In this document: positions 1 through 44,631 of the stretch, one piece after another
How positions within the stretch are numbered: the stretch's first letter is position 1
Layout of the letters: every line of letters begins with the position of its first letter
Assembly: GCA_026999335.1 (NCBI GenBank)
Contig: JALTPW010000949.1
Span: 1 to 44,631, forward strand
Direction of reading: 5' to 3'
From: Chromatiales bacterium
Lineage (GTDB): Bacteria; Pseudomonadota; Gammaproteobacteria; SZUA-152
Length of the DNA stretch: 44,631 nt
Notes under the pieces: generated by a model
Told to the model about the DNA's origin: nothing
The model's input: the letters and a program-made list of their open reading frames with translations, nothing else
Databases searched by the model: none
Made by a program: the position numbers and the translations under genes

Positions 1-164
1 CTCGACGGACTGTAACAGCCAGTCCTGGCCGCCTTATACCGTGGCCATGTAACTGGCAATCAGGATTTTGATCGGTACTACGGCCAGCAGACTGACCAGA
101 TAAGGGGACTTACCACTGATCTACCAGATCATGGTAACCACTGATAAAGAGAGGATTAGACTGA

Positions 165-953
165 TCATAGTTGTTCGATATAGTTTTGTGTTTCTGCCCT
201 TACACGGTCCCAATACGTTTTATCCACGTAAAAAAAGTTTGCGTTGTTGTTCATGTGCCGTGTCCAGATCGGATTTATTGTAACCACAAATCGTTGCCGT
301 GTTGGATGGTGCATTGTTTCTTGTTTTTGGATAAAGACATCATCAAACCCTGCCTTGGCAAGCCAACTGGCAACGCATGATTCAGTAGGCCAATTATGAT
401 CAGTGATCGTTAACGCGCCTGTATAATGTCCACAGTCCAACGACAACGGGATCAAACGCTTACCAGGCAAAACCTGTGTTTCCAAGAACATGATCCCGTG
501 GCATACTTTGTGACAAGCTACTAATGACTGTATTGGATTTTGCAGATGGTAAAGCAAACCAAAATTAAAGATCACGTCCCACATCCTGCCGGTATTTGGC
601 AGTTCATAAACCGACATTTCCATAAACTCAACATTACTATCTAAGTTTGCGTGGTGAAACTTAAACACTTCGCATTTATCCTGTTGCTCAAGTTCCTTGA
701 TCTGATCAGGCGCACCACGTGGTCCCCAGTCATACTTGTCATAAGTACACACGTCAATCGCCGTTACTTGATCCGCACCGCCATACTGCTCTGACCAAAA
801 AGCAAAAAAACCGTCATTGGTAGCAATATCAAGGACACTAAAACCTTTTAGATCATTATTTCCAAGATCAAAAAAATTTAAGTTTACTGAATGATCCAGC
901 TTTCCGTCCCATACAGTGCCGTCAGGGTAAGTAATTTTATGGTGAAAATACAT
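165..953 (-). CDS. class I SAM-dependent methyltransferase (substrate unknown)
   Basis: 262-aa ORF; Rossmann motif I-like VLDIATNDGFFAF, acidic post-I AIDV, FNFGLLYHLQNP; GAGGG about 7 nt upstream of ATG; lies in the low-GC left module. Confidence 0.7.
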   Translation of the reverse strand: MYFHHKITYPDGTVWDGKLDHSVNLNFFDLGNNDLKGFSVLDIATNDGFFAFWSEQYGGADQVTAIDVCTYDKYDWGPRGAPDQIKELEQQDKCEVFKFHHANLDSNVEFMEMSVYELPNTGRMWDVIFNFGLLYHLQNPIQSLVACHKVCHGIMFLETQVLPGKRLIPLSLDCGHYTGALTITDHNWPTESCVASWLAKAGFDDVFIQKQETMHHPTRQRFVVTINPIWTRHMNNNANFFYVDKTYWDRVRAETQNYIEQL

Positions 954-1058
954 TTGCAGGCCCTCAATAGATCGTAAGCGTTAGTAAAATGTTAAGTGCG
1001 TTGATTATAAAAAGTGCCCATAAAATACGTTTACCATATCTATCATTATCATGGAATT

Positions 1059-1247
1059 TCATTTTTGTGTACTGACTTTTTGTATGATTTTGTCAAAAGG
1101 GATTGAATAAACAAACCCACCGCACCTGATACTTGCGTGTTTTTTGTTCATGCGCACGATCTCGCCAATTGTTTCTACTGGCTTAGATGCACCTGCCACG
1201 AACTTAAATCGTACCAAGTCACCTACAGAAAAACGGTTTTCACTCAT
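1059..1247 (-). CDS. hypothetical protein (62 aa)
   Basis: ORF track; same strand as neighbours; no recognisable motif. Confidence 0.45.
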   Translation of the reverse strand: MSENRFSVGDLVRFKFVAGASKPVETIGEIVRMNKKHASIRCGGFVYSIPFDKIIQKVSTQK

Positions 1248-1285
1248 CTATATAACCCTGTTATTAGTATTGCTAAAATAAAATT

Positions 1286-1309
1286 TAGGGAGGGTTTTAC
1301 CCCTCCCTA
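1286..1309 (-). terminator. perfect 9-bp stem / 6-nt loop hairpin with T-rich tail on the minus strand
   Basis: TAGGGAGGG-ttttac-CCCTCCCTA; on the minus strand followed by aaattttatttt; lies between two minus-strand ORFs. Confidence 0.5.
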
Positions 1310-1319
1310 TATAGCGGCC

Positions 1320-1517
1320 TTACTTCTGGACGATATACTCAGGGTGATCGGCCAATTCACACTGAGACACCTCGAAGGCATAGCTTTCACCCGGACGGCT
1401 CACCGTTACGTAAGGTGCCTTCTCGCAGGCGGGGAAGTCCTGCCCGATAGTGCTGCCAACGTATTGATTGCCGCCCATGAAAGCAACGGCGAAGATTGCA
1501 CCAGTGATCATCTCCAT
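1320..1517 (-). CDS. hypothetical small protein with hydrophobic N-terminus (65 aa)
   Basis: ORF 1320..1568 trimmed to internal ATG preceded by AAGGAGA; N-terminus MEMITGAIFAVAFMGG. Confidence 0.45.
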   Translation of the reverse strand: MEMITGAIFAVAFMGGNQYVGSTIGQDFPACEKAPYVTVSRPGESYAFEVSQCELADHPEYIVQK

Positions 1518-1596
1518 CTTATTTCTCCTTGCAGGGATCTCCTGCGGTTGTGTGTTGCGGGATTGCAACGCTTAAAAATATGCTCGTAGCCTATAC

Positions 1597-1809
1597 CTAA
1601 GGAGGGTTATATTTTCCACTATCATCTATGTGTTCATGTGGGATCTGTGCAATCGCGCGTTTATGCGCTTCTCCTGTCGCGATTGCTGTAGCCCTAAGCG
1701 CCTTTTTCACGGATTCAGAAATATCGTACCTTTCATTTATGGCTGCTATCGCCGATTCAGTTTCAAGATCAATCTTAGCGATAGCTTTAGCTTTTCCGTG
1801 TGTACTCAT
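1597..1809 (-). CDS. hypothetical protein (70 aa)
   Basis: ORF track; alanine/lysine-rich helical-looking sequence; same strand as neighbours. Confidence 0.5.
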   Translation of the reverse strand: MSTHGKAKAIAKIDLETESAIAAINERYDISESVKKALRATAIATGEAHKRAIAQIPHEHIDDSGKYNPP

Positions 1810-1812
1810 TTT

Positions 1813-1923
1813 TTATTCCAGCGGTTCAATGCGCTCTCCTATGTCATCCAGCCTGTAAAGCGCGTCAAGAACGCAGTATTTGCAGAAATCACCAGCGTTC
1901 CGTGTTGAGTCTATACCTACCAT
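1813..1923 (-). CDS. hypothetical small protein (36 aa, below ORF-track cutoff)
   Basis: ATG preceded by GAGG; MVGIDSTRNAGDFCKYCVLDALYRLDDIGERIEPLE; stop 3 nt before next start. Confidence 0.3.
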   Translation of the reverse strand: MVGIDSTRNAGDFCKYCVLDALYRLDDIGERIEPLE

Positions 1924-2048
1924 GACCTCTATTACTAATATACCTCTTTCTCCTTCTAAGGATGACCTTAATCTTCCTATATGCGAAGAATCCTTTATTT
2001 CATTCGTTTCGAGAATTTATTCACCGCAGCAGTCACAATAACGTTTGA

Positions 2049-2432
2049 TCATTTTTTCACCTCAATCACCTTCAAATAAATGTCATACATCGACAGGTAG
2101 TGGTCCAGCATCTCCCGATACTTCCCATCCCCCGGCCCCATGATCAACGCACAAGCCGGGTGCTTGCCAGTCATCAGGGCATACTATCGGGCCTGGCTAA
2201 TGCACTCCTTCCATTTCGGCGCAAAATCGAACTCCACCGCGAACCGGGCGGTAACACAATCTACTCTTCCCCCGCGCACACGTACCTCCATCTTGCCTCC
2301 CTGCGCGTTGCACCACTGAGTTTGATAGTGGCGTTCGTTGGCGGCCTGTACTGGCGTTATGTAGGACACTGCAATCAGCGATAGCGCAAAGGCAGTGCCG
2401 AGGATGGATAGCGCGATTTCTTTCACAGTCAT
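2049..2432 (-). pseudogene. nonsense-interrupted, diverged copy of the exported 127-aa protein gene at 39241..39624
   Basis: same frame, start and stop position as copy 2, but TAG at 2184-2186 where copy 2 has TGG; frame stays open and homologous after the stop. Confidence 0.7.
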
Positions 2433-2629
2433 CTCCTTACAAACATAAAATGTGTTCTCGGGCTGAACATCGCTCCTAGCGATCCTTTCGTTACGTCTTT
2501 GGCAAGTCCTTTTTTGCATAGCGCTCGTAATGTTGATAGCGATTCGCCCAGGTCATAAGCGCATTTTGGAACGCTACTGAGTTTGCCAAGCGCTCTGCGT
2601 TGCGCTTTTGTCAATGCGATCTCTTTCAT
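2429..2629 (-). CDS. hypothetical protein (66 aa), possibly winged-helix-like
   Basis: ORF track; stop overlaps next start (ATGA) with AAGGAG embedded in its 3' end. Confidence 0.6.
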   Translation of the reverse strand: MKEIALTKAQRRALGKLSSVPKCAYDLGESLSTLRALCKKGLAKDVTKGSLGAMFSPRTHFMFVRR

Positions 2630-2680
2630 GATTGCTTCTCGGTGCAGAGAGAAACTAAGCTATGTATCAACCTTTCAAGT

Positions 2681-2896
2681 TTAGTCATTATCATTCCCGT
2701 CAAACGTTGAGATCAGCATGGCCGCGTTGCGTATCCGCTCGTTATTCATGATTCGCGCATCCCGTCTGCCCGTGTTATATTCACTTTGCCGGAACCATGC
2801 GACGCTGTGCGGCGCATAACATCGCCAGTTCGATCCATCGCCGCCGAACTCATGCGCGGCCTTGACGGCCTCAACGATTGATCCCTTTTCAGTCAT
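2681..2896 (-). CDS. hypothetical acidic protein (71 aa)
   Basis: ORF 2681..2941 trimmed to MTEKGS start preceded by GGAGGCACC; overlaps upstream gene end by 8 nt. Confidence 0.55.
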   Translation of the reverse strand: MTEKGSIVEAVKAAHEFGGDGSNWRCYAPHSVAWFRQSEYNTGRRDARIMNNERIRNAAMLISTFDGNDND

Positions 2897-3053
2897 TTTT
2901 TGGTGCCTCCAATTTGTTGTATCTGGCCACGGCCTCCTCAATTAACTGAGAGGCAGGCCGGTCCTGTTCACGAAGCCACCGCACAATCCACGGGGCCAGC
3001 TTGTATGACACGGCGATCTTCCGCTCGCCGGGCGGGAGCTTGGGGCGAGGCAT
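2889..3053 (-). CDS. ribbon-helix-helix (CopG/Arc-like) DNA-binding protein (54 aa)
   Basis: ORF trimmed to MPRPKLPPGERKIAVSYKLAPWIVRWLREQDRPASQLIEEAV: beta-strand then two helices, typical RHH layout. Confidence 0.55.
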   Translation of the reverse strand: MPRPKLPPGERKIAVSYKLAPWIVRWLREQDRPASQLIEEAVARYNKLEAPKND

Positions 3054-3055
3054 GG

Positions 3056-3352
3056 TTACACCTCGCCATTCAGCACTTGCCACAGCGCCCACGCCTCGGG
3101 GCTGATGAATTTGGAGTATTCCAGATACCCCTTTGCCCGGCGAGCCGTGCAGGCTTCGCACTTGTGGCGCTCCGGCAACAGGTCGTAGAAGGTGGCCTTC
3201 ACGCGGTCGGCCTTCTTGCGGCGGTCGAAAGAAAACGGCTCCCGTGCGTAGCCTCGGCCTTTCAGCGGATTGGCCGGCAGGGGCGGCAGGTTGGTGATGC
3301 CGCCGTTGGCCTTGATCAGTTCAACGGCGACGGCTGCTTGTGTGGTGCTCAT
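3056..3352 (-). CDS. hypothetical protein (98 aa)
   Basis: ORF trimmed to MSTTQ start, which forms an ATGA overlap with the upstream stop. Confidence 0.6.
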   Translation of the reverse strand: MSTTQAAVAVELIKANGGITNLPPLPANPLKGRGYAREPFSFDRRKKADRVKATFYDLLPERHKCEACTARRAKGYLEYSKFISPEAWALWQVLNGEV

Positions 3353-3729
3353 AAGATGTCCTCCCAATTAGTCTTGACGAACCCCAGGTGGCGGAACACC
3401 GCCGTTTTGCGGACGTTGCCGTCCTCGTCCGTCACCTCAACGGACTCGCGGCGGCTGAACGCATAGACGGGCGTGACGTCCATGTGCCGGAGCACACGCT
3501 CCAGCTCGGGTATGAAGAAGGGTGCGCCGCCGATCATGGCGGCATCGGCCCCGGCGTCGCGGGCCATGCGGGCAACGGCGTGCGCCGTGGCGTTGAGATC
3601 GTCCGGCGTGGGGATCTCATCGAAAGTAAGCCAACGGGACAGCTCCCCCCGCTGTTCGTCGGGCAGGTCAACCACGCCCGCCTCGACTTGTTCAGGCGTG
3701 GCCTGGTGTTGGGTAAGGTTGATGATCAT
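3349..3729 (-). CDS. hypothetical protein (126 aa), Rossmann-like look
   Basis: ORF trimmed to MIINLTQHQATPEQ start (ATGA overlap with upstream stop); no secure family assignment. Confidence 0.6.
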   Translation of the reverse strand: MIINLTQHQATPEQVEAGVVDLPDEQRGELSRWLTFDEIPTPDDLNATAHAVARMARDAGADAAMIGGAPFFIPELERVLRHMDVTPVYAFSRRESVEVTDEDGNVRKTAVFRHLGFVKTNWEDIL

Positions 3730-4580
3730 TTCTGATCCTCCATTTTCAGTTTGCATGAATCCACATTTAGCCGGGGGCCGTCGTCAAGCTCTACCGGCAC
3801 GATCCCGTCAGTGCGGGTATAGACGACCGCACCGGCTTTGCCCTTGTATGGGCCGTCGAGGACGATCACACGGTCACCCTCCTTTGCTTCGAGGCCAGCA
3901 CGCGGCGACCAGTCCATGATGTGGTATTTGTTCATGTCGCCATAGTAGATGGCGTCGTCGCCAATCCGGCACAGCCACGCGTCGCCGCTCTCCGTCCAAA
4001 GGACGCCGTCCCAGCTAGCCGTCTTGTCGGCCGCCATAATGGGCTCTTGCCCGTCGGCGCAGATGAAGCCGAGCGAGCGGAAGGTGGAGCAGCCACCGGA
4101 ATAGCTGCCGTCAATCGAGGACGTGTGGCCCTCGTTGTGGCCGGCGATGCCGACCTGTACGACCGGCATACCCCGGCGGTCATACCACTTGGTTTCCCGC
4201 ACTTTTAGCGCGGGATTGTGCGGGTCTTTCCCGACCCGCACGGCCACCGCCCGGATGGCCGGGTCGATCTCCGGCTCCGGCTCCGGCTCCGGCTCGGGTT
4301 TGGCCTGGGCGGGCTCCGGTGCTTCGCCCAGCTCGGCGGCCAGTTCATCGACCGCCGCCGAGAAGGCCTGGTACTTGGCCTCAGCCGCGCCAGTACCGTC
4401 GCACAGGCGGTCCTCGGCGGCCTTATCTTCCAGCCGTGCCAGTACCTTACGGGCGCGGGCCAGCAGCGCAGGAGCCTCAATGGCCGCCCGCGTGACGATC
4501 CCCATGGACCGCGCACCGCGAACACTCGCGGCGGCGGCCCTGACGGCTTTGGCGCTTATTTGTGCTGCCGTCTTTTTCAT
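3726..4580 (-). CDS. hypothetical protein with PEPEPEPEPE linker and C-terminal KOW-like motif (284 aa; alternative start 4607)
   Basis: ORF 3726..4607; second ATG at 4580 has GAGGAA upstream; GDRVIVLDGPYKGKAGAVV resembles a KOW motif. Confidence 0.65.
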   Translation of the reverse strand: MKKTAAQISAKAVRAAAASVRGARSMGIVTRAAIEAPALLARARKVLARLEDKAAEDRLCDGTGAAEAKYQAFSAAVDELAAELGEAPEPAQAKPEPEPEPEPEIDPAIRAVAVRVGKDPHNPALKVRETKWYDRRGMPVVQVGIAGHNEGHTSSIDGSYSGGCSTFRSLGFICADGQEPIMAADKTASWDGVLWTESGDAWLCRIGDDAIYYGDMNKYHIMDWSPRAGLEAKEGDRVIVLDGPYKGKAGAVVYTRTDGIVPVELDDGPRLNVDSCKLKMEDQK

Positions 4581-4613
4581 GCCTTGTTCCTCTTGTTTGA
4601 TTGCCATGCTAAA

Positions 4614-4641
4614 AGTATATACCCTTATCTATAATTGTCAA
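4614..4641 (-). promoter_or_regulatory. near-consensus sigma70-type promoter reading leftward into the GC-rich cassette
   Basis: minus strand TTGACA (4641-4636), 16-nt spacer, TATACT (4619-4614); inside a 74-bp AT-rich gap. Confidence 0.55.
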
Positions 4642-4681
4642 TACTTTTTTGCAAATTATTAACCGCTATTTTTGTGTTGTT

Positions 4682-4879
4682 TTATTTCTTAGTGTTTTGT
4701 GTGGTTTTAGAGGCAACCGGCCACCAGCCGTCGCAGTTGTTGGGGTCCGTAGCCGGGCCGCGCTTGATGAAGAAGGACCAGGCTTGCATCGGGTCAGGGC
4801 GCGTGCCGCTGTCCAGGTGCCTGCGGCAACGCTTGCGATGCGGGCAGGTATCGAGGGCGCACATGTCATAGTCAGGCAT
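4682..4879 (-). CDS. hypothetical Cys/His-containing small protein (65 aa)
   Basis: ORF 4682..4888 trimmed to MPDYDMC start with GAGAGG 9 nt upstream. Confidence 0.5.
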   Translation of the reverse strand: MPDYDMCALDTCPHRKRCRRHLDSGTRPDPMQAWSFFIKRGPATDPNNCDGWWPVASKTTQNTKK

Positions 4880-5066
4880 GGCTATCATCCTCTCTGACGC
4901 TGCTCCACCACCACCATACGCCGCAGTAGTGGCAGAACAGTCGGGCGGTCGATCCCATCCGGGTATGCCCGCACCTTGGACACTTGTCGTACTCCCACAT
5001 CGTCGTAGCGTTGCCGGGAAGGTCTGCCGTTTTGCCGTCGGGTTTTAGCTTATGGTTGCTCGACAT
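4872..5066 (-). CDS. zinc-ribbon-like small protein (64 aa)
   Basis: CPRCG ... CHYCG pair of CxxC motifs; start uncertain (22-nt overlap with upstream gene). Confidence 0.5.
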   Translation of the reverse strand: MSSNHKLKPDGKTADLPGNATTMWEYDKCPRCGHTRMGSTARLFCHYCGVWWWWSSVREDDSHA

Positions 5067-5278
5067 TCAAACGCATCCAGTATATCTGGCAGATAGGTCC
5101 ACTTGTCTGGCAAGTCATCGTAAGCAAGTGGACAATCGTCTATGTCTGTCCAGACGCCTTCTGGCCAGTATAAAAGCACTTCGGGTATGCGCATTTCCCA
5201 CACGCACAGCACCGCGATGCAACTCTGTATCTCCGGCACGTGCGGCGGTTCAGTAATTGGTTTCCAGTCGGCTTTCAT
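5045..5278 (-). CDS. hypothetical protein, DUF551-like (from memory)
   Basis: 77 aa; N-terminal W-x-P-I-x-E-x-P pattern common in small phage early proteins. Confidence 0.5.
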   Translation of the reverse strand: MKADWKPITEPPHVPEIQSCIAVLCVWEMRIPEVLLYWPEGVWTDIDDCPLAYDDLPDKWTYLPDILDAFECRATIS

Positions 5279-5501
5279 CCCTACCTACCTCCCTTAATGA
5301 ATTTTCCCAACCAACGGACCTTGTAATAAAGTAGTGCTTCCCCCCTATGGCCATCCACATAGAAAAGTATTCATTTTTCTTAGGTTTTTTCTCGAATCCC
5401 CGCCATTCTCCGTCTGCGTCTAAAGCTATCCAGTTAACCCAATCGGGTGCTTCGTACTCTTTTCCGTCTATTGTTACTTTCTTTATTTCTTTTTTGCTCA
5501 T
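5250..5501 (-). CDS. hypothetical protein (83 aa)
   Basis: ORF 5250..5579 trimmed to MSKKEIKK start just after the upstream TAG. Confidence 0.55.
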   Translation of the reverse strand: MSKKEIKKVTIDGKEYEAPDWVNWIALDADGEWRGFEKKPKKNEYFSMWMAIGGKHYFITRSVGWENSLREVGRDESRLETNY

Positions 5502-5503
5502 AC

Positions 5504-5815
5504 CTAGTCCTTCATAGTTACGGCAGGAATAGCCGCCCATCCACTTCCTACCTCCGTCGTGACATAAGCGACGCTGCACCAGTCGCCTACTCTTAGGCGC
5601 GGATCAAACTGCAACATAGTCACGCTACCTAAATCGCTCCCTGAGCTTAGTTCAGGCGCATCGCAGGGTGGGACGGCAACGACCAGATTTCTTGCTGCTG
5701 GCTTTGCGACTACATAGGCGCGTGGGATCACATGGCGAATTTTCTTTACCGTGTATCCCTGTTCTTCATACCACTCACGGATAGCGCGGCGGGTTGCTCG
5801 TTCAAGTTTGGTCAT
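5504..5815 (-). CDS. hypothetical protein (103 aa), full-length MTKLERATR paralog
   Basis: ORF track; start overlaps upstream stop (TAATG). Confidence 0.6.
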   Translation of the reverse strand: MTKLERATRRAIREWYEEQGYTVKKIRHVIPRAYVVAKPAARNLVVAVPPCDAPELSSGSDLGSVTMLQFDPRLRVGDWCSVAYVTTEVGSGWAAIPAVTMKD

Positions 5816-6018
5816 TATCCGTCGTCCTCATCCAGCCATCGCTCGTATGCAGATACCGCGTTTACGTGTGCTTTTTCAAACTTTTCTATGCCTCCGTTCA
5901 CCTCGCGAAACTCTCGCCATACTTGCGCTTTAACAAGGTCAGAACTCGCTTCGGCGATCCTCCTTAGCAGCGCTAGTTCAGTGCTATAGATCAGTTCCTG
6001 GTCATCGTTATCGGTCAT
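5815..6018 (-). CDS. hypothetical acidic protein (67 aa)
   Basis: ORF 5815..6114 trimmed to MTDNDDQ start, 1 nt after the stop of the 34-aa ORF. Confidence 0.5.
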   Translation of the reverse strand: MTDNDDQELIYSTELALLRRIAEASSDLVKAQVWREFREVNGGIEKFEKAHVNAVSAYERWLDEDDG

Positions 6019-6019
6019 G

Positions 6020-6124
6020 TTATTTCTCGCGCGGAATCGCATGGTGGATTTTATTCGCCGTGTACACCTGCTCTTCACGCCATTCCCGGATTGCTTTTCT
6101 TGTTGCTCGTTCAAGTTTGGTCAT
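6020..6124 (-). CDS. 34-aa truncated paralog of the 5504..5815 protein (possibly a remnant)
   Basis: MTKLERATRKAIREWREEQVYTANKIHHAIPREK versus MTKLERATRRAIREWYEEQGYTVKKIRHVIPRAY; 25-nt exact DNA repeat at both starts. Confidence 0.35.
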   Translation of the reverse strand: MTKLERATRKAIREWREEQVYTANKIHHAIPREK

Positions 6125-6311
6125 TACTCACACCTATTTGCTCCCAAACCCTGTTTGCTTCCAAATTTAGAAACCAGCGATAAAAGTTGTAGGCTAATAT
6201 ACGTTGTTTTGATGTACGCATAACCTCGTCACCGCTAGCAAACCACCAGATAGTGAAGAAGGCGCGCCAATGATCTTTATACACACAAGATTTTTTGTGC
6301 TTATTCCTCAT
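6111..6311 (-). CDS. hypothetical protein (66 aa), weak call
   Basis: ORF 6111..6365 trimmed to MRNKHK (ATGA-type overlap with upstream stop); odd W-rich composition, AT-rich DNA. Confidence 0.3.
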   Translation of the reverse strand: MRNKHKKSCVYKDHWRAFFTIWWFASGDEVMRTSKQRILAYNFYRWFLNLEANRVWEQIGVSNDQT

Positions 6312-6534
6312 CCCCTTTTCCTCGCTCGTCAGTGAAGTCTCCTGGCTTGCATTGCAGCTCATCACCTACTTCACGACACAGACATAGGTGTATTGTCTCT
6401 GTGCCATAAGGCTCACCAAAAGCTGGGCACCAATCTCCACACCGGTCACCGTCGCAATGAATACAGAATTGGGATTTCATTTTCCCGGCCCGTTCTAACC
6501 ATAGCCAGCCATCCTCATCGATCTTGATTTTCAT
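6301..6534 (-). CDS. Cys-rich small protein, paralog A (77 aa)
   Basis: MKIKIDEDGWLWLERAG ... CGDWCPAFGEP; ends DFTDERGKGDEE. Confidence 0.6.
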   Translation of the reverse strand: MKIKIDEDGWLWLERAGKMKSQFCIHCDGDRCGDWCPAFGEPYGTETIHLCLCREVGDELQCKPGDFTDERGKGDEE

Positions 6535-6829
6535 TTTCACCCTCCCCAGCTTCCATTTTCTTCTCACCACGAAAATCTACAAGATCTTCTTTTGGGATAT
6601 AGAATGCGGTATTATGGCATAATGTTAACTGCACGCGCGGTACCAGTGTAGAATCTGTGTCATTATCAATAATCTCCTCAGAGAAGAACACAGGCTCGCC
6701 AAAATGCGGACACCAGTCCCCGCATGAAGTCGTCATCCCTATCGCAAATGAGAATGGGCATGTCTGCTGGCGGTAAATACCGGCTCTCTCTATGTGAAGC
6801 CTGCCGTCTTCGTCAATTAGTACCTTCAT
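6515..6829 (-). CDS. Cys-rich small protein, paralog B (104 aa)
   Basis: ORF 6515..7072 trimmed to MKVLIDEDGRLHIERAG ... CGDWCPHFGEP. Confidence 0.6.
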   Translation of the reverse strand: MKVLIDEDGRLHIERAGIYRQQTCPFSFAIGMTTSCGDWCPHFGEPVFFSEEIIDNDTDSTLVPRVQLTLCHNTAFYIPKEDLVDFRGEKKMEAGEGENENQDR

Positions 6830-7109
6830 CTTCTTTTCCTCGCTCGTCGGTGAAGTCGTTATCTCTATCTGGGCCGACGCTGTACTTACCATCTTGTGAT
6901 AGCTTGAGGTCCGGTATCGAGCAAACGTCGCCGGCCATCGTGTGCCACAGTAGGTGCTGGCGAATCTCGAAGGCCATAACTGACGCTGTTCGCCAGTTTG
7001 GTTTTCCATTGATAAGCATTTCATCCTTTGCCCGTTCATCACACCAGGCTTCCAGTTTCTCGATGCGATCAAGCAGTTCGTTTGCTAGCTTGGGACTTAT
7101 CTCTTTCAT
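6813..7109 (-). CDS. hypothetical protein (98 aa)
   Basis: ORF track; ends DFTDERGKEDEGTN, the same tail as paralog A. Confidence 0.6.
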   Translation of the reverse strand: MKEISPKLANELLDRIEKLEAWCDERAKDEMLINGKPNWRTASVMAFEIRQHLLWHTMAGDVCSIPDLKLSQDGKYSVGPDRDNDFTDERGKEDEGTN

Positions 7110-7687
7110 GCAGCATTTACCTCAATTATCTGCTCAATAATCGGACGCCATGTGCGCGACCACTCCAGTGCATCATCATCCATTGACGCGATGCGATCAT
7201 CATCGAAGCCCCGCCATTCTTCGATGCTGTGCTGTTCATAACCTATTGCCATTACATCCTTGGTTAAGACAATCGGCCAGGGGTCGGTCTGTATGGTCTT
7301 AATTTCTTTTCTATTGCCGATGACGTGGTGTAACTTAGCATCTCGTAGATCAGCATCGCGCAGACTGGCAAAGCCCAGATTAGCGTAGCGCAGATCGGCG
7401 CAGCTCAGATTGGCATCGCGCAGATCGGTGAAGCGCAGATCGGCAGAGTACAGTTCGACGTAGCTCAGATTGGCAGAGTACAGATCGACGTAGCGTAGAT
7501 CTGCATCGCGCAGATTGGCGTAGTTCAGATTGGCAGAGTGCAGATCGGCGTAGCGCAGATCGGTGAAGCGCAGATTGGCTCTTTCCGGTTTCGCGCCATA
7601 ATGGGCATGATGCGGTAACCCTCGCTCTGCCAGCCACGCTTGATGAGGTGTGTACCAGTCAAATTTATATAAGTGTGCCAATTTCAT
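7106..7687 (-). CDS. pentapeptide-repeat protein (193 aa)
   Basis: 17 uninterrupted A(D/N)LxX-type pentads from ANLRF to AKLHH, then a 60-aa non-repeat C-terminal domain. Confidence 0.85.
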   Translation of the reverse strand: MKLAHLYKFDWYTPHQAWLAERGLPHHAHYGAKPERANLRFTDLRYADLHSANLNYANLRDADLRYVDLYSANLSYVELYSADLRFTDLRDANLSCADLRYANLGFASLRDADLRDAKLHHVIGNRKEIKTIQTDPWPIVLTKDVMAIGYEQHSIEEWRGFDDDRIASMDDDALEWSRTWRPIIEQIIEVNAA

Positions 7688-7887
7688 TATTTATCACCTG
7701 TGTCTTCTAATCCGTGCCAGTAGAGAACGTCATAATCCTCATCCCACATCTCACTTAAAGCGTCTTTTACTAGGGCACCCTTTTGCTCATCGCTCTGTAG
7801 CTTCTGGTGTTTCGCTCGATGATGATCCATCTGGGCGCGATGGGTGGCGAAAATCTTTCCGCACGTCCTGCATTTAACGCCAGTCAT
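7687..7887 (-). CDS. small protein with a C2H2-type zinc-finger signature (66 aa)
   Basis: CRTCGKIFATHRAQMDHHRAKH fits C-x2-C-x12/13-H-x3/4-H; acidic C-terminus. Confidence 0.6.
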   Translation of the reverse strand: MTGVKCRTCGKIFATHRAQMDHHRAKHQKLQSDEQKGALVKDALSEMWDEDYDVLYWHGLEDTGDK

Positions 7888-8027
7888 AATTAAAACTTTC
7901 TTTTAGCCTTTTCGTTAATTAAGTAGAGGCGGCCTGTTGACTTGCATACCTGTACACGGACCCTAAGGCATGAGCATACCCGTCGTCTATCTGCTGCTTA
8001 AAGCCAGGCCAACAGACCACCATAAAC

Positions 8028-8104
8028 TGGTGCGGGTAGCAGGATTCGAACCTGCGACCACTCGCTCCCAAAGCGAGTGCTCTACCAGACTGAGCTATAC
8101 CCAC
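8028..8104 (-). tRNA. tRNA-Pro (anticodon UGG), CCA encoded
   Basis: hand-folded 77-nt cloverleaf: acceptor GTGGGTA/TACCCGC, anticodon stem CTCGC/GCGAG with loop TTTGGGA, T-loop GGTTCGAATCC, 3' ACCA. Confidence 0.85.
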
Positions 8105-8225
8105 GTGGTGCAGCTCCTGTGCCGGGCGGAGTGGTCATTCACATTTCGGCACAGACTTTAGGCGGCTGCTCACCTTTACGGGCAGGGCCGGGCGCTAATC
8201 CGGCTAACGGTTTGCCAACAGGCCC

Positions 8226-8306
8226 ACTTTCCTCCACCGTAAGGACTTCCGCACGTCTTGTCGCGGCCGCTGCGTTGCTTACGCGTTAGCTGTCCATAAA
8301 CTTAAT
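8226..8306 (-). repeat. 81-nt intergenic repeat element R1
   Basis: shares three blocks (25, 11 and 17 nt) with R2; on the minus strand it begins at the stop codon of the gene 8302..8493. Confidence 0.7.
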
Positions 8307-8493
8307 CTTCGTGGCGTATGGCTCCCCATCGACAATTTCTTACCCATGCGCTACGTCCTCCAAAATTCGGGTGATAAAATTCTTTTTTTATATCTTCGAC
8401 GGTTACATTCTTGCTACAGTTCCCCTCATATTGTTTGTGTGCGTGTCCAAGTACAATTTTTTCGACATTTATTTTCTTTTCCATTTTTTTCAC
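8302..8493 (-). CDS. hypothetical protein (63 aa), AT-rich insert between R2 and R1
   Basis: ORF track (GTG start; ATG 9 nt downstream); markedly AT-rich compared with flanks. Confidence 0.45.
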   Translation of the reverse strand: MKKMEKKINVEKIVLGHAHKQYEGNCSKNVTVEDIKKEFYHPNFGGRSAWVRNCRWGAIRHED

Positions 8494-8513
8494 CCTAATT
8501 CAATGCCCCCTAC

Positions 8514-8594
8514 ACTTTCCTCCACCGTAAGGGCTTCCACTATATTGTGGCCGCTGCGTGTCTGCTTTCCACGCCGCCTGTCCATAAACTTAAT
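8514..8594 (-). repeat. 81-nt intergenic repeat element R2
   Basis: same length and block structure as R1; begins at the stop codon of the gene 8590..8814. Confidence 0.7.
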
Positions 8595-8814
8595 TGGGCA
8601 ATTCTTCGCGGTGTCGCCAGAGGAATTCAATGGCTTTACCTGCCGAATTGTACTCGTCCAGGTTCCAGTATTGCAGCAGGACGCTATCCCCATCTACGCC
8701 GATAGCCACAAGCCCCATAAATAGCCTCGTTAGTTGTTCGCCGAACAAAAGTTCGTCGAGGTTGTCGGCTTGAGTTGTAGCCATTACGAGTCGTTCGAGT
8801 TCTTTTTTGGTCAT
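8590..8814 (-). CDS. hypothetical protein (74 aa)
   Basis: ORF track; GAGGGAG upstream of ATG. Confidence 0.6.
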   Translation of the reverse strand: MTKKELERLVMATTQADNLDELLFGEQLTRLFMGLVAIGVDGDSVLLQYWNLDEYNSAGKAIEFLWRHREELPN

Positions 8815-8827
8815 ATTACTCCCTCCA

Positions 8828-9421
8828 TTATTTACGCATCGGCATCACGCCGCCGCGGCCGCCTTGGAATCGGAATACATACAATGACCTGGGATCGTTT
8901 TTGTCAGACTGCACAATCTTTGCGCCCAGGTCGTTGAGGATGGCGACGTATTTGTAATTCATATATCCGCCGAGGACGGGGACGCTGCCATAATTTACAT
9001 ATTCCCATCCATTACCCTGACAATCCAAACAATCTACATCGTCGCCACCTTTAACAACGCCATCACCGCAGCAGGTATTACAGTCGTGCAGATGGCCGAG
9101 ATCACATTCAACTTCTCCAGCACCTTTGCAATCTGGGCATCGTCCCATACGCCCTGAGCCGCCGCATTCCTTGCAGTACTCTTTCTCTGGCTCTTCAACA
9201 TCGTCAAGAGTTGTATAGCCTTTGTACGTTGCGTTTATAACATCAACAATTTTGTGAATTTTATCGTAGTCGGGGCCGATGCCGAGATCGCCGTTCCAAT
9301 CCTTCGTCATAATGATAATCGCGCCATCCGACGCGCAAAAGTATCCGTCACACTCGAACGGCTTTTTGAGATAATCCCGCAACTCGCTTTCAGGGGCGCA
9401 GTATTTTGTCAAATCGATCAT
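8828..9421 (-). CDS. protein with DnaJ-type cysteine-rich zinc-finger region (197 aa)
   Basis: CKECGGSG, CPDCKGAG, CNTCCGDG, CLDCQGNG (CxxCxGxG repeats); start set to ATG at 9421 with GGAGGG upstream. Confidence 0.7.
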   Translation of the reverse strand: MIDLTKYCAPESELRDYLKKPFECDGYFCASDGAIIIMTKDWNGDLGIGPDYDKIHKIVDVINATYKGYTTLDDVEEPEKEYCKECGGSGRMGRCPDCKGAGEVECDLGHLHDCNTCCGDGVVKGGDDVDCLDCQGNGWEYVNYGSVPVLGGYMNYKYVAILNDLGAKIVQSDKNDPRSLYVFRFQGGRGGVMPMRK

Positions 9422-9422
9422 T

Positions 9423-9572
9423 TCACCCTCCAAACAAATTGACTTTCAGCCATGCCAGCCCGACTCCGATACCCGTTCCGGCAAGCCAGATTGCGATCCC
9501 GATCAACATCAGGGCAACCAGCAAACCGAAAGCAGGCAAGTCGTCGTCCATACCAAATGGCCTGTGGCTCAT
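9423..9572 (-). CDS. small single-pass membrane protein (49 aa, below ORF-track cutoff)
   Basis: ATGA overlap with exonuclease stop; MSHRPFGMDDDLPAFGLLVALMLIGIAIWLAGTGIGVGLAWLKVNLFGG; ends 1 nt before next ATG. Confidence 0.55.
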   Translation of the reverse strand: MSHRPFGMDDDLPAFGLLVALMLIGIAIWLAGTGIGVGLAWLKVNLFGG

Positions 9573-10192
9573 GCCGCATCCATAATTTTGATTTGCCTGA
9601 ACACCTCATCACGATCCCGAATCACTGCGGCGAGCTGGATTTTTAGTCCGCGAACGAAATCGGGGTCAGGAAACTGGCGGATCACGAGCATCGGAAGGTG
9701 TGGATGATAGAATAACGAATCACACCATTCACGCTCGCAAATGAATATCTGCCCCTGGGTCTGAGCAATATATTTAGGCAGCGTCTTCTGGTGCTTGGCA
9801 AAGTAAAGCAGCGCCTTGACATGTGCCTTTGTCTCCAGACATTTGATCTCAACCAACCCATCTGCGCCAACAAGACCGTCCGGCGAACAGCCATAACGCT
9901 GGAGATCGTCAGTGACAAATCCGACGGGCTCGACCTCATGATATGCCAGCTCATAAGCCATTATGGCTTCCGCTTCCATCTCAACGCCTCGCTGCGTCGA
10001 GGCGTTTCCGCCGAATGACGATAGTGGCCGCCCGGCGTACTTCTCCGCCGCCAGAAGTTCGGCGTAGTCCTTCATGGACTTCGACGGCTCGCCCGTACTT
10101 GTGACGAGCTTAGAGAACTCGCTTGCGGTTGGCATCCCTGCCCGGAGCGCAAACCACTCATCCGACCGCTGCTCAACGTCGTGGACGATCAC
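9569..10192 (-). CDS. YqaJ-type viral recombinase exonuclease
   Basis: QRSDEWFALRAGMPTASEFSKL and GCSPDGL...GLVEIKC motifs; directly downstream of the RecT gene. Confidence 0.85.
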   Translation of the reverse strand: MIVHDVEQRSDEWFALRAGMPTASEFSKLVTSTGEPSKSMKDYAELLAAEKYAGRPLSSFGGNASTQRGVEMEAEAIMAYELAYHEVEPVGFVTDDLQRYGCSPDGLVGADGLVEIKCLETKAHVKALLYFAKHQKTLPKYIAQTQGQIFICEREWCDSLFYHPHLPMLVIRQFPDPDFVRGLKIQLAAVIRDRDEVFRQIKIMDAA

Positions 10193-11034
10193 TTTTTCGC
10201 CTTCCGCTTGATCGTGGCGTCAATCATCCTTAACACATCGGGCAAGGCGGGCTTTGCGATCTGTTCGATAGAGCTTGCCCCCAATGACTTTTTCAGCCAC
10301 GCGAGGAACTTCGCAAGATCAATATCGTTATCCGTGATCTTTGCGTGAATGGCGAGCGCCTCATCCTCTGTGATGCGCTGTGTATCCGCAATAACCTCGC
10401 TTTGTCCAGTAACATCGATGATCTTGCCTTCCATTTCTTCGGCTGTGGGTGCTGCGCCAACTTCAGGCCATGCTTTCCGTAATGCCTGCGCTTCGGCACA
10501 CTTAGCAAGCTGGCCTCTTGGGCGTTTTCTCCACATACGATTCGGCGCATCGGACTTACTGCTATCAGAAGCGTAATTCTCAAGCCAGTATTCTTGCGCT
10601 GTAAATTCTACAATCCGTCCATCGACCATTTTAGAAGCGACAATCCTGCACCACTCTGGATACACAACGTTGACGCGGTTGCCGTTTTTATCCGTAAAAG
10701 CTCCTGTTTTATCCGGCCCAAACTCTGGGGCGCTGATCCCCGCATATGTCCCAGATCGATCCGCCTGAATGCGGTAAAGACCGATTCCCGGCATAATCAC
10801 ATCTCGCCACTCGCTGCGGCCTGTTTGCGTATTTTTTACGCTCATGGGGACAATATGGACAGGCTTTTGCATAGGATCGAGCTTTGCCGCAGTGCAATAC
10901 TGCATCACCATGCGCACGGAGTCAGCGGCAGCGCCGGGGTATAAACTTGATTGCAAGACGCTGATTATTTCATCATCAGACATCGCGGGTGACTTATCAC
11001 TCTTCTTTTTTTCAGTCAATTCGCTCATTACCAA
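10189..11034 (-). CDS. recT: RecT-family single-strand annealing protein
   Basis: 281 aa; RecT-like core (GIGLYRIQADRSGTYAGI, QLAKCAEAQALRKAWPE); paired with YqaJ exonuclease through an ATGA-type overlap. Confidence 0.8.
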   Translation of the reverse strand: MVMSELTEKKKSDKSPAMSDDEIISVLQSSLYPGAAADSVRMVMQYCTAAKLDPMQKPVHIVPMSVKNTQTGRSEWRDVIMPGIGLYRIQADRSGTYAGISAPEFGPDKTGAFTDKNGNRVNVVYPEWCRIVASKMVDGRIVEFTAQEYWLENYASDSSKSDAPNRMWRKRPRGQLAKCAEAQALRKAWPEVGAAPTAEEMEGKIIDVTGQSEVIADTQRITEDEALAIHAKITDNDIDLAKFLAWLKKSLGASSIEQIAKPALPDVLRMIDATIKRKAKK

Positions 11035-11257
11035 CCCCTAATATCGTGACTTTTGTCCCAGGCGAAAACCTGTCGTCGTTTTCAACTGGCGCGACGTGTA
11101 AAATTATCTTCGTGTATTTCTTCATTCTGTCAGCCCGGTAGATTGTCGCCGGGACACCAGACTTTTCCTTGTGCCATTTTGCCCGACAACTTGCAGAGCA
11201 AAACCGCTGACTGCTTCTTGTGCGTTCGCACACCGCTCCGCAGTATTCGCATTTCAT
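11012..11257 (-). CDS. zinc-ribbon small protein (81 aa)
   Basis: MKCEYCG ... CSASC; start trimmed from 11272. Confidence 0.5.
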   Translation of the reverse strand: MKCEYCGAVCERTRSSQRFCSASCRAKWHKEKSGVPATIYRADRMKKYTKIILHVAPVENDDRFSPGTKVTILGVGNERID

Positions 11258-11547
11258 TCGGCGGCATCCCATGCCAGATCCCAGACGTATGTTTTGACCT
11301 GTTCACGGAGGGTTAGTCCGGCGGTGAAGGGATCGGCGTTGACCATCGCCATAAGCTTGTCATCATCCATCTCCGTGATCGCCTCGCTGATCGTAGCCGG
11401 ATCGGTGATTAGGTCTTGGTAGATTGATTCGGCCCGCGCTTGTCTGGCGGCGTCAAGATAGTCTTCATGGTCAAGCATCGCATCAGCATGACGGATGGGG
11501 TCGGCGATATCCGGGCAACAGATATAAGCGGCGTCTTTGAATTTCAT
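11254..11547 (-). CDS. hypothetical acidic protein (97 aa)
   Basis: ORF track; ATGA-type overlap with the next gene. Confidence 0.6.
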   Translation of the reverse strand: MKFKDAAYICCPDIADPIRHADAMLDHEDYLDAARQARAESIYQDLITDPATISEAITEMDDDKLMAMVNADPFTAGLTLREQVKTYVWDLAWDAAE

Positions 11548-11622
11548 CTCAAAACCTCAGATCAACGGTAAGAAGAACAACAAGAGAGGCGATCCAGATA
11601 GCATCGGCCAGATTGATCATGG

Positions 11623-12264
11623 TCAAAACTTATAATTAAAGCTGATCGCATAATCCAGCGAACTAAAATTCCTGTCGATGCCCTGCTCCCACCATCCAAC
11701 ACCAGCATCTAACCAGACCTGGCGATCAACACGCAGGTATTCAGATATACGCATCGACCGATAACCAAGAGAAAAGCCAACGCTGAGCCGCCCGGTGATA
11801 GGCTTGTCGATCTCAATCCCAATCGACGCGGCGATAGTGTCATCGACTTCGATCAAATATGAATCGAAGTTAAACGGTGTCCCTTCCATCGAAAAGCCAT
11901 AGCGGGAATTGAAGTAGTAATAGAGACCTTCGTTCCAGTCATGCCGCCCTGATGGATTGGTCGAGACGAAGTAATAACCCGCCTGCGCGAACAGGCGGAC
12001 GTGGGGGGTGAGTTCGTGCGTGATGCCGACGCCAAGCCCGGTCATCTTCAAATCGTAAGCGCCCCAGATCGGGACGATCCGAGTTTGTTCCTGCGAGATA
12101 AACAAATAGCTATCGTCTTTGTGGTAACTGATCTGAACCCCATACCAGGCCGTAGTCTGATAAGCATCATCGTCTGTTAGGCGAGAATGTGAGATCAAAT
12201 CTACCGACACTTCGGCCTGAGCTACAGAAGTCAGAAGAAGTAAAACAAGTGTCATCCATTTCAT
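11623..12264 (-). CDS. outer-membrane beta-barrel protein with signal peptide
   Basis: MKWMTLVLLLLTSVAQA signal peptide; alternating aromatic/hydrophobic strands; C-terminal ...SFNYKF with terminal Phe. Confidence 0.7.
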   Translation of the reverse strand: MKWMTLVLLLLTSVAQAEVSVDLISHSRLTDDDAYQTTAWYGVQISYHKDDSYLFISQEQTRIVPIWGAYDLKMTGLGVGITHELTPHVRLFAQAGYYFVSTNPSGRHDWNEGLYYYFNSRYGFSMEGTPFNFDSYLIEVDDTIAASIGIEIDKPITGRLSVGFSLGYRSMRISEYLRVDRQVWLDAGVGWWEQGIDRNFSSLDYAISFNYKF

Positions 12265-12401
12265 GTTTCTTTCCTCGGGTTGTTGTCCGTCTCTCCAGCA
12301 TGGGTTTCGTGTTCGTCGCGATCATCGCTGCCGATGATGAAAAGCCAGATCACAGCCAGCGCGACAAACCAGAATACAATAGCCACCAGCGCGAGATTCA
12401 C
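12261..12401 (-). CDS. small membrane protein (46 aa, below ORF-track cutoff)
   Basis: GTGA overlap with upstream stop and ATGA overlap with the OMP start; NLALVAIVFWFVALAVIWLFIIG TM segment. Confidence 0.5.
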   Translation of the reverse strand: MNLALVAIVFWFVALAVIWLFIIGSDDRDEHETHAGETDNNPRKET

Positions 12402-12574
12402 AGAGCCTGCCTCTTGAGCAATTCCGGCAAGTCTTCCCTGCGCCGATTCAGTGTGGCCATCGGCCCCTTGCGCCGGGGGATATAGATGAGGTTTGTCCGG
12501 TCGATAGCCCGGCGAGTGATGCGGGCAAAAATGAACAGTGCGTAGAGAAGAACAAAAGCGGCGATGTATTCCAT
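12398..12574 (-). CDS. small membrane-anchored protein (58 aa)
   Basis: ORF 12398..12670 trimmed to MEYIAAFVLLYALFIFA start with AAGGAGA upstream. Confidence 0.55.
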   Translation of the reverse strand: MEYIAAFVLLYALFIFARITRRAIDRTNLIYIPRRKGPMATLNRRREDLPELLKRQAL

Positions 12575-12584
12575 GACGATCTCC

Positions 12585-12770
12585 TTATTGCGGGAAGACG
12601 CACTCACCATCGACCACCCAGCGGCAAGGTTGGCCGCGACGGGGCCTGCGGTCATAAATGACCACCTCATCCTTTTTGGCCTGAGCTAGACGCATGGCCT
12701 TACGCATCGCCTCGGGGCGAGATCGGGCCAGGTCCAACAAGTCGTGGTTGTGCGCGATTAGGTATTTCAT
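12585..12770 (-). CDS. hypothetical protein, first gene of the leftward operon (61 aa)
   Basis: ORF track; adjacent to the divergent control region; no HTH recognisable. Confidence 0.55.
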   Translation of the reverse strand: MKYLIAHNHDLLDLARSRPEAMRKAMRLAQAKKDEVVIYDRRPRRGQPCRWVVDGECVFPQ

Positions 12771-12927
12771 GTTTCAAGCCTAGCACACTTGCGTAATAAC
12801 GCAACAGTTAAACTAATAAATTTATAAATTGTTGTTTTTTGAAACAAAAATAGTAAAAACCGAGGCGATTTTTGCCCGGAATCGGCGTCTATGGTGCACA
12901 AAATATCAGATGTGCTAATATCACGAG
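12771..12927. promoter_or_regulatory. divergent early control region with several palindromes
   Basis: AT-rich 157-bp gap between divergent operons; TTGCGT-aata-ACGCAA (12789-12804), AATTTATAAATT (12819-12830), TAGCACA (12781-87) / TGTGCTA (12911-17). Confidence 0.6.
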
Positions 12928-13185
12928 ATGGACCTCAAAGCATACCTGACAACAACGACACAATCTGAGCTGGTCGAGAAGATCAACAAAGCCGCCGATC
13001 AATATGGCTGGCGCTCGGTCACTCAGTCCGCAATCTCGCAATGGCTGTCAGGCCGCGTCCCTGTCGAGAGGGCGATCCAGCTCGAATATGTTACCGATGG
13101 GATGATCACCCGCGAGGAGTGCCGCCCTGACATCTTTTCTCGGCGGGTTTTGTCTAACCCGCCCCAAGATACTCAGATAGGATAA
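12928..13185 (+). CDS. Cro/YdaS-like HTH transcriptional regulator
   Basis: 85 aa; VTQSAISQWLSGRVPVERAIQLEYVTDGMITREECRPDIF matches the YdaS/Cro-type pattern from memory; first rightward gene. Confidence 0.6.
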   Translation: MDLKAYLTTTTQSELVEKINKAADQYGWRSVTQSAISQWLSGRVPVERAIQLEYVTDGMITREECRPDIFSRRVLSNPPQDTQIG

Positions 13186-13246
13186 AAGACGCCAAAAAAG
13201 CGTACCACGCGTAACCGCAAGACATATGTGACCTGGAGGAAAAGAA

Positions 13247-13480
13247 ATGGCAATCATGGACTACAAGCAAATCATTGAACGAGTACGGGCGGCCTCACCT
13301 GAGTCGCCGATAGCGGTATTCCGGACGCCAGATCGCAAGCTCGAAGCCGTCTTCGGTTCAACTATTGAGACACAAAAGCGTATCGAGAGAGCACGGCGCA
13401 GGGAGTTCGTCGGCCTGTTCCATAACCAGATGCCGGGCGAGAAGGTCGCCGACACGCTCATGCGGGCCTCGTGGTATTGA
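13247..13480 (+). CDS. hypothetical protein (77 aa)
   Basis: ORF track; GGAGGA upstream of ATG. Confidence 0.6.
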   Translation: MAIMDYKQIIERVRAASPESPIAVFRTPDRKLEAVFGSTIETQKRIERARRREFVGLFHNQMPGEKVADTLMRASWY

Positions 13481-13503
13481 TTTGTTTGTGACTGGGCATT
13501 ATT

Positions 13504-13521
13504 GTGGACAAAATTGTCCAC
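13504..13521. promoter_or_regulatory. palindrome built from the iteron motif
   Basis: GTGGACAA-aa-TTGTCCAC, 15 nt upstream of the replication gene ATG. Confidence 0.5.
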
Positions 13522-13535
13522 CGTGGAATAAACGC

Positions 13536-14306
13536 ATGAGTATGACATTCACAAAGCTATTCTCGTCAATTACGGAAAGTACGATTTGGTGCGAAGATTC
13601 AGACACGCGAATCGTCTGGGTCACAATGCTGGCGATGGCCGACAAGAGGGGTCGAATTTGGTCAAGCATACCAGGTCTTGCTAAACGCGCCGCTGTTTCT
13701 CTCGAAAAAACAGAGATCGCGTTGCGTAAATTCTTATCCCCTGATCCTTATAGCCGCACAAAAGACTATGAAGGGCGGCGCATCGAGGAGATAGACGGCG
13801 GGTGGAGACTGCTAAATTACGAAAAATACAGGGAAATAAGGGACAGCGAAGAGCGCAAAGCCTATAAACGGGAAAAGCAGCGCGAATATCGGTCACAACA
13901 AAAATCTGAATCCGTGGACAGTTTTGTGGACAAATGTGGACAATGTGGACCGCCGTTCCCCCAAGCAGAAGCAGAAGCAGAAGCAGATAAAGATCAAAAC
14001 ATCATAGTCGGCAGCAAGCTGCCTCCCTGCCCCCACGAGAAGATTATTGCCCTCTATCACGAGATGCTTCCCGAGCTGCCAAGGGTTAGAACATGGACCA
14101 CGACACGACGAAGGCATCTCCAATCTCGCTGGCGTGAATATCCCGATCTCGAAGACTGGAAGACGTTTTTCAGTATGGTCAAAAAATCTCCCTTTCTCAT
14201 GGGGGAAATCCAGAACAGCGATCGAAGGCCTTTTCGCGCCTCGCTGGACTGGCTAATCAAGCCGGAGAATTTCGCAAAAACGATCGAGGGCAAATATCGT
14301 GGGTAA
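13536..14306 (+). CDS. replication initiator/organiser-like protein
   Basis: ORF 13365..14306 trimmed to MSMTFTKLF; N-terminal winged-helix-like region, AEAEAEA linker, conserved phage C-terminal region (FRASLDWLIKPENFAKTIEGKY); iterons inside the gene. Confidence 0.6.
   Translation: MSMTFTKLFSSITESTIWCEDSDTRIVWVTMLAMADKRGRIWSSIPGLAKRAAVSLEKTEIALRKFLSPDPYSRTKDYEGRRIEEIDGGWRLLNYEKYREIRDSEERKAYKREKQREYRSQQKSESVDSFVDKCGQCGPPFPQAEAEAEADKDQNIIVGSKLPPCPHEKIIALYHEMLPELPRVRTWTTTRRRHLQSRWREYPDLEDWKTFFSMVKKSPFLMGEIQNSDRRPFRASLDWLIKPENFAKTIEGKYRG
13914..13951 (+). repeat. four direct GTGGAC(A/C) iterons (candidate origin)
   Basis: GTGGACA at 13914, 13926, 13936 and GTGGACC at 13945; followed by (GCAGAA)3 and an A/T-rich stretch. 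Confidence 0.6.
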
Positions 14307-14619
14307 GCTAACTGATTTCGACGATACCCCTGTTTTGTCGGTCCCCGATTACTCGAAGACCTGTAACTGCGGAGAAAAGACAGATGTTGTTTTCGTTGTC
14401 GTCGAGGACAGGGACGGCAGGGAAAAAACGGGCTGGTTCTCAATGTTCGGCAAACGTGGACGAGGCGGCTTCCTGGAGATGCAAACGGGGTTCAGGTTTG
14501 TCCGTTGGAAAGTCTATTGCGCGCGCTGTTATCAACGAGACTTGATCAGGAAAAATGCACAGCAAGTTCCGACAGAGATCGACGTTCTTTTTTTGGGAAC
14601 ATTTAGGGAGGGTTTATGA
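14299..14619 (+). CDS. hypothetical protein with CxC...CxxC cysteines (106 aa)
   Basis: ORF track (GTG start overlapping upstream stop); start uncertain. Confidence 0.5.
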   Translation: MGKLTDFDDTPVLSVPDYSKTCNCGEKTDVVFVVVEDRDGREKTGWFSMFGKRGRGGFLEMQTGFRFVRWKVYCARCYQRDLIRKNAQQVPTEIDVLFLGTFREGL

Positions 14620-16004
14620 AGTACGAGGAATTTATTAAATCAAAACAATTTCGCGATGTTCAATCTGGATTTGAGCAAAACGATCTAAATGAAAATCTTA
14701 AGGACTTCCAAGAGTTAATTACGCGGTGGGCTCTTGCAAGGGGGCGGGCTGCGATATTTGCTGATACAGGTCTTGGGAAGACTTTGATGCAAATCGAATG
14801 GGCAGAGAAGGTTCATAGACACACAAGCGGATCGATATTGATTTTTGCGCCATTGGCCGTTGCAGATCAAACAATCGGCGAGGCGGAGAAATTTAATGTG
14901 ATGCCAATCCGGTATGTCAGGAGTGACGCAGAAATAACTGAACCTGGAATGTATATCACCAACTACGAAATGCAGCACCACTTCGATCCGTCAATATTTT
15001 CCGGGGTAGTGCTTGACGAGTCGAGCATTCTGAAAAATCAAACAGGGAAAACAAGAACGGAGATAATTGAGCGGTGGGGATCTGTTCCATATCGGCTTTC
15101 TTGTACGGCGACGCCATCACCAAATGATTTTATGGAGCTTGGCAATCAGGCTCAGTTCCTCGGGATTATGTCGATGACAGAGATGCTTGCTATGTTCTTT
15201 GTTAATGACACAGGCGATACCGGAACATGGAGATTAAAGGGCCATGCGAAGGCAAAGTTTTTTGAGTGGCTATCAACGTGGGCCGTTGTTATACGCAAAC
15301 CATCCGATCTTGGGTTTTCCGATGAGGGCTATGAGTTGCCGCCGCTGAACATCATTGAACACGAGATAGAGACCGCAGAAATACATGATGGTGAGTTGTT
15401 TGCGAGACCTGCATCTACAATGAACGAGCGAAGGAAAGCGAAGCGAAACAGCATCAAGGAAAGGTGCGAACTTGTGGCTAATATAGTTAACAATAGCGAT
15501 GAGGAATGGATCGTCTGGTGCCACCTTAATGATGAATCGGCATTGCTCGCGGAGCTTATCCCAGATGCAACGGAAGTAAGGGGCGCGGACGACATTGAAA
15601 CAAAACAGCGCCGGCTGATTGGCTTCACGCATGGTGAGCACAGGGTTCTAGTCTCAAAGCCATCAATATGTGGGTTCGGTATGAACTGGCAACATGCGCA
15701 CAATATGTTTTTCGTCGGGATCGATGATTCGTTTGAGAAATTCTATCAAGCTGTGAGGCGGGAGTATCGCTTCGGACAAGAACATGAGGTTAATGTCCAC
15801 CTTGCCATAACTGATTCAGAAGGGGCGGTTAGGAAGAACATTGAACGCAAACAAGTCCAACATGAGGAACTAAGCCAGCAAATGGTCATGCATATGCGAG
15901 CGATGATGAAGAAGGAGGTCGCGCAAGCAAGTATTGAGAAGACAATTTATGCGCCAAAACTGAAAATGAAGGCGCCGGAATGGCTAAAGGAGGAAGTCGC
16001 ATGA
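14616..16004 (+). CDS. SNF2/DEAD-like superfamily 2 helicase
   Basis: FADTGLGKT (Walker A), VVLDESSILKN (motif II), CTATPSPN (motif III), C-terminal helicase lobe. Confidence 0.85.
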   Translation: MKYEEFIKSKQFRDVQSGFEQNDLNENLKDFQELITRWALARGRAAIFADTGLGKTLMQIEWAEKVHRHTSGSILIFAPLAVADQTIGEAEKFNVMPIRYVRSDAEITEPGMYITNYEMQHHFDPSIFSGVVLDESSILKNQTGKTRTEIIERWGSVPYRLSCTATPSPNDFMELGNQAQFLGIMSMTEMLAMFFVNDTGDTGTWRLKGHAKAKFFEWLSTWAVVIRKPSDLGFSDEGYELPPLNIIEHEIETAEIHDGELFARPASTMNERRKAKRNSIKERCELVANIVNNSDEEWIVWCHLNDESALLAELIPDATEVRGADDIETKQRRLIGFTHGEHRVLVSKPSICGFGMNWQHAHNMFFVGIDDSFEKFYQAVRREYRFGQEHEVNVHLAITDSEGAVRKNIERKQVQHEELSQQMVMHMRAMMKKEVAQASIEKTIYAPKLKMKAPEWLKEEVA

Positions 16005-16957
16005 AGGTTATTGATCAGGTAGTAACAGATGACTATGCCATCTACCACGCGGATTGTGTCGAGGGAATGAAAGGCATTCCCGATAATTCGATCCATTATT
16101 CGATTTATAGTCCACCTTTCGCCAGCCTGTTTACCTACTCGAATTCAGACAGGGACATGGGGAATAGCAAGGACCGCGATGAATTCTGGCAGCATTACCG
16201 GTTTTTGATCGATGAGCACTACAGAACCCACATGCCAGGGCGTATTATCTCTGTGCATTGCATGAACCTGCCAACATCGAAGCAGAATGATGGGTTTATC
16301 GGGATCAGCGATTTTCGCGGCGAGATCATTCGCGCGTTTATTGAAGCGGGTTTTATCTATCATTCAGAGGTTGTTATCTGGAAAGATCCAGTTGTAGCAA
16401 TGCAAAGAACGAAGGCTGTTGGGTTGCTTCACAAGACCGTCGAAAAAGATTCTGCTATGAGCCGGCAAGGGCTGCCTGATTATCTCGTGATGTTCAGAAA
16501 GCCAGGAGACAACCCGGAACCCATAGCTGGAAGGCTAAAGCTCGATGAGTACGCCGGCACAGACAAGCCAGATGTAGCCAGCGAGGCTTATAACGGTGAA
16601 GTTGAGCGCTGGAACTCAATAAATATCTGGCAGAGGTATGCGAGCCCCGTATGGATGGATATAAACCAAAGCGATACTCTGCAATACAGAAATGCGAGAG
16701 ATGGAAATGATGAACGCCACATTTGCCCGTTGCAACTCGATGTTATCTCGCGCGGCCTTCAGCTTTGGAGCAACCCGGGCGATACAGTATTAAGCCCGTT
16801 TGGCGGGATAGGCTCAGAGGGATATATGGCCGTCAAAATGGGAAGAAGGCCCGTTTTGTTTGAACTAAAAGAGAGCTACTTTAAGCTGCAAAAGCAGAAC
16901 ATGATCAACGCCGTTAACGATAGGGACAATCTTGATCTGTTTGGAGATACGGCATGA
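16001..16957 (+). CDS. beta-class N4/N6 DNA methyltransferase
   Basis: motif IV SPPF near N-terminus and motif I SPFGGIGSEG near C-terminus; ATGA overlap with the helicase stop. Confidence 0.8.
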   Translation: MKVIDQVVTDDYAIYHADCVEGMKGIPDNSIHYSIYSPPFASLFTYSNSDRDMGNSKDRDEFWQHYRFLIDEHYRTHMPGRIISVHCMNLPTSKQNDGFIGISDFRGEIIRAFIEAGFIYHSEVVIWKDPVVAMQRTKAVGLLHKTVEKDSAMSRQGLPDYLVMFRKPGDNPEPIAGRLKLDEYAGTDKPDVASEAYNGEVERWNSINIWQRYASPVWMDINQSDTLQYRNARDGNDERHICPLQLDVISRGLQLWSNPGDTVLSPFGGIGSEGYMAVKMGRRPVLFELKESYFKLQKQNMINAVNDRDNLDLFGDTA

Positions 16958-17187
16958 TTTGTGATTGCGAAAACCGGTTAAAAGTTTGCCGCGGTGAGGA
17001 TCTTCCGCACGCAAAGCTAACGGAAGATGATATTCGAGAGATCAGGGCTATGCATCACTATAAGATGGAGCAGATAGAGATATTAAATAAAAAATATTCG
17101 GCAAAGGCAATCGCGCAGAAATATGGCGTTCACTATAGAACAATCGAAAAGATACTAAGCTATGAGACATGGAGGCATGTACTATGA
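16954..17187 (+). CDS. small HTH-containing protein (77 aa)
   Basis: AKLTEDDIREIRA ... AIAQKYGVHYRTIEKILSYETWRHV. Confidence 0.55.
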   Translation: MICDCENRLKVCRGEDLPHAKLTEDDIREIRAMHHYKMEQIEILNKKYSAKAIAQKYGVHYRTIEKILSYETWRHVL

Positions 17188-17429
17188 CGATATTTCTTGC
17201 GGCTTTTGTTCTTGTGTTTATGAGGGCGCTACAACAACAAAACGTCATCCATCGTCATTACTGGTGGGCGGTTATAACCAGCTATCTAATCGCGATAGGC
17301 GAGGTAGCTGTGGTATATAATGTCGCTCAGATAGGGTGGCCCGCAGTGCCATATCTCGGCACTGGCGGTGCGCTAGGGGTGACGCTATCAATGTACGTTC
17401 ATAAACGATGGATCAATCGTGATGACTGA
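17184..17429 (+). CDS. membrane protein (81 aa)
   Basis: ORF trimmed to MTIFLAAFVLVFM (ATGA overlap); three hydrophobic segments. Confidence 0.55.
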   Translation: MTIFLAAFVLVFMRALQQQNVIHRHYWWAVITSYLIAIGEVAVVYNVAQIGWPAVPYLGTGGALGVTLSMYVHKRWINRDD

Positions 17430-17871
17430 ACTCTACATGATCAAACGAAACGGCGGCCTGTTTCCTGCGGGTCAATGCGAAAAAGAGATATTCGATTCTG
17501 TGACAAGGGACGAAGTTCTTGTCAAAATCCTCCAGCACCGCAACCCGAAACACCATGCCAAATTCTTCGCCATGATCGCCGCTCTCTACCATGATACGGC
17601 ATTAGGCGAACAATTCTCATCACCTGACGCCATGCGGTTTTACCTTTTTGTAAAGTCAGGGCACGCGGAAATCTATACGTTTCCAAACGGAAAAACCCAG
17701 GTTGTCGCGCAGTCCCTGAAATTCGCCAGTATGGATCAATTAACTTTTAATCGCGTTTATGAGGATGTCATAAACGTCGCTCTGGACTTGCTGAAAGCGC
17801 CGAATATTGCTACAAAACACTCAAGAGAGGACATTGATCGCATGGTTGACACGTTGCTGGGGTTCGCATGA
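17422..17871 (+). CDS. hypothetical protein, DUF1367-like (from memory)
   Basis: RNPKHHAKFFAMIAALY motif; start ambiguous (17419 GTG, 17422 ATG or 17437 ATG). Confidence 0.55.
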   Translation: MTELYMIKRNGGLFPAGQCEKEIFDSVTRDEVLVKILQHRNPKHHAKFFAMIAALYHDTALGEQFSSPDAMRFYLFVKSGHAEIYTFPNGKTQVVAQSLKFASMDQLTFNRVYEDVINVALDLLKAPNIATKHSREDIDRMVDTLLGFA

Positions 17872-18032
17872 AACCGGATGCAGAGATCGTTTATTGGCGG
17901 ATCGCCATGAAGAAGATGGAGGTAGGCAATCGCTATCTTGAAAAGGGAAACCGCCACATCAGGGACGCGCTTGAGATCATCGAGATGATCAACGAAAAGA
18001 ACAAACGCCCCAAGCTGACGGTGGTTAAATGA
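17868..18032 (+). CDS. hypothetical small protein (54 aa, below ORF-track cutoff)
   Basis: ATGA overlaps at both ends; MKPDAEIVYWRIAMKKMEVGNRYLEKGNRHIRDALEIIEMINEKNKRPKLTVVK. Confidence 0.5.
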   Translation: MKPDAEIVYWRIAMKKMEVGNRYLEKGNRHIRDALEIIEMINEKNKRPKLTVVK

Positions 18033-18421
18033 TCAAGATCACGAAGTATGACAGGATGTTGAGAAGCCTGCTCAAAGCCAAAAGGGGAAAAAATGGCGCG
18101 ATCCAGTGTTCGAGATGCGGAAGGAGCTATCCGCTCGACGATTGCGCTCAAGTTCATGTGTCCCACTTTTTCGGGCGGGCAAATTGGGCTGTACGACTTG
18201 ACGAAGAAAACGTGGACTTCCATTGTCATGGATGCCATCAGTACCTTGGCGCAAATCCGCATATTCATGCGGAGTGGAAGCGCGAGCAACTCGGGGAAGA
18301 ACGTTATCGGGCCCTGGTTCTCCGGGCGCATAAAACCATCAAGGAACTTTACGGGGTGAAAAAGGGGGTCTATCTTGACCAGTGGTATGAGCAGGCAAAA
18401 AAAGAACTTACGGACTTCTGA
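18029..18421 (+). CDS. NinG-like protein
   Basis: CSRCG ... VSHFFGRANWAVRLDEENVDFHCHGCH resembles the NinG Cys/His core from memory. Confidence 0.5.
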   Translation: MIKITKYDRMLRSLLKAKRGKNGAIQCSRCGRSYPLDDCAQVHVSHFFGRANWAVRLDEENVDFHCHGCHQYLGANPHIHAEWKREQLGEERYRALVLRAHKTIKELYGVKKGVYLDQWYEQAKKELTDF

Positions 18422-18552
18422 GAGCCCCGCGCTGTATCAGTATCAGTATCGCGATCCTAGCGCGGTAGAATTCGGCAGAGAAGTTGAGCTCAGGAAGGCG
18501 AAACGCAAGCTAAAAGCAAAATGGGGCTATACAATAACCTTAAGGGGGAAAC

Positions 18553-18999
18553 GTGGACGAAATAAAGCGCCCGTCTGATCATGTTCTACGAGACCGCAAA
18601 ACAGGGGATGACTGGCTCGAATCACGGTTGGAAGAGTGGGGCCACGATGAGTCTGTTTCGCGCGGCGTAGAACCACTTGCATACCCGTCTGTCTCTCCAA
18701 TGTATCGGATATGGCAAATCCAGCATAGTCAGGGATCAGTAACATGCCGGAGTACGCGATCCTTTGCCCCGATGATCCCAAGATACTACTGCAAACGCCG
18801 AATCGCCAGGACTCGGCAGGCTATTGCATCTTTGCCGAAGCGTTTTCGTAAAGCCCTTATCGCGCGGTATGTTGCTGACCACAATGGCAGAACTTTGGAG
18901 ATCCGGCAAGCGATCTTCATCGGCTGGACCCCGAAGACTTACCGCGCCCGGCTTTCTGAGGCGAAAAAACGACTGAGGAGAATCCTTGACAAGCTGTAA
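18553..18999 (+). CDS. putative late-gene antiterminator (Q-like)
   Basis: GTG start with AAGGGGG upstream; LEEWG motif and C-terminal LPKRFRKALIARY...TYRARLSEAKKRL; immediately followed by a promoter and terminator. Confidence 0.45.
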   Translation: MDEIKRPSDHVLRDRKTGDDWLESRLEEWGHDESVSRGVEPLAYPSVSPMYRIWQIQHSQGSVTCRSTRSFAPMIPRYYCKRRIARTRQAIASLPKRFRKALIARYVADHNGRTLEIRQAIFIGWTPKTYRARLSEAKKRLRRILDKL

Positions 19000-19014
19000 C
19001 AAATCGCCTATTTT
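18986..19014 (+). promoter_or_regulatory. candidate late promoter (PR'-like)
   Basis: TTGACA (18986-91), 17-nt spacer, TATTTT (19009-14); overlaps the 3' end of the Q-like gene. Confidence 0.5.
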
Positions 19015-19052
19015 CAGGTAAAATTGCAATACTTCTGTACACCTCCTTGTCT

Positions 19053-19078
19053 AGCCGCCTTTGGGCGGCATTTTTTTT
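19053..19078 (+). terminator. rho-independent terminator about 35 nt downstream of the candidate late promoter
   Basis: GCCGCC-tttg-GGCGGC followed by a T8 run. Confidence 0.7.
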
Positions 19079-19102
19079 GCCAGATATGGCAAAGGTACAT
19101 AA

Positions 19103-20638
19103 ATGGCTATCGCCCATGTCTCAACGGTCGGATATAACAGTACGTCCGACAGGGTAACGTGGAATATCGGCAGCATTGTTATTGTGTCTGCGGGTGTTGA
19201 CCGCCTCATGGTAGTTGACGCCACTACGGAGGACTCAAGCGGCGGTGTCGATATTGTTGTGCAGAGTGTTGTACTAGACCCGGCAGGGTTGGCGATCAAT
19301 CTTACCAAAGCGATAGAAGATCAGATCGTCACCTCTGGCACATGGGGCAATTCATCGTCCATGTGGTATTTGTTGGATGCGGACTATCCAGCAGACGGAA
19401 CATATGACCTTGAGATTACTTATGCCGGATCTGTCACGGAGATAGGCGCGTCTGTTAGCCAATATACTGGCGTTAAACAGGGGCCTCCAGAAGTAACTGC
19501 TTCTAATACAGCGCTATCAACCACAACTGTATCTACTTCTATTACTACCCTAACTGATGGCGCATGGGTGATGGACACAGCCTGTCATGGGGACGGGGTG
19601 GCAACATGGTCGGCAGATGTGGCGCAAAATGAGCGCGATGTAAGGGATGCTGATTCTCATTGGCATGGCGCAAGTGACAAGTCAGTGGCAACTGCTGGGG
19701 CTGCTACAATGTCATGGACGGCAAGCGCATCTGTTAATAGGTTAGTGGGTGTTGCGGCGGCATGGGCTCCCGCATCTGGGTCGGGGGCAGCGCTACAAGG
19801 CGCAGCGTCTATAAGCATTCTTGCCGCGGCGGCTTTAACGACCGGGATCAACCTTGCCGCCGCAGTCTCGATCACTGACACGGCTAGCGCCGATCTCACA
19901 ACCGGGATCAACCTTGAGTCGGCGACAACCATTAGCGTTCAGGCTGGGGCTGATTTATCCACAGATATTCGATTATCTGCGGATACCAGCATCTCAGATC
20001 TCGTATCAGCCGACCTGACTACAGGGATCGCATTAGTCGCTAATACCAGCGAGAGCTTTGCTGTTACGGCGGATCTGACGGCAGGAGGTGGAGCCGCAGC
20101 CCTAGAGGGCGCGACGAATATTACCAATACCACCGTCGCGGACCTGACCACAGGAATCCCGTTAAACGGCGATACCAGCCTGACGGTATTCTCGGGCGCC
20201 GATCTGACTACTCAGATCCAGATGGCGGCCGCTGCTAGCGAGACAATCCAGACCGCGGCAGATCTCAGCACTGGGATCTCTCTGGATGGGGCGACAAGCG
20301 TCACATTCCAGACGGACGCCTCACTTGAAGCTCCGATCAATCTCGCTGGGAATGTTGGCATAACGGTCCAATCAGCCGCTGACTTGACGACAGGCATAGA
20401 ACTGGCGTCTGACGCGGTTATCTCGGTTGATTCAGATGCAGATTTAACTACTGCGATCAACCTGGCCGGCGGGACAAATATCACCTTCCAGGCGACGGCG
20501 CTACTCACCGTCGGCGAAGTTGTGGTCCCAGAGAGCCAGATCTACGCCATCGAGGCAGAAAACCGAACCTATGCAATCGCAGAAGATGATCGGACCTATG
20601 CGATTGAGAGTGAGAACAGAACCTACCCCGTAACGTAA
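19103..20638 (+). CDS. tandem-repeat protein (511 aa), probable fibre or beta-solenoid-like virion protein
   Basis: about 230-aa N-terminal domain, about 12 x 20-aa repeats (consensus xSIxVxxxADLTTGIxLxxx), then 3 x E-x-E-N-R-T-Y-A-I. Confidence 0.7.
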   Translation: MAIAHVSTVGYNSTSDRVTWNIGSIVIVSAGVDRLMVVDATTEDSSGGVDIVVQSVVLDPAGLAINLTKAIEDQIVTSGTWGNSSSMWYLLDADYPADGTYDLEITYAGSVTEIGASVSQYTGVKQGPPEVTASNTALSTTTVSTSITTLTDGAWVMDTACHGDGVATWSADVAQNERDVRDADSHWHGASDKSVATAGAATMSWTASASVNRLVGVAAAWAPASGSGAALQGAASISILAAAALTTGINLAAAVSITDTASADLTTGINLESATTISVQAGADLSTDIRLSADTSISDLVSADLTTGIALVANTSESFAVTADLTAGGGAAALEGATNITNTTVADLTTGIPLNGDTSLTVFSGADLTTQIQMAAAASETIQTAADLSTGISLDGATSVTFQTDASLEAPINLAGNVGITVQSAADLTTGIELASDAVISVDSDADLTTAINLAGGTNITFQATALLTVGEVVVPESQIYAIEAENRTYAIAEDDRTYAIESENRTYPVT

Positions 20639-20649
20639 ACGGTGAAACA

Positions 20650-21036
20650 ATGAAAGCAATTAAAGACATGACCCCGGAAGAGCAGGCCAATATGCCTTAT
20701 CCCGAACTGTGCAAGCTCAGGCGGGCAGAGTGGCAGGCCCATGTTGACCAGATGACTGTCCGCCCCGAGATCAAGTTCTGGGAAAAATCCATGATAAACG
20801 AGTATGGACCCACTATTGCAGTAGGGCGCAATCGCGTATCCCCGCTGGTTGGGTTGATGGTTGTCCGATATGGTGAGGCGATCTGGTCGAACGTCACCGG
20901 CAAGCTGGAGAAGTTTTGGCCCGATGAATTCTCGGACGCGGATGTCCAGCGAGCGAATGACTGGATCACGGGAAAGCGCATCCCAGATAAGGTCATTTGG
21001 GCGACGCAAAACCCTGGCGAAGTACACGGAGACTAG
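20650..21036 (+). CDS. hypothetical protein (128 aa)
   Basis: ORF track; preferred over the antisense 20623..21084 ORF by operon direction and residue composition. Confidence 0.55.
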   Translation: MKAIKDMTPEEQANMPYPELCKLRRAEWQAHVDQMTVRPEIKFWEKSMINEYGPTIAVGRNRVSPLVGLMVVRYGEAIWSNVTGKLEKFWPDEFSDADVQRANDWITGKRIPDKVIWATQNPGEVHGD

Positions 21037-21039
21037 ACT

Positions 21040-21474
21040 ATGGCAGAAGCAAGCGATTACCTCGAAAACCAGCTCTCCGATCACATCTTTCGGACGGCGA
21101 GTTTCACCAAGCCAACCGGACTTTATTACGCGCTCTATACCGCCTCACCGGGAGACGCTGGGGGCGGGACAGAAGTTTCCGGCGGGTCTTATGCCCGGGT
21201 AAACCTGGCTCCGGCTGATGCCAATTACAAGGGCACCCACGGGACAACTACAGGCGCATCGAGCGGCACAGGCGGGCAGATCTCCAATGCCTCAGCGATT
21301 ACCTTTCCTGCTCCGACAGCGAACTGGGGAACGGTCACAGATATGGCTGTACTGGATGCCTCGACGGGCGGTAATTTCCTGGTTTACACCCCGCTGACCA
21401 CCTCGAAGACCATCAACAACGGCGATGCTGCCCCGTCCTTCGCGGTGGATGCCTTTACCAACACGATTGCCTGA
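21040..21474 (+). CDS. conserved phage virion-associated (fibre-like) protein, function uncertain
   Basis: 144 aa; LENQLSDHIFR...LYYALYTASPGD...EVSGGSYARV...ITFPAPTANWGTVT pattern seen in phage tail/fibre neighbourhoods (from memory). Confidence 0.55.
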   Translation: MAEASDYLENQLSDHIFRTASFTKPTGLYYALYTASPGDAGGGTEVSGGSYARVNLAPADANYKGTHGTTTGASSGTGGQISNASAITFPAPTANWGTVTDMAVLDASTGGNFLVYTPLTTSKTINNGDAAPSFAVDAFTNTIA

Positions 21475-21779
21475 TGCCGAGGGAATTCACCAAAGACCCT
21501 GATGCTGTCCTATCGTATAAGTTCGACTGGAAGGCGAAGACGAACGGATCAGGGCCAAGTGACTGGCTTGCCTCTGGGGTTACGATTGCAAGCCAAACAA
21601 TTACAGCGGACAGCGGGATCACCGTGGACAGCAGCAGCATTACGGATACAAGCACTTCGGTGACTGTTACCCTGTCGGGAGGGACGGCAGGTAACAGCTA
21701 CAAGGTAGCATGTAAGATCACAACGTCTGACGGGCAGACGGATGAGCGAAGTATTATGATCAATATTATCGAACGCTAA
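21474..21779 (+). CDS. conserved small phage protein, Ig-like look, function uncertain
   Basis: 101 aa; KDPDAVLSYKFDW ... TVTLSGGTAGNSYKVACKITTSDGQTDERSI. Confidence 0.55.
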   Translation: MPREFTKDPDAVLSYKFDWKAKTNGSGPSDWLASGVTIASQTITADSGITVDSSSITDTSTSVTVTLSGGTAGNSYKVACKITTSDGQTDERSIMINIIER

Positions 21780-22126
21780 TGCCGGTCAGGCCGCCAACAA
21801 TTTGCCCGAGATGCGGGGTAACAGTACCTAATAGGGGTTACTGCGAGAAACACAGGAAAGAAAGATCGCGAAAAATTGACGAGGCCAGACCAAGCGCAGC
21901 GAAGCGAGGGTATGATCACGCATGGCGCAAGATCAGGGCGTCAGTATTGAGCAGGCATCCTTTATGCCTTTTCTGCGAGGAAGAAGGAAAGACCACCGCG
22001 GCCACTGAGGTGGACCACATAGATGGAAACAGCAGGAACAATAACCCCAACAACCTGAGACCCTTATGTAAGTCATGCCACAGTCGCAGGACAATCAGAG
22101 ACCAAGGCATGCTTAAGAAAAAATAA
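21779..22126 (+). CDS. HNH endonuclease
   Basis: CLFCEEEGK...EVDHIDGNSRNNNPNNLRPLCKSCHSRRT; located next to the terminase genes. Confidence 0.85.
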   Translation: MPVRPPTICPRCGVTVPNRGYCEKHRKERSRKIDEARPSAAKRGYDHAWRKIRASVLSRHPLCLFCEEEGKTTAATEVDHIDGNSRNNNPNNLRPLCKSCHSRRTIRDQGMLKKK

Positions 22127-22219
22127 TGCAGGGGAAGGGGGGGTCAAATCTCTGACGCTTTGGCGTTATAGACCGACCGACCCCATAAATTTTCACGCCG
22201 ACAGTTAGGTTTTTAAGCA

Positions 22220-22603
22220 ATGGCTAATAAACGACTCCCCGATAACGTGCACAAGCTCCGAGGAACGCTAAGAAAAGACCGCCACGGAGACCCATCAAAC
22301 AAGCCAAAGCTGAAAAACCAGATACCCAGGATGCCAACATGGCTGAATGCGAACGGCAAGGCAGAGTGGAAGCGCATCACGAAAGAAATGGAGAAGATGG
22401 GGATCATCACGAACGCGGATCGCACCGTCCTCGCCCAGTATTGCCAGCTCTATAGCGAGCTTGTCGCAGATCGCGAGGAGTTCACGGCAGCCAAGCATAC
22501 TCAACTGAGATATTGCCAGATCGAGCTTGGCCTGACGCCGAGCGCACGAAGCAAAATCACACTGCCTGGCGGCGATGAGGGAAACCCATTCGATGACCTA
22601 TGA
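22220..22603 (+). CDS. terminase small subunit (P27-like)
   Basis: 127 aa; AEWKRITKEMEKMGIITNADRTVLAQYCQLYSEL; overlaps the large subunit start. Confidence 0.7.
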   Translation: MANKRLPDNVHKLRGTLRKDRHGDPSNKPKLKNQIPRMPTWLNANGKAEWKRITKEMEKMGIITNADRTVLAQYCQLYSELVADREEFTAAKHTQLRYCQIELGLTPSARSKITLPGGDEGNPFDDL

Positions 22604-24258
22604 CATTTACCGAGCGGGCCAAGAAATACGCGCGGGAGATCAAGTCTGGAAAAATCCAGGCCTGCAAATACGTCAAACAGGCGTGTGACCGATTCCTCCG
22701 TGACATCAAACGCAAGGACATCTTTCTTGATAAGGACGAGGCGGAACGGTGGTGCCGCTTCCTGGAAAAGCTCCCACACGTTAAGGGACAGTGGGCCGCA
22801 AGAGGCGAAACGTTCGTTTTAAGCGACTGGCAGATATTTTGCACCGTTAACATCTTCGGCTGGAAAAAAAAGAAGACGGGCCTCCGACGCTTTCGTGAGG
22901 TCTATATCGAGGTTCCGAGGAAGAACGGCAAATCGTTCTGGGTTGCCGCAATAGGCGTTGGGATGCTCACAATAGACGGCGAGTATGGCGCGGAAGTCTA
23001 TTGCGGTGCGACGACAGAAAAGCAGGCCTGGGAGATATTCCGGCCGGCTAAGCAGATCTGTGAGCGAACGCCAGCACTCAGGGAGAAATTCGGCCTTGAA
23101 GTCAACGCCAAGACGCTGAACATCCTCTCGAATGGGTCGAGGTTTGAACCTGTGATCGGTAACCCCGGGGACGGCGCGAGCCCTTCATGTGGTATTGCTG
23201 ATGAGTACCACGAGCACAAAACCTCAGATCTCGTCGATACCTTTATTACCGGGATGGGAGCCAGGCAGCAGCCGATACAGATCAACATCACGACAGCCGG
23301 ATCGGACACAGGCGGCCCGTGTTACGAAAAGCGAGATGATTTGATCAAGATACTGTCCGGCTCAGTAGATGATGACGCGATTTTCGGGATAATTTACACC
23401 CTTGACGAAGAGGACCAATGGGACACGATTGACGCCTTAAAAAAGGCCAATCCGAATTTCGGTATAAGCGTGGACGAGGCATTTCTTGAGGGTCAGCTAG
23501 CACAGGCAAAACGCTCAGCGCAGAAACAAACGGCGTTCAAGACCAAGCATCTCAATATGTGGGTGGGCGCGAAGGCGGCATGGATGAACATGCTTGCCTA
23601 TCAATCCTGTCGGAAGAAGAATCTTGATCTTGAAAAGCACAAAGGCCGACCGTGCTATATCGGTATTGATCTGGCGTCGAAATCAGACATAGCTTCTATG
23701 GCAATTCTGTTCCCTCCAGAGGGAAACGGGAAATACGCGGCATTCGTCAGGCATTACCTCCCTGAGGATACGATCCTTGAAGGCGGGAATACCAGATATA
23801 AAGCATGGCACCAGGCCGGTCATTTTGAGGCAACACCAGGAAACATTATCGACTTTAGCTACATCGAGGACGATCTTGCAGAGTTGAAAAGCGACTTTCA
23901 GATCGAAGAGATCGCCTATGACCCGTTCCAGGCAACTCAATTTTCAGTGAGAATGCAGGAAGCCGGGTTTCCAATGGTTGAGGTTGGCGCGACGGTCAAG
24001 AACTTCTCGGAGCCGATGAAAGAGCTTGAGGCTCTGATCTTGAGCAAAAAAATTCAATTCACAGATTGCCCGATCCTCATGTGGATGTTTGGCAATGTAG
24101 TTGCAAGACTTGACAAGAAAGACAACATATTCCCGGACAAGGAAAAGGCAGAAAACAAAATCGACGGCGTTGTTGCGCTGATCATGGCGTTCAACCGGCA
24201 TATAGTCGCCACAAGCCGGCCGCGAGGTTACAAGGATCGGGATCTACTAGTGATATGA
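22600..24258 (+). CDS. terminase large subunit
   Basis: 552 aa; position and size; ATPase-like VPRKNGKS and nuclease-half motifs; follows the small subunit. Confidence 0.85.
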   Translation: MTFTERAKKYAREIKSGKIQACKYVKQACDRFLRDIKRKDIFLDKDEAERWCRFLEKLPHVKGQWAARGETFVLSDWQIFCTVNIFGWKKKKTGLRRFREVYIEVPRKNGKSFWVAAIGVGMLTIDGEYGAEVYCGATTEKQAWEIFRPAKQICERTPALREKFGLEVNAKTLNILSNGSRFEPVIGNPGDGASPSCGIADEYHEHKTSDLVDTFITGMGARQQPIQINITTAGSDTGGPCYEKRDDLIKILSGSVDDDAIFGIIYTLDEEDQWDTIDALKKANPNFGISVDEAFLEGQLAQAKRSAQKQTAFKTKHLNMWVGAKAAWMNMLAYQSCRKKNLDLEKHKGRPCYIGIDLASKSDIASMAILFPPEGNGKYAAFVRHYLPEDTILEGGNTRYKAWHQAGHFEATPGNIIDFSYIEDDLAELKSDFQIEEIAYDPFQATQFSVRMQEAGFPMVEVGATVKNFSEPMKELEALILSKKIQFTDCPILMWMFGNVVARLDKKDNIFPDKEKAENKIDGVVALIMAFNRHIVATSRPRGYKDRDLLVI

Positions 24259-24398
24259 AACAGAAAATACTGGATCTTGTTGGGCTAATCGGCCTCGCCT
24301 CTGTGGGTTATGGGTTGTGGGAGATCAGCCCTGCTGTATCAAAAATCGTGATCGGAGGGTTCTTCGTCGTGTTTGCCTATATTGGGTCTCGCAAGTGA
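24255..24398 (+). CDS. small two-TM membrane protein (47 aa, below ORF-track cutoff)
   Basis: ATGA overlap with terminase stop and GTGA overlap with portal start; MKQKILDLVGLIGLASVGYGLWEISPAVSKIVIGGFFVVFAYIGSRK. Confidence 0.5.
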   Translation: MKQKILDLVGLIGLASVGYGLWEISPAVSKIVIGGFFVVFAYIGSRK

Positions 24399-25897
24399 TA
24401 TTTGACATTCTTGCACGATCAATCGAGAACCCGAGCACATCGTTATCTGACCCCGCGCAGTGGCTGATTGATGCGTGGGGTGGCGGATCAACAAAAGCGG
24501 GGCAATCCGTCACGACAGAGACGGCGCTGAAATATACGGCGGTCTGGGGTTGTGTGCGGATCATCTCAGAAAGCCTGGCCGTGCTTCCACTCAACCTGTA
24601 TCGGGTAGATGGAAAAAAACGGGAGATTGCGCGAGATCACATCGCGCATCAGCTTGTGCATGATTCCCCAAATGACGAGATGACGTCGTTTGTATTCAGG
24701 GAGATGATGCAGGCCCATTTGTTGACAAGTGGCAACGCCTATGCGCCTATCGTTCGAGATAGCGCGAATCGACCGAGGAAGCTGCTCCCGATTTCGCCGT
24801 CAGAGATCGAGCCTGTCAGGAAGCGCGGCAGGCTTGCATACAAGATCAAAGGCCGCGACAGGTTGAGGGATGCCGCGAATGTGCTCCATATCCCCGGCCT
24901 TGGATTTGACGGCATAAAGGGGTTTTCTCCCATTGCCATGCACAGGGAGGCGATAGGTCTTGGGTTGGCGGCGCAGGAGTTTGGTGCGACATTCTTCGGC
25001 AACGGGGCCACACTTTCAGGCGTTCTTGAGGTGCCTGGCGATCTTGGGGATAACGGTGCAACCCGGCTCAGGGATCAATGGAACAAAGCACACTCTGGAA
25101 CAGGGAATGCGCATAAAACCGCTGTTCTTGAATTCGGGACGAAATATCAGTCCATCGGCGTTCCTCCAGAGGATGCGCAATTTCTGGAAACAAGGAAATT
25201 TCAGATCACGGACATTGCGCGGATCTATCGTGTTCCGCCTCATATGCTGGCTGATCTAGAAAGGGCGACTTTTTCTAACATCACGGAGCAGGATTTAGCC
25301 TTCGTAAAGCACACGATGATCCCGTGGTTGGTTAGATGGGAACAAGAGCTAAACAGGAAGCTATTGAGCCAGGAAGAACGAGAGACCATGTTCTTCAAGT
25401 TCAACGTTGCGGGACTTCTTCGTGGAGACATAAAGAGCCGGTATGAGTCCTATCAAATCGGACGCCAGCAGGGGTTCTTGTCCGTAAATGACATCCGAGA
25501 GCTTGAAGACATGAACCCAATAAACGGCGGGGACGTGTATCTTGAGCCACTAAACATGGTGCCGGCCGGATCTCAAGATAGATCAGAAGATCGCTCAAAA
25601 GAGGCGGAGATCGCAAGGAAGGAGGCAACAGCGCTTCGCAAGAATATGGCGAAGTATGAAGGCAAGCCCGCAGACTTCATGAAGTGGGCGGAAACATTCT
25701 TCCGGGATCACGTTTCCCACGTCGCCAAAAAGCTGGGCACTGATCCCATGACCGCAGCGAAATACTGCGAGTCAGGGCTTGAGGCGATCAAACAGATAAA
25801 GCGTGAAGACTTTTACTCAATGAACCTCAGCGTGTTTGATGGCTGGGAAGAGACTCGCAGCGAAGAGCTAAAGCAGGTAAATCATGATGGAAATTGA
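24395..25897 (+). CDS. portal protein (HK97 family)
   Basis: ORF 24317..25897; start moved to GTG 24395; size and position between terminase and protease. Confidence 0.85.
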   Translation: MIFDILARSIENPSTSLSDPAQWLIDAWGGGSTKAGQSVTTETALKYTAVWGCVRIISESLAVLPLNLYRVDGKKREIARDHIAHQLVHDSPNDEMTSFVFREMMQAHLLTSGNAYAPIVRDSANRPRKLLPISPSEIEPVRKRGRLAYKIKGRDRLRDAANVLHIPGLGFDGIKGFSPIAMHREAIGLGLAAQEFGATFFGNGATLSGVLEVPGDLGDNGATRLRDQWNKAHSGTGNAHKTAVLEFGTKYQSIGVPPEDAQFLETRKFQITDIARIYRVPPHMLADLERATFSNITEQDLAFVKHTMIPWLVRWEQELNRKLLSQEERETMFFKFNVAGLLRGDIKSRYESYQIGRQQGFLSVNDIRELEDMNPINGGDVYLEPLNMVPAGSQDRSEDRSKEAEIARKEATALRKNMAKYEGKPADFMKWAETFFRDHVSHVAKKLGTDPMTAAKYCESGLEAIKQIKREDFYSMNLSVFDGWEETRSEELKQVNHDGN

Positions 25898-26477
25898 ACG
25901 CAGATATACGCCCGGAAAGGTGAGCATTGAAAAACGAGAGGATCACGATCCCGTGATCCGAGGCTATGCCGCCGTATTCGACACACTATCTGAAAACCTG
26001 GGCGGATTCAGAGAAAAAATCGATCCCGGCGCGTTTTCTGATGTTCTGGATGATGATGTAAGGGGTCTGTTTAACCATGACTCAAATCTAATCATCGGCC
26101 GGACGAAGGCCGGGACGCTGAAGATCGCGCAGGACTCAAAAGGGCTTATTTACGAAGCCGAGCCGCCAGACACACAGATCGGCAGGGATCTGGTGGTCTC
26201 TATCGAGAGGGGAGATGTTGATCAATCATCGTTTGCGTTCACGGTTGATCAGGACAAATTTGAAGAGGATGATGACGGCCGGATTATACGGACGATCATC
26301 AAGGTCAAGCGCCTCTATGATGTCTCTCCAGTGACATATCCAGCATACCCTGACGCATCGGTTGGGCTTCGTGGGCTAGAGCAGTTCCTGAAAAACAAGA
26401 ATCCGGATCGTGGGAATGTGTACGCAGAGCGACTAGCGCTTTGCAGGATGAGATTGAAAGAATTAGGTGCCTCGTAG
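25884..26477 (+). CDS. prohead maturation protease (HK97 family)
   Basis: 197 aa; IRGYAAVFD...GGFREKIDPGAF...LFNHD...IGRT pattern. Confidence 0.85.
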   Translation: MMEIERRYTPGKVSIEKREDHDPVIRGYAAVFDTLSENLGGFREKIDPGAFSDVLDDDVRGLFNHDSNLIIGRTKAGTLKIAQDSKGLIYEAEPPDTQIGRDLVVSIERGDVDQSSFAFTVDQDKFEEDDDGRIIRTIIKVKRLYDVSPVTYPAYPDASVGLRGLEQFLKNKNPDRGNVYAERLALCRMRLKELGAS

Positions 26478-26555
26478 GAAACGAGCGAGGTGGTGGGGTA
26501 GCCAGTTCCGTTGAACCTACACCCCAATACTTAACTGCAGAACGAGGGCAAAAAA

Positions 26556-27785
26556 ATGACTATCGAATTGAAGCGGCTCATCGAGGAGCGTGCGCGCGTG
26601 GTTACTGCGATGCACGATCTCGTTACAAAGGCCGAAAGCGAAGAGCGCGGTCTCTCGGCCGAGGAGCGCGAGAGCTGGAACAAGATGAATGAATCCATCG
26701 AGTCCTATGATGACCGTATCGAGCGGGCCAAGAAGGCCGAAGACCTGTTCCACCAGCTTGATGAGGTCAATGACGATCTTCTGGACACCGAAGATCGCGG
26801 CGATCAGCGGGACGAAGGTGAGGTACGATCCGAGGCATTTAGCGCACTGCTTCGCAGCGTCGAATCAGGTCTATCTGGTCTGAGCGATGAACATCGGCAG
26901 GTTGTCGCCCAAATGCAGCGCGAAGCTCGCGCCCAGAGCGTTGGCACGACTACCGCCGGCGGATTCCTGGTGCCGGAAAACTTCGCCAATCGCATTATCG
27001 ACGGCATGGCCGTATATGGCGGTATCCGAGATGCCGCGACCGTGATCACCACGTCCGATGGCGGCGATATGCCGTTCCAGACGAATGACGATACGGGCAA
27101 CTCCGGCGCATTACTGGCGGAAAATACGCAGGATTCCGAGCAGGATCTGACCTTCGGTGAGATCACTCTTGGGGCGTACAAGTATACCTCCAAGATCATC
27201 CGCGTGTCGGTCGAGCTGATGCAGGACTCGGCGTTTGATTTGGATGCCTATATCGCAGGCAAGTTCGCAGAACGTCTGGGCCGGATCACGTCAAGTCATT
27301 ATGCGACGGGCACCGGCTCGAGTCAGCCCAACGGCCTGGTGACGGCTTCGACGCTCGGCAAGACGGCGGCGGCTGTGGCGGCGATCACCTATAACGAGAT
27401 GCTGGATCTCAAGCATTCCGTTGATCCCGCGTATCGCCAGGGCGCACGGTGGGCGTTCCATGATTCGACCCTGAAGGCGTTGAAACAGCTTCAGGACTCG
27501 AATGGCCTGCCGCTGTGGTCGCCGAATGTCTCCACTGACGCGCCGGCAATGCTCGATGGTGATCCGTATGTGATCGATAACGGCATTCCGCAGCTCGCAA
27601 CCGGCAACAAGACCGTTATCTATGGCGATCTTACCAAGTACCATATCCGCGATGTTCGTGGGATCACGATGGTGCGGCTGGTCGAACGGTATGCGGACTA
27701 TCACCAGGTCGGCTTTATCGCGTTCATGCGCACAGACGCCGATCTGCTGGATACTGCCGCTGTCAAGCATCTGATCCAGGCGTAA
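26556..27785 (+). CDS. major capsid protein (HK97 fold) with N-terminal coiled-coil delta domain
   Basis: 409 aa; charged helical N-terminus then TTAGGFLVPE core; follows the protease. Confidence 0.9.
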   Translation: MTIELKRLIEERARVVTAMHDLVTKAESEERGLSAEERESWNKMNESIESYDDRIERAKKAEDLFHQLDEVNDDLLDTEDRGDQRDEGEVRSEAFSALLRSVESGLSGLSDEHRQVVAQMQREARAQSVGTTTAGGFLVPENFANRIIDGMAVYGGIRDAATVITTSDGGDMPFQTNDDTGNSGALLAENTQDSEQDLTFGEITLGAYKYTSKIIRVSVELMQDSAFDLDAYIAGKFAERLGRITSSHYATGTGSSQPNGLVTASTLGKTAAAVAAITYNEMLDLKHSVDPAYRQGARWAFHDSTLKALKQLQDSNGLPLWSPNVSTDAPAMLDGDPYVIDNGIPQLATGNKTVIYGDLTKYHIRDVRGITMVRLVERYADYHQVGFIAFMRTDADLLDTAAVKHLIQA

Positions 27786-27790
27786 AACCG

Positions 27791-27831
27791 AGGGCGCTTA
27801 GCGCCCATTCACGAGGGGGCTTCGGCCCCCT
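27791..27831 (+). terminator. two GC-rich hairpins after the capsid gene (no T-run)
   Basis: GGGCGC-tta-GCGCCC (27791-27805) and GAGGGGGC-ttcg-GCCCCCTC (27812-27831). Confidence 0.4.
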
Positions 27832-27848
27832 CCATTCTGGAGGGCATT

Positions 27849-28232
27849 ATGCCGAGCAAAGATTTAGCAAATGTCGTGAGCGTGGCACAATCGATCAGGC
27901 CCGCAGCGATCACGGCAACAACGAATGGCGTCGCCGTCAATATGCTGGGATATGAGTCCGCGGTTGTTGTTGTCTCACCGGGGACTATTACCGATGGGAC
28001 GCACACCCCGAAAGTCCAGTATTCGGATGATGGATCGACGGGATGGACGGATGTTCCTGCGGCAAGCCTTCAGGGATCATTCGCCGCGATGGCATCGAAC
28101 ACGGTTCAGGAGGTCGGCGTTGTCGGCGCATATAACTATCTCCGCGCTGTTTCGACTGTCTCGGGCGCTACCACTGGCGGCGTCTACGAGATCAGCATTG
28201 TGCGCGGCCACCCTGATACGGCACCGGTATGA
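27849..28232 (+). CDS. hypothetical head-associated protein (possible decoration or accessory protein)
   Basis: 127 aa; position directly after the capsid gene. Confidence 0.55.
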   Translation: MPSKDLANVVSVAQSIRPAAITATTNGVAVNMLGYESAVVVVSPGTITDGTHTPKVQYSDDGSTGWTDVPAASLQGSFAAMASNTVQEVGVVGAYNYLRAVSTVSGATTGGVYEISIVRGHPDTAPV

Positions 28233-28387
28233 AGATCCGAATGAAAGTCGGAATCGCCGGTGTGTCGTGGTCCGCGAAGCCTGGTGATGTCATCGACGTC
28301 GAACCCAAGGAAGCAAAGCGCCTCTGCGAATCAGGCATGGCAGAGCCTGTTGCTGAGAAGCGGAGCGCAAAAGCTGAGAAACGGTAA
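28229..28387 (+). CDS. hypothetical small protein (52 aa, below ORF-track cutoff)
   Basis: ATGA overlap upstream and TAATG overlap downstream; MKIRMKVGIAGVSWSAKPGDVIDVEPKEAKRLCESGMAEPV... Confidence 0.5.
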   Translation: MKIRMKVGIAGVSWSAKPGDVIDVEPKEAKRLCESGMAEPVAEKRSAKAEKR

Positions 28388-28956
28388 TGCCGTCCGTCCT
28401 CGACACACCAGCGACATCAACGCCTATCGATCTGGATGCAGCGAAAGAGCACCTGAATCTGGACACAACTGATGACGATGCCTATGTGCTGTCCCTGATT
28501 GGAGCTGCGACGAAGCACATTGAAACTATCACGAATCGCGCGTTGATCAATCAGACATGGAGCCAGTACCTGGACGCATTCGAGGACGAGATCGAGCTTT
28601 CAAGGTCGCCGCTATCATCCGTTGTCTCGATAACATACACAGACACAGACGGTGCAACGCAAACAGCCGCGACGTCGTTATATGATGTTGACGCTATATC
28701 AACGCCCGGCCGGGTTCTACTGGCCTATGGTCAATCATGGCCGGATACGCGATCTATCAGGAATGCTGTTCGTATCCAGTATGTAGCCGGGTATGGCGAT
28801 GCTGGCGATGTGCCGCAGCCTATCAAGCAGGCGATGAAGATTTTGATCGGTCACTGGTATGAGCACCGCGAACCCGTAATTGCCGGGACGATTGTCTCAA
28901 ATGTGCCAATATCAGTGGATTCACTCCTGATGCCTTATCGCGTGGTGTTCATGTGA
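28387..28956 (+). CDS. head-tail connector (gp6-like) protein
   Basis: DLDAAKEHLNLDTTDDDAYVLSLIGAATKHIETITNRALINQTW pattern. Confidence 0.75.
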   Translation: MPSVLDTPATSTPIDLDAAKEHLNLDTTDDDAYVLSLIGAATKHIETITNRALINQTWSQYLDAFEDEIELSRSPLSSVVSITYTDTDGATQTAATSLYDVDAISTPGRVLLAYGQSWPDTRSIRNAVRIQYVAGYGDAGDVPQPIKQAMKILIGHWYEHREPVIAGTIVSNVPISVDSLLMPYRVVFM

Positions 28957-29276
28957 GAGCTGGGCTTCTTCGCCACAAAGTAACGATTCAGTCCAATACG
29001 CCGACCGTAGATAGCAAGGGCGGAGTGAGTGAGTCGTGGTCAACGTATGCGACGCGCAGATGCTCTATAAAGGTCGTCTCTGCTGCAGAGACAAATGACC
29101 AGAACAAGGAATTTGCGTCTATCGTTTACAAATTCACGTTTCGGCAGGACTCGAAAACTGAGAATATCATTCCAGCGATGCGTATAAGCTATGGCTCAAG
29201 AACGTTTGATATTGAAACGGCGCCCGCTGTCGCGGGATACAGGATGGTGGTGGTAACGGCCAGAGAGCTTGTATGA
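28953..29276 (+). CDS. head closure / head-tail adaptor protein
   Basis: 107 aa; GTG start overlapping upstream stop; LRHKVTIQ opening typical of this family. Confidence 0.7.
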   Translation: MRAGLLRHKVTIQSNTPTVDSKGGVSESWSTYATRRCSIKVVSAAETNDQNKEFASIVYKFTFRQDSKTENIIPAMRISYGSRTFDIETAPAVAGYRMVVVTARELV

Positions 29277-29752
29277 CGCCAGATATTAAACTCAAAGGGG
29301 GAAAGGAATTGGCAGCAACCCTCAAACTTCTTGATCTCAAGACAGAGCGCAAGTTCGGAATGCAGGCGCTTAGAGCAGGGGCGAGAGTCATCATCAAGGA
29401 CGCGAGAAAGCGGGTTCCCGTAAAGACTGGATTACTTCGCCGCAGGGGGTTTATCACTAAGGCGGCAAAGGGCAGGAGGAATGAGATTGTCTTGATGCTC
29501 GGGACTCGAGGCGGGAAAAATGCGCCGTGGTACGCCCACTTGATCGAATTCGGCACGAAGCCTCGAACGATCAAGGCCCGCAAGGCCATTCTCGTGAACC
29601 CGGAGAGCGGGCAGGTCTTCGGGAAAACTGTTGAACATCCCGGAACCAGAGCAAGGCCGTTTTTCCGTCCGGCGCTAGATGAGAATAAAACCGAAGTTCT
29701 TGAGGCGATTAGGAAAAAACTGTCAGATTTTCTGGAGAAAGAAGGGCTGTGA
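29273..29752 (+). CDS. HK97 gp10-family tail-component protein
   Basis: 159 aa; KRVPVKTGLLRR motif; position. Confidence 0.7.
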   Translation: MTPDIKLKGGKELAATLKLLDLKTERKFGMQALRAGARVIIKDARKRVPVKTGLLRRRGFITKAAKGRRNEIVLMLGTRGGKNAPWYAHLIEFGTKPRTIKARKAILVNPESGQVFGKTVEHPGTRARPFFRPALDENKTEVLEAIRKKLSDFLEKEGL

Positions 29753-30138
29753 GCATCGAAGACGCCATTGTTGCAAGGATGACCGGGTATGCCGGACTTG
29801 CGGCGCTTGTGTCGAGTCGGATCTATGCTGTTCAGGCACCACAAAATCCGACGCTTCCTTACATAGTATTCGAGCGAGTCAGCTCATCAAAGATTAGCCT
29901 GATGTCGGCGGATACAGACGTATCAGAGGCGCGATTTCAGTTTACATGCTACGGGTCAACGTACACTTCCGCGAGGAATGTTGTTGAGCAAGTAAGACAA
30001 TGCTGGCAGAGATATTCCGGTACTGTTTCCAGCGTCGTTATCCTTGATACGGAGATTGAAACCGATCAGGACGAGTTCGATCCAGACACGAAGGAATACT
30101 ATTCGATCATGGACATTATGATCACGCATCGGGAGTAA
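29749..30138 (+). CDS. tail completion protein (DUF3168-like)
   Basis: 129 aa; AGLAALVSSRIYAVQAPQNPTLPYIVFERVSS pattern; GTGA overlap. Confidence 0.65.
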   Translation: MSIEDAIVARMTGYAGLAALVSSRIYAVQAPQNPTLPYIVFERVSSSKISLMSADTDVSEARFQFTCYGSTYTSARNVVEQVRQCWQRYSGTVSSVVILDTEIETDQDEFDPDTKEYYSIMDIMITHRE

Positions 30139-30141
30139 GGC

Positions 30142-30288
30142 ATGGGAAAATCAACTGTTACGATGTGGCATCCGAAAGCGAGCGAACCCATCGAGGTTCC
30201 TGTAGGAAATGTCGAGAACGCGAGAGCGAATGGCTGGTCTGAGGAAAAACCAAAGACCAAAAAACCTGAACCGAAGAATGGAGAGTAA
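30142..30288 (+). CDS. hypothetical small protein (48 aa, below ORF-track cutoff)
   Basis: fills the gap between two tail genes on the same strand; MGKSTVTMWHPKASEPIEVPVGNVENARANGWSEEKPKTKKPEPKNGE. Confidence 0.45.
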   Translation: MGKSTVTMWHPKASEPIEVPVGNVENARANGWSEEKPKTKKPEPKNGE

Positions 30289-30291
30289 GAC

Positions 30292-30681
30292 ATGGCAAAC
30301 CATAAAGGCAGCGAGGGCACTGTTGCAATCGGCGCTAATACTATCGCGGAGATCAGATCGTGGTCGATCAGCGAGTCTGGAACGACCATTGACGATTCCG
30401 AGCTTGCCGATACCTGGGATACAAAACTACCAGGCCCGCAAAGCTGGTCAGGCTCGATTGAATGTTATTGGGACGAGACCGACACAACTGGTCAGGGCGC
30501 AATGACGACAGGCGCTATTGTCACGCTGAATCTCTATCCAGAGGGGAATGTGACAGGCGACACATACTACACCGGCAGCGCAATTATCACCGGCATTGAG
30601 CGAAGTGGTGCGCGGGACGGTATGGTGGAGGCCAGCTACTCGTTTGAGGGCAGCGGCGCTCTTACTCAGTCCACGGTGTAA
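30292..30681 (+). CDS. major tail protein
   Basis: 129 aa; position before chaperone and tape measure; WSISESGTTIDDSELADTW pattern. Confidence 0.7.
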   Translation: MANHKGSEGTVAIGANTIAEIRSWSISESGTTIDDSELADTWDTKLPGPQSWSGSIECYWDETDTTGQGAMTTGAIVTLNLYPEGNVTGDTYYTGSAIITGIERSGARDGMVEASYSFEGSGALTQSTV

Positions 30682-30684
30682 TCC

Positions 30685-31035
30685 ATGTCAGATATACTGG
30701 AACATGCAAAGGCGCATTTCAAGACGCGCCGTGAAACTGATATGGATTATATCGACGTGCCGGAATGGGGAGAAGGAGACAAGCCACTCCGCATTTTCTG
30801 GCGGCCGATGAATCTTGCCGAAAACAATCAAATCTTCAAGTATGCGAAGAACGGCGATCTCGAAGCGATGGCGCAGACCTTGATCGTCAGGGCGCTTGAC
30901 GAAGATGGCAATCGCCTGTTCCGCCCAGTTCATAAGACTGAACTTATGAAGCACGTCGACGCGAAAATCATTGAGCGCATTGTGCTTGCTATGGGCGGCG
31001 ATGATGATGACGTCGAGGAAGCCGAAAAAAACTAG
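30685..31035 (+). CDS. tail assembly chaperone (G-like)
   Basis: 116 aa, acidic C-terminus; immediately upstream of the tape measure; ends at a slippery heptamer. Confidence 0.75.
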   Translation: MSDILEHAKAHFKTRRETDMDYIDVPEWGEGDKPLRIFWRPMNLAENNQIFKYAKNGDLEAMAQTLIVRALDEDGNRLFRPVHKTELMKHVDAKIIERIVLAMGGDDDDVEEAEKN

Positions 31036-31172
31036 CTGAGGATGCGCATCTTAAAGACATGTTTTTCCTCGCTGAGATGCTTCATATGACTGTTGGGGAG
31101 ATCATGGATAAGATGACCGTATCCGAGTACACCCACTGGATCGCGTATTTGAGGATGAAGGAAAATGGCTAA
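30685..31172 (+). CDS. tail assembly chaperone G-T-like fusion through -1 programmed frameshift
   Basis: A_AAA_AAC at 31026-31032 in X_XXY_YYZ phase; -1 frame stays open for 46 codons (KLAEDAHLKDMFFLAEMLHMTVGEIMDKMTVSEYTHWIAYLRMKENG), ending 7 nt into the tape measure gene. Confidence 0.6.
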
Positions 31173-32946
31173 ACTCGGCTCGCTTGTTGCAGACCTTGGC
31201 CTGAACACTGCCAGGTTTGAAGCCGGGATAGGCCGTGCGCAAAAAGGCCTGAGCAGGTTTAGTCGGCGGATGCGTCGCCAATTCCGCGCCATGACGCGCG
31301 ACGCCAGAAGGTTCGGCACGTTGATCGGCGGGATTTTCTCCATTGTTGCCGTAAAAGCAGCCACGGAAGCCTTTGTTCGCCAAGAACAGGCCATTTTCCA
31401 GCTAGAGGCAAGGCTTCGATCAACGGGCGGGGCGGCAGGATTCAGTTCAGACCAATTGCAGGGTATGGCTCGTGCCATTCAGAAGATGACGGCGTTCGGT
31501 GACGAAGCAGTCATTGAAATGCAATCGTTGTTGTTGACGTTTACGAAGATCAGAGGCCCGATCTTCAAAGACGCGCAAATGGCCGTGTTAAATGTCGCAA
31601 CAGCTATGGGCATTGATCTGCGTTCGGCGGCGGTTCAAGTCGGAAAGGCGCTAAATGATCCCGTAGGTCAGATGTCCGCGTTGTCACGTCAAGGTATTAT
31701 TCTATCCGACTCGCAGAAGAAACTCATAAAACAGCTTGTTGAGATGGGCGATATCGCAGGGGCGCAGCGCATCATCTTGCAGGAACTCAGTACTGAGTTC
31801 GGCGGATCGGCGAAAGCGGCAGCAGGAGGCCTTGGTGGATCAATATCTCAACTAAAAAACGCATTCGGCGATCTTCTTGAAACACTAGTTAAGGTCACGA
31901 CAAACGGCGGAAAGTCTGGCCTGATTCAATGGCTCACTTCTGCTATTCAATGGGCCAACAAATGGGCCAACCGGCTTCCGATTTTATTCCAGTCTCTTTT
32001 TGCGCAAATCGATAAATTTATAACTTCAGCTAAATTTGCCTGGAAGGGCTTTCAGGCGTTCATAGAATTTGGCTGGGACAAGGTAATTGGTACTTTCACA
32101 AAATCGATGGGTGAGGCAGCTCGCGTAGTTGCTCAGGCATTCGCGTTCATCCCAGGGTTTGGGGATATTTCCGCCAAGGTTGATATGTTTGCCCAGTCGT
32201 TAATATCTGCCGGTGAAAGCGTCCTGCCGCTGGAAGAGCGTCTTGCCAGATTGAACAGGCAGTATGAAGCCGAGATAAGCATTATAGACCGCACAATGCA
32301 GATGCTGGTCGCAAAGCAGGCGGCAGAGGAAGACGCGGCCGCAGCGCTTGAGAACATCGCGGCTATTCGAGGAAATGCGAGAGCGGTTGAAGTGGCGGAC
32401 GCAAGAGCGCACTCTGACACCCTTACAGCAATCGAGGAGATGGGCGCAAAACGGCGCGTTAAAATCAATCAATTCTATGAGCGCCTAAAGGGCAAGACGT
32501 TGGCTCAAGGCATGGCTGCAATTACAAATAATGTGGCCCAGCAATCCAGGACGATGTTTGAGATCAACAAGGCAGCAGCGATTGCAAACGCAGTGATGAA
32601 TACGTCCGAAGCAGTGACCGGCGCTTACAAATGGGGGGCACAGATCGGCGGTCCGCCTCTTGGCGCCGCGATGGGGGCTTTGGCGTTCGGTGCGCAGATC
32701 GCGCAAGTCAACGCGATAAGGTCTCAATCGTTTGGCGGCGGAGGAACCGCGTCTCCTTCGATCACAGGATCTACCGGGGCAAGAGATGTTGTCGCAACCG
32801 TCCCGGCGACTGAAGGGATCAACATCGAGGAAGAAACAAATCGAGAGATCGTGCTCAAGGTTGATGGTGCTGAACTGGGACGCGTTGTTGTAGATATGGC
32901 GAAGGATGGCAGGATCACAATGCCACAGGCCGCGATAGAGGCATAA
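31165..32946 (+). CDS. tail tape measure protein
   Basis: 593 aa, helical and Ala/Gly-rich; position after the chaperone pair. Confidence 0.9.
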   Translation: MAKLGSLVADLGLNTARFEAGIGRAQKGLSRFSRRMRRQFRAMTRDARRFGTLIGGIFSIVAVKAATEAFVRQEQAIFQLEARLRSTGGAAGFSSDQLQGMARAIQKMTAFGDEAVIEMQSLLLTFTKIRGPIFKDAQMAVLNVATAMGIDLRSAAVQVGKALNDPVGQMSALSRQGIILSDSQKKLIKQLVEMGDIAGAQRIILQELSTEFGGSAKAAAGGLGGSISQLKNAFGDLLETLVKVTTNGGKSGLIQWLTSAIQWANKWANRLPILFQSLFAQIDKFITSAKFAWKGFQAFIEFGWDKVIGTFTKSMGEAARVVAQAFAFIPGFGDISAKVDMFAQSLISAGESVLPLEERLARLNRQYEAEISIIDRTMQMLVAKQAAEEDAAAALENIAAIRGNARAVEVADARAHSDTLTAIEEMGAKRRVKINQFYERLKGKTLAQGMAAITNNVAQQSRTMFEINKAAAIANAVMNTSEAVTGAYKWGAQIGGPPLGAAMGALAFGAQIAQVNAIRSQSFGGGGTASPSITGSTGARDVVATVPATEGINIEEETNREIVLKVDGAELGRVVVDMAKDGRITMPQAAIEA

Positions 32947-33711
32947 ATGGCGCGCGCACGCTTCCTCTACAAAAATCTTGTCGATTCATCGACGATAACA
33001 GCGGTTAGTGAATCAACAACATTGCCCGCGTCTAACGTCGCCCATAATCTACGTTCGCGTGTTTATCGCACCGGGACGACTGCAGCAACGGAGCGGCTTG
33101 TCTTCAATATGGGGTCGGCGCAGGCCGTGACGTGCGTCGTCCTGCTCGATCACACCCTGACAAGTGGGGATTCCGGAATCAAGCTGATGGGCAATTCCTC
33201 GGATTCCTGGGGCACGCCCGCATTCACACAGTCATTGACGTGGAATTCCGGCCCTATCGTTGCCTTCTTCTCGTCCCAGTCCTACCAGTATTGGGCGGTA
33301 GAGTTTACGAAGTCGGCGGCGTCAGAGACCAGAGATATAGGCCGTATCTTCATCGGAACTTATTACGAATTGACACAAAACATGGGCCGCGAGGGATTGC
33401 AGATCCAACAGGTTGATCTCTCCAAGGTCGGCCGCGCGGTAGGCGGGCAAACCTACTCGGATGTTCGATCTATCTATGACAAGATCAGCCTGTCGATTGA
33501 CATGATGCCACACGCTCAGCATGAGCAGCTTCGTGCGATTGTAAGCAATGTTGGAAAGCATACGCCGTTCTTTGTGTCCATTGATCATGATACGGAGCCG
33601 CAGGACTGGCTTTACTACGTTAAGATCGGATCTATCAAAACACACCAGATCAAGGCAAATAGCTCAACCTGGTACTGGTCTGGCGGGATGACGCTTGACG
33701 AACAATTATGA
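32947..33711 (+). CDS. minor tail protein (possible distal tail protein)
   Basis: 254 aa; first gene after the tape measure. Confidence 0.6.
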   Translation: MARARFLYKNLVDSSTITAVSESTTLPASNVAHNLRSRVYRTGTTAATERLVFNMGSAQAVTCVVLLDHTLTSGDSGIKLMGNSSDSWGTPAFTQSLTWNSGPIVAFFSSQSYQYWAVEFTKSAASETRDIGRIFIGTYYELTQNMGREGLQIQQVDLSKVGRAVGGQTYSDVRSIYDKISLSIDMMPHAQHEQLRAIVSNVGKHTPFFVSIDHDTEPQDWLYYVKIGSIKTHQIKANSSTWYWSGGMTLDEQL

Positions 33712-35606
33712 CTACGCTGACAGACGCCCTTGATCATCCAGATATCACGCGAAACTTCCTCGCGACAGTAACGGCAGGTTACGCACCAGCAGTCTGGACG
33801 CTGGATACAGGGACGACCTATTACGCCGCAGTCACTCGCCCCGTCGTTGACTTCAAAGAGGACGGATCAAGTCTCACAGAACAACCCGATCTAGCGACAA
33901 CGCGATCAACGACCGGATCGTGGTTCTATGACACGACAAATTCAAGGGTCTATGTAAACCCGACGGCAGGCGCTGATCCTTACACAAAGACATTACAGGC
34001 GTTCTACGTCTTCTATTATTCGTTTCACCCCAAGGTCTTCACGATCTCGGGCGATGATGTCTATTTCGAGCCGAGGTTAAAGTCTCTGCCGAACCTTTCT
34101 TTGAGGGTCGAGGCGAAGTTCTCAGGGGTCAGTCAGATCGGCGGCGGCTCCCTGACATTCAACAATGAAGACGGGGAGTTTGACTCACTCATCGGCCTAC
34201 AGTGGGACGCGGGCTCTGTCGTTTTGCGTCTAGGCGTTGATCGGATCACTGACATGGCCTATGCCGACTACCAGGTGATCGGGACGTGGAACGTCTCCAA
34301 TTACCGGATCGATGACAAGCAGTTCACCCTGACCCTTGTTGAGTCAAAGATCAATATCAAGAAGAAGATCCCGTCCACGACTTACGACAGGGACACTTAC
34401 GCAAACATCCTTGAAGACGATATAGGGCGAGCCGTCCAGGTGGCTTACGGGAAGATCAAGGATGCGAAGCCGGTTCTGATTGATACTTCCCTGCTAAAAT
34501 TCAAGGTTGCCGGTCATGCGGTGATCTCATTCGACGGCTTGAGGGTGAAGAACGAAACGACCGGGGTATGGGAGTCCAAGTCCTTCGCGTCAACCGATAA
34601 GGCGAACGGGGAGTTTACCGTCTCAAGCTCCGATTTCACGGTTGATCAAGAGATTGTCGTTGACTTCACCGGAAGGGTAAAATCAGGCACGCAGCCGATG
34701 GACAATCCTTCTGACGTGGTCAAGGACTTGATCGCGAACTACGTTGGAGATTCAAACATTGATGCAACCAGCTTTTCGGATTCCTACAATGCCCTGCTAA
34801 GGGGCACGAAAAACGACGTGACGATCTCCGCTTTCGCGCTGGCGATCTATCTTGATGAACCGATTTCAGCGCAGGAAGTGATCAGCAAGATCAACCGATC
34901 AGTCGGGGCCTATCTGTTCGCCGACTCTTCCGGTCAGTATTTTTATCGCGTCTTCCGCCCCAAGGCTAGTGAGGGGTTAACGGAATTCGACGATACGCAA
35001 ATCAACGATTTCAAGGTTTCGGTCTCGACCGACATTTTAACCAAGCTGACCGCAGAATATGACCGCCGGAATGAAGCGGACTGGGCGGAAGTCTATACGT
35101 TCGAGGATACGTCCAGACAGTACCTTCACGGGGACGAGTCGGAATCCTTTGAAAAAGATGAAACTGTATTGTCCGAGGTCGAGGACGCGACTCTCTACGC
35201 GCAGAGAAGGGTGTTCTATGAAGGCCGTCCACTAAGGATGTATTCCTTCACAGTACCAAGCCGGATCGCTATTACCCTGATGCCATCAGATTTTGTGCGG
35301 ATCAATTACTCAAGACATGGGATCGACGGCGTCTATGAGATCCTTTCGATCTCACATAACCTTGAGGGTGACAAAACCTCCCTTGTCTGTGGTGACATGC
35401 ACGGATTAGGAGAGCGGCCCGGATGGTGGGTGTCTTCTCCGTCCTTTCCCTCAAGGCTTGGCGGCGCACCTATTACGGGATGGGATAAGACGTGGACGGA
35501 TGAGCAGAAAACCTGGGCAAAACAAAATATGGGGTTCTGGACTGACGACAACGGCTTTGCCGATCCAACCGACCCCGAATCCCGCATGATCTCAACCTGG
35601 ATTTAA
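33708..35606 (+). CDS. tail tip / baseplate hub-like protein
   Basis: 632 aa; position; ATGA overlap with the previous gene. Confidence 0.6.
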   Translation: MTTLTDALDHPDITRNFLATVTAGYAPAVWTLDTGTTYYAAVTRPVVDFKEDGSSLTEQPDLATTRSTTGSWFYDTTNSRVYVNPTAGADPYTKTLQAFYVFYYSFHPKVFTISGDDVYFEPRLKSLPNLSLRVEAKFSGVSQIGGGSLTFNNEDGEFDSLIGLQWDAGSVVLRLGVDRITDMAYADYQVIGTWNVSNYRIDDKQFTLTLVESKINIKKKIPSTTYDRDTYANILEDDIGRAVQVAYGKIKDAKPVLIDTSLLKFKVAGHAVISFDGLRVKNETTGVWESKSFASTDKANGEFTVSSSDFTVDQEIVVDFTGRVKSGTQPMDNPSDVVKDLIANYVGDSNIDATSFSDSYNALLRGTKNDVTISAFALAIYLDEPISAQEVISKINRSVGAYLFADSSGQYFYRVFRPKASEGLTEFDDTQINDFKVSVSTDILTKLTAEYDRRNEADWAEVYTFEDTSRQYLHGDESESFEKDETVLSEVEDATLYAQRRVFYEGRPLRMYSFTVPSRIAITLMPSDFVRINYSRHGIDGVYEILSISHNLEGDKTSLVCGDMHGLGERPGWWVSSPSFPSRLGGAPITGWDKTWTDEQKTWAKQNMGFWTDDNGFADPTDPESRMISTWI

Positions 35607-35607
35607 C

Positions 35608-37038
35608 ATGGCGATTATCTCGATCACAGATCCAACCGTCGGCGACCCTACAGAGCTTCAGAAGTTCCTCGATGTATTGGCGAACCAAAGGACGCTTGAT
35701 GCGGGTGTTGATGTTGCCTCAAGGGGCAATCTTGTCGTTAACGGGTCGTTTGAGAGCGCATCTGGAGGAACGCCGACGGGATGGACGTTTACGGATTACA
35801 CGGGCGGTTCTCATGCCATAGACACCACGAACCACGCCCACGGCGCACAGGCGATCAGCTTCACTTCTACTTCTACTGCAAACGGTGGCGGGTATTGTGA
35901 ATCCTCGGACTTTCTTGAGGTTACGGGCTCTGAGGTCTATTACTGGTTCGCGTTCCGCATGGCGAGCGCCGCAAATGTCTCCGCCCAAATAACAGCAAGG
36001 TGGTACGACTCAAGCCAGACGTTCATCTCATCTTCTACGCTCTTTCAGGACACCTCCGCCCCCACGTCGCTGACCTCAACCGAGGGCGCAGTGGCAGCGC
36101 CTTCCACTGCGCGTTACGTGAAGTTGCGAGTAGAAGGCGGAGTCCCGGGGGTAGGAACAGCTACCGGGACAGTCACGTTTGATGATATTCGGTTCAGGCT
36201 GACCGAAGTGCAGGCGTCCATCGGTGCCTCCGCCGTAGGGCAGGGGGAGTTGAAGACGACGACAGCTAATTATTCGGCAAACGTCGGCGGCGGCACATAT
36301 ACAGCATTCACTCGGACAGGTGGATTCTATACACTTGGCTGTCAAGCAAAAATCAATTCTAATGCAACAGGCACGTATTCGGCCTATCCCCATAATAAGG
36401 AGAGAACAAATAATAATACTACGGGGTATGTGAGTTATTACGTGTTACAGGCGGTCAGCGGAACGCTCGATCTTGCGGCACAAGAAACCTATGTCCAAGC
36501 CTCCCCGCCTTACGATCATGGCGATGGTGTAGTGGGTCTCTATATCTTCGCTGTGGTCTCCGGCAATCCCATGAAGATCCATTCCATGTATGTTGCTCCA
36601 GAGGCCCCATGGCACTACAACGGGCCAACCAATGTAGCCGCGAAATACATGAAAAACGGCGTGCCATGCCGGATAGAAAAAGGTGGATCGGCAGGACTTC
36701 TGCAAGGCATCTGGACGCCAGATCAAATCGCCACAGACCCCGTAGCGAGGAAAGAGTTTCTAGACGCGCAGAAGACAAATGTTGAGATTGAGATCACGCA
36801 GGAGATCAAACACCGGGACATGCCGCTGATCCCCCACCCCTTCCAGATGAGTGACTACCCTCCCGGCGCAAAGGTCATCATGCTGGACCCGGTATGCGAC
36901 TGCAATTTCGAGTTACTGGAAATGCACGACGCTGGGCTGGATGTATCGGATTTCGTTTATAACCATATCAAGATCGGCAACCAGAAGCTGAAACGGAAAG
37001 GCCCGCCGGTCGATATTGTCGGGATGGGGTGGAAGTAA
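35608..37038 (+). CDS. tail fibre / receptor-binding protein with carbohydrate-binding-module-like domain
   Basis: 476 aa; NLVVNGSFESASGGTPTGWTF signature of CBM/jelly-roll domains; last structural gene. Confidence 0.6.
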   Translation: MAIISITDPTVGDPTELQKFLDVLANQRTLDAGVDVASRGNLVVNGSFESASGGTPTGWTFTDYTGGSHAIDTTNHAHGAQAISFTSTSTANGGGYCESSDFLEVTGSEVYYWFAFRMASAANVSAQITARWYDSSQTFISSSTLFQDTSAPTSLTSTEGAVAAPSTARYVKLRVEGGVPGVGTATGTVTFDDIRFRLTEVQASIGASAVGQGELKTTTANYSANVGGGTYTAFTRTGGFYTLGCQAKINSNATGTYSAYPHNKERTNNNTTGYVSYYVLQAVSGTLDLAAQETYVQASPPYDHGDGVVGLYIFAVVSGNPMKIHSMYVAPEAPWHYNGPTNVAAKYMKNGVPCRIEKGGSAGLLQGIWTPDQIATDPVARKEFLDAQKTNVEIEITQEIKHRDMPLIPHPFQMSDYPPGAKVIMLDPVCDCNFELLEMHDAGLDVSDFVYNHIKIGNQKLKRKGPPVDIVGMGWK

Positions 37039-37295
37039 TGACTGAATCAAGAAAAAGAAGGTCTGAGGATTCATGGCATCTTGATAAGAGGGTGCCGATA
37101 GCCGTGATTATCGCTTTGTTAATTCAAGCAGCGTCGATCGTCTGGTGGGCTTCTCGTGTCGAATCACGGTTAGCGGTTGTCGAGAAGTACCAACACGATA
37201 ACGGCCAGTTATCGGAGCGCGTCGTCAGGCTTGAAGTCTTACTTGAAAGGGTGGACAGGACGATCTCAAGAGTCGAGAGGAAGATCGACAAATGA
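37038..37295 (+). CDS. single-TM protein upstream of the endolysin (holin candidate)
   Basis: ORF trimmed to MTESRK; VPIAVIIALLIQAASIVWWA TM then coiled coil. Confidence 0.45.
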   Translation: MTESRKRRSEDSWHLDKRVPIAVIIALLIQAASIVWWASRVESRLAVVEKYQHDNGQLSERVVRLEVLLERVDRTISRVERKIDK

Positions 37296-37717
37296 ACTTT
37301 AGTCGAGATAAGCTAGTCGCAGAACTCTCCAGAGACGAGGGTCGCGTTCCTCACGCCTACAAGGATTCCGAAGGCTATCTGACTATCGGCGTAGGTCACC
37401 TGATCGACAAGAACAAGGGCGGAAGATTGCCGGAATTCATTATCGATCTGCTTCTTGAATATGACATTGATGCGAAGGTTAGCCAGATCAAGAACGCACT
37501 CCCGTGGGCCGAAAATCTTTCCGATGCAAGACAACGCGTGATTATCAATATGGTGTTCAATCTCGGTATCACGGGTTTTCAGAAGTTTCACAATACAATA
37601 GCCGCGATCAAGGCCGAGGACTGGGATGTGGCTGCGGCGGAGATGCTAAATTCCAAGTGGGCAAGGCAGGTAGGACCAAGGGCGGAAAGACTGGCCCAGA
37701 TGATGAGGGAAGGATGA
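37292..37717 (+). CDS. endolysin, T4-type lysozyme (GH24)
   Basis: SRDEGRVPHAYKDSEGYLTIGVGHLI contains the E...D...T catalytic pattern. Confidence 0.85.
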   Translation: MNFSRDKLVAELSRDEGRVPHAYKDSEGYLTIGVGHLIDKNKGGRLPEFIIDLLLEYDIDAKVSQIKNALPWAENLSDARQRVIINMVFNLGITGFQKFHNTIAAIKAEDWDVAAAEMLNSKWARQVGPRAERLAQMMREG

Positions 37718-37965
37718 ACTTTAAGCGACTAATTGAACTAGTTTCCGGGGCGCGTACCCTGCTATTGCTCGCCGTGATGATCGGTGCGGTTGCCTTGTGG
37801 GCGCTGGATACCCGGATAACGTGGGAGCAAATGGGAACCGCCCAAAAACAACACCAGCACCTGTTGCTGTATTACCGTTTGAAAGTTCGGATCGCCAATA
37901 ACGAAGACACAAAAAGCGACAAAGTTTTGCAGGCGACCTATCAACGGAATTGGAGGCCCGAATGA
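37714..37965 (+). CDS. single-TM small protein (holin/antiholin candidate)
   Basis: ORF 37504..37965 trimmed to MNFKRLIELVSGARTLLLLAVMIGAVALWAL (ATGA overlap). Confidence 0.45.
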   Translation: MNFKRLIELVSGARTLLLLAVMIGAVALWALDTRITWEQMGTAQKQHQHLLLYYRLKVRIANNEDTKSDKVLQATYQRNWRPE

Positions 37966-38162
37966 ATGACAGATGGAAGAATCGCAGGCGTATGGCCTGG
38001 ATTGCCTTAATCGCTGGAGTGGTTTACCCATTTTTCCCGATTGATCCACAATTAGCCGCTACAATGGCTACGTCATTTTACCTGTTTGTAGCGGGGATTG
38101 TGAGTGTTTACACTGGCGCTGTAACAGTGGATGACAAATGGCAGAGGAAAGAAGATGAATAA
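37962..38162 (+). CDS. two-TM small protein (holin candidate)
   Basis: trimmed to MNDRWKN (ATGA overlap); MAWIALIAGVVYPFF and SFYLFVAGIVSVYTGAV segments. Confidence 0.5.
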   Translation: MNDRWKNRRRMAWIALIAGVVYPFFPIDPQLAATMATSFYLFVAGIVSVYTGAVTVDDKWQRKEDE

Positions 38163-38682
38163 GCTATTCGACAAGATCGTGAATGTGACCCGCTGGATCA
38201 TCGCCCAGCCACTAGGCCGGTATGGCCTGACCTTCGTCGCGGGTATGGTGTTGATTCTACTAGTTCAATGTTCCGTGGCGAGAGCCGGGGAAGTGATGAT
38301 CGGATACGATATACGGTTCAATGACTGGACCGTGGACGTGTGCAACTCGGGAACCTGCATCGGTTATGACTTCGCAAATGATATGGGATGCCTGTCACGG
38401 AACCAATTATCTGACAACCTACGTTTAGGTGGGGGCTTGTGTTACCAGTACAATACCGAATCATTGGTGGGCCGTGTAACAGGAGCGATTTCTGACGATG
38501 AAAGCACCGGGGAGGTATGGGCGAGGGCCCTTGTTTTCGAGGATTATGTGGAAGGCGCCTATGGGGTAGGGTTCAGATACATCGAGGACGATTCGATCCC
38601 TGTCCCTGCAACCGAACCCGTTGGCCCCAACCCGAACAAGCCGCACCACGAGGATCACAGGAAGCGTCACCATGAAGATTAA
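38155..38682 (+). CDS. signal-anchored protein with His-rich C-terminal tail (175 aa), unknown function
   Basis: trimmed to MNKLFDKIV; TM/signal LTFVAGMVLILLVQCSVARA; several Cys; tail KPHHEDHRKRHHED. Confidence 0.55.
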   Translation: MNKLFDKIVNVTRWIIAQPLGRYGLTFVAGMVLILLVQCSVARAGEVMIGYDIRFNDWTVDVCNSGTCIGYDFANDMGCLSRNQLSDNLRLGGGLCYQYNTESLVGRVTGAISDDESTGEVWARALVFEDYVEGAYGVGFRYIEDDSIPVPATEPVGPNPNKPHHEDHRKRHHED

Positions 38683-39031
38683 TGTAATGATCTATATTGC
38701 CGTGACTATCTTCGTGGTCGGCTTCACGCTCGGCTGGTCGGCTCATATCCAGTGGACGGCGGGCGATGCCCTGGAGGCCGTGGAAATGGCCGTTGAAGCC
38801 CGCGAAGAGCTGGGTGACGAGATCACGGATGTGGCCATCGAAGCGGAGAGGGAAGCCGGGGAAGTTCAGATCGTCTACAAGACCATCGAAAAAGAGGTGA
38901 TCAAATATGTCGAAACTCCTGCCGCTGATCGCGTTTGCCTCGATCCTCCTGCTCTCGGCGTGCTCAACGCGGCCGGTCGTGGTGAACGAGTACCCATCGA
39001 TCCCGGCCAACCTGACCCAGCGTTGCCCTGA
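38672..39031 (+). CDS. i-spanin (Rz-like)
   Basis: trimmed to MKINVMIYIAVTIFVVGFTLGW TM, then a charged coiled-coil periplasmic part. Confidence 0.6.
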   Translation: MKINVMIYIAVTIFVVGFTLGWSAHIQWTAGDALEAVEMAVEAREELGDEITDVAIEAEREAGEVQIVYKTIEKEVIKYVETPAADRVCLDPPALGVLNAAGRGERVPIDPGQPDPALP

Positions 39032-39185
39032 GACTCTTCCCGTCGTCCCCGATGGGCGTGCCGGGACGATCCTCACCTCGATGGTCAAATGGGCCGAAAC
39101 CTATCACCGATGCCGGGTTATCCATGACGCCCTCTCGTCCGCCGTGAGACGGATAGAGGAAAAGGCGGGCTCGGGGTCCAGATAG
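38907..39185 (+). CDS. o-spanin-like lipoprotein, overlapped architecture
   Basis: lipobox LLLSAC after a signal peptide; starts inside the i-spanin gene in another frame and extends beyond it. Confidence 0.6.
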   Translation: MSKLLPLIAFASILLLSACSTRPVVVNEYPSIPANLTQRCPETLPVVPDGRAGTILTSMVKWAETYHRCRVIHDALSSAVRRIEEKAGSGSR

Positions 39186-39240
39186 CCGAGTTATCCGCTC
39201 AGCTTGCGTACCACGCGTTACCTTATGGTGTCTAGCCAAA

Positions 39241-39624
39241 TCACTTTGTCACCTCAATCACCTTCAAATAAACGTCATACATCGACAGGTAGTGATCTAG
39301 CATCTCCCGATACTTCCCATCCCCCGGCCCCATAATTAACGCACAAGCCGGGTGCTTGCCGGTCATTAGCGCATACCACCGGGCCTGGCTAATGCACTCT
39401 TTCCACTTCGGCGCGAAGTCGAACTCCACCGCGAACCGGGCCGTAACGCAATCCACGCGCCCGCCGCGGACACGGACCTCCATCTTGCCTCCCTGCGCGT
39501 TGCACCACTGGGCTTGATAGTGGCGTTCGTTGGCGGCCTGTACTGGCGCGATATAGGACACTGCGATCAGGGATAGCGCGAAGGCAGTGCCGAGGATGGA
39601 TAGCGCGATTTCTTTCACAGTCAT
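39241..39624 (-). CDS. exported or membrane-anchored 127-aa protein (intact copy), possible restriction-endonuclease-like core
   Basis: ORF 39241..39711 trimmed to MTVKEIALSILGTAFALSLIAVSYIAPVQA (ATGA overlap, AAGGAG); RVDCVTARFAVEFDFAPKWKE motif. Confidence 0.6.
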   Translation of the reverse strand: MTVKEIALSILGTAFALSLIAVSYIAPVQAANERHYQAQWCNAQGGKMEVRVRGGRVDCVTARFAVEFDFAPKWKECISQARWYALMTGKHPACALIMGPGDGKYREMLDHYLSMYDVYLKVIEVTK

Positions 39625-39821
39625 CTCCTTACAAACATAAAATGTGTTCTCGGGCTGAACATCGCTCCTAGCGATCCTTTCGTTACGTCTTTGGCAAGTC
39701 CTTTTTTGCATAGCGCTCGTAATGTTGATAGCGATTCGCCCAGGTCATAAGCGCATTTTGGAACGCTACTGAGTTTGCCAAGCGCTCTGCGTTGCGCTTT
39801 TGTCAATGCGATCTCTTTCAT
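39621..39821 (-). CDS. hypothetical protein (66 aa)
   Basis: identical to 2429..2629 (+37,192). Confidence 0.6.
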   Translation of the reverse strand: MKEIALTKAQRRALGKLSSVPKCAYDLGESLSTLRALCKKGLAKDVTKGSLGAMFSPRTHFMFVRR

Positions 39822-39872
39822 GATTGCTTCTCGGTGCAGAGAGAAACTAAGCTATGTATCAACCTTTCAAGT

Positions 39873-40088
39873 TTAGTCATTATCATTCCCGTCAAACGTT
39901 GAGATCAGCATGGCCGCGTTGCGTATCCGCTCGTTATTCATGATTCGCGCATCCCGTCTGCCCGTGTTATATTCACTTTGCCGGAACCATGCGACGCTGT
40001 GCGGCGCATAACATCGCCAGTTCGATCCATCGCCGCCGAACTCATGCGCGGCCTTGACGGCCTCAACGATTGATCCCTTTTCAGTCAT
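39873..40088 (-). CDS. hypothetical acidic protein (71 aa)
   Basis: identical to 2681..2896. Confidence 0.55.
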   Translation of the reverse strand: MTEKGSIVEAVKAAHEFGGDGSNWRCYAPHSVAWFRQSEYNTGRRDARIMNNERIRNAAMLISTFDGNDND

Positions 40089-40245
40089 TTTTTGGTGCCT
40101 CCAATTTGTTGTATCTGGCCACGGCCTCCTCAATTAACTGAGAGGCAGGCCGGTCCTGTTCACGAAGCCACCGCACAATCCACGGGGCCAGCTTGTATGA
40201 CACGGCGATCTTCCGCTCGCCGGGCGGGAGCTTGGGGCGAGGCAT
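40081..40245 (-). CDS. ribbon-helix-helix DNA-binding protein (54 aa)
   Basis: identical to 2889..3053. Confidence 0.55.
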   Translation of the reverse strand: MPRPKLPPGERKIAVSYKLAPWIVRWLREQDRPASQLIEEAVARYNKLEAPKND

Positions 40246-40247
40246 GG

Positions 40248-40544
40248 TTACACCTCGCCATTCAGCACTTGCCACAGCGCCCACGCCTCGGGGCTGATGA
40301 ATTTGGAGTATTCCAGATACCCCTTTGCCCGGCGAGCCGTGCAGGCTTCGCACTTGTGGCGCTCCGGCAACAGGTCGTAGAAGGTGGCCTTCACGCGGTC
40401 GGCCTTCTTGCGGCGGTCGAAAGAAAACGGCTCCCGTGCGTAGCCTCGGCCTTTCAGCGGATTGGCCGGCAGGGGCGGCAGGTTGGTGATGCCGCCGTTG
40501 GCCTTGATCAGTTCAACGGCGACGGCTGCTTGTGTGGTGCTCAT
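40248..40544 (-). CDS. hypothetical protein (98 aa)
   Basis: identical to 3056..3352. Confidence 0.6.
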   Translation of the reverse strand: MSTTQAAVAVELIKANGGITNLPPLPANPLKGRGYAREPFSFDRRKKADRVKATFYDLLPERHKCEACTARRAKGYLEYSKFISPEAWALWQVLNGEV

Positions 40545-40921
40545 AAGATGTCCTCCCAATTAGTCTTGACGAACCCCAGGTGGCGGAACACCGCCGTTTT
40601 GCGGACGTTGCCGTCCTCGTCCGTCACCTCAACGGACTCGCGGCGGCTGAACGCATAGACGGGCGTGACGTCCATGTGCCGGAGCACACGCTCCAGCTCG
40701 GGTATGAAGAAGGGTGCGCCGCCGATCATGGCGGCATCGGCCCCGGCGTCGCGGGCCATGCGGGCAACGGCGTGCGCCGTGGCGTTGAGATCGTCCGGCG
40801 TGGGGATCTCATCGAAAGTAAGCCAACGGGACAGCTCCCCCCGCTGTTCGTCGGGCAGGTCAACCACGCCCGCCTCGACTTGTTCAGGCGTGGCCTGGTG
40901 TTGGGTAAGGTTGATGATCAT
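40541..40921 (-). CDS. hypothetical protein (126 aa)
   Basis: identical to 3349..3729. Confidence 0.6.
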   Translation of the reverse strand: MIINLTQHQATPEQVEAGVVDLPDEQRGELSRWLTFDEIPTPDDLNATAHAVARMARDAGADAAMIGGAPFFIPELERVLRHMDVTPVYAFSRRESVEVTDEDGNVRKTAVFRHLGFVKTNWEDIL

Positions 40922-41772
40922 TTCTGATCCTCCATTTTCAGTTTGCATGAATCCACATTTAGCCGGGGGCCGTCGTCAAGCTCTACCGGCACGATCCCGT
41001 CAGTGCGGGTATAGACGACCGCACCGGCTTTGCCCTTGTATGGGCCGTCGAGGACGATCACACGGTCACCCTCCTTTGCTTCGAGGCCAGCACGCGGCGA
41101 CCAGTCCATGATGTGGTATTTGTTCATGTCGCCATAGTAGATGGCGTCGTCGCCAATCCGGCACAGCCACGCGTCGCCGCTCTCCGTCCAAAGGACGCCG
41201 TCCCAGCTAGCCGTCTTGTCGGCCGCCATAATGGGCTCTTGCCCGTCGGCGCAGATGAAGCCGAGCGAGCGGAAGGTGGAGCAGCCACCGGAATAGCTGC
41301 CGTCAATCGAGGACGTGTGGCCCTCGTTGTGGCCGGCGATGCCGACCTGTACGACCGGCATACCCCGGCGGTCATACCACTTGGTTTCCCGCACTTTTAG
41401 CGCGGGATTGTGCGGGTCTTTCCCGACCCGCACGGCCACCGCCCGGATGGCCGGGTCGATCTCCGGCTCCGGCTCCGGCTCCGGCTCGGGTTTGGCCTGG
41501 GCGGGCTCCGGTGCTTCGCCCAGCTCGGCGGCCAGTTCATCGACCGCCGCCGAGAAGGCCTGGTACTTGGCCTCAGCCGCGCCAGTACCGTCGCACAGGC
41601 GGTCCTCGGCGGCCTTATCTTCCAGCCGTGCCAGTACCTTACGGGCGCGGGCCAGCAGCGCAGGAGCCTCAATGGCCGCCCGCGTGACGATCCCCATGGA
41701 CCGCGCACCGCGAACACTCGCGGCGGCGGCCCTGACGGCTTTGGCGCTTATTTGTGCTGCCGTCTTTTTCAT
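40918..41772 (-). CDS. hypothetical protein with PE-repeat linker and KOW-like motif
   Basis: identical to 3726..4580 (alternative start 41799). Confidence 0.65.
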   Translation of the reverse strand: MKKTAAQISAKAVRAAAASVRGARSMGIVTRAAIEAPALLARARKVLARLEDKAAEDRLCDGTGAAEAKYQAFSAAVDELAAELGEAPEPAQAKPEPEPEPEPEIDPAIRAVAVRVGKDPHNPALKVRETKWYDRRGMPVVQVGIAGHNEGHTSSIDGSYSGGCSTFRSLGFICADGQEPIMAADKTASWDGVLWTESGDAWLCRIGDDAIYYGDMNKYHIMDWSPRAGLEAKEGDRVIVLDGPYKGKAGAVVYTRTDGIVPVELDDGPRLNVDSCKLKMEDQK

Positions 41773-41805
41773 GCCTTGTTCCTCTTGTTTGATTGCCATG
41801 CTAAA

Positions 41806-41833
41806 AGTATATACCCTTATCTATAATTGTCAA
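41806..41833 (-). promoter_or_regulatory. near-consensus sigma70-type promoter (copy 2)
   Basis: identical to 4614..4641. Confidence 0.55.
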
Positions 41834-41873
41834 TACTTTTTTGCAAATTATTAACCGCTATTTTTGTGTTGTT

Positions 41874-42071
41874 TTATTTCTTAGTGTTTTGTGTGGTTTT
41901 AGAGGCAACCGGCCACCAGCCGTCGCAGTTGTTGGGGTCCGTAGCCGGGCCGCGCTTGATGAAGAAGGACCAGGCTTGCATCGGGTCAGGGCGCGTGCCG
42001 CTGTCCAGGTGCCTGCGGCAACGCTTGCGATGCGGGCAGGTATCGAGGGCGCACATGTCATAGTCAGGCAT
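41874..42071 (-). CDS. hypothetical Cys/His-containing small protein
   Basis: identical to 4682..4879. Confidence 0.5.
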   Translation of the reverse strand: MPDYDMCALDTCPHRKRCRRHLDSGTRPDPMQAWSFFIKRGPATDPNNCDGWWPVASKTTQNTKK

Positions 42072-42258
42072 GGCTATCATCCTCTCTGACGCTGCTCCAC
42101 CACCACCATACGCCGCAGTAGTGGCAGAACAGTCGGGCGGTCGATCCCATCCGGGTATGCCCGCACCTTGGACACTTGTCGTACTCCCACATCGTCGTAG
42201 CGTTGCCGGGAAGGTCTGCCGTTTTGCCGTCGGGTTTTAGCTTATGGTTGCTCGACAT
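42064..42258 (-). CDS. zinc-ribbon-like small protein
   Basis: identical to 4872..5066. Confidence 0.5.
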   Translation of the reverse strand: MSSNHKLKPDGKTADLPGNATTMWEYDKCPRCGHTRMGSTARLFCHYCGVWWWWSSVREDDSHA

Positions 42259-42470
42259 TCAAACGCATCCAGTATATCTGGCAGATAGGTCCACTTGTCT
42301 GGCAAGTCATCGTAAGCAAGTGGACAATCGTCTATGTCTGTCCAGACGCCTTCTGGCCAGTATAAAAGCACTTCGGGTATGCGCATTTCCCACACGCACA
42401 GCACCGCGATGCAACTCTGTATCTCCGGCACGTGCGGCGGTTCAGTAATTGGTTTCCAGTCGGCTTTCAT
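42237..42470 (-). CDS. hypothetical protein, DUF551-like
   Basis: identical to 5045..5278. Confidence 0.5.
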   Translation of the reverse strand: MKADWKPITEPPHVPEIQSCIAVLCVWEMRIPEVLLYWPEGVWTDIDDCPLAYDDLPDKWTYLPDILDAFECRATIS

Positions 42471-42693
42471 CCCTACCTACCTCCCTTAATGAATTTTCCC
42501 AACCAACGGACCTTGTAATAAAGTAGTGCTTCCCCCCTATGGCCATCCACATAGAAAAGTATTCATTTTTCTTAGGTTTTTTCTCGAATCCCCGCCATTC
42601 TCCGTCTGCGTCTAAAGCTATCCAGTTAACCCAATCGGGTGCTTCGTACTCTTTTCCGTCTATTGTTACTTTCTTTATTTCTTTTTTGCTCAT
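42442..42693 (-). CDS. hypothetical protein (83 aa)
   Basis: identical to 5250..5501. Confidence 0.55.
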   Translation of the reverse strand: MSKKEIKKVTIDGKEYEAPDWVNWIALDADGEWRGFEKKPKKNEYFSMWMAIGGKHYFITRSVGWENSLREVGRDESRLETNY

Positions 42694-42695
42694 AC

Positions 42696-43007
42696 CTAGT
42701 CCTTCATAGTTACGGCAGGAATAGCCGCCCATCCACTTCCTACCTCCGTCGTGACATAAGCGACGCTGCACCAGTCGCCTACTCTTAGGCGCGGATCAAA
42801 CTGCAACATAGTCACGCTACCTAAATCGCTCCCTGAGCTTAGTTCAGGCGCATCGCAGGGTGGGACGGCAACGACCAGATTTCTTGCTGCTGGCTTTGCG
42901 ACTACATAGGCGCGTGGGATCACATGGCGAATTTTCTTTACCGTGTATCCCTGTTCTTCATACCACTCACGGATAGCGCGGCGGGTTGCTCGTTCAAGTT
43001 TGGTCAT
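42696..43007 (-). CDS. hypothetical protein (103 aa)
   Basis: identical to 5504..5815. Confidence 0.6.
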   Translation of the reverse strand: MTKLERATRRAIREWYEEQGYTVKKIRHVIPRAYVVAKPAARNLVVAVPPCDAPELSSGSDLGSVTMLQFDPRLRVGDWCSVAYVTTEVGSGWAAIPAVTMKD

Positions 43008-43210
43008 TATCCGTCGTCCTCATCCAGCCATCGCTCGTATGCAGATACCGCGTTTACGTGTGCTTTTTCAAACTTTTCTATGCCTCCGTTCACCTCGCGA
43101 AACTCTCGCCATACTTGCGCTTTAACAAGGTCAGAACTCGCTTCGGCGATCCTCCTTAGCAGCGCTAGTTCAGTGCTATAGATCAGTTCCTGGTCATCGT
43201 TATCGGTCAT
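43007..43210 (-). CDS. hypothetical acidic protein (67 aa)
   Basis: identical to 5815..6018. Confidence 0.5.
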   Translation of the reverse strand: MTDNDDQELIYSTELALLRRIAEASSDLVKAQVWREFREVNGGIEKFEKAHVNAVSAYERWLDEDDG

Positions 43211-43211
43211 G

Positions 43212-43316
43212 TTATTTCTCGCGCGGAATCGCATGGTGGATTTTATTCGCCGTGTACACCTGCTCTTCACGCCATTCCCGGATTGCTTTTCTTGTTGCTC
43301 GTTCAAGTTTGGTCAT
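43212..43316 (-). CDS. 34-aa truncated paralog
   Basis: identical to 6020..6124. Confidence 0.35.
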   Translation of the reverse strand: MTKLERATRKAIREWREEQVYTANKIHHAIPREK

Positions 43317-43503
43317 TACTCACACCTATTTGCTCCCAAACCCTGTTTGCTTCCAAATTTAGAAACCAGCGATAAAAGTTGTAGGCTAATATACGTTGTT
43401 TTGATGTACGCATAACCTCGTCACCGCTAGCAAACCACCAGATAGTGAAGAAGGCGCGCCAATGATCTTTATACACACAAGATTTTTTGTGCTTATTCCT
43501 CAT
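43303..43503 (-). CDS. hypothetical protein (66 aa), weak call
   Basis: identical to 6111..6311. Confidence 0.3.
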   Translation of the reverse strand: MRNKHKKSCVYKDHWRAFFTIWWFASGDEVMRTSKQRILAYNFYRWFLNLEANRVWEQIGVSNDQT

Positions 43504-43726
43504 CCCCTTTTCCTCGCTCGTCAGTGAAGTCTCCTGGCTTGCATTGCAGCTCATCACCTACTTCACGACACAGACATAGGTGTATTGTCTCTGTGCCATA
43601 AGGCTCACCAAAAGCTGGGCACCAATCTCCACACCGGTCACCGTCGCAATGAATACAGAATTGGGATTTCATTTTCCCGGCCCGTTCTAACCATAGCCAG
43701 CCATCCTCATCGATCTTGATTTTCAT
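43493..43726 (-). CDS. Cys-rich small protein, paralog A
   Basis: identical to 6301..6534. Confidence 0.6.
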   Translation of the reverse strand: MKIKIDEDGWLWLERAGKMKSQFCIHCDGDRCGDWCPAFGEPYGTETIHLCLCREVGDELQCKPGDFTDERGKGDEE

Positions 43727-44021
43727 TTTCACCCTCCCCAGCTTCCATTTTCTTCTCACCACGAAAATCTACAAGATCTTCTTTTGGGATATAGAATGCG
43801 GTATTATGGCATAATGTTAACTGCACGCGCGGTACCAGTGTAGAATCTGTGTCATTATCAATAATCTCCTCAGAGAAGAACACAGGCTCGCCAAAATGCG
43901 GACACCAGTCCCCGCATGAAGTCGTCATCCCTATCGCAAATGAGAATGGGCATGTCTGCTGGCGGTAAATACCGGCTCTCTCTATGTGAAGCCTGCCGTC
44001 TTCGTCAATTAGTACCTTCAT
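43707..44021 (-). CDS. Cys-rich small protein, paralog B
   Basis: identical to 6515..6829. Confidence 0.6.
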   Translation of the reverse strand: MKVLIDEDGRLHIERAGIYRQQTCPFSFAIGMTTSCGDWCPHFGEPVFFSEEIIDNDTDSTLVPRVQLTLCHNTAFYIPKEDLVDFRGEKKMEAGEGENENQDR

Positions 44022-44301
44022 CTTCTTTTCCTCGCTCGTCGGTGAAGTCGTTATCTCTATCTGGGCCGACGCTGTACTTACCATCTTGTGATAGCTTGAG
44101 GTCCGGTATCGAGCAAACGTCGCCGGCCATCGTGTGCCACAGTAGGTGCTGGCGAATCTCGAAGGCCATAACTGACGCTGTTCGCCAGTTTGGTTTTCCA
44201 TTGATAAGCATTTCATCCTTTGCCCGTTCATCACACCAGGCTTCCAGTTTCTCGATGCGATCAAGCAGTTCGTTTGCTAGCTTGGGACTTATCTCTTTCA
44301 T
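44005..44301 (-). CDS. hypothetical protein (98 aa)
   Basis: identical to 6813..7109. Confidence 0.6.
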   Translation of the reverse strand: MKEISPKLANELLDRIEKLEAWCDERAKDEMLINGKPNWRTASVMAFEIRQHLLWHTMAGDVCSIPDLKLSQDGKYSVGPDRDNDFTDERGKEDEGTN

Positions 44302-44631
44302 GCAGCATTTACCTCAATTATCTGCTCAATAATCGGACGCCATGTGCGCGACCACTCCAGTGCATCATCATCCATTGACGCGATGCGATCATCATCGAAG
44401 CCCCGCCATTCTTCGATGCTGTGCTGTTCATAACCTATTGCCATTACATCCTTGGTTAAGACAATCGGCCAGGGGTCGGTCTGTATGGTCTTAATTTCTT
44501 TTCTATTGCCGATGACGTGGTGTAACTTAGCATCTCGTAGATCAGCATCGCGCAGACTGGCAAAGCCCAGATTAGCGTAGCGCAGATCGGCGCAGCTCAG
44601 ATTGGCATCGCGCAGATCGGTGAAGCGCAGA
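44298..44631 (-). CDS. pentapeptide-repeat protein, 3' part only (start lies beyond the window end)
   Basis: identical to 7106..7439. Confidence 0.8.
   Translation of the reverse strand, partial: LRFTDLRDANLSCADLRYANLGFASLRDADLRDAKLHHVIGNRKEIKTIQTDPWPIVLTKDVMAIGYEQHSIEEWRGFDDDRIASMDDDALEWSRTWRPIIEQIIEVNAA

Follow-up and report, generated by a model that had tools for sequence, protein, structure and literature searches.

Origin of a 5.4-kb direct repeat in an over-length contig of an HK97-like phage

Gene content of the contig

The window, that is the whole stretch of DNA analysed here, is an entire metagenome contig of 44,631 bp with phage DNA at both ends; the longest contig found to encode its proteins has this same length. 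Its segment from 7440 to 44631 (37,192 bp) contains one set each of replication, packaging, head, tail and lysis genes. The module at 21779-27785 consists, in order, of an HNH endonuclease (21779-22126, + strand, Pfam PF01844), a P27-type small terminase TerS (Terminase_4; 22220-22603, + strand, PF05119), a large terminase TerL (22600-24258, + strand, PF03354/PF20441), a portal protein (PF04860, E=3e-117), an S78 protease (PF04586) and an HK97-fold capsid protein (PF05065). This is the gene order of HK97-like cos siphoviruses, and the HK97-like label of the initial annotation is thereby borne out. By analogy with known HK97-like phages, a cos site probably lies near 22127-22219; the contig shows no break in this region (22.1-22.2 kb). 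Two features differ from that model: proteins resembling the podophage GP4 fibre proteins gp80 and gp77 are encoded upstream of the HNH gene, and the lysis cassette (37292..39185, + strand) is placed after the tail genes. The cassette encodes a lysozyme (37292-37717, + strand), small membrane proteins, a 175/183-aa protein, an Rz-like spanin (38672-39031, + strand) and an Rz1/LysC-like lipoprotein (38907-39185, + strand).

A RecT/YqaJ recombination pair and a Cro-like regulator are also encoded but, in contrast to HK97-like cos siphoviruses, no integrase accompanies them: none of the approximately 50 ORFs scanned, including every ORF of at least 250 aa, matched an integrase or recombinase family. 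Relatives of RecT are widespread in IMG/VR and hence uninformative. A tRNA-Pro gene was considered as an integration site and rejected, as it lies inside the unit with no adjoining integrase and its 3' end is not repeated elsewhere in the window. The tRNA was the sole match of an Rfam scan and the only close DNA match in GenBank phages and E. coli genomes; DNA comparison with 50,697 GenBank phage records revealed no close relative. A search with TerL yielded a relative at 97% (L105), and no complete genome was among the results for a comparison of sizes.

To the left of this unit, leftward early genes occupy 2389..7439. They comprise the start of a gene designated g127, small ORFs, paralogous small genes, a gene for a 293-aa KOW-motif protein (3726-4607) and part of a pentapeptide-repeat protein gene (7106..7687, - strand), which contains an array with a 15-nt period. 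At 2049..2388 (- strand) lie the last 340 nt of g127. Downstream of g127 is an accessory cassette of 43% GC (1..2048, - strand), which encodes a SAM-dependent methyltransferase (165-953, - strand; Pfam Methyltransf_9, E=2.5e-11) and contains small ORFs at 1059-1247, 1320-1517 and 1597-1809, all on the - strand.

Geometry of the direct repeat

A direct repeat of 5.4 kb with a period of 37,192 bp had been described in this contig by the initial annotation. Comparison of the window with itself at an offset of 37,192 reproduced its coordinates, and a repeat search of the window returned the same period. Positions 2389-7439 are identical to 39581-44631, with 0 mismatches in 5,051 bp, which also agrees with the earlier placement of the start of effective identity at 2389. 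Immediately to the left, 2049-2388 and 39241-39580 differ at 33 of 340 positions without any indel (90.3% identity), so that the step from 90% to 100.000% over 5,051 bp is abrupt. Left of 2048 the identity falls to approximately 25%, the random level; the two copies thus have unrelated left flanks, as had been noted, copy 2 being preceded by the lysis cassette with its lysozyme and Rz/Rz1-like spanin genes. Chance is excluded as the origin of the repeat. The repeat is real in the sequence, which does not by itself place two copies on one physical DNA molecule.

Copy 2 (39581..44631) reaches the contig end, and the window was correctly said to end within it. The left copy starts at 2049, away from the contig end, and its first 340 nt are divergent, in agreement with the earlier view that the repeat is something other than a simple overlap of the contig ends. 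The right end at 44631, equivalent to 7439, falls inside the pentapeptide-repeat gene, in a 23-nt exact internal repeat (7418-7440 = 7553-7575). The window measures 1.20 periods, with a mean 21-mer frequency of 1.13, and each function occurs once per period. The 37,192-bp period is one complete phage genome, here called phage B, as the initial annotation had considered plausible.

The two versions of g127 differ mostly at third codon positions, which take 27 of the 33 substitutions. The left-hand version carries a TGG-to-TAG nonsense codon at 2184-2186; g127 is intact in the version of phage B, where its last 340 nt lie within 39119..39580.

Neither att-like repeats nor att cores at the junctions were found in the window, and neither contig end carries host DNA. 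No short direct repeat beyond the homology of the genes marks 2048/2049 versus 39240/39241, and neither promoter nor terminator predictions near the two junctions rose above background. The left flank is itself phage-borne: it is syntenic in an IMG/VR relative (L003) and contiguous with contigs of a second phage.

A second phage in independent assemblies

Contigs from independent assemblies (BioSample SAMN12239308 and run SRR10312490) were compared with the window. Three were taken from ENA assembly ERZ23495177 (L001, which is scaffold_52710; L104, which is scaffold_21010; and L021) and three from the Logan assembly of run SRR10312490 (L002, covering the left-hand cassette; L103, covering the junction of phage B; and L020). 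All but L104, which is divergent, are 100% identical to the window. This identity extends over 12.5 kb, and it is this rather than the metadata which suggests that BioSample and run represent the same sample as the source of the window. A literature search on the sample and run accessions found no paper. The exact junction patterns had no match in IMG/VR, JGI metagenome contigs or GTDB genomes.

Window positions 1-2388 are part of a second, mosaic relative present in the same sample, here called phage A. The cassette at 1..2048 is 100% identical to L001 and L002. In L003, a homologous stretch has the lysis cassette on one side and the g127 homologue on the other, within the gene order fibre, lysis, cassette, g127 and early genes, and the 229 bp of L001 that extend past the window match L003 (2624-2400) at 90%. 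L104 represents phage A. Its fibre protein is 33% identical to that of phage B, its endolysin is of the Amidase_3 type, and its holin-spanin region shares 92.5% DNA identity with window positions 37723-39127. Past the spanins, L104 continues toward the cassette in the same order as L003. When IMG/VR was searched with a spanin-side protein, the contig of L003 was recovered again, and nothing else. The cassette of phage A between the spanin genes and g127 is at least about 3.5 kb long and of low GC content. Phages A and B have 100%-identical early sequence in common and differ in their receptor-binding fibre, endolysin type and methyltransferase cassette, which is ordinary phage mosaicism. The shared sequence spans at least 55 nt from 2389 and presumably extends beyond 2443.

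Several of these contigs end close to the points where A and B diverge. L001 corresponds to window positions 1-2443, with a 10-N scaffold gap exactly at the window start, and its right end lies exactly 55 nt beyond the last substitution (2388); the 55-nt segment 2389..2443 thus corresponds to a merge node of the A and B arms at k=55. On the other side, a 43-nt run at 39076..39118 is exactly shared with L104 (4141-4183) and is the last common node before the divergence at 39119. L103, identical to 39089-41664 and spanning the junction of phage B, ends 30 nt before this divergence. L020 (35308-37806) ends 30 nt into the first exact run shared by A and B, 37777-37814 (37806 = 37777+29). For Logan, k is presumably 31, in which case 30 nt equals k-1. 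Three independent contig ends (2443, 39089 and 37806) therefore lie one k-mer from points of divergence. Between the nodes, the A arm includes the accessory cassette, and the B arm (39119..39580) runs from the end of the LysC gene through a 55-bp intergenic spacer and the junction 39240/39241 into the final 340 nt of g127.

Both arms are present in one read set, and both left junctions were assembled independently on separate short contigs, 2048/2049 on L001 and 39240/39241 on L103. L002 ends in a Nextera adapter, which indicates short-read Illumina data, and short reads cannot link junctions that are 37 kb apart. L021 passes 7439 without a break, so that the graph of the ENA assembly does not explain the right end of the contig.

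Origin of the repeat

In our judgement the contig very likely represents the path of a short-read assembler that traversed the circular graph of phage B 1.2 times, having begun in a side branch belonging to phage A, and the repeated DNA is probably not physically duplicated. The sample would contain two HK97-like phages, related and mosaic, and the map of phage B would be circular, with 37,192 bp and the lysis cassette directly adjoining the convergent g127. In a de Bruijn graph, A and B would have in common the 43-mer in the Rz1/LysC gene (39076-39118) and the sequence to the right of 2388 over at least 55 nt. The bubble between these nodes would have two unequal arms, a long one from A and one of 462 bp from B. 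The path would have started inside the A arm (window 1-2388), entered the shared sequence, followed the closed circle of phage B once, by way of the cos region and the B arm, returned to that shared sequence and ended within the 15-nt tandem-repeat array. The left copy would thus be internal rather than terminal because the path entered through the alternative arm of the bubble, and the 5,051 identical bases would be one collapsed consensus, a single graph segment, written twice. The absence of any mismatch over 5,051 bp right after a stretch of 90% identity, and the end of L001 at the 55-nt merge node, are as expected of a collapsed segment. The path itself, the assembler used and the reason for the stop at 44631 are what we infer here. 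Most assemblers avoid crossing 5 kb twice, an observation that runs against this path model.

Two kinds of assembly behaviour documented in the literature resemble this case. Over-length contigs of repeated genomes, and k-mer-sized terminal repeats derived from circular templates, are considered probable assembly artefacts by CheckV (PMC8116208). The present contig is similar in being 1.20 times the genome length, with a perfect repeat, a period equal to a full gene set and short reads as its source; it differs in that the overlap measures 5.4 kb instead of being k-mer sized and that the left copy is not terminal, 2,048 bp of foreign and 340 bp of divergent sequence preceding copy 1. Given this lead, a simple test for direct terminal repeats (DTR) in which start equals end would miss the overlap. 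Variant bubbles occur in phage assembly graphs, where assemblers choose one arm or end their contigs at branches, and are handled by the flow decomposition of Phables (PMC10104058). Co-occurring variants that have most nodes in common and differ in alternative arms are found here as well, but the Phables cases are mostly variants of >99% identity, whereas the arms described here differ by a multi-kb cassette and non-homologous fibre and endolysin genes lie upstream of them.

The initial annotation had offered three explanations, tandem prophages, a heterogeneous concatemer and a chimeric assembly of two co-occurring strains, and was in part supported. The third is the one supported, by the presence of both arms in the same run and by contigs that break at the nodes. 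The statement of that annotation that the differing flanks rule out an assembly wrap-around was too strong, since this very likely is a wrap-around, routed through the two arms of a strain-variation bubble. The first two gained no positive support, with no integrase, att site or host flank found and short reads as the data.

Tandem prophages and polylysogeny are known from lambda dilysogens and CTXphi arrays, and they would likewise give a direct repeat of phage DNA with a period of one genome and a different sequence to the left of each copy. Such arrays require an integrase, flanking host DNA and an att core at every junction, and none of the three was found here. In a more general form, A and B, or recombinants of them, would be arranged head to tail on one molecule, whether by double lysogeny, by multimerisation of a plasmid-like prophage or by co-integration through homologous recombination between co-infecting relatives. 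We regard such a real heterodimer as very unlikely. Both junctions do exist in the sample, the encoded RecT/YqaJ pair could make such joints and the contig as deposited has this very structure, but its junctions cannot be linked by short reads, neither end shows an integrase, an att-like repeat or host DNA, and in the independent assemblies each arm is on a contig of its own, ending at a graph node. Moreover, the A arm leads to a different fibre and endolysin, so that quite different phages would have to be 100% identical over 5 kb. Identical short contigs would also be obtained from a real A-B heterodimer.

Concatemeric DNA of one phage, whether replicative or packaged, from which the contig would rightly exceed one genome and the left 2.4 kb would be a rare recombinant end, is a highly improbable source. 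Although cos-ended phages replicate through concatemers, and closure of the circle demands cos-spanning reads, in line with the continuity of the contig at 22.1-22.2 kb, a single phage would put the lysis cassette to the left of both copies, which is not the case. HK97-like phages package unit-length virion DNA, and the HNH/TerS/TerL packaging genes are of this type. CheckV does state that terminal repeats may stem from concatemer intermediates (PMC8116208), but the sampling of a concatemer cannot be demonstrated with short reads, and L104 and L003 already assign the A arm to a distinct genome. A T5-like genome (approximately 42.6 kb or more) whose long direct terminal repeat would measure at least 5.4 kb fits the two identical copies, each at least 5 kb long, and the position of one copy at a contig end, but we rejected it: the left copy is internal and only 90% identical over its first 340 nt, the repeat runs off the contig and its length is unbounded, the packaging genes are of the HK97/cos rather than the long-DTR type, and a complete gene set is already contained within one period.

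PCR across the junctions and read depth over the shared part, both proposed by the initial annotation, would not discriminate between these models. Both left junctions are real and independently assembled, so that PCR would be positive under every model, and depth over the shared part is a sum in all of them.

The main value of the wrap-around reading through a strain bubble concerns the quality control of the contig, which should be trimmed to the clean, non-redundant unit of phage B at 7440-44631 (37,192 bp), with its first 2,388 bp assigned to a different phage. Left untrimmed, it would lead to a wrong genome size, wrong gene counts, a wrong estimate of completeness and an erroneous annotation as tandem prophage or terminal redundancy. 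It also illustrates a failure mode missed by terminal-repeat tests, in which the foreign arm of a strain bubble precedes the overlap of an over-length contig and masks it. It is very unlikely that the contig is physically real, as a single replicon in which the integrase-less A and B follow each other head to tail; if it were, a physical joint such as a RecT/YqaJ co-integrate or a heterodimer of a plasmid-like prophage would represent mosaic exchange caught in the act. The biology documented here is that of two co-occurring mosaic relatives.

The repeat and the contigs that cross its edges

Comparison of the window with itself at an offset of 37,192 bp confirmed the 5.4-kb direct repeat (2049-7439 and 39241-44631) reported in the initial annotation, both in its coordinates and in its description. 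Left of position 2048 the identity was at the random level (~25%), positions 2049-2388 were 90.3% identical to 39241-39580 (33 substitutions, no indel), and 2389-7439 was identical to 39581-44631 in 5,051 of 5,051 bp. The second copy extends to the final base of the window. In exact-protein look-ups the longest contig with the proteins of the window measured 44,631 bp, and the window is thus an NCBI and ENA contig in full; it spans 1.20 periods, with a mean 21-mer frequency of 1.13. The right end (44631) falls in a 15-nt periodic pentapeptide array, inside a 23-nt exact internal repeat (7418-7440 = 7553-7575), and the equivalent point is crossed unbroken by ENA assembly ERZ23495177.

Within the 340-nt stretch of 90% identity, third codon positions account for 27 of the 33 substitutions, and there are five differences at the amino-acid level; the stretch represents real divergence under purifying selection. 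The gene crossing this edge leftward, g127, carries in its phage-A copy one of these five differences, a TGG-to-TAG nonsense codon at 2184-2186 (compared with 39376-39378), which shortens the product from 127 to 82 aa. As the substitutions in the 135 nt downstream of this TAG are still nearly all at third positions, this suggests that the gene was inactivated very recently, that the codon is a sequencing or assembly error, or that it is read through.

The look-ups also recovered independent assemblies matching the window at 100%, namely contigs of the ENA assembly, which is named for BioSample SAMN12239308, and Logan contigs from run SRR10312490. Because the matches comprise 12.5 kb with zero mismatches, we infer that SAMN12239308, SRR10312490 and the source of the window are one sample. 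The data are short-read Illumina. The ENA contigs L001 (scaffold_52710, 2,682 bp) and L021 correspond to 1-2443 and 6360-9394, respectively (both 100%), and the Logan contigs L020 and L103 to 35308-37806 and 39089-41664 (both 100%), the latter covering the copy-2 junction 39240/39241; a third Logan contig, L002, matches 4-1954 and then runs into Nextera adapter. L002 and L103 come from the same run, and therefore one read set covers both left flanks, the cassette that precedes copy 1 and the junction of lysis genes and g127 that precedes copy 2. Both left junctions are real, but they lie on different genomes, phage A (source of 1-2388) and phage B (the 37,192-bp unit in 7440-44631).

Three independent contig ends sit to the base at the branch points expected in a de Bruijn graph of A and B. 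L001 ends at 2443, 55 nt past the last A/B substitution (2388), which fits a SPAdes-type scaffold with k=55, and contains a 10-N gap precisely at window position 1. L103 ends at 39089, with 30 nt still to go in a 43-nt exact A/B shared run (39076-39118), and L020 ends at 37806, 30 nt into the first such run (37777-37814), 30 nt being k-1 for Logan, where k is presumably 31. From these coincidences it follows that A and B occur together and that these nodes join their graphs.

Gene content of phage B

One period is a complete HK97-type phage. The leftward early operon (~2049-12264, minus strand) includes g127, which encodes a small secreted or membrane protein, and genes for a KOW-motif protein, a 193-aa pentapeptide-repeat protein (7106-7687, minus strand; Pfam PF00805, E=2e-27) encoded by a DNA array with a 15-nt period, a YqaJ exonuclease and RecT; a tRNA-Pro with anticodon UGG was detected by Rfam at 8028-8104 (minus strand). 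The rightward arm (plus strand) begins with a Cro-like regulator, an O-like replication initiator, an SNF2-type helicase and a DNA methylase, continues with HNH, P27-type TerS, TerL, portal, S78 protease and HK97-fold capsid protein, followed by a gp10-like tail component, the tape-measure protein and fibre genes, and closes with a lysis cassette of lysozyme, small membrane proteins, Rz and a lipobox-bearing Rz1/LysC ending at 39185.

No integrase or recombinase match was obtained in ~50 ORFs scanned, including all ORFs of at least 250 aa, genes for integrase, partition or protelomerase were not recognised anywhere in the unit 7440-44631, and neither contig end is host DNA. Phage B has its Cro-like regulator and, at the place expected for a repressor, a divergent 213-aa ORF (11623-12264); its lifestyle may be virulent, episomal or other. 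Apart from the tRNA-Pro gene, Rfam matched nothing in the window; GenBank phages, too, matched the window in DNA only at this gene (to cyanophage and Xanthomonas phage tRNA-Pro genes). As no integrase adjoins the gene, it is not an obvious attachment site. No close relatives were found among GenBank phages or E. coli genomes.

Since pentapeptide-repeat proteins can mimic DNA (Qnr/MfpA-type), a putative anti-defence role is conceivable for the protein encoded at 7106-7687. A GC-rich island at 3000-5000 (and 40192-42192; 62% versus ~51% for the phage) encodes a protein of 293 aa whose KOW motif is C-terminal and which also has a (Pro-Glu)n run encoded by 12-nt repeats at 4242-4309; no family match accounted for its function. 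The adjacent small genes at 5504-5815 and 5815-6114 (minus strand) are tandem paralogues with a 99-nt stretch of 78% identity (5719-5817 versus 6028-6126), and a further 32-nt repeat pair is found at 6308 and 6826. A 511-aa ORF situated after the late-regulator region and before the packaging genes (19103-20638, plus strand) has internal 28-nt repeats (19829, 19889 and 20438) and no Pfam or PHROG match. The region 21040-21779 (plus strand) encodes homologues of two podophage GP4 proteins, gp80 (fibre protein, E=1.5e-44) and gp77 (fibre-tail adaptor, E=6e-23); it lies upstream of the HNH and terminase genes and distant from the main tail module bearing the tape-measure gene.

Phage A and its relatives

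The ENA contig L104 (ERZ23495177 scaffold_21010, 4,838 bp) encodes a fibre with 33% protein identity to that of the window and an Amidase_3 endolysin (1880-2446), versus the lysozyme of the window (37292-37717). From holin to spanins its DNA matches window 37723-39127 at 92.5% identity; beyond this stretch, L104 is wholly divergent from the window and has the gene order of L003, a 62-kb IMG/VR relative (IMGVR_UViG_3300028399_000007). In L003 the fibre and then the lysis cassette are followed by ~1.5 kb of small genes, homologues of window 1018-2041, g127 and, last, early genes. The 229 bp of L001 outside window position 1 match L003 2624-2400 (90%). Because L104 and the L001 extension both follow the L003 arrangement, window 1-2388 is part of phage A and neither host DNA nor a variant phage-B end.

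Phage A is a mosaic relative with a low-GC methyltransferase-bearing cassette between the spanins and g127. In the window this cassette (1-2048, 43% GC) encodes a SAM-dependent methyltransferase (Methyltransf_9 / DUF1698-like; 165-953, minus strand), a gene absent from L003, which has 267 bp there versus ~1 kb in the window; for this reason it resembles a moron, an accessory gene inserted into the cassette.

The endolysin types of the co-occurring phages are swapped within an otherwise conserved lysis cassette, and the neighbouring protein is 100% identical between A and B over 169 aa (183 aa from the first ATG, 175 aa according to the gene finder). A 10.4-kb IMG/VR relative, L105 (IMGVR_UViG_3300028399_000055), has a TerL 97% identical to that of the window. 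L105 and L003 share an IMG metagenome of origin (3300028399). The contig of L003 was not among the TerL matches, which suggests that these phages reassort their head and lysis modules.

Origin of the contig

Most probably the repeat does not exist as a physical structure. The contig would be a path that begins in the A arm of an assembly bubble (1-2388), enters shared sequence, circles phage B once via the cos region, takes the B arm (39119-39580) and follows the shared sequence again up to 44631. Perfect identity of the repeat would be expected from one collapsed segment emitted twice, and it is thus not independent evidence of two physical copies.

A real A-B tandem or co-integrate on one molecule appears unlikely, as every expected feature is missing (integrase, att site and host flanks) and as it needs a base-perfect 5 kb between phages with non-homologous fibres and endolysins. 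The chances of a homogeneous concatemer of a single phage are slimmer still, being contradicted by the differing left flanks, and a long DTR genome is scarcely credible, since copy 1 is internal with a divergent start and the packaging genes are cos-type.

The authors of CheckV described k-mer-sized terminal repeats (55, 77 and 99 bp) that arise when assemblers process circular templates, as well as a minority of contigs with the same genome repeated, "probably artifacts of metagenomic assembly" (PMC8116208), and variant bubbles in phage assembly graphs, mishandled by assemblers, were described with Phables (PMC10104058). The present contig unites a repeated genome of the former kind with a variant bubble of the latter. 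Unlike the CheckV terminal repeats, its left copy is preceded by 2.4 kb of the other arm, so that a start-equals-end DTR test would miss it. Positions 7440-44631 give the genome of phage B cleanly, as a circular map of 37,192 bp, and the first 2,388 bp of the window are to be assigned to phage A.

Follow-up and report, generated by a model that had tools for sequence, protein, structure and literature searches.

A candidate phage counter-defence operon encoding a Csx20-family homologue behind a promoter with an overlapping palindrome

A seven-gene cassette on the minus strand of a phage early operon is probably a counter-defence operon directed against cyclic-oligoadenylate (cOA) signalling, with a layout like that of an anti-CRISPR/Aca operon. 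Its second gene, g2, is a homologue of Csx20 and encodes a putative cA4 ring nuclease, which supersedes, for this gene, the original statement that none of the products could be placed in a known pathway. The cassette had been proposed to be a self-promoted, compositionally foreign accessory block run by a ribbon-helix-helix (RHH) protein and serving defence, anti-defence or host modulation; the homology of g2 backs the anti-defence branch of that description.

The window, by which we mean the whole stretch of DNA analysed, comprises positions 1-44,631 of contig JALTPW010000949.1 from a Chromatiales bacterium (GCA_026999335.1). All seven predicted open reading frames, g1 to g7, are real and have the lengths claimed (284, 126, 98, 54, 71, 66 and 127 amino acids), with overlaps of ATGA at the g1/g2, g2/g3 and g6/g7 junctions and of 8 nt at g4/g5 (Table 1). 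The predicted second copy is likewise present: 2048-7439 matches 39240-44631 at an offset of 37192, and the 33 positions at which the copies differ all fall in 2052-2388, inside g7. The codon changes between the two g7 alleles comprise 26 synonymous and 5 non-synonymous ones, and an in-frame stop in copy 1 leaves the 127-aa signal-peptide protein intact solely in copy 2. There, g7 converges on the lysis cassette at its Rz/Rz1-like end. The proposed position at the end of the early operon, abutting the lysis genes, describes copy 2 but not copy 1, which has further minus-strand genes beyond it in 1-2047.

Table 1. Positions of cassette features in the window
Feature	Position	Strand	Remarks
Sigma-70-type promoter, TTGACA-16-TATACT	4614..4641	-	11/12 match; copy 2 at 41806-41833
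Imperfect palindrome, candidate operator	4611..4648	.	covers both promoter hexamers; copy 2 at 41803-41840
Conserved 5'UTR with Shine-Dalgarno AGAGG before ATG 4580	4581..4613	-	alignment of window, L001, L086 and L087
g1, 284 aa, ring-nuclease companion protein	3726..4580	-	copy 2 at 40918-41772
g2, 126 aa, Csx20-family (Pfam PF27247 'MJ1673'), putative cA4 ring nuclease	3349..3729	-	copy 2 at 40541-40921
g3, 98 aa, basic (pI 9.6), dispensable	3056..3352	-	copy 2 at 40248-40544
g4, 54 aa, basic (pI 9.9), RHH-like sequence pattern, candidate autoregulator	2889..3053	-	copy 2 at 40081-40245
g5, 71 aa, accompanies g4	2681..2896	-	G+C 53.7%; copy 2 at 39873-40088
g6, 66 aa, basic, 46% G+C	2429..2629	-	copy 2 at 39621-39821
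g7 of copy 1, a diverged allele interrupted in frame by a stop codon (2184-2186, W83stop)	2049..2432	-	copy comparison
g7, intact copy, 127 aa, signal-peptide protein	39241..39624	-	ORF and translation
Two small Cys-rich genes, 68 and 64 aa	4682..5066	-	upstream of promoter; G+C 59.5%

The cassette is GC-rich, as claimed, only across g1-g4, which at 64.0% G+C form the most G+C-rich 1692-nt segment (2889-4580) of the 37.2-kb unit (median 51.8%); g5-g7, at 51.5%, correspond to the genome average. Two small Cys-rich genes upstream of the promoter, with weak zinc-ribbon matches and with homologues in the same place in the related locus L001, are themselves elevated in G+C. Since g5-g7 lie at background and these upstream genes above it, the island of high G+C and the cassette as delimited by the promoter do not coincide, and that part of the earlier description is not upheld. 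The cassette resembles lambdoid morons in having its own promoter, a partly atypical composition and in lying where two convergent transcription units meet, but it is multigenic and its compositional island crosses the promoter. No terminator-like site was found after g7 in either copy, and because of this the classic definition of a phage moron fails.

Profile searches align g2 with the NCBIfam model CAS_Csx20 (NF040559) at an E value of 1.9e-8 and 34.7 bits, over model positions 3-122 of 124, and with the PADLOC Csx20 models at 1.4e-8. NF040559 is an equivalog model with a curated cut-off of 70 bits; by falling below it, g2 is identified as homologous rather than equivalog, and belongs to a sister branch of CRISPR-linked Csx20. 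The same model is matched by all 35 aligned g2 relatives (best E value 2.5e-12), and a precomputed PF27247 label is carried by at least the 120 best-scoring of 703 g2 homologues, with 50-60% identity to g2. Membership of PF27247 thus comes by way of these labelled homologues, together with the residues invariant in the family, all of which are kept in g2: N4, T6, Q7, H8, GGAP 67-70, R94, E95, K108 and H114. The AlphaFold2 monomer model has a pLDDT of 94.6. Its best fold match in the PDB is the cA4-bound CARF domain of Cam1, a weak match (TM 0.40, E value 8e-3), and the Crn1 ring nuclease Sso2081 ranks 36th.

The branch to which g2 belongs holds 45-60% identity from CPR bacteria to archaea, and at least 192 viral contigs encode a relative. 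Among the loci of close relatives, array-like repeats occur within 8 kb in 1 of the 63 in genomes and 3 of the 80 viral ones, and g2 itself sits in a phage early operon, not in a type III CRISPR-Cas locus. The surroundings of the viral Csx20-like genes are otherwise highly diverse. For Csx20, cA4 ring-nuclease activity has been confirmed biochemically, and the protein has been found in a few phages (10.1101/2024.09.24.614671), and MJ_1673 has been tied to type III-A systems (PMC3973734). CRISPR-associated Csx20 and g2 are alike in length (∼125 aa), in the full-length profile match and in a predicted CARF-derived α/β fold, and the metal-independent cleavage of cA4 by Csx20 is the chemistry that would be expected of g2; unlike Csx20, g2 is phage-encoded and part of a tightly conserved branch common in viral contigs. 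Virus-encoded destruction of cA4, blinding type III effectors, is known from AcrIII-1/Crn2 (DUF1874) and is what we propose for g2, but the fold and family are unrelated, and none of the seven products, g2 included, matches DUF1874 (PF08960). Crn4/Unk01 is also a small ring nuclease of phages and plasmids with a fold unrelated to that of g2.

The substrate and its source could differ from those proposed. Csx20 is cA4-specific when the enzyme is scarce and also degrades cA3 at high enzyme concentration, the literature raises the possibility that viral nucleases act against CBASS as well as type III CRISPR, and phages commonly encode sponges; g2 might accordingly degrade or sequester cA3 or cA4 of CBASS or of another cOA system, or act as a non-catalytic sponge. 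CBASS cyclase models do match g2, but faintly and far under threshold, while its conserved His, Lys, Arg and Glu look catalytic and the characterised Csx20 is specific for cA4 at low concentration. We consider such an alternative target improbable.

Upstream of g1, the predicted near-consensus promoter is present on the minus strand in both copies, within an AT-rich gap (26% G+C over 4601-4700). With a score of 11/12 it ranks top of 12 promoter-like sites in the 13.5 kb scanned; the total number of such sites is not above that in shuffled sequence. In L001, L086 and L087 the promoter is unchanged, whether or not the gene that follows is the same. Superimposed on it is an imperfect palindrome with arms AAAAGTATTGACAATTAT and ATAAGGGTATATACTTTT of 18 nt, 78% complementary about a 2-nt centre, and with a perfect 8-mer, GTATATAC, over the -10 element. 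Four related contigs show no change in the outer arms, and across the whole window the palindrome 16-mer is confined to the two cassette promoters. The palindrome sits within AT-rich DNA. Protein binding at this candidate operator would place a repressor on both core elements, and a strong promoter whose core elements are overlapped by an inverted repeat is also a hallmark of acr-aca operons. The ATG at 4607 begins 7 nt past the -10 element, as had been noted, but is not kept in relatives; the g1 start is likely ATG 4580, with the conserved AGAGG just ahead of it.

Promoter, palindrome and 5'UTR recur together with g4 (92% identity) in L086 and L087, where g4 stands behind an unrelated 210-aa first gene; g1 and g2, for their part, stand in L002 without the cassette promoter. 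Copies of g4 are 92-98% identical in L001, L002, L086 and L087 behind differing cargo, and in L032 and L035 a more distant relative (42-53%) comes directly after Csx20-like genes. The promoter and g4 thus form a portable control module whose cargo can be exchanged, as expected of an autoregulated anti-defence operon, and the retention of regulator and promoter while the anti-defence cargo varies (L086 and L087 versus L001 with its g1-g2-g3) is a further property of acr-aca loci. We regard g4 as a candidate autoregulator that would bind and repress the cassette promoter. Its sequence pattern, a basic N terminus, a KIAVSYKL strand and two helices, is RHH-like; Pfam, NCBIfam, a PDB sequence search and an Aca14 profile comparison returned nothing for an RHH fold.

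The closest parallel is provided by the csx20-aca14 operons of a Pasteurella multocida prophage and phage Pm86, reported in a 2026 preprint (10.64898/2026.07.27.740549). There, too, a phage Csx20-family gene lies behind a strong promoter with an AT-rich inverted repeat over the hexamers, and a small putative DNA-binding protein is encoded after it. Over residues 70-118, g2 shares 53% identity with the Csx20-like ORF of Pm86, and both repeats hold a GTATAT core. In contrast to g2, however, the Pm86 ORF covers no more than the C-terminal half, and the Pm86 repeat is TGTATAT-N6-ATATACA rather than 18-nt arms across both hexamers. Our cassette also has its candidate regulator in fourth place and contains the additional g1 and g3, and g4 is not homologous to Aca14 (BLASTP E value 0.37, hhalign probability 0.1%).

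The small basic g4 overlaps the small gene g5, which comes after it in L001, L002 and L086, an arrangement that could also be that of a toxin-antitoxin pair with g4 as RHH antitoxin, g5 as toxin and unrelated genes upstream. We give this very little weight: searches of Pfam, NCBIfam and PADLOC matched neither g4 nor g5 to any toxin or antitoxin family, a type II toxin family beside g4 was sought in g3 and g5 with no match in these three collections, and the pair lies fourth and fifth in the operon rather than directly behind the promoter. The g5 product, merely 71 aa, is near-neutral with a pI of 6.1 and not markedly acidic, contrary to its earlier description.

The first gene, g1, encodes a three-helix N domain (about residues 6-86), a PEPEPE linker, a β-rich middle region and a C-terminal KOW domain. 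Both features expected of this 284-aa protein are present: the PEPEPEPEPE linker, and a KOW motif that reaches 22.9 bits against the 22.3-bit gathering cut-off of Pfam KOW (PF00467) at residues 243-263 and is modelled with an SH3-like barrel fold. Foldseek relates this part to the KOW domains of NusG, Spt5 and L24 and to phage KOW proteins, with probabilities of 0.99-1.0. The AlphaFold2 model has a pLDDT of >90 in the N domain and 70 overall. Apart from the KOW domain, itself missing from distant relatives, no catalytic or DNA-binding domain was recognised in g1. The N domain defines the family: ∼85 aa in three helices, with the motif TAKxxRAAAASVxGARSMGIxTxASxxAP, it occurs as a stand-alone protein or joined through Pro/Ala/Glu-rich linkers to variable C-terminal domains. 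The family is rare, with 3 matches in 5.8 billion proteins and 45 representatives in 1.84 billion, and a tblastn search of the N domain against cultured phages and plasmids found nothing.

Of the 14 lineages checked, 10 have the g1-family gene adjacent to a Csx20-like gene and two (L154 and L164) have it next to a DUF1874 (AcrIII-1/Crn2) gene, and in one (L156) a gene encoding the N domain lies two genes from a Crn4/Unk01 gene. Stop and start codons of g1-family genes often overlap those of the ring-nuclease neighbour. An N-terminal extension of 60-80 aa has been reported for phage Crn4b. The association with three ring-nuclease families of different folds suggests, tentatively, that ring nucleases of mobile elements have a hitherto undescribed partner in the g1 family, which could supply a second anti-type III CRISPR activity beside cOA degradation or represent a new, non-HTH class of anti-CRISPR-associated regulator.

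The seven genes do not form the discrete system originally envisaged, and the set does not co-occur as a fixed block: g6 is missing in L001, g3 and g6 in L002, and g1-g3 in L086. L001 keeps g3, which is replaced in L002 by a 29-aa remnant and has no match in Pfam, PHROGs, NCBIfam or PADLOC. A tblastn search across the retrieved loci also found no match to g6, which is an apparent insertion specific to this phage. In all, five of the seven products are without a family match. It is conceivable, if unlikely, that the cassette is a mosaic of ordinary early accessory genes without shared function, in which the promoter boosts genes late in the operon and the Csx20-like domain of g2 has decayed or been repurposed. 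The dispensability of g3 and g6, the swapping of cargo, the background composition of g5-g7, the products without assignment and the unexceptional total of promoter-like sites would all fit this. Decay is argued against by the retention in g2 of every invariant residue of a highly conserved family, and a mosaic without shared function by the recurrence of g1-ring nuclease pairing in ∼13 lineages with three ring-nuclease families, and by the joint conservation of promoter, 5'UTR and g4 across differing cargo.

Relatives of g7 are 94-99% identical in L001 and L002, and L086 has a counterpart of 125 aa. Its signal peptide, the position at the operon end and a promoter that may be active in a lysogen could also indicate a prophage moron or defence module that benefits the host, by superinfection exclusion or as an immune off-switch like cellular Csx20; g2 would then damp the host type III response and secreted g7 alter the cell surface. 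We think this quite improbable, in that copy 1 of g7 is a pseudogene, PADLOC finds just Csx20 accessory models in the block and no effector, sensor or cyclase, and no integrase or CI-type repressor was seen among the window ORFs read by eye or scanned.

Under the counter-defence reading, host sigma-70 RNA polymerase would fire the near-consensus promoter soon after DNA entry, with read-through from the leftward early operon possibly adding to expression. The mRNA would begin with a short leader and Shine-Dalgarno sequence, followed by g1, g2 and g3, which appear to be translationally coupled. The CARF-derived g2 protein is predicted to bind and cleave cA4, and possibly cA3, made by type III CRISPR Cas10 or related cyclases, such that CARF or SAVED effectors would never be activated, and g1 may work with or beside the ring nuclease. 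As g4 accumulates, it would repress the promoter through the palindrome over the -35 and -10 elements. In this scheme g5-g7 would be passengers of ordinary composition, outside the core.

One 2024 paper puts the number of anti-CRISPR families that counter type III systems at only three, and for the Csx20 of phages an anti-CRISPR role is to date a prediction. In the present locus a phage Csx20-like gene is available intact and at full length, and its operon context is clear. Its promoter-operator-regulator unit with swappable cargo could be used as a guilt-by-association handle, as Aca genes were, and makes the 210-aa protein of L086 and g3 candidate anti-defence genes. The g1 family, which flags three unrelated ring-nuclease families of mobile elements, could mark new cOA-degrading enzymes and may reveal a second step in the disarming of cOA signalling by phages.

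By homology, g2, the second of the seven minus-strand cassette genes (g1–g7), encodes a protein of the Csx20 ring-nuclease family. The match to the NCBIfam CAS_Csx20 model covers its whole length (E 1.9e-8; 34.7 bits, below the 70-bit equivalog cut-off), and the PADLOC Csx20 models match as well. More than 700 homologs were found, and the 120 matches listed are all labeled Pfam PF27247 'MJ1673'; MJ_1673 was described as a small protein that accompanies type III-A CRISPR systems (PMC3973734). All 35 aligned relatives match the Csx20 model, and the family is unusually conserved, with 45–60% identity across Proteobacteria, CPR bacteria, Bacteroidota, and archaea. Every invariant residue is retained in g2 (N4, T6, Q7, H8, GGAP 67–70, R94, E95, K108, and H114). 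The AF2 model of g2 (pLDDT 94.6) has the cA4-bound CARF domain of Cam1 as its top PDB fold match, with the Crn1 ring nuclease Sso2081 also among the matches, which agrees weakly but consistently with the Csx20 assignment. A profile search of g2 against PDB sequences gave a single, spurious match, to Pumilio. The original statement that no product could be assigned to a pathway is superseded for g2; g3–g7 have no matches in Pfam, PHROGs, NCBIfam, or PADLOC.

Relatives of g2 are encoded on 192 IMG/VR contigs. Only one of 63 genome loci has CRISPR-array-like repeats within 8 kb, as do only three of 80 viral loci; the family resides mainly on mobile elements. Csx20 is a biochemically demonstrated cA4 ring nuclease that is present in five cultured phage genomes (10.1101/2024.09.24.614671). 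The cassette had been proposed to be an accessory system for defense, anti-defense, or host modulation, and the homology of g2 favors anti-defense. A defense system was rejected because the block contains neither an effector nor a sensor; a toxin-antitoxin pair was also among the rejected readings, and we give it hardly any weight. That g2 is an enzyme aimed at CBASS, or acts as a sponge, would keep the Csx20 homology; set beside the cA4 cleavage demonstrated for Csx20, we consider it quite unlikely.

We favor, with moderate confidence, a counter-defense operon directed at cyclic oligoadenylates (cOA). The homology of g2, the gene associations, and the exchange of cargo described below are observations. 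In the scheme that we infer for activity, target, regulation, and the role of g1, the cassette's own strong promoter would drive early expression, and g2 would destroy cA4, and perhaps cA3 too, leaving CARF or SAVED effectors unactivated, whether they belong to type III CRISPR or to related cOA systems. The g1 protein would work with or beside g2, and g4, once accumulated, would turn the promoter off. Under the same scheme g3 and g6 would be optional passengers and g5 and g7 downstream genes, with g7 encoding a putative secreted protein and its 3′ part marking a recombination boundary.

The g1 family is small. A word-indexed search of 5.8 billion proteins found three homologs, a full HMMER scan identified 45 among 1.84 billion representatives, and an exact sequence look-up returned no record. 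The N domain (residues about 6–86) is a confidently modeled three-helix domain that also occurs as stand-alone proteins of 80–90 aa, and is followed by a Pro/Glu linker, a poorly modeled middle domain, and a C-terminal KOW domain present in this lineage only. Searching 185,579 species genomes, cultured phages, and plasmids with the N domain gave no match with the low-complexity filter on, which may have partly masked this Ala-rich query. The full g1 alignment is too variable to yield a search pattern; fold searches of the PDB and viral models matched the KOW domain alone, and the long g1 relatives have no PADLOC match.

A Csx20-like gene is immediately adjacent to the g1-family gene in the window and in eight further entries among the loci carrying relatives of cassette genes (L001, L002, L003-5, L019, L028, L052/53, L155, and L157), or about 9–10 lineages. 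A PF08960 STIV_B116-like gene (DUF1874, the AcrIII-1/Crn2 family; also PADLOC Csx16) overlaps a stand-alone family member in L154 and a full-length member, beside an integrase, in L164. In L156, a PADLOC Unk_01 gene (E 1e-22) lies two genes off; this ring nuclease is now named Crn4 (10.1101/2025.07.17.665281). In total, a ring-nuclease-type gene is found near g1 in about 13 of the 14 lineages with readable context, an approximate tally that counts the window, L001, and L002 separately; the entries named here, together with the two below that have no recognized neighbor, already amount to 14 lineages. The exception is L160/161; these and the P0137 contigs have no clearly recognized ring-nuclease neighbor, and one has only a faint AcrIF11-like neighbor. 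Among 2.9 million viral contigs, no more than a few hundred carry a Csx20-like gene, so the pairing of g1 with ring nucleases of three unrelated folds is far from what chance would give. The reverse is not true, and most viral Csx20-like genes adjoin other, highly diverse genes.

The cassette had been proposed as one discrete seven-gene system, which its relatives do not bear out. Compared with four related metagenome contigs, cargo is exchanged in a modular fashion: L001 keeps the promoter and UTR and g1-g2-g3-g4-g5-g7 without g6, and L002 lacks the promoter and UTR and carries g1-g2-(g3 remnant)-g4-g5-g7. L086 and L087 keep the promoter and UTR, followed by an unrelated 210-aa protein, g4 (92% identity), g5, and other genes. 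That the cassette is a mosaic of unrelated genes accords with these variable contents and is set against the recurrent pairing of g1 with ring nucleases; we regard it as unlikely. A promoter-operator and a small basic protein that are both conserved, combined with first genes that vary, are the signature of acr-aca loci. The 210-aa gene (L086 545–1177, L087 328–960), which replaces g1-g2-g3 between the same promoter and g4, is by operon logic a candidate anti-defense gene; PHROGs gave no match, the precomputed annotation of the contig lists no Pfam family, and the C-terminal end of an apparent C5 DNA methyltransferase lies upstream of it.

The small basic protein g4 had been described as a ribbon-helix-helix (RHH) protein. 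It has no detectable similarity to the RHH regulator Aca14 by BLASTP or profile comparison, to RHH families, or to PDB sequences, and its membership of either group was dropped. A homolog search returned a single cluster and hence no deep alignment; for g4 we infer, rather than observe, both the fold and DNA binding. A g4-like gene (42–53% identity) lies directly 3′ of Csx20-like genes in two unrelated viral contigs, L032 and L035. The L035 promoter, TTGCAT-16-TATACT with a similar TATACTTT, shares no convincing operator with that of the cassette. In the distant g1 and Csx20-like loci L003-L005, L019, and L028, the third gene encodes a conserved 61-aa basic protein (KGGKREGAGRKSK...VQVGIRV...), unrelated to g4 and alike in size and position, so that a small putative DNA-binding gene ends the module in both lineages.

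Features of the window, with coordinates on the contig
Feature	Position	Strand	Details
Unique left segment	1–2047		43% G+C; further minus-strand genes
Phage unit	2048–39239		37,192 bp; median 1692-nt window 51.8% G+C
Repeated start of unit	2048–7439, 39240–44631		5.4 kb; 99.4% identity
Cassette copies 1 and 2	2049–4641, 39241–41833		g1–g7: 284, 126, 98, 54, 71, 66, and 127 aa
Mismatches between copies	2052–2388		all 33
g1–g4	2889–4580	−	64.0% G+C; GC3 0.69–0.81
g5–g7		−	51.5% G+C
Imperfect palindrome	4611–4648		18-nt arms, 78% complementary
Cassette promoter	4641..4614	−	TTGACA-16-TATACT; 11/12
Direct repeat (15 nt)	4670–4684, 4695–4709	−	TAAAACAACACAAAA / TAAAACCACACAAAA; 25-nt spacing
Two small Cys-rich genes	4682–5066		59.5% G+C; upstream of promoter
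Tandem Cys-rich paralogs	6301–7109	−	(K/R)IxIDEDGxLxxERAG...CGDWCPxFGEP
193-aa pentapeptide-repeat protein	7106–7687	−	same leftward operon
tRNA-Pro	8028–8104	−	anticodon TGG; within early operon
213-aa signal-peptide protein	11623–12264	−	apparently β-strand-rich
Early operon	from about 12.7 kb	−	RecT-like and exonuclease-like genes
511-aa repeat protein	19103–20638	+	tandem ~20-aa units (..ADLTTGI.L....S..)
Late genes, lysis cassette last	end at 39185	+	holin-like gene, endolysin (phrog_7), nested Rz/Rz1-like genes

The predicted near-consensus promoter, the top site within 13.5 kb, and the seven ORFs with their sizes and linking overlaps are confirmed. The promoter gap has 26% G+C. In the promoter-region alignment of the window and its relatives, AAAAAAGTATTGACA...GGGTATATACTTTT and a downstream CAAACxAGAGG are invariant and ATG 4607 is not conserved, which argues against a leaderless mRNA from that codon and makes ATG 4580, preceded by a Shine-Dalgarno sequence, the likely g1 start. 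The palindrome encloses the promoter, with a perfect GTATATAC over the −10, and its motif is absent elsewhere in the genome. Just upstream of the −35, the direct repeat extends into the end of the 68-aa gene; one copy, TAAAACCACA, is retained in L086 and L087, and the repeat could be an UP-like element or second binding site.

The g1–g4 block is the richest 1692-nt G+C window of the unit, and the two Cys-rich genes across the promoter are also G+C rich, and g5–g7 are not; the compositional island therefore straddles the promoter and leaves out the last three genes. The description of a GC-rich seven-gene moron fits g1–g4 and the promoter but neither g5–g7, at background G+C, nor the 3′ side of g7, where no terminator was found. 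We regard a moron that benefits its host as very unlikely.

The cassette is the final part of the leftward early operon. Its predicted place between the early arm and the lysis cassette holds for copy 2, which converges on the lysis genes, but in copy 1 the minus-strand genes of the unique segment come next. Most changes between the copies are synonymous and the rest of the duplication is identical; between the g7 alleles, 26 codon changes are synonymous and 5 are non-synonymous, and copy 1 has an in-frame stop, W83stop. The duplication and unique left segment could stem from recombination within g7 between tandem or variant prophages, or from an assembly path that crossed strain variants. When the cassette and 20 kb of late genes were compared with phage and E. 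coli genomes by megablast, there were no matches, and the terminase shares only ~52% identity with its counterparts in Paraburkholderia, Pseudomonas, and Moraxella phages; on sequence comparison, this is a phage without a close cultured relative.

Pentapeptide-repeat proteins are often DNA mimics, and the 193-aa protein, with several PHROG matches of unknown function, may be a further anti-restriction or anti-defense candidate. ORFs near the tandem Cys-rich paralogs end in acidic tails that resemble each other (DFTDERGKGDEE / DFTDERGKEDEG), and genes may be shuffled by recombination at these repeated tails; L086 has an 89-aa relative between g5 and g7. The 213-aa protein has a clear homolog directly after g7 in L086 (2440–3090), so the position of one accessory gene varies among related phages. 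The 511-aa protein is probably a fiber or decoration protein.

A July 2026 preprint describes csx20 homologs in phage anti-defense operons under Aca14, an RHH regulator whose binding site is an inverted repeat covering the −10 (10.64898/2026.07.27.740549). We found the csx20-aca14 operon in Pasteurella phage Pm86 (MH238467), whose Csx20-like ORF shares 53% identity with residues 70–118 of g2; the published operon thus uses the g2 family. This ORF, ahead of aca14 (L153 309–509), is unannotated, 66 aa from a TTG, and corresponds to just the C-terminal half of the family, so this copy may be truncated or non-functional. In contrast, the Csx20-like gene of the cassette is full length, its candidate regulator g4 is non-homologous to Aca14, its candidate operator has another geometry, and it adds g1, a companion family that tracks several ring-nuclease families. 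As predictions, both phage Csx20 and csx20 operons under RHH control have been published before, and the g1 family, of which we found no description in the literature searched, is the chief difference here. The g1 protein may be a second factor directed against type III systems, or it may represent a regulator of a new class.

Follow-up and report, generated by a model that had tools for sequence, protein, structure and literature searches.

The pentapeptide-repeat gene at 7106..7687 on the minus strand of the window, by which we mean the whole 44,631-nucleotide stretch analysed here, encodes what sequence comparison identifies as one further member of a large, mainly phage-borne family of proteins, each combining an N-terminal cap, an array of pentads and a conserved C-terminal domain (C-domain). 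These proteins are of an already known kind that has barely been studied. The constant feature of the family is the hitherto undescribed C-domain, and the rod that the pentads form changes quickly in length and surface; the only relative to have been tested, gp60 of Vibrio phage 24, is reported to act against a RexAB-like abortive-infection system. By analogy with that relative, we see about an even chance that the present protein is a host-interference or counter-defence protein of a gp60-like family, in which a defence protein would dock on the variable surface of the beta-helix and the C-domain would carry a fixed function. For the window itself the result is a modest one.

The ORF encodes 193 residues and closes with a stop codon at 7106-7108; its assignment draws on the ORF list, a PF00805 match, homologues and an AlphaFold model. 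The start codon is credible as judged from the surrounding nucleotides, where a Shine-Dalgarno-like AGGTGA lies 6 nt 5' of the ATG. This ATG shares 1 nt with the TAA of an upstream 66-residue ORF of the same operon (7687..7887, minus strand), and its TGA and the start of the next, 98-residue ORF downstream (6813..7109, minus strand) overlap as ATGA, so that the gene is embedded in a translationally coupled operon.

An earlier sequence-only reading had described 17 consecutive pentads in perfect register, and the register check bears this out. Residues 37-121 (7325..7579, minus strand) comprise 17 pentads in one register with zero indels, the central position 3 being leucine in all 17; position 1 (i-2) is alanine in 13 of them, threonine in two and valine in two, and position 2 (i-1) is aspartate in eight, asparagine in six, and glutamate, serine and lysine in one each. 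The Pfam match to PF00805 has an E-value of 2.3e-27 and, at 94.6 bits, lies well above the cut-off of 20.2, which places the array far beyond chance. A 15/30-nt periodicity, which the same reading had noted at 7340-7600, is recovered by Tandem Repeats Finder as a degenerate tandem repeat within the pentad-coding DNA at 7347..7579 (no strand assigned), with 15.5 copies and 66% matches at period 15, 73% matches at period 30 and 77% at period 60; the 60-nt period corresponds to four pentads, that is, to one full turn of the beta-helix. The segment preceding the repeats has the 36 residues originally given (residues 1-36; 7580..7687, minus strand) and forms a cap with modelled helices at residues 3-6 and 12-21 and an H..WL motif directly before the first pentad. 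The C-terminal domain had been put at 60 residues; it measures 72 (residues 122-193; 7109..7324, minus strand) and is conserved, and the model shows it as two beta-hairpins followed by three helices.

The full-length AlphaFold model (mean pLDDT 88.9, pTM 0.76) has one short strand for every five residues from 37 to 121, with pLDDT of 90-97 over the repeats, and Foldseek relates these repeats to pentapeptide proteins of solved structure, including 4yei, 2j8k and 6omx (best E-value 2.5e-7, the others weaker). The repeat part is predicted to be a right-handed quadrilateral beta-helix of some 4.25 turns, in agreement with the four or so turns anticipated from the letters of the sequence. Beyond the rod the model places the hairpins at 130-132/139-141 and 145-148/151-154 and the helices at 155-159, 163-169 and 173-191; the C-domain modelled alone gives a pLDDT of 89.7.

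No family or solved structure accounts for this domain in the collections searched. Pfam returned zero matches, comparison of its profile with PDB sequences matched pentad columns only and found no relative, and Foldseek gave no match in the PDB at E<=0.001. An SsgA-like fold (3cm1) was considered and rejected, its VIA-align Z of 5.0, the best among 48,161 chains, lying in the noise range. In BFVD, a collection of predicted viral structures, the fold occurs only in phage pentapeptide proteins, with TM values of up to 0.91, and includes a distant match at 20% identity in a protein of Pseudomonas phage tabernarius; in the ESM Atlas the domain belongs mostly to viral clusters of 64-125 residues. 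As far as the predicted structure allows comparison, then, the C-domain has no previous description and a clear match among solved structures is absent. Phage proteins in which pentapeptides are joined to DUF5758 (PF19062) are related in another way: they have a homologous cap helix (hhalign, 97.6%) and the same pentad type, but their C-terminal domain is unrelated, the hhalign alignment stopping at the cap. DUF5758 can be dismissed as an identity for the present C-domain, which has no PF19062 match. A cap common to both families and a C-domain that is not mean that a cap-plus-rod scaffold is combined with alternative tail domains.

The family itself is extensive. Among 5.8 billion proteins searched, 2858 are homologues at E<=1e-3, and many of these span over 90% of the query and come from contigs of 30-60 kb; an alignment of 30 of the 2858 shows the three parts distinctly: a cap helix with H..WL, a variable number of pentads and a conserved C-terminal block. 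H15, W18 and L19 are all present here, H15 and L19 being at least 90% conserved in that alignment. The C-terminal block has three invariant residues, G149, W158 and M169, and a further set conserved at 90% or more (G124, N125, T142, I148, H153, F161, I166, D170, A173, W176 and I188); the consensus of the domain reads IGN..EIK..Q..W.I.YT...M.IGC..H.I..W..F.D..I..MD..AL.WW..WKPI, and residue 150, usually cysteine in the family, is tyrosine in the present protein. An HMM of the C-domain matches the query at residues 122-192 with 117.9 bits. With the 72 residues alone as query, phmmer matched 966 of 1.84 billion cluster representatives at E<=1e-3, 175 of them at E<=1e-10, the match being nearly always C-terminal in proteins of 70-300 residues. 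Stand-alone C-domains exist (P0186, 72 residues; P0145, 79 residues), and in ten longer members Pfam domains other than pentapeptide repeats were absent.

Among cultured phages the C-domain occurs in 111 Rheinheimera Barba phages (as part of gp043), in Yersinia phage fEV-1 and in a Ralstonia phage, and it is also found in the uncultured siphovirus MW202423. Gp043 of phage Barba resembles the present protein closely, aligning over its full length (92% of the query) with an identity of 45-48%, or 54% within the C-domain, whose fold it matches with a TM of 0.91; its carrier differs in being an 80-kb myovirus. The length of this gene varies between near-identical Barba phages, and a literature search found no paper on the Barba pentapeptide gene. 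In Barba18A (L011) two genes labelled 'pentapeptide' lie 0.7 kb apart, at 2910-3887 and 4596-5213; gp041 is of the PF01469 type, and gp043 belongs to the cap, pentad and C-domain family.

What varies within the family is the rod. The closest relatives are 93-97% identical to the present protein in the C-domain and 75-94% identical in the cap, yet have 8, 13, 13, 15 or 17 pentads, and in one homologue (P0009) with an 81% identical C-domain the repeat surface is wholly different and largely uncharged. Across 232 members the length of the array has a median of 14 pentads and extremes of 0 and 27. These comparisons show constant ends and a rod whose length and outer surface change fast among relatives; that some C-domains stand alone, with no pentads, suggests in addition that the array may not be the essential binding part.

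A possible reason for such variability comes from Vibrio phage 24. All six escapers of this phage from Sucellos, a RexAB-like abortive-infection system, carry Y112R and N115D in 24_60, described as "a pentapeptide repeats containing-protein", together with a silent change at N110, and deletion of 24_60 makes the phage far more sensitive to Sucellos; the anti-defence role is only postulated by the authors, from a single experiment, and the repeat region of 24_60 was reported to be misassembled in the reference (preprint, bioRxiv 10.1101/2024.07.02.601686). We found no follow-up literature on 24_60. The GenBank version of gp60 (SBVc24_0060, KJ572844.2; L095:12900-13322) has 140 residues, consisting of a cap helix, 8 pentads and a tail with the core GCQ..TIEEW..F....I..MD..AL. 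An HMM built from the 72 columns of the C-domain only matches residues 82-117 of gp60 (30.1 bits, E 1.6e-11), and hhalign aligns gp60 with the family at a probability of 99.4%; gp60 is thus a divergent member of the same family. It resembles the present protein in its cap helix with H..(W/F)(L/I), in pentads of the A(D/N)LxG type and in the core of the C-domain, and its gene likewise lies among small early-region genes, adjoining methyltransferases and a primase. The differences are considerable: 140 residues and 8 pentads in the GenBank record, whose array is misassembled according to the preprint, as against 193 residues and 17 pentads here; a C-domain of which the first hairpin and last helix are divergent, only the core (HMM positions 24-58) being common, and which a tblastn search with the C-domain did not find; and a Vibrio cholerae myovirus as carrier, whereas the phage of the window is a siphovirus.

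The only N-x-Y-x-x-N pattern of the GenBank gp60, N40-L-Y42-G-A-N45, lies inside the pentad array and is offset from the published numbering by exactly 70 residues, or 14 pentads. From this pattern match we infer that, in the escapers, ANLYG has become ANLRG and ANLRG has become ADLRG, at positions of the rod that would face outwards, in which case the rod surface would be an evolving interface. We propose that the fast-changing outer surface of the beta-helix would bind a host or prophage defence protein, such as an abortive-infection sensor, and that the constant C-terminal domain would supply the fixed function, whether oligomerization, anchoring or contact with an effector. It is possible, though we hold this only tentatively, that the family as a whole consists of modular phage inhibitors of abortive-infection sensors, with a slippage-prone, re-tunable rod and a C-domain that neutralizes RexAB-like or other defence proteins. 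If that is true, about a thousand sequence clusters of phage genes would constitute one widespread counter-defence class; if the gp60 function generalizes, the class would be not only large but easily recognized, and the C-domain would be a good structural target.

Genes for pentapeptide-repeat proteins turn up frequently in the early regions of phages, where annotation or guesswork often makes them Qnr-like DNA mimics; the evidence for the present family points elsewhere. The sequence-only reading had put the protein forward as a DNA-mimic candidate for gyrase or for defence enzymes; in its general form, a Qnr/MfpA- or Ocr-like mimic, this explanation holds that the beta-helix imitates B-DNA and binds gyrase, a restriction enzyme, RecBCD or some other DNA-binding enzyme, and we regard it as quite unlikely. 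In its favour, the protein has the fold class of MfpA, Qnr and AlbG and is mildly acidic (31 acidic against 23 basic residues, net -8, pI 5.5, with -7 in the C-domain), the gene follows those for RecT and an exonuclease in a phage with no recognizable Gam, and the family member of MW202423 lies directly 5' of a type I restriction-modification-like gene. When the surface charge is read from the sequence, however, it is not strongly acidic. In the 85 residues of the repeats, 13 acidic side chains stand against 10 basic ones, for a net charge of -3, with aspartate at i-1 and arginine at i+1 within the same pentads, and a manual reading of the pentads gives net charges of about +1, 0, -3 and -1 for the four faces of the rod. 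Among the 195 family members with at least six pentads the median charge is -0.09 per pentad and 36% of the arrays are neutral or basic; the charge of the C-domain ranges from -10 to +8 across the family.

Dimensions and architecture argue in the same direction. Each turn of a pentapeptide beta-helix rises by about 4.8 Å, and 4.25 turns make a rod of only about 20 Å; the number of pentads, from none to 27, is not conserved. The protein shares with MfpA, Qnr, AlbG and McbG its predicted right-handed quadrilateral beta-helix, but it lacks their loops and C-terminal dimerization helix and ends instead in the additional 72-residue domain, and its repeat surface is near neutral and of a length that is not conserved in its family. 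Membership of the MfpA and Qnr families was rejected, since the NCBIfam scores lie far below every cut-off (25.9 bits against 360 for the MfpA model; 14.7-22.6 bits against 240-500 for the Qnr models), and no Qnr-annotated record was present among the 313 plasmid matches listed or sampled from a search of 72,556 plasmids. A predominantly electronegative, DNA-like surface of conserved length is likewise at odds with the charges and array lengths read from these sequences, and an acidic mimic of the Ocr/ArdA type was discarded because the excess of acidic over basic residues and the pI fall short of the carboxylate density of such proteins. DNA mimicry is not supported by these comparisons as the function of the family and is probably not that of the present protein. 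Of the two parts of the original suggestion, then, action on host defence has gained plausibility through the report of gp60 against Sucellos, and the route through gyrase and DNA mimicry is left unsupported.

The genome that carries the gene can be described with some precision. The window is a whole contig, the longest of a fragmented 4.36-Mb MAG; its GC content is 52.1% against 55.5% for the MAG, and no sequence in common with it was found in the other contigs, so that it is probably a phage contig that was binned with the MAG. A phage-host search gave no match to E. coli, and a KSB1 MAG, at 41%, is the only named close relative among genome contigs. Positions 2048-7439 recur at 39240-44631, with all 33 mismatches confined to 2052-2388 and zero mismatches between 2389-7439 and 39581-44631; the contig therefore represents about 1.2 lengths of a phage genome of approximately 37.2 kb (~37,192 bp). 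A second copy of the 3' part of the pentapeptide gene, covering residues 84-193, is accordingly present at 44298..44630 on the minus strand, where it is 100% identical and ends with the contig; it is the same gene seen twice, through the wrap-around of a circular or permuted genome. Positions 1-2047, with a GC content of 43%, have no counterpart at 37193-39239, and it seems that two versions of one variable region (1-2388 and 37193-39580) were joined during assembly.

The phage is a lambdoid siphovirus. Its rightward arm encodes an O/DnaD-like replication protein, a helicase, a DNA methyltransferase, the large terminase, a portal protein, the major head protein and a tape-measure protein. The leftward arm and a rightward Cro/YdaS-like HTH ORF, whose start is at 12928, diverge near 12.8-12.9 kb. 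In order of transcription, the leftward arm contains an outer-membrane-protein (OMP)-like ORF of 213 residues (11623-12264, minus strand), RecT (10189-11034), the exonuclease (9569-10192), a Cys-rich protein of 201 residues (8828-9433, minus strand), a tRNA-Pro(TGG) gene (8028-8104, minus strand), the 66-residue ORF, the pentapeptide gene and further small ORFs. This layout resembles a lambdoid early-left operon, which makes early expression a reasonable expectation. That the gene is expressed early, as the sequence-only reading had assumed, is plausible from gene order only, that is, from its place in a leftward recombination operon; a promoter/terminator scan gave no backing, its 11 promoter-like sites comparing with 10.0 +/- 3.4 expected and so standing at chance level.

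Two other explanations bear on this neighbourhood. To see how far it is typical, we turn to 45 viral contigs from IMG/VR that carry a pentapeptide gene with the C-domain. Clustering of all neighbouring ORFs revealed no fixed partner gene in the 45 loci, and the recurrent neighbours are CI-like repressors, DnaB-type helicases, NinG/Rap, Erf, exonucleases, HNH nucleases, DNA methyltransferases and primases. Gene content of this kind places the family, as far as annotation of these loci shows, in an accessory-gene zone of the early-type region of tailed-phage genomes, a location that fits a host-interference gene and points to no particular target. The consistent company of replication and recombination genes, with a homologue of the window's exonuclease within 5 kb in seven of the 45 loci (the most frequent case), could also mean that the protein serves the phage's own replication or recombination machinery as an adaptor or regulator, with the C-domain binding a phage protein. 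We think this unlikely, given that neither neighbour nor partner is conserved, that a hypervariable array with constant ends fits a protein in an arms race better than a housekeeping one, and that Vibrio phage 24 does not need the gene on hosts lacking Sucellos.

The remaining alternative is that the gene is a moron expressed in lysogeny, or a superinfection-exclusion factor, which shields the lysogen from other phages. The OMP-like ORF in the same arm resembles an outer-membrane beta-barrel moron, and bacterial genomes and plasmids also carry homologues of the pentapeptide protein, which probably sit in prophages. Yet PADLOC gave no match for the protein or for seven of its neighbours, no integrase or CI-like repressor was found in the phage of the window, the gene is translationally coupled into a long operon with recombination genes, and the sole tested relative acts for the phage and not for its host. 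Exclusion of other phages is therefore very unlikely to be its role, and counter-defence remains the reading that we prefer.

Several further features of the leftward operon deserve mention. The 213-residue OMP-like ORF upstream of RecT combines a signal peptide (…LLLTSVAQA) with a C-terminal Phe, and no PHROG, Pfam or PADLOC match was found for it. The 201-residue protein encoded directly after the exonuclease contains a run of CxxCxGxG-type motifs resembling the zinc-finger region of DnaJ-type proteins; it has a full-length match to phrog_37414 (unknown function) and none in Pfam. The tRNA-Pro(TGG), which lies inside the leftward operon, is 87-97% identical to the tRNA-Pro of marine Synechococcus phages and of Xanthomonas virus PB119, and these are the only megablast matches of the region to 50,697 phage records. 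The 66-residue ORF encodes a C2H2-like motif (CxxC…HxxxH…H) and gave no family match. On the other side of the pentapeptide gene, the 98-residue ORF has a homologue in the same position in viral contig L012, and in that contig too the gene is followed by counterparts of a pair of ORFs found here at 6301-6570 and 6515-7072 (both minus strand), each with a copy of a paralogous Cys-containing domain (…IDEDG.L..ERAG…CGDWCP.FGEP). The 185-residue ORF at 6515-7072 probably starts internally, since its 5' part overlaps the 98-residue ORF.

Relatives in other settings show further arrangements. A homologue on a 140-kb plasmid of Leptospira interrogans (NZ_CP092671.1, 90495-90956) aligns with residues 40-193, including the C-domain, at 43% identity, and shorter relatives are present on small, 4.9-kb plasmids from Salmonella. 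In MW202423.1 (L010:5863-7858) the family member, of 120 residues and directly 5' of the gene annotated as type I restriction-modification, lies downstream of a gp157-like gene, with lar (restriction alleviation) about 5 kb away. In another viral contig (L024:2180-3931) two family genes stand in tandem, encoding proteins of 254 and 328 residues, each with its own C-domain.

Follow-up and report, generated by a model that had tools for sequence, protein, structure and literature searches.

A 511-residue repeat protein as the probable rope of a beads-on-a-rope neck fiber in an uncultivated siphophage

The repeat gene and the cassette it opens

The window, the whole stretch of 44,631 nucleotides that was analyzed, carries a gene with an ATG start for a protein of 511 amino acids (Table 1), and its translation agrees exactly with the one quoted in a preliminary description of this DNA. 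About twelve 20-residue units had been reported there. We find 12 in register, aa 234-476, and the one unit said to be lengthened to 23 residues is unit 5 (aa 314-336, NTSESFAVTADLTAGGGAAALEG). The consensus of the units is a-T-S-I-T-v-q-x-x-A-D-L-T-T-G-I-x-L-a-a, with the first and last units degenerate. A10 and L12 are invariant, D11, T13, T14, I16 and L18 are each kept in 9-10 of the 12 units, and hydrophobic residues occupy positions 1, 3, 7, 9, 15, 17 and 19. Self-identity of the protein is 0.396 at lag 20, 0.344 at lag 40 and 0.287 at lag 60; the highest value in 2000 shuffles over lags 5-69 was 0.218. The repetition is at the protein level only, as TRF detected no tandem repeat in the DNA of the gene. 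Between units the mean identity is 47% for DNA (63% at most) and 42% for protein. Given this low identity and the absence of a DNA tandem repeat, the units are old and conserved and not the product of recent slippage.

Table 1. Features of the repeat gene and its surroundings in the window
Feature	Position	Strand	Basis or proposed role
Promoter-like TTGACA-17-TATTTT	18986-19014	+	Consensus match only
Terminator-like hairpin GCCGCC-TTTG-GGCGGC with T8	19054-19079	+	Consensus match only
Proposed rope gene, 511 aa	19103-20638	+	Proposed central polypeptide of a Gp80/Gp77 neck fiber
N-terminal globular all-beta domain (aa 1-225)	19103-19777	+	AF2; proposed distal tip or ligand-binding module
Twelve 20-aa units (aa 234-476; unit 5 = 23 aa)	19802-20530	+	Self-identity and column profile; proposed docking sites, one per Gp80-like dimer
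C-terminal tail, tandem R-x-Y motif block	20531-20635	+	Proposed anchor to the Gp77-like collar
128-aa ORF within the cassette	20650-21036	+	ORF call
Gp80-family protein, 144 aa, bead, homologue of the GP4 fiber I protein	21040-21474	+	Pfam PF23140, 1.5e-44
Gp77-family Ig-like protein, 101 aa, collar/fiber-tail adaptor	21474-21779	+	Pfam PF23148, 6e-23

Beyond the units the protein ends in the tail ESQIYAIEAENRTYAIAEDDRTYAIESENRTYPVT. The triple motif noted there earlier is made up of three clear [ND]RTYAI/PV motifs, preceded by a degenerate copy. The 511-residue protein has no signal peptide. At its other end, AF2 predicts a beta-sandwich of about 225 residues with an all-beta fold (pLDDT 55-77). 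Run with the full-length model on the PDB, Foldseek returned weak jelly-roll matches only (TM<=0.22), which are uninformative on this domain. The domain is 89% identical to that of one relative, P0002, although the C-terminal part of P0002 differs, and only 31% identical to that of another, P0001, although the two ropes are 88.5% identical. Contigs from sister samples have recombination breakpoints at nt 19748-19785, that is, at the domain boundary, and elsewhere in the family the beta-sandwich is replaced by a beta-helix or a LamG domain. On these sequence comparisons, the tip domains are swapped between relatives. We also considered whether the C-terminal half of P0002 is another periodic rope, and found no significant periodicity in it; its 172-aa neighbor, examined as a distant Gp80, reached an hhalign probability of only 0.15% and was rejected as such.

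The preliminary description regarded the position of the gene as odd, having missed the homologues of GP4 gp80 and gp77 that follow it. The Gp80-family protein matches 8jou_a in the PDB over residues 1-131 (6.6e-16) and the Gp77-family protein matches 8jou_D (5e-4). Both a bead and an Ig-like collar protein are thus encoded in the cassette. As no rope-like extension is present on the Gp77-family protein or on any other ORF of the cassette, the 511-residue protein is its only rope candidate. The 128-aa ORF has no Pfam or PHROG match, and it shows no similarity to the 136-aa ORF at the equivalent position in the related locus L006. In four relatives (L092, L119, L113 and L128) the cassette also lies directly upstream of HNH/terminase genes. 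Comparison of the site with the lysis genes of lambdoid phages is uninformative because an endolysin is encoded at the far right end of the window (37292-37717). It is plausible that the repeat gene is, as proposed, the first late gene, since the promoter-like site and the T8 hairpin precede its ATG in a layout like lambda pR'/tR'. Promoter-like sites are no more common in the region than shuffling would produce, so support for this element is weak.

Repeat proteins beside Gp80 and Gp77

The repeat had not been recognized as belonging to a described tail-fiber, collagen-like or pentapeptide family, and our searches agree. The 511-residue protein matched nothing in Pfam at E<=0.1 or in PHROGs, including Phage_fiber, Phage_fiber_2, Collagen and the PHROG tail fiber families, nor any PDB sequence at E<=10. 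A tblastn search of 50,697 GenBank phage records returned no match, and a protein scan of GTDB genomes returned no close relatives. Pentapeptide repeat proteins have an A[D/N]LXX consensus and 20 residues per coil. The window protein shares the 20-residue period, and ADLTT fits that consensus once per unit, but the remaining three quarters of each unit are off the pattern. With no Pfam pentapeptide model at E<=0.1, a lag-5 autocorrelation of -0.70 and a column profile without a period of 5, we rejected this assignment.

Of the distinct ADLTT-type loci, all 11 with enough flanking sequence have a Gp80 gene within about 3.5 kb. ORFs with ADLTT-type repeats were retrieved by DNA pattern, independently of Gp80. 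In IMG/VR, seven of ten such ORFs are preceded on their own strand by Gp80 at a distance of 1-3.5 kb, and the other three loci are cut on that side. Among MAGs, Gp80 is beside two of three such ORFs and the third locus is cut. Gp80 is also present at L002, at L006/7 and on the contig of P0008. Databases list as hypothetical proteins some 165 representative ADLTT-type clusters, along with many more putative ropes that differ in sequence type; most Gp80 phages are without ADLTT-type repeats.

We also examined the periodicity of ORFs across 86 Gp80 loci. The best lag was 19-21 or 39-42 in 49 of the 59 strongly periodic ORFs, and 24 of these 49 are no more than 60 nt away from Gp80. The periodic ORFs beside Gp80 have repeats of unrelated sequence (L078, L045 and L052). 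As a control, 56 terminase-anchored loci without Gp80 were searched, and none of their 452 ORFs was strongly periodic at these lags. At the threshold used, a strongly periodic neighbor is found in only about half of the Gp80 loci. One locus, L125, codes for a rope of period 22 adjoining Gp77, with an R-x-F tail that is the same motif block as the R-x-Y tail of the window protein, and an apparently different bead protein (hhalign probability 0.3% against Gp80).

The R-x-Y block recurs at the C-termini of many relatives of the 511-residue protein. The rope and Gp77 genes overlap at the rope stop codon in L092, L098 and L102, and one or more Gp77 domains are fused C-terminal to the repeats in P0023, P0116, P0137 and, weakly, P0006. 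In P0023 the R-x-Y block is situated between the repeats and the fused domain, which AF2 models at a pLDDT of about 90 and which best matches 8jou_B in the PDB (TM 0.69); in the AF2 monomer the block is disordered and does not dock on the Gp77 domain. The C-terminus of P0006 is Gp77-like by eye, unsupported by Pfam and BLASTP, with a weak hit (1.8e-5) to a better HMM. No Gp77 was detected next to several ropes, and both L002 and L103 have an adjacent Gp80 without a detectable Gp77. The L006 cassette is flanked by the tail terminator on one side and by the head-tail connector, with Phage_tail_S, on the other, a gene position consistent with a product in the virion neck.

A proposed neck fiber and competing explanations

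We propose that the 511-residue protein is probably the rope of a beads-on-a-rope neck fiber in an HK97-like siphophage from a hydrothermal-vent metagenome, on which we infer the beads to be threaded. Most likely it belongs to a so far unannotated rope family and represents a variant of an architecture described only recently. Homology to GP4 and Bas63 suggests that the Gp77-like protein forms an Ig-like collar ring around the head-tail connector. The R-x-Y block would lock into this collar, as suggested by the gene fusions and the co-occurrence of motif and collar. The twelve units may be extended, each running as two short beta-strands through the grooves of one Gp80-like dimer and completing its incomplete sandwiches. 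Using a calibration of about 10 residues per bead monomer, taken from the periodicity of GP4 gp79 and the ten gp80 chains in 8JOU, the rope would have room for about 12 dimers, or 24 beads, and would act as a ruler of fiber length, extrapolating to about 80 nm if fully extended. The N-terminal beta-sandwich would then be at the free distal end, an orientation that is extrapolated. Domain swapping suggests that it may bind a ligand on the host surface and that the tip could be an auxiliary, exchangeable adsorption device.

A different explanation, close to the beta-solenoid or fiber shaft first suggested, is that the units fold alone into a beta-solenoid or trimeric beta-helix standing on the Gp77 collar beside a separate Gp80 fiber, comparable to fibers II and III of GP4. 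A strict period of 20 residues in which small and hydrophobic residues alternate does look like solenoid coils, and AF2 places two short strands in each unit (regularly 6+4 residues) with low confidence. Fusions to Gp77 and the R-x-Y tail would suit any collar-attached fiber equally well, and three fiber types are carried by the GP4 adaptor (PMC11445570). We nevertheless consider this explanation unlikely. The pLDDT of the repeats is only 36-58 in the window protein and 50-64 in P0023, although AF2 is usually confident on solenoids; the alignments are shallow, and this alone could account for the low values. Foldseek with the full-length model found no solenoid, and no fiber or solenoid repeat family was matched. 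Linkage to Gp80 is tighter than to Gp77, as L002 and L103 illustrate, and the 20-residue period tracks Gp80 across unrelated repeat sequences, changing to 22 with a different bead protein. A self-standing fiber would also leave the phage without any rope for its Gp80. The genomic evidence instead points to an extended polypeptide needing Gp80-type partner proteins.

Improbable to a greater degree is a head fiber or capsid decoration protein anchored to the capsid by its C-terminal motifs. In PHROGs the Gp80 family is listed as 'head protein', the genes are within the head module in some relatives (L001 and L002), and the up-facing whiskers of Bas63 touch the capsid. However, solved homologues of the partner proteins are found at the neck or tail adaptor and not on capsomers, the L006 cassette occupies the interval given above, and Pfam has no match to a Hoc-like Ig domain or decoration family. 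Least likely of all is a product that stays outside the virion and only rides in the late operon, such as a moron, secreted adhesin or effector. In its favor are the gene's place as first after the late promoter and the N-domain relatives found in secreted or membrane-anchored, non-phage-looking proteins (P0004 and P0011). Against it are the missing signal peptide and, across many unrelated phages, the conserved synteny and gene fusions that tie the protein to structural components of the neck. Among the options first listed for this protein, a second receptor-binding virion structure is close to our conclusion, while a head decoration and a non-virion effector are both unlikely because of this linkage and these fusions to neck-collar components.

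The rope interpretation can be widened, with chances that we judge to be evenly balanced. In the wider form, ropes would be a widespread unannotated class whose repeat of exactly 20 residues serves as a ruler fitted to the Gp80 dimer, with a 22-residue version for a different bead. The number of units would set fiber length, the R-x-Y/F block would plug the rope into the Gp77 collar, and an exchangeable tip (beta-sandwich, LamG or beta-helix) would set specificity. Neck fibers of sipho-, podo- and myophages would then follow a three-part code of tip, ruler and anchor legible from sequence, and GP4 gp79 would be the rope of 8JOU. If the rope interpretation is right, ropes could be recognized from sequence alone by a strict 20-residue period beside a Gp80 gene, and bead number, hence fiber length, could be predicted from the unit count. 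The beads-on-a-rope architecture would reach siphophages and many uncultivated phages. The exchangeable tip module would be a determinant of host range apart from the receptor-binding proteins of the tail tip, and adding or removing units or swapping tips would offer a handle for engineering. The rope interpretation would also provide gp79 as a candidate identity for the rope in the GP4 structure.

Comparison with known neck fibers

To our knowledge, beads-on-a-rope neck fibers are represented by only three phage structures (2023-2025). In neither Pfam nor PHROGs did we find a family for the rope itself. Other phages carry neck fibers of different construction. T4 fibritin is a trimeric coiled coil, and unlike the window system it has neither beads nor rope and no sequence relation. 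Its whiskers (wac) are neck-attached fibers assisting adsorption or fiber handling (PMC12609058). The long neck fiber of cyanophage A-1(L) is a chain of repeated beads whose distal end bears a carbohydrate-binding module (PMC10966104). The fiber proposed here would likewise be long and beaded with a distal binding module, but in A-1(L) gp81 trimers serve as the beads and connect head-to-tail without a threading rope, and the proteins are unrelated.

Closer in plan are Bas63 and Sf14 (Felixounavirus/Ounavirinae). Their whisker dimers wrap an extended rope, which completes the sandwiches of the dimers, and the connector is ringed by an Ig-like collar (PMC12609058, PMC11821841). The Gp80-like dimers are described as strung 'like beads on a string' on the rope; GP4 has this rope as a protein of its own, and in Bas63 it extends the collar at the N-terminus (PMC12609058). 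The fused P0023, P0116 and P0137 have the Bas63 order, with the rope N-terminal and the collar domain C-terminal. Compared with the window protein, the Bas63 rope is a short collar extension that carries just two dimers and lacks a tip domain. When the PDB was searched by profile for the collar and whisker chains of Bas63 and Sf14, only 8JOU was returned, these chains being too distant for sequence profiles.

The fiber I complex of the Ralstonia podophage GP4 (PDB 8JOU, Zheng et al. 2023) reportedly consists of gp80 dimers, a 'rope' protein and the gp77 fiber-tail adaptor. In GP4 there are 15 gp77 subunits and five fibers I (PMC11445570). The gene directly following gp80 encodes GP4-type gp79, a protein with about 12 segments of ten residues and a periodicity at lag 10/20; from sequence, gp79 would be the GP4 rope. 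Neither gp79 nor gp78 of this type is among the PDB sequences. Like the window protein, gp79 combines a 10/20-residue periodicity with a C-terminal part rich in R-x-L/Y. BLASTP finds no similarity between the two, and in this sequence comparison the periodicity alone is common to both. As in GP4, the rope of the window is a separate protein with gp80 and gp77 homologues encoded nearby. The present phage differs from the podophage GP4 in being a siphophage, in having 12 units in its rope where GP4 has five dimers, and in the additional globular tip domain of about 225 residues and the sharply conserved ADLTTGI motif of its rope protein.

The repeat protein and its neighborhood

The ORF encoding the 511-aa protein is genuine, and its translation is identical to that in the preliminary description, which placed about twelve 20-residue units from about residue 230. 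Twelve units do lie in strict register, but the array starts at residue 234 and runs to 476, with 11 units of 20 residues and one of 23 (aa 314-336). Across the 12 units, the column profile has A10 and L12 invariant and D11, T13, T14, I16, and L18 nearly so. Self-identity at lag 20 is 0.40 versus a maximum of 0.22 in 2000 shuffles over all lags. The proposed C-terminal RTYAI triple was confirmed, the protein terminating in ESQIYAIEAENRTYAIAEDDRTYAIESENRTYPVT. Because the units are just ~47% identical as DNA and TRF reported no tandem repeat in the DNA of the gene, the periodicity is an old constraint at the protein level. The repeat had been described as unlike known families, and the 511-aa protein indeed has zero matches in Pfam, PHROGs, the GenBank phage collection, and PDB sequences. 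Its AF2 model has a beta-sandwich N-domain of moderate confidence, repeats with two short strands in each unit (pLDDT 36-58), and a C-terminal tail with a pLDDT <40; as modeled, the repeats have no confident autonomous fold.

The preliminary description overlooked the neighbors: the repeat gene heads a cassette containing genes of the Gp80 (bead) and Gp77 (collar) families. The 128-aa ORF shows no similarity to the ORF at the matching position in locus L006; it might act as a chaperone, supply a further component, or simply be an unrelated insertion. Upstream of the repeat gene are a sigma-70-like site plus a strong hairpin with T8, with 24 nt to the ATG. The layout of 18553-19079, just ahead of this putative first late gene, is compatible with the lambda Q / pR' / tR' late-promoter arrangement. 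After Gp77 the order is HNH, small terminase, large terminase, and the HNH-terminase pairing is common in cos-type HK97-like phages. Otherwise the late region has the usual makeup of an HK97-type siphophage (portal, protease, capsid, Ad1, Hc1, Neck1, terminator, tube) with a 593-aa tape measure and an endolysin at its far end. The window originates from a hydrothermal-vent metagenome. Since the window contains a direct repeat while 1-2047 lacks a counterpart, it may be longer than a single genome, or two variants of the phage may have been merged in assembly.

Features of the window and of compared loci
Feature	Coordinates	Remarks
Window: start	1-2047	no match to 37193-39239
Window: direct repeat	2048-7439 and 39240-44631	offset 37,192 nt; identity 100% from ~2400 on
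Window: tRNA-Pro (anticodon TGG)	8028-8104 (-)	early region
Window: Q-like ORF, 148 aa	18553-18999	weak sigma-70 region-4 match
Window: repeat gene, 511 aa	19103-20638 (+)	
Window: 128-aa ORF	20650-21036	fiber cassette; no Pfam or PHROG match
Window: Gp80, 144 aa	21040-21474	'podophage GP4 fiber I protein'; Pfam 1.5e-44; 8jou_a 6.6e-16
Window: Gp77, 101 aa	21474-21779	'fiber-tail adaptor'; Pfam 6e-23; 8jou_D 5e-4
Window: HNH endonuclease	21779-22126	between fiber cassette and small terminase
L125	8547-10848	174-aa protein in Gp80 position; repeat protein with R-x-F tail
L119	4057-7157	large beta-helix-like proteins and 126-aa protein
L113	2549-6494	large beta-helix-like proteins and 126-aa protein
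L092	3384-5384	insertions between Gp80 and rope
L098	9615-11202	insertions between Gp80 and rope
L003 (Ralstonia phage NK-7), gp79	5430-6407	
GP4 (MH638294), gp79	57950-58924	

Periodicity and linkage to Gp80

We pooled 80 IMG/VR loci, fetched by Gp80 alone from at least 590 matches, with six further Gp80 loci including the window. In these 86 loci, same-strand, non-shadow ORFs of at least 130 aa were scored for their best self-similarity at lags 8-45 in a 100-residue window. Fifty-nine ORFs scored at least 1.3; the lag was 19-21 or 39-42 in 49, with the remaining 10 spread over any of the other 31 lags. Such a lag-20/40 ORF is present within 6 kb of Gp80 in 47 of the 86 loci, and 24 of the 49 lie at most 60 nt from it. 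The repeat sequences are mutually unrelated yet exactly 20 residues each, as in FVITGAATxAQTSGFTAxGR (x8, L078), DxxRLRxVVGxITAxGxxSA (x10, L045), and SSSISxAVTASxSLSxEKxL (x16, L052). Among 452 ORFs from 56 control loci fetched by large terminase and lacking Gp80, none had lag-20/40 periodicity and two had lag 22. One lag-22 ORF, that of L125, encodes a globular N-domain followed by eight repeats of 22 residues and the tail RRRTFIIQHDNRTFVVMADNRT; a different small protein follows in the Gp80 position, then Gp77. The relative P0122 belongs to the same class. Because L125 pairs 22-residue repeats with another bead and Gp77, the period appears to shift with the bead protein and the R-x-Y/F tail to stay with the collar.

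L125, L119, and L113, all terminase relatives of the window phage, code for Gp77 before HNH-TerS-TerL and lack Gp80. Their arrangement looks like a sister fiber system on the same collar.

By homologue-based search, relatives with only the repeats in common adjoin Gp80 in unrelated phages. Gp80 is immediately upstream of the repeat ORF in L002 and 2 kb upstream on the contig of P0008. L006 and L007 encode Gp80, a 136-aa ORF, the rope, and Gp77 in that order, flanked by head-tail connector and tail terminator. A Gp80-independent search with a degenerate DNA pattern (two DLTTxI motifs 20 codons apart) gave 11 IMG/VR loci, 10 having an ORF with at least three units. A same-strand Gp80 lies 1-3.5 kb upstream in seven of the 10; the other three are broken off there. 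Gp80, a 12-unit rope, and Gp77 are contiguous in one MAG contig (L102), and the rope directly follows Gp80 in another (L103). In L092, as in the window, the terminase comes immediately after the cassette. Gp80 and the rope are separated in both L092 and L098 by a pair of paralogous glycine-rich proteins of ~260 aa, along with HNH-like insertions.

An HMM trained on 11 Gp77 ORFs located Gp77 domains C-terminal to the repeat array in P0137 (two), P0023, and P0116 (i-E 1e-10 to 9e-12), and P0006 gave a weak match C-terminal to its repeats. The P0023 domain (pLDDT ~90) has 8jou_B, titled 'Fiber I and fiber-tail-adaptor of phage GP4', as its top PDB match (TM 0.69, prob 1.00).

A proposed exchangeable N-terminal tip

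Exhaustive phmmer searching gave 165 representative clusters of relatives, usually built as a variable N-terminal part, repeats, and a short tail. The N-terminal part is a beta-sandwich in the window, a right-handed beta-helix in P0005, and LamG in P0007 and L010; L090, P0107, P0114, and P0123 have none before the repeats. Over rope and tail, the window protein is 88.5% identical to P0001, yet in the N-domain the figure falls to 31%. With P0002 the N-domain is 89% identical, whereas the C-parts are unrelated and the phage background is different. Contigs from sister samples within one study (runs X2 and X3) diverge from the window exactly at nt 19748-19785, the boundary of N-domain and repeats, and one runs into the P0002 junction and a P0002-type C-terminal part, revealing recombinant gene forms. 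Read depth is >1000x in X3 versus ~55x in X1. Such mosaicism is the behavior expected of a specificity module and would make the N-terminus the free end and the C-terminus the point of anchoring.

N-domain relatives P0004, P0011, P0009, and P0010 share the motifs ITTLTDGAWV, ATAGAT, and AAFAPA, carry a signal peptide or C-terminal membrane anchor, and do not appear phage-borne, pointing to a domain for cell-surface binding common to bacteria and phages.

Comparison with known neck fibers

The GP4 adaptor is ringed by 15 copies of the Ig-like gp77, which carry five fibers I (PMC11445570). Gp80-like dimers are strung like beads along a rope, which passes through grooves of the bead monomers and completes their incomplete sandwiches (PMC12609058), so a Gp80-type protein needs a rope. 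In Bas63 the rope is an N-terminal extension of the collar protein holding two dimers; in GP4 it is a larger independent protein with five dimers (PMC12609058). As the window Gp77 homologue has no rope-like extension, the 511-aa protein is the sole rope candidate in the cassette. We consider it very probably a component of the Gp80/Gp77 neck fiber and probably its rope. The main rival, a self-standing fiber attached to the collar, is unlikely.

GP4-type gp79 is a candidate rope for 8JOU, the PDB structure of GP4 fiber I and adaptor; its gene directly follows gp80, and its only annotation is as a virion-associated protein. It has ~12 consecutive ten-residue segments (autocorrelation 0.41 at lag 10 and 0.58 at lag 20) and is absent from PDB sequences. 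Each 8JOU fiber has ten gp80 and three gp77 chains. The Bas63 extension, carrying four whisker monomers, must be shorter than ~50 residues, as Cys52 is already globular (PMC12609058). Together, the gp79 segments with ten gp80 chains and the short Bas63 extension point to ~10 residues per bead monomer and 20 per dimer, in agreement with two strands per unit in the AF2 model. By extrapolation from ~20 residues per dimer, the window rope would be loaded with ~12 dimers and, fully extended, would measure ~80 nm, comparable with the tail length that a 593-aa tape measure predicts. That three clear RTYAI motifs match three gp77 chains per 8JOU fiber is suggestive, not evidence. The C-terminal part of gp79 has R-x-Y/L motifs and is common to pectin-lyase-like proteins of Bcep22 and BcepMigl.

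In the literature searched, which left the primary GP4 paper outside its scope, we found no description of the rope family or of its presence in a siphophage, nor of the strict period matched to the bead, the anchor block of R-x-Y motifs, or the tip that can be exchanged, and these appear to be undescribed. The kind of assembly is already known from GP4, Bas63, and Sf14, the last similar to the other two (PMC11821841). P0023, P0116, and P0137 have the same topology as Bas63, with the rope N-terminal to the collar domain.
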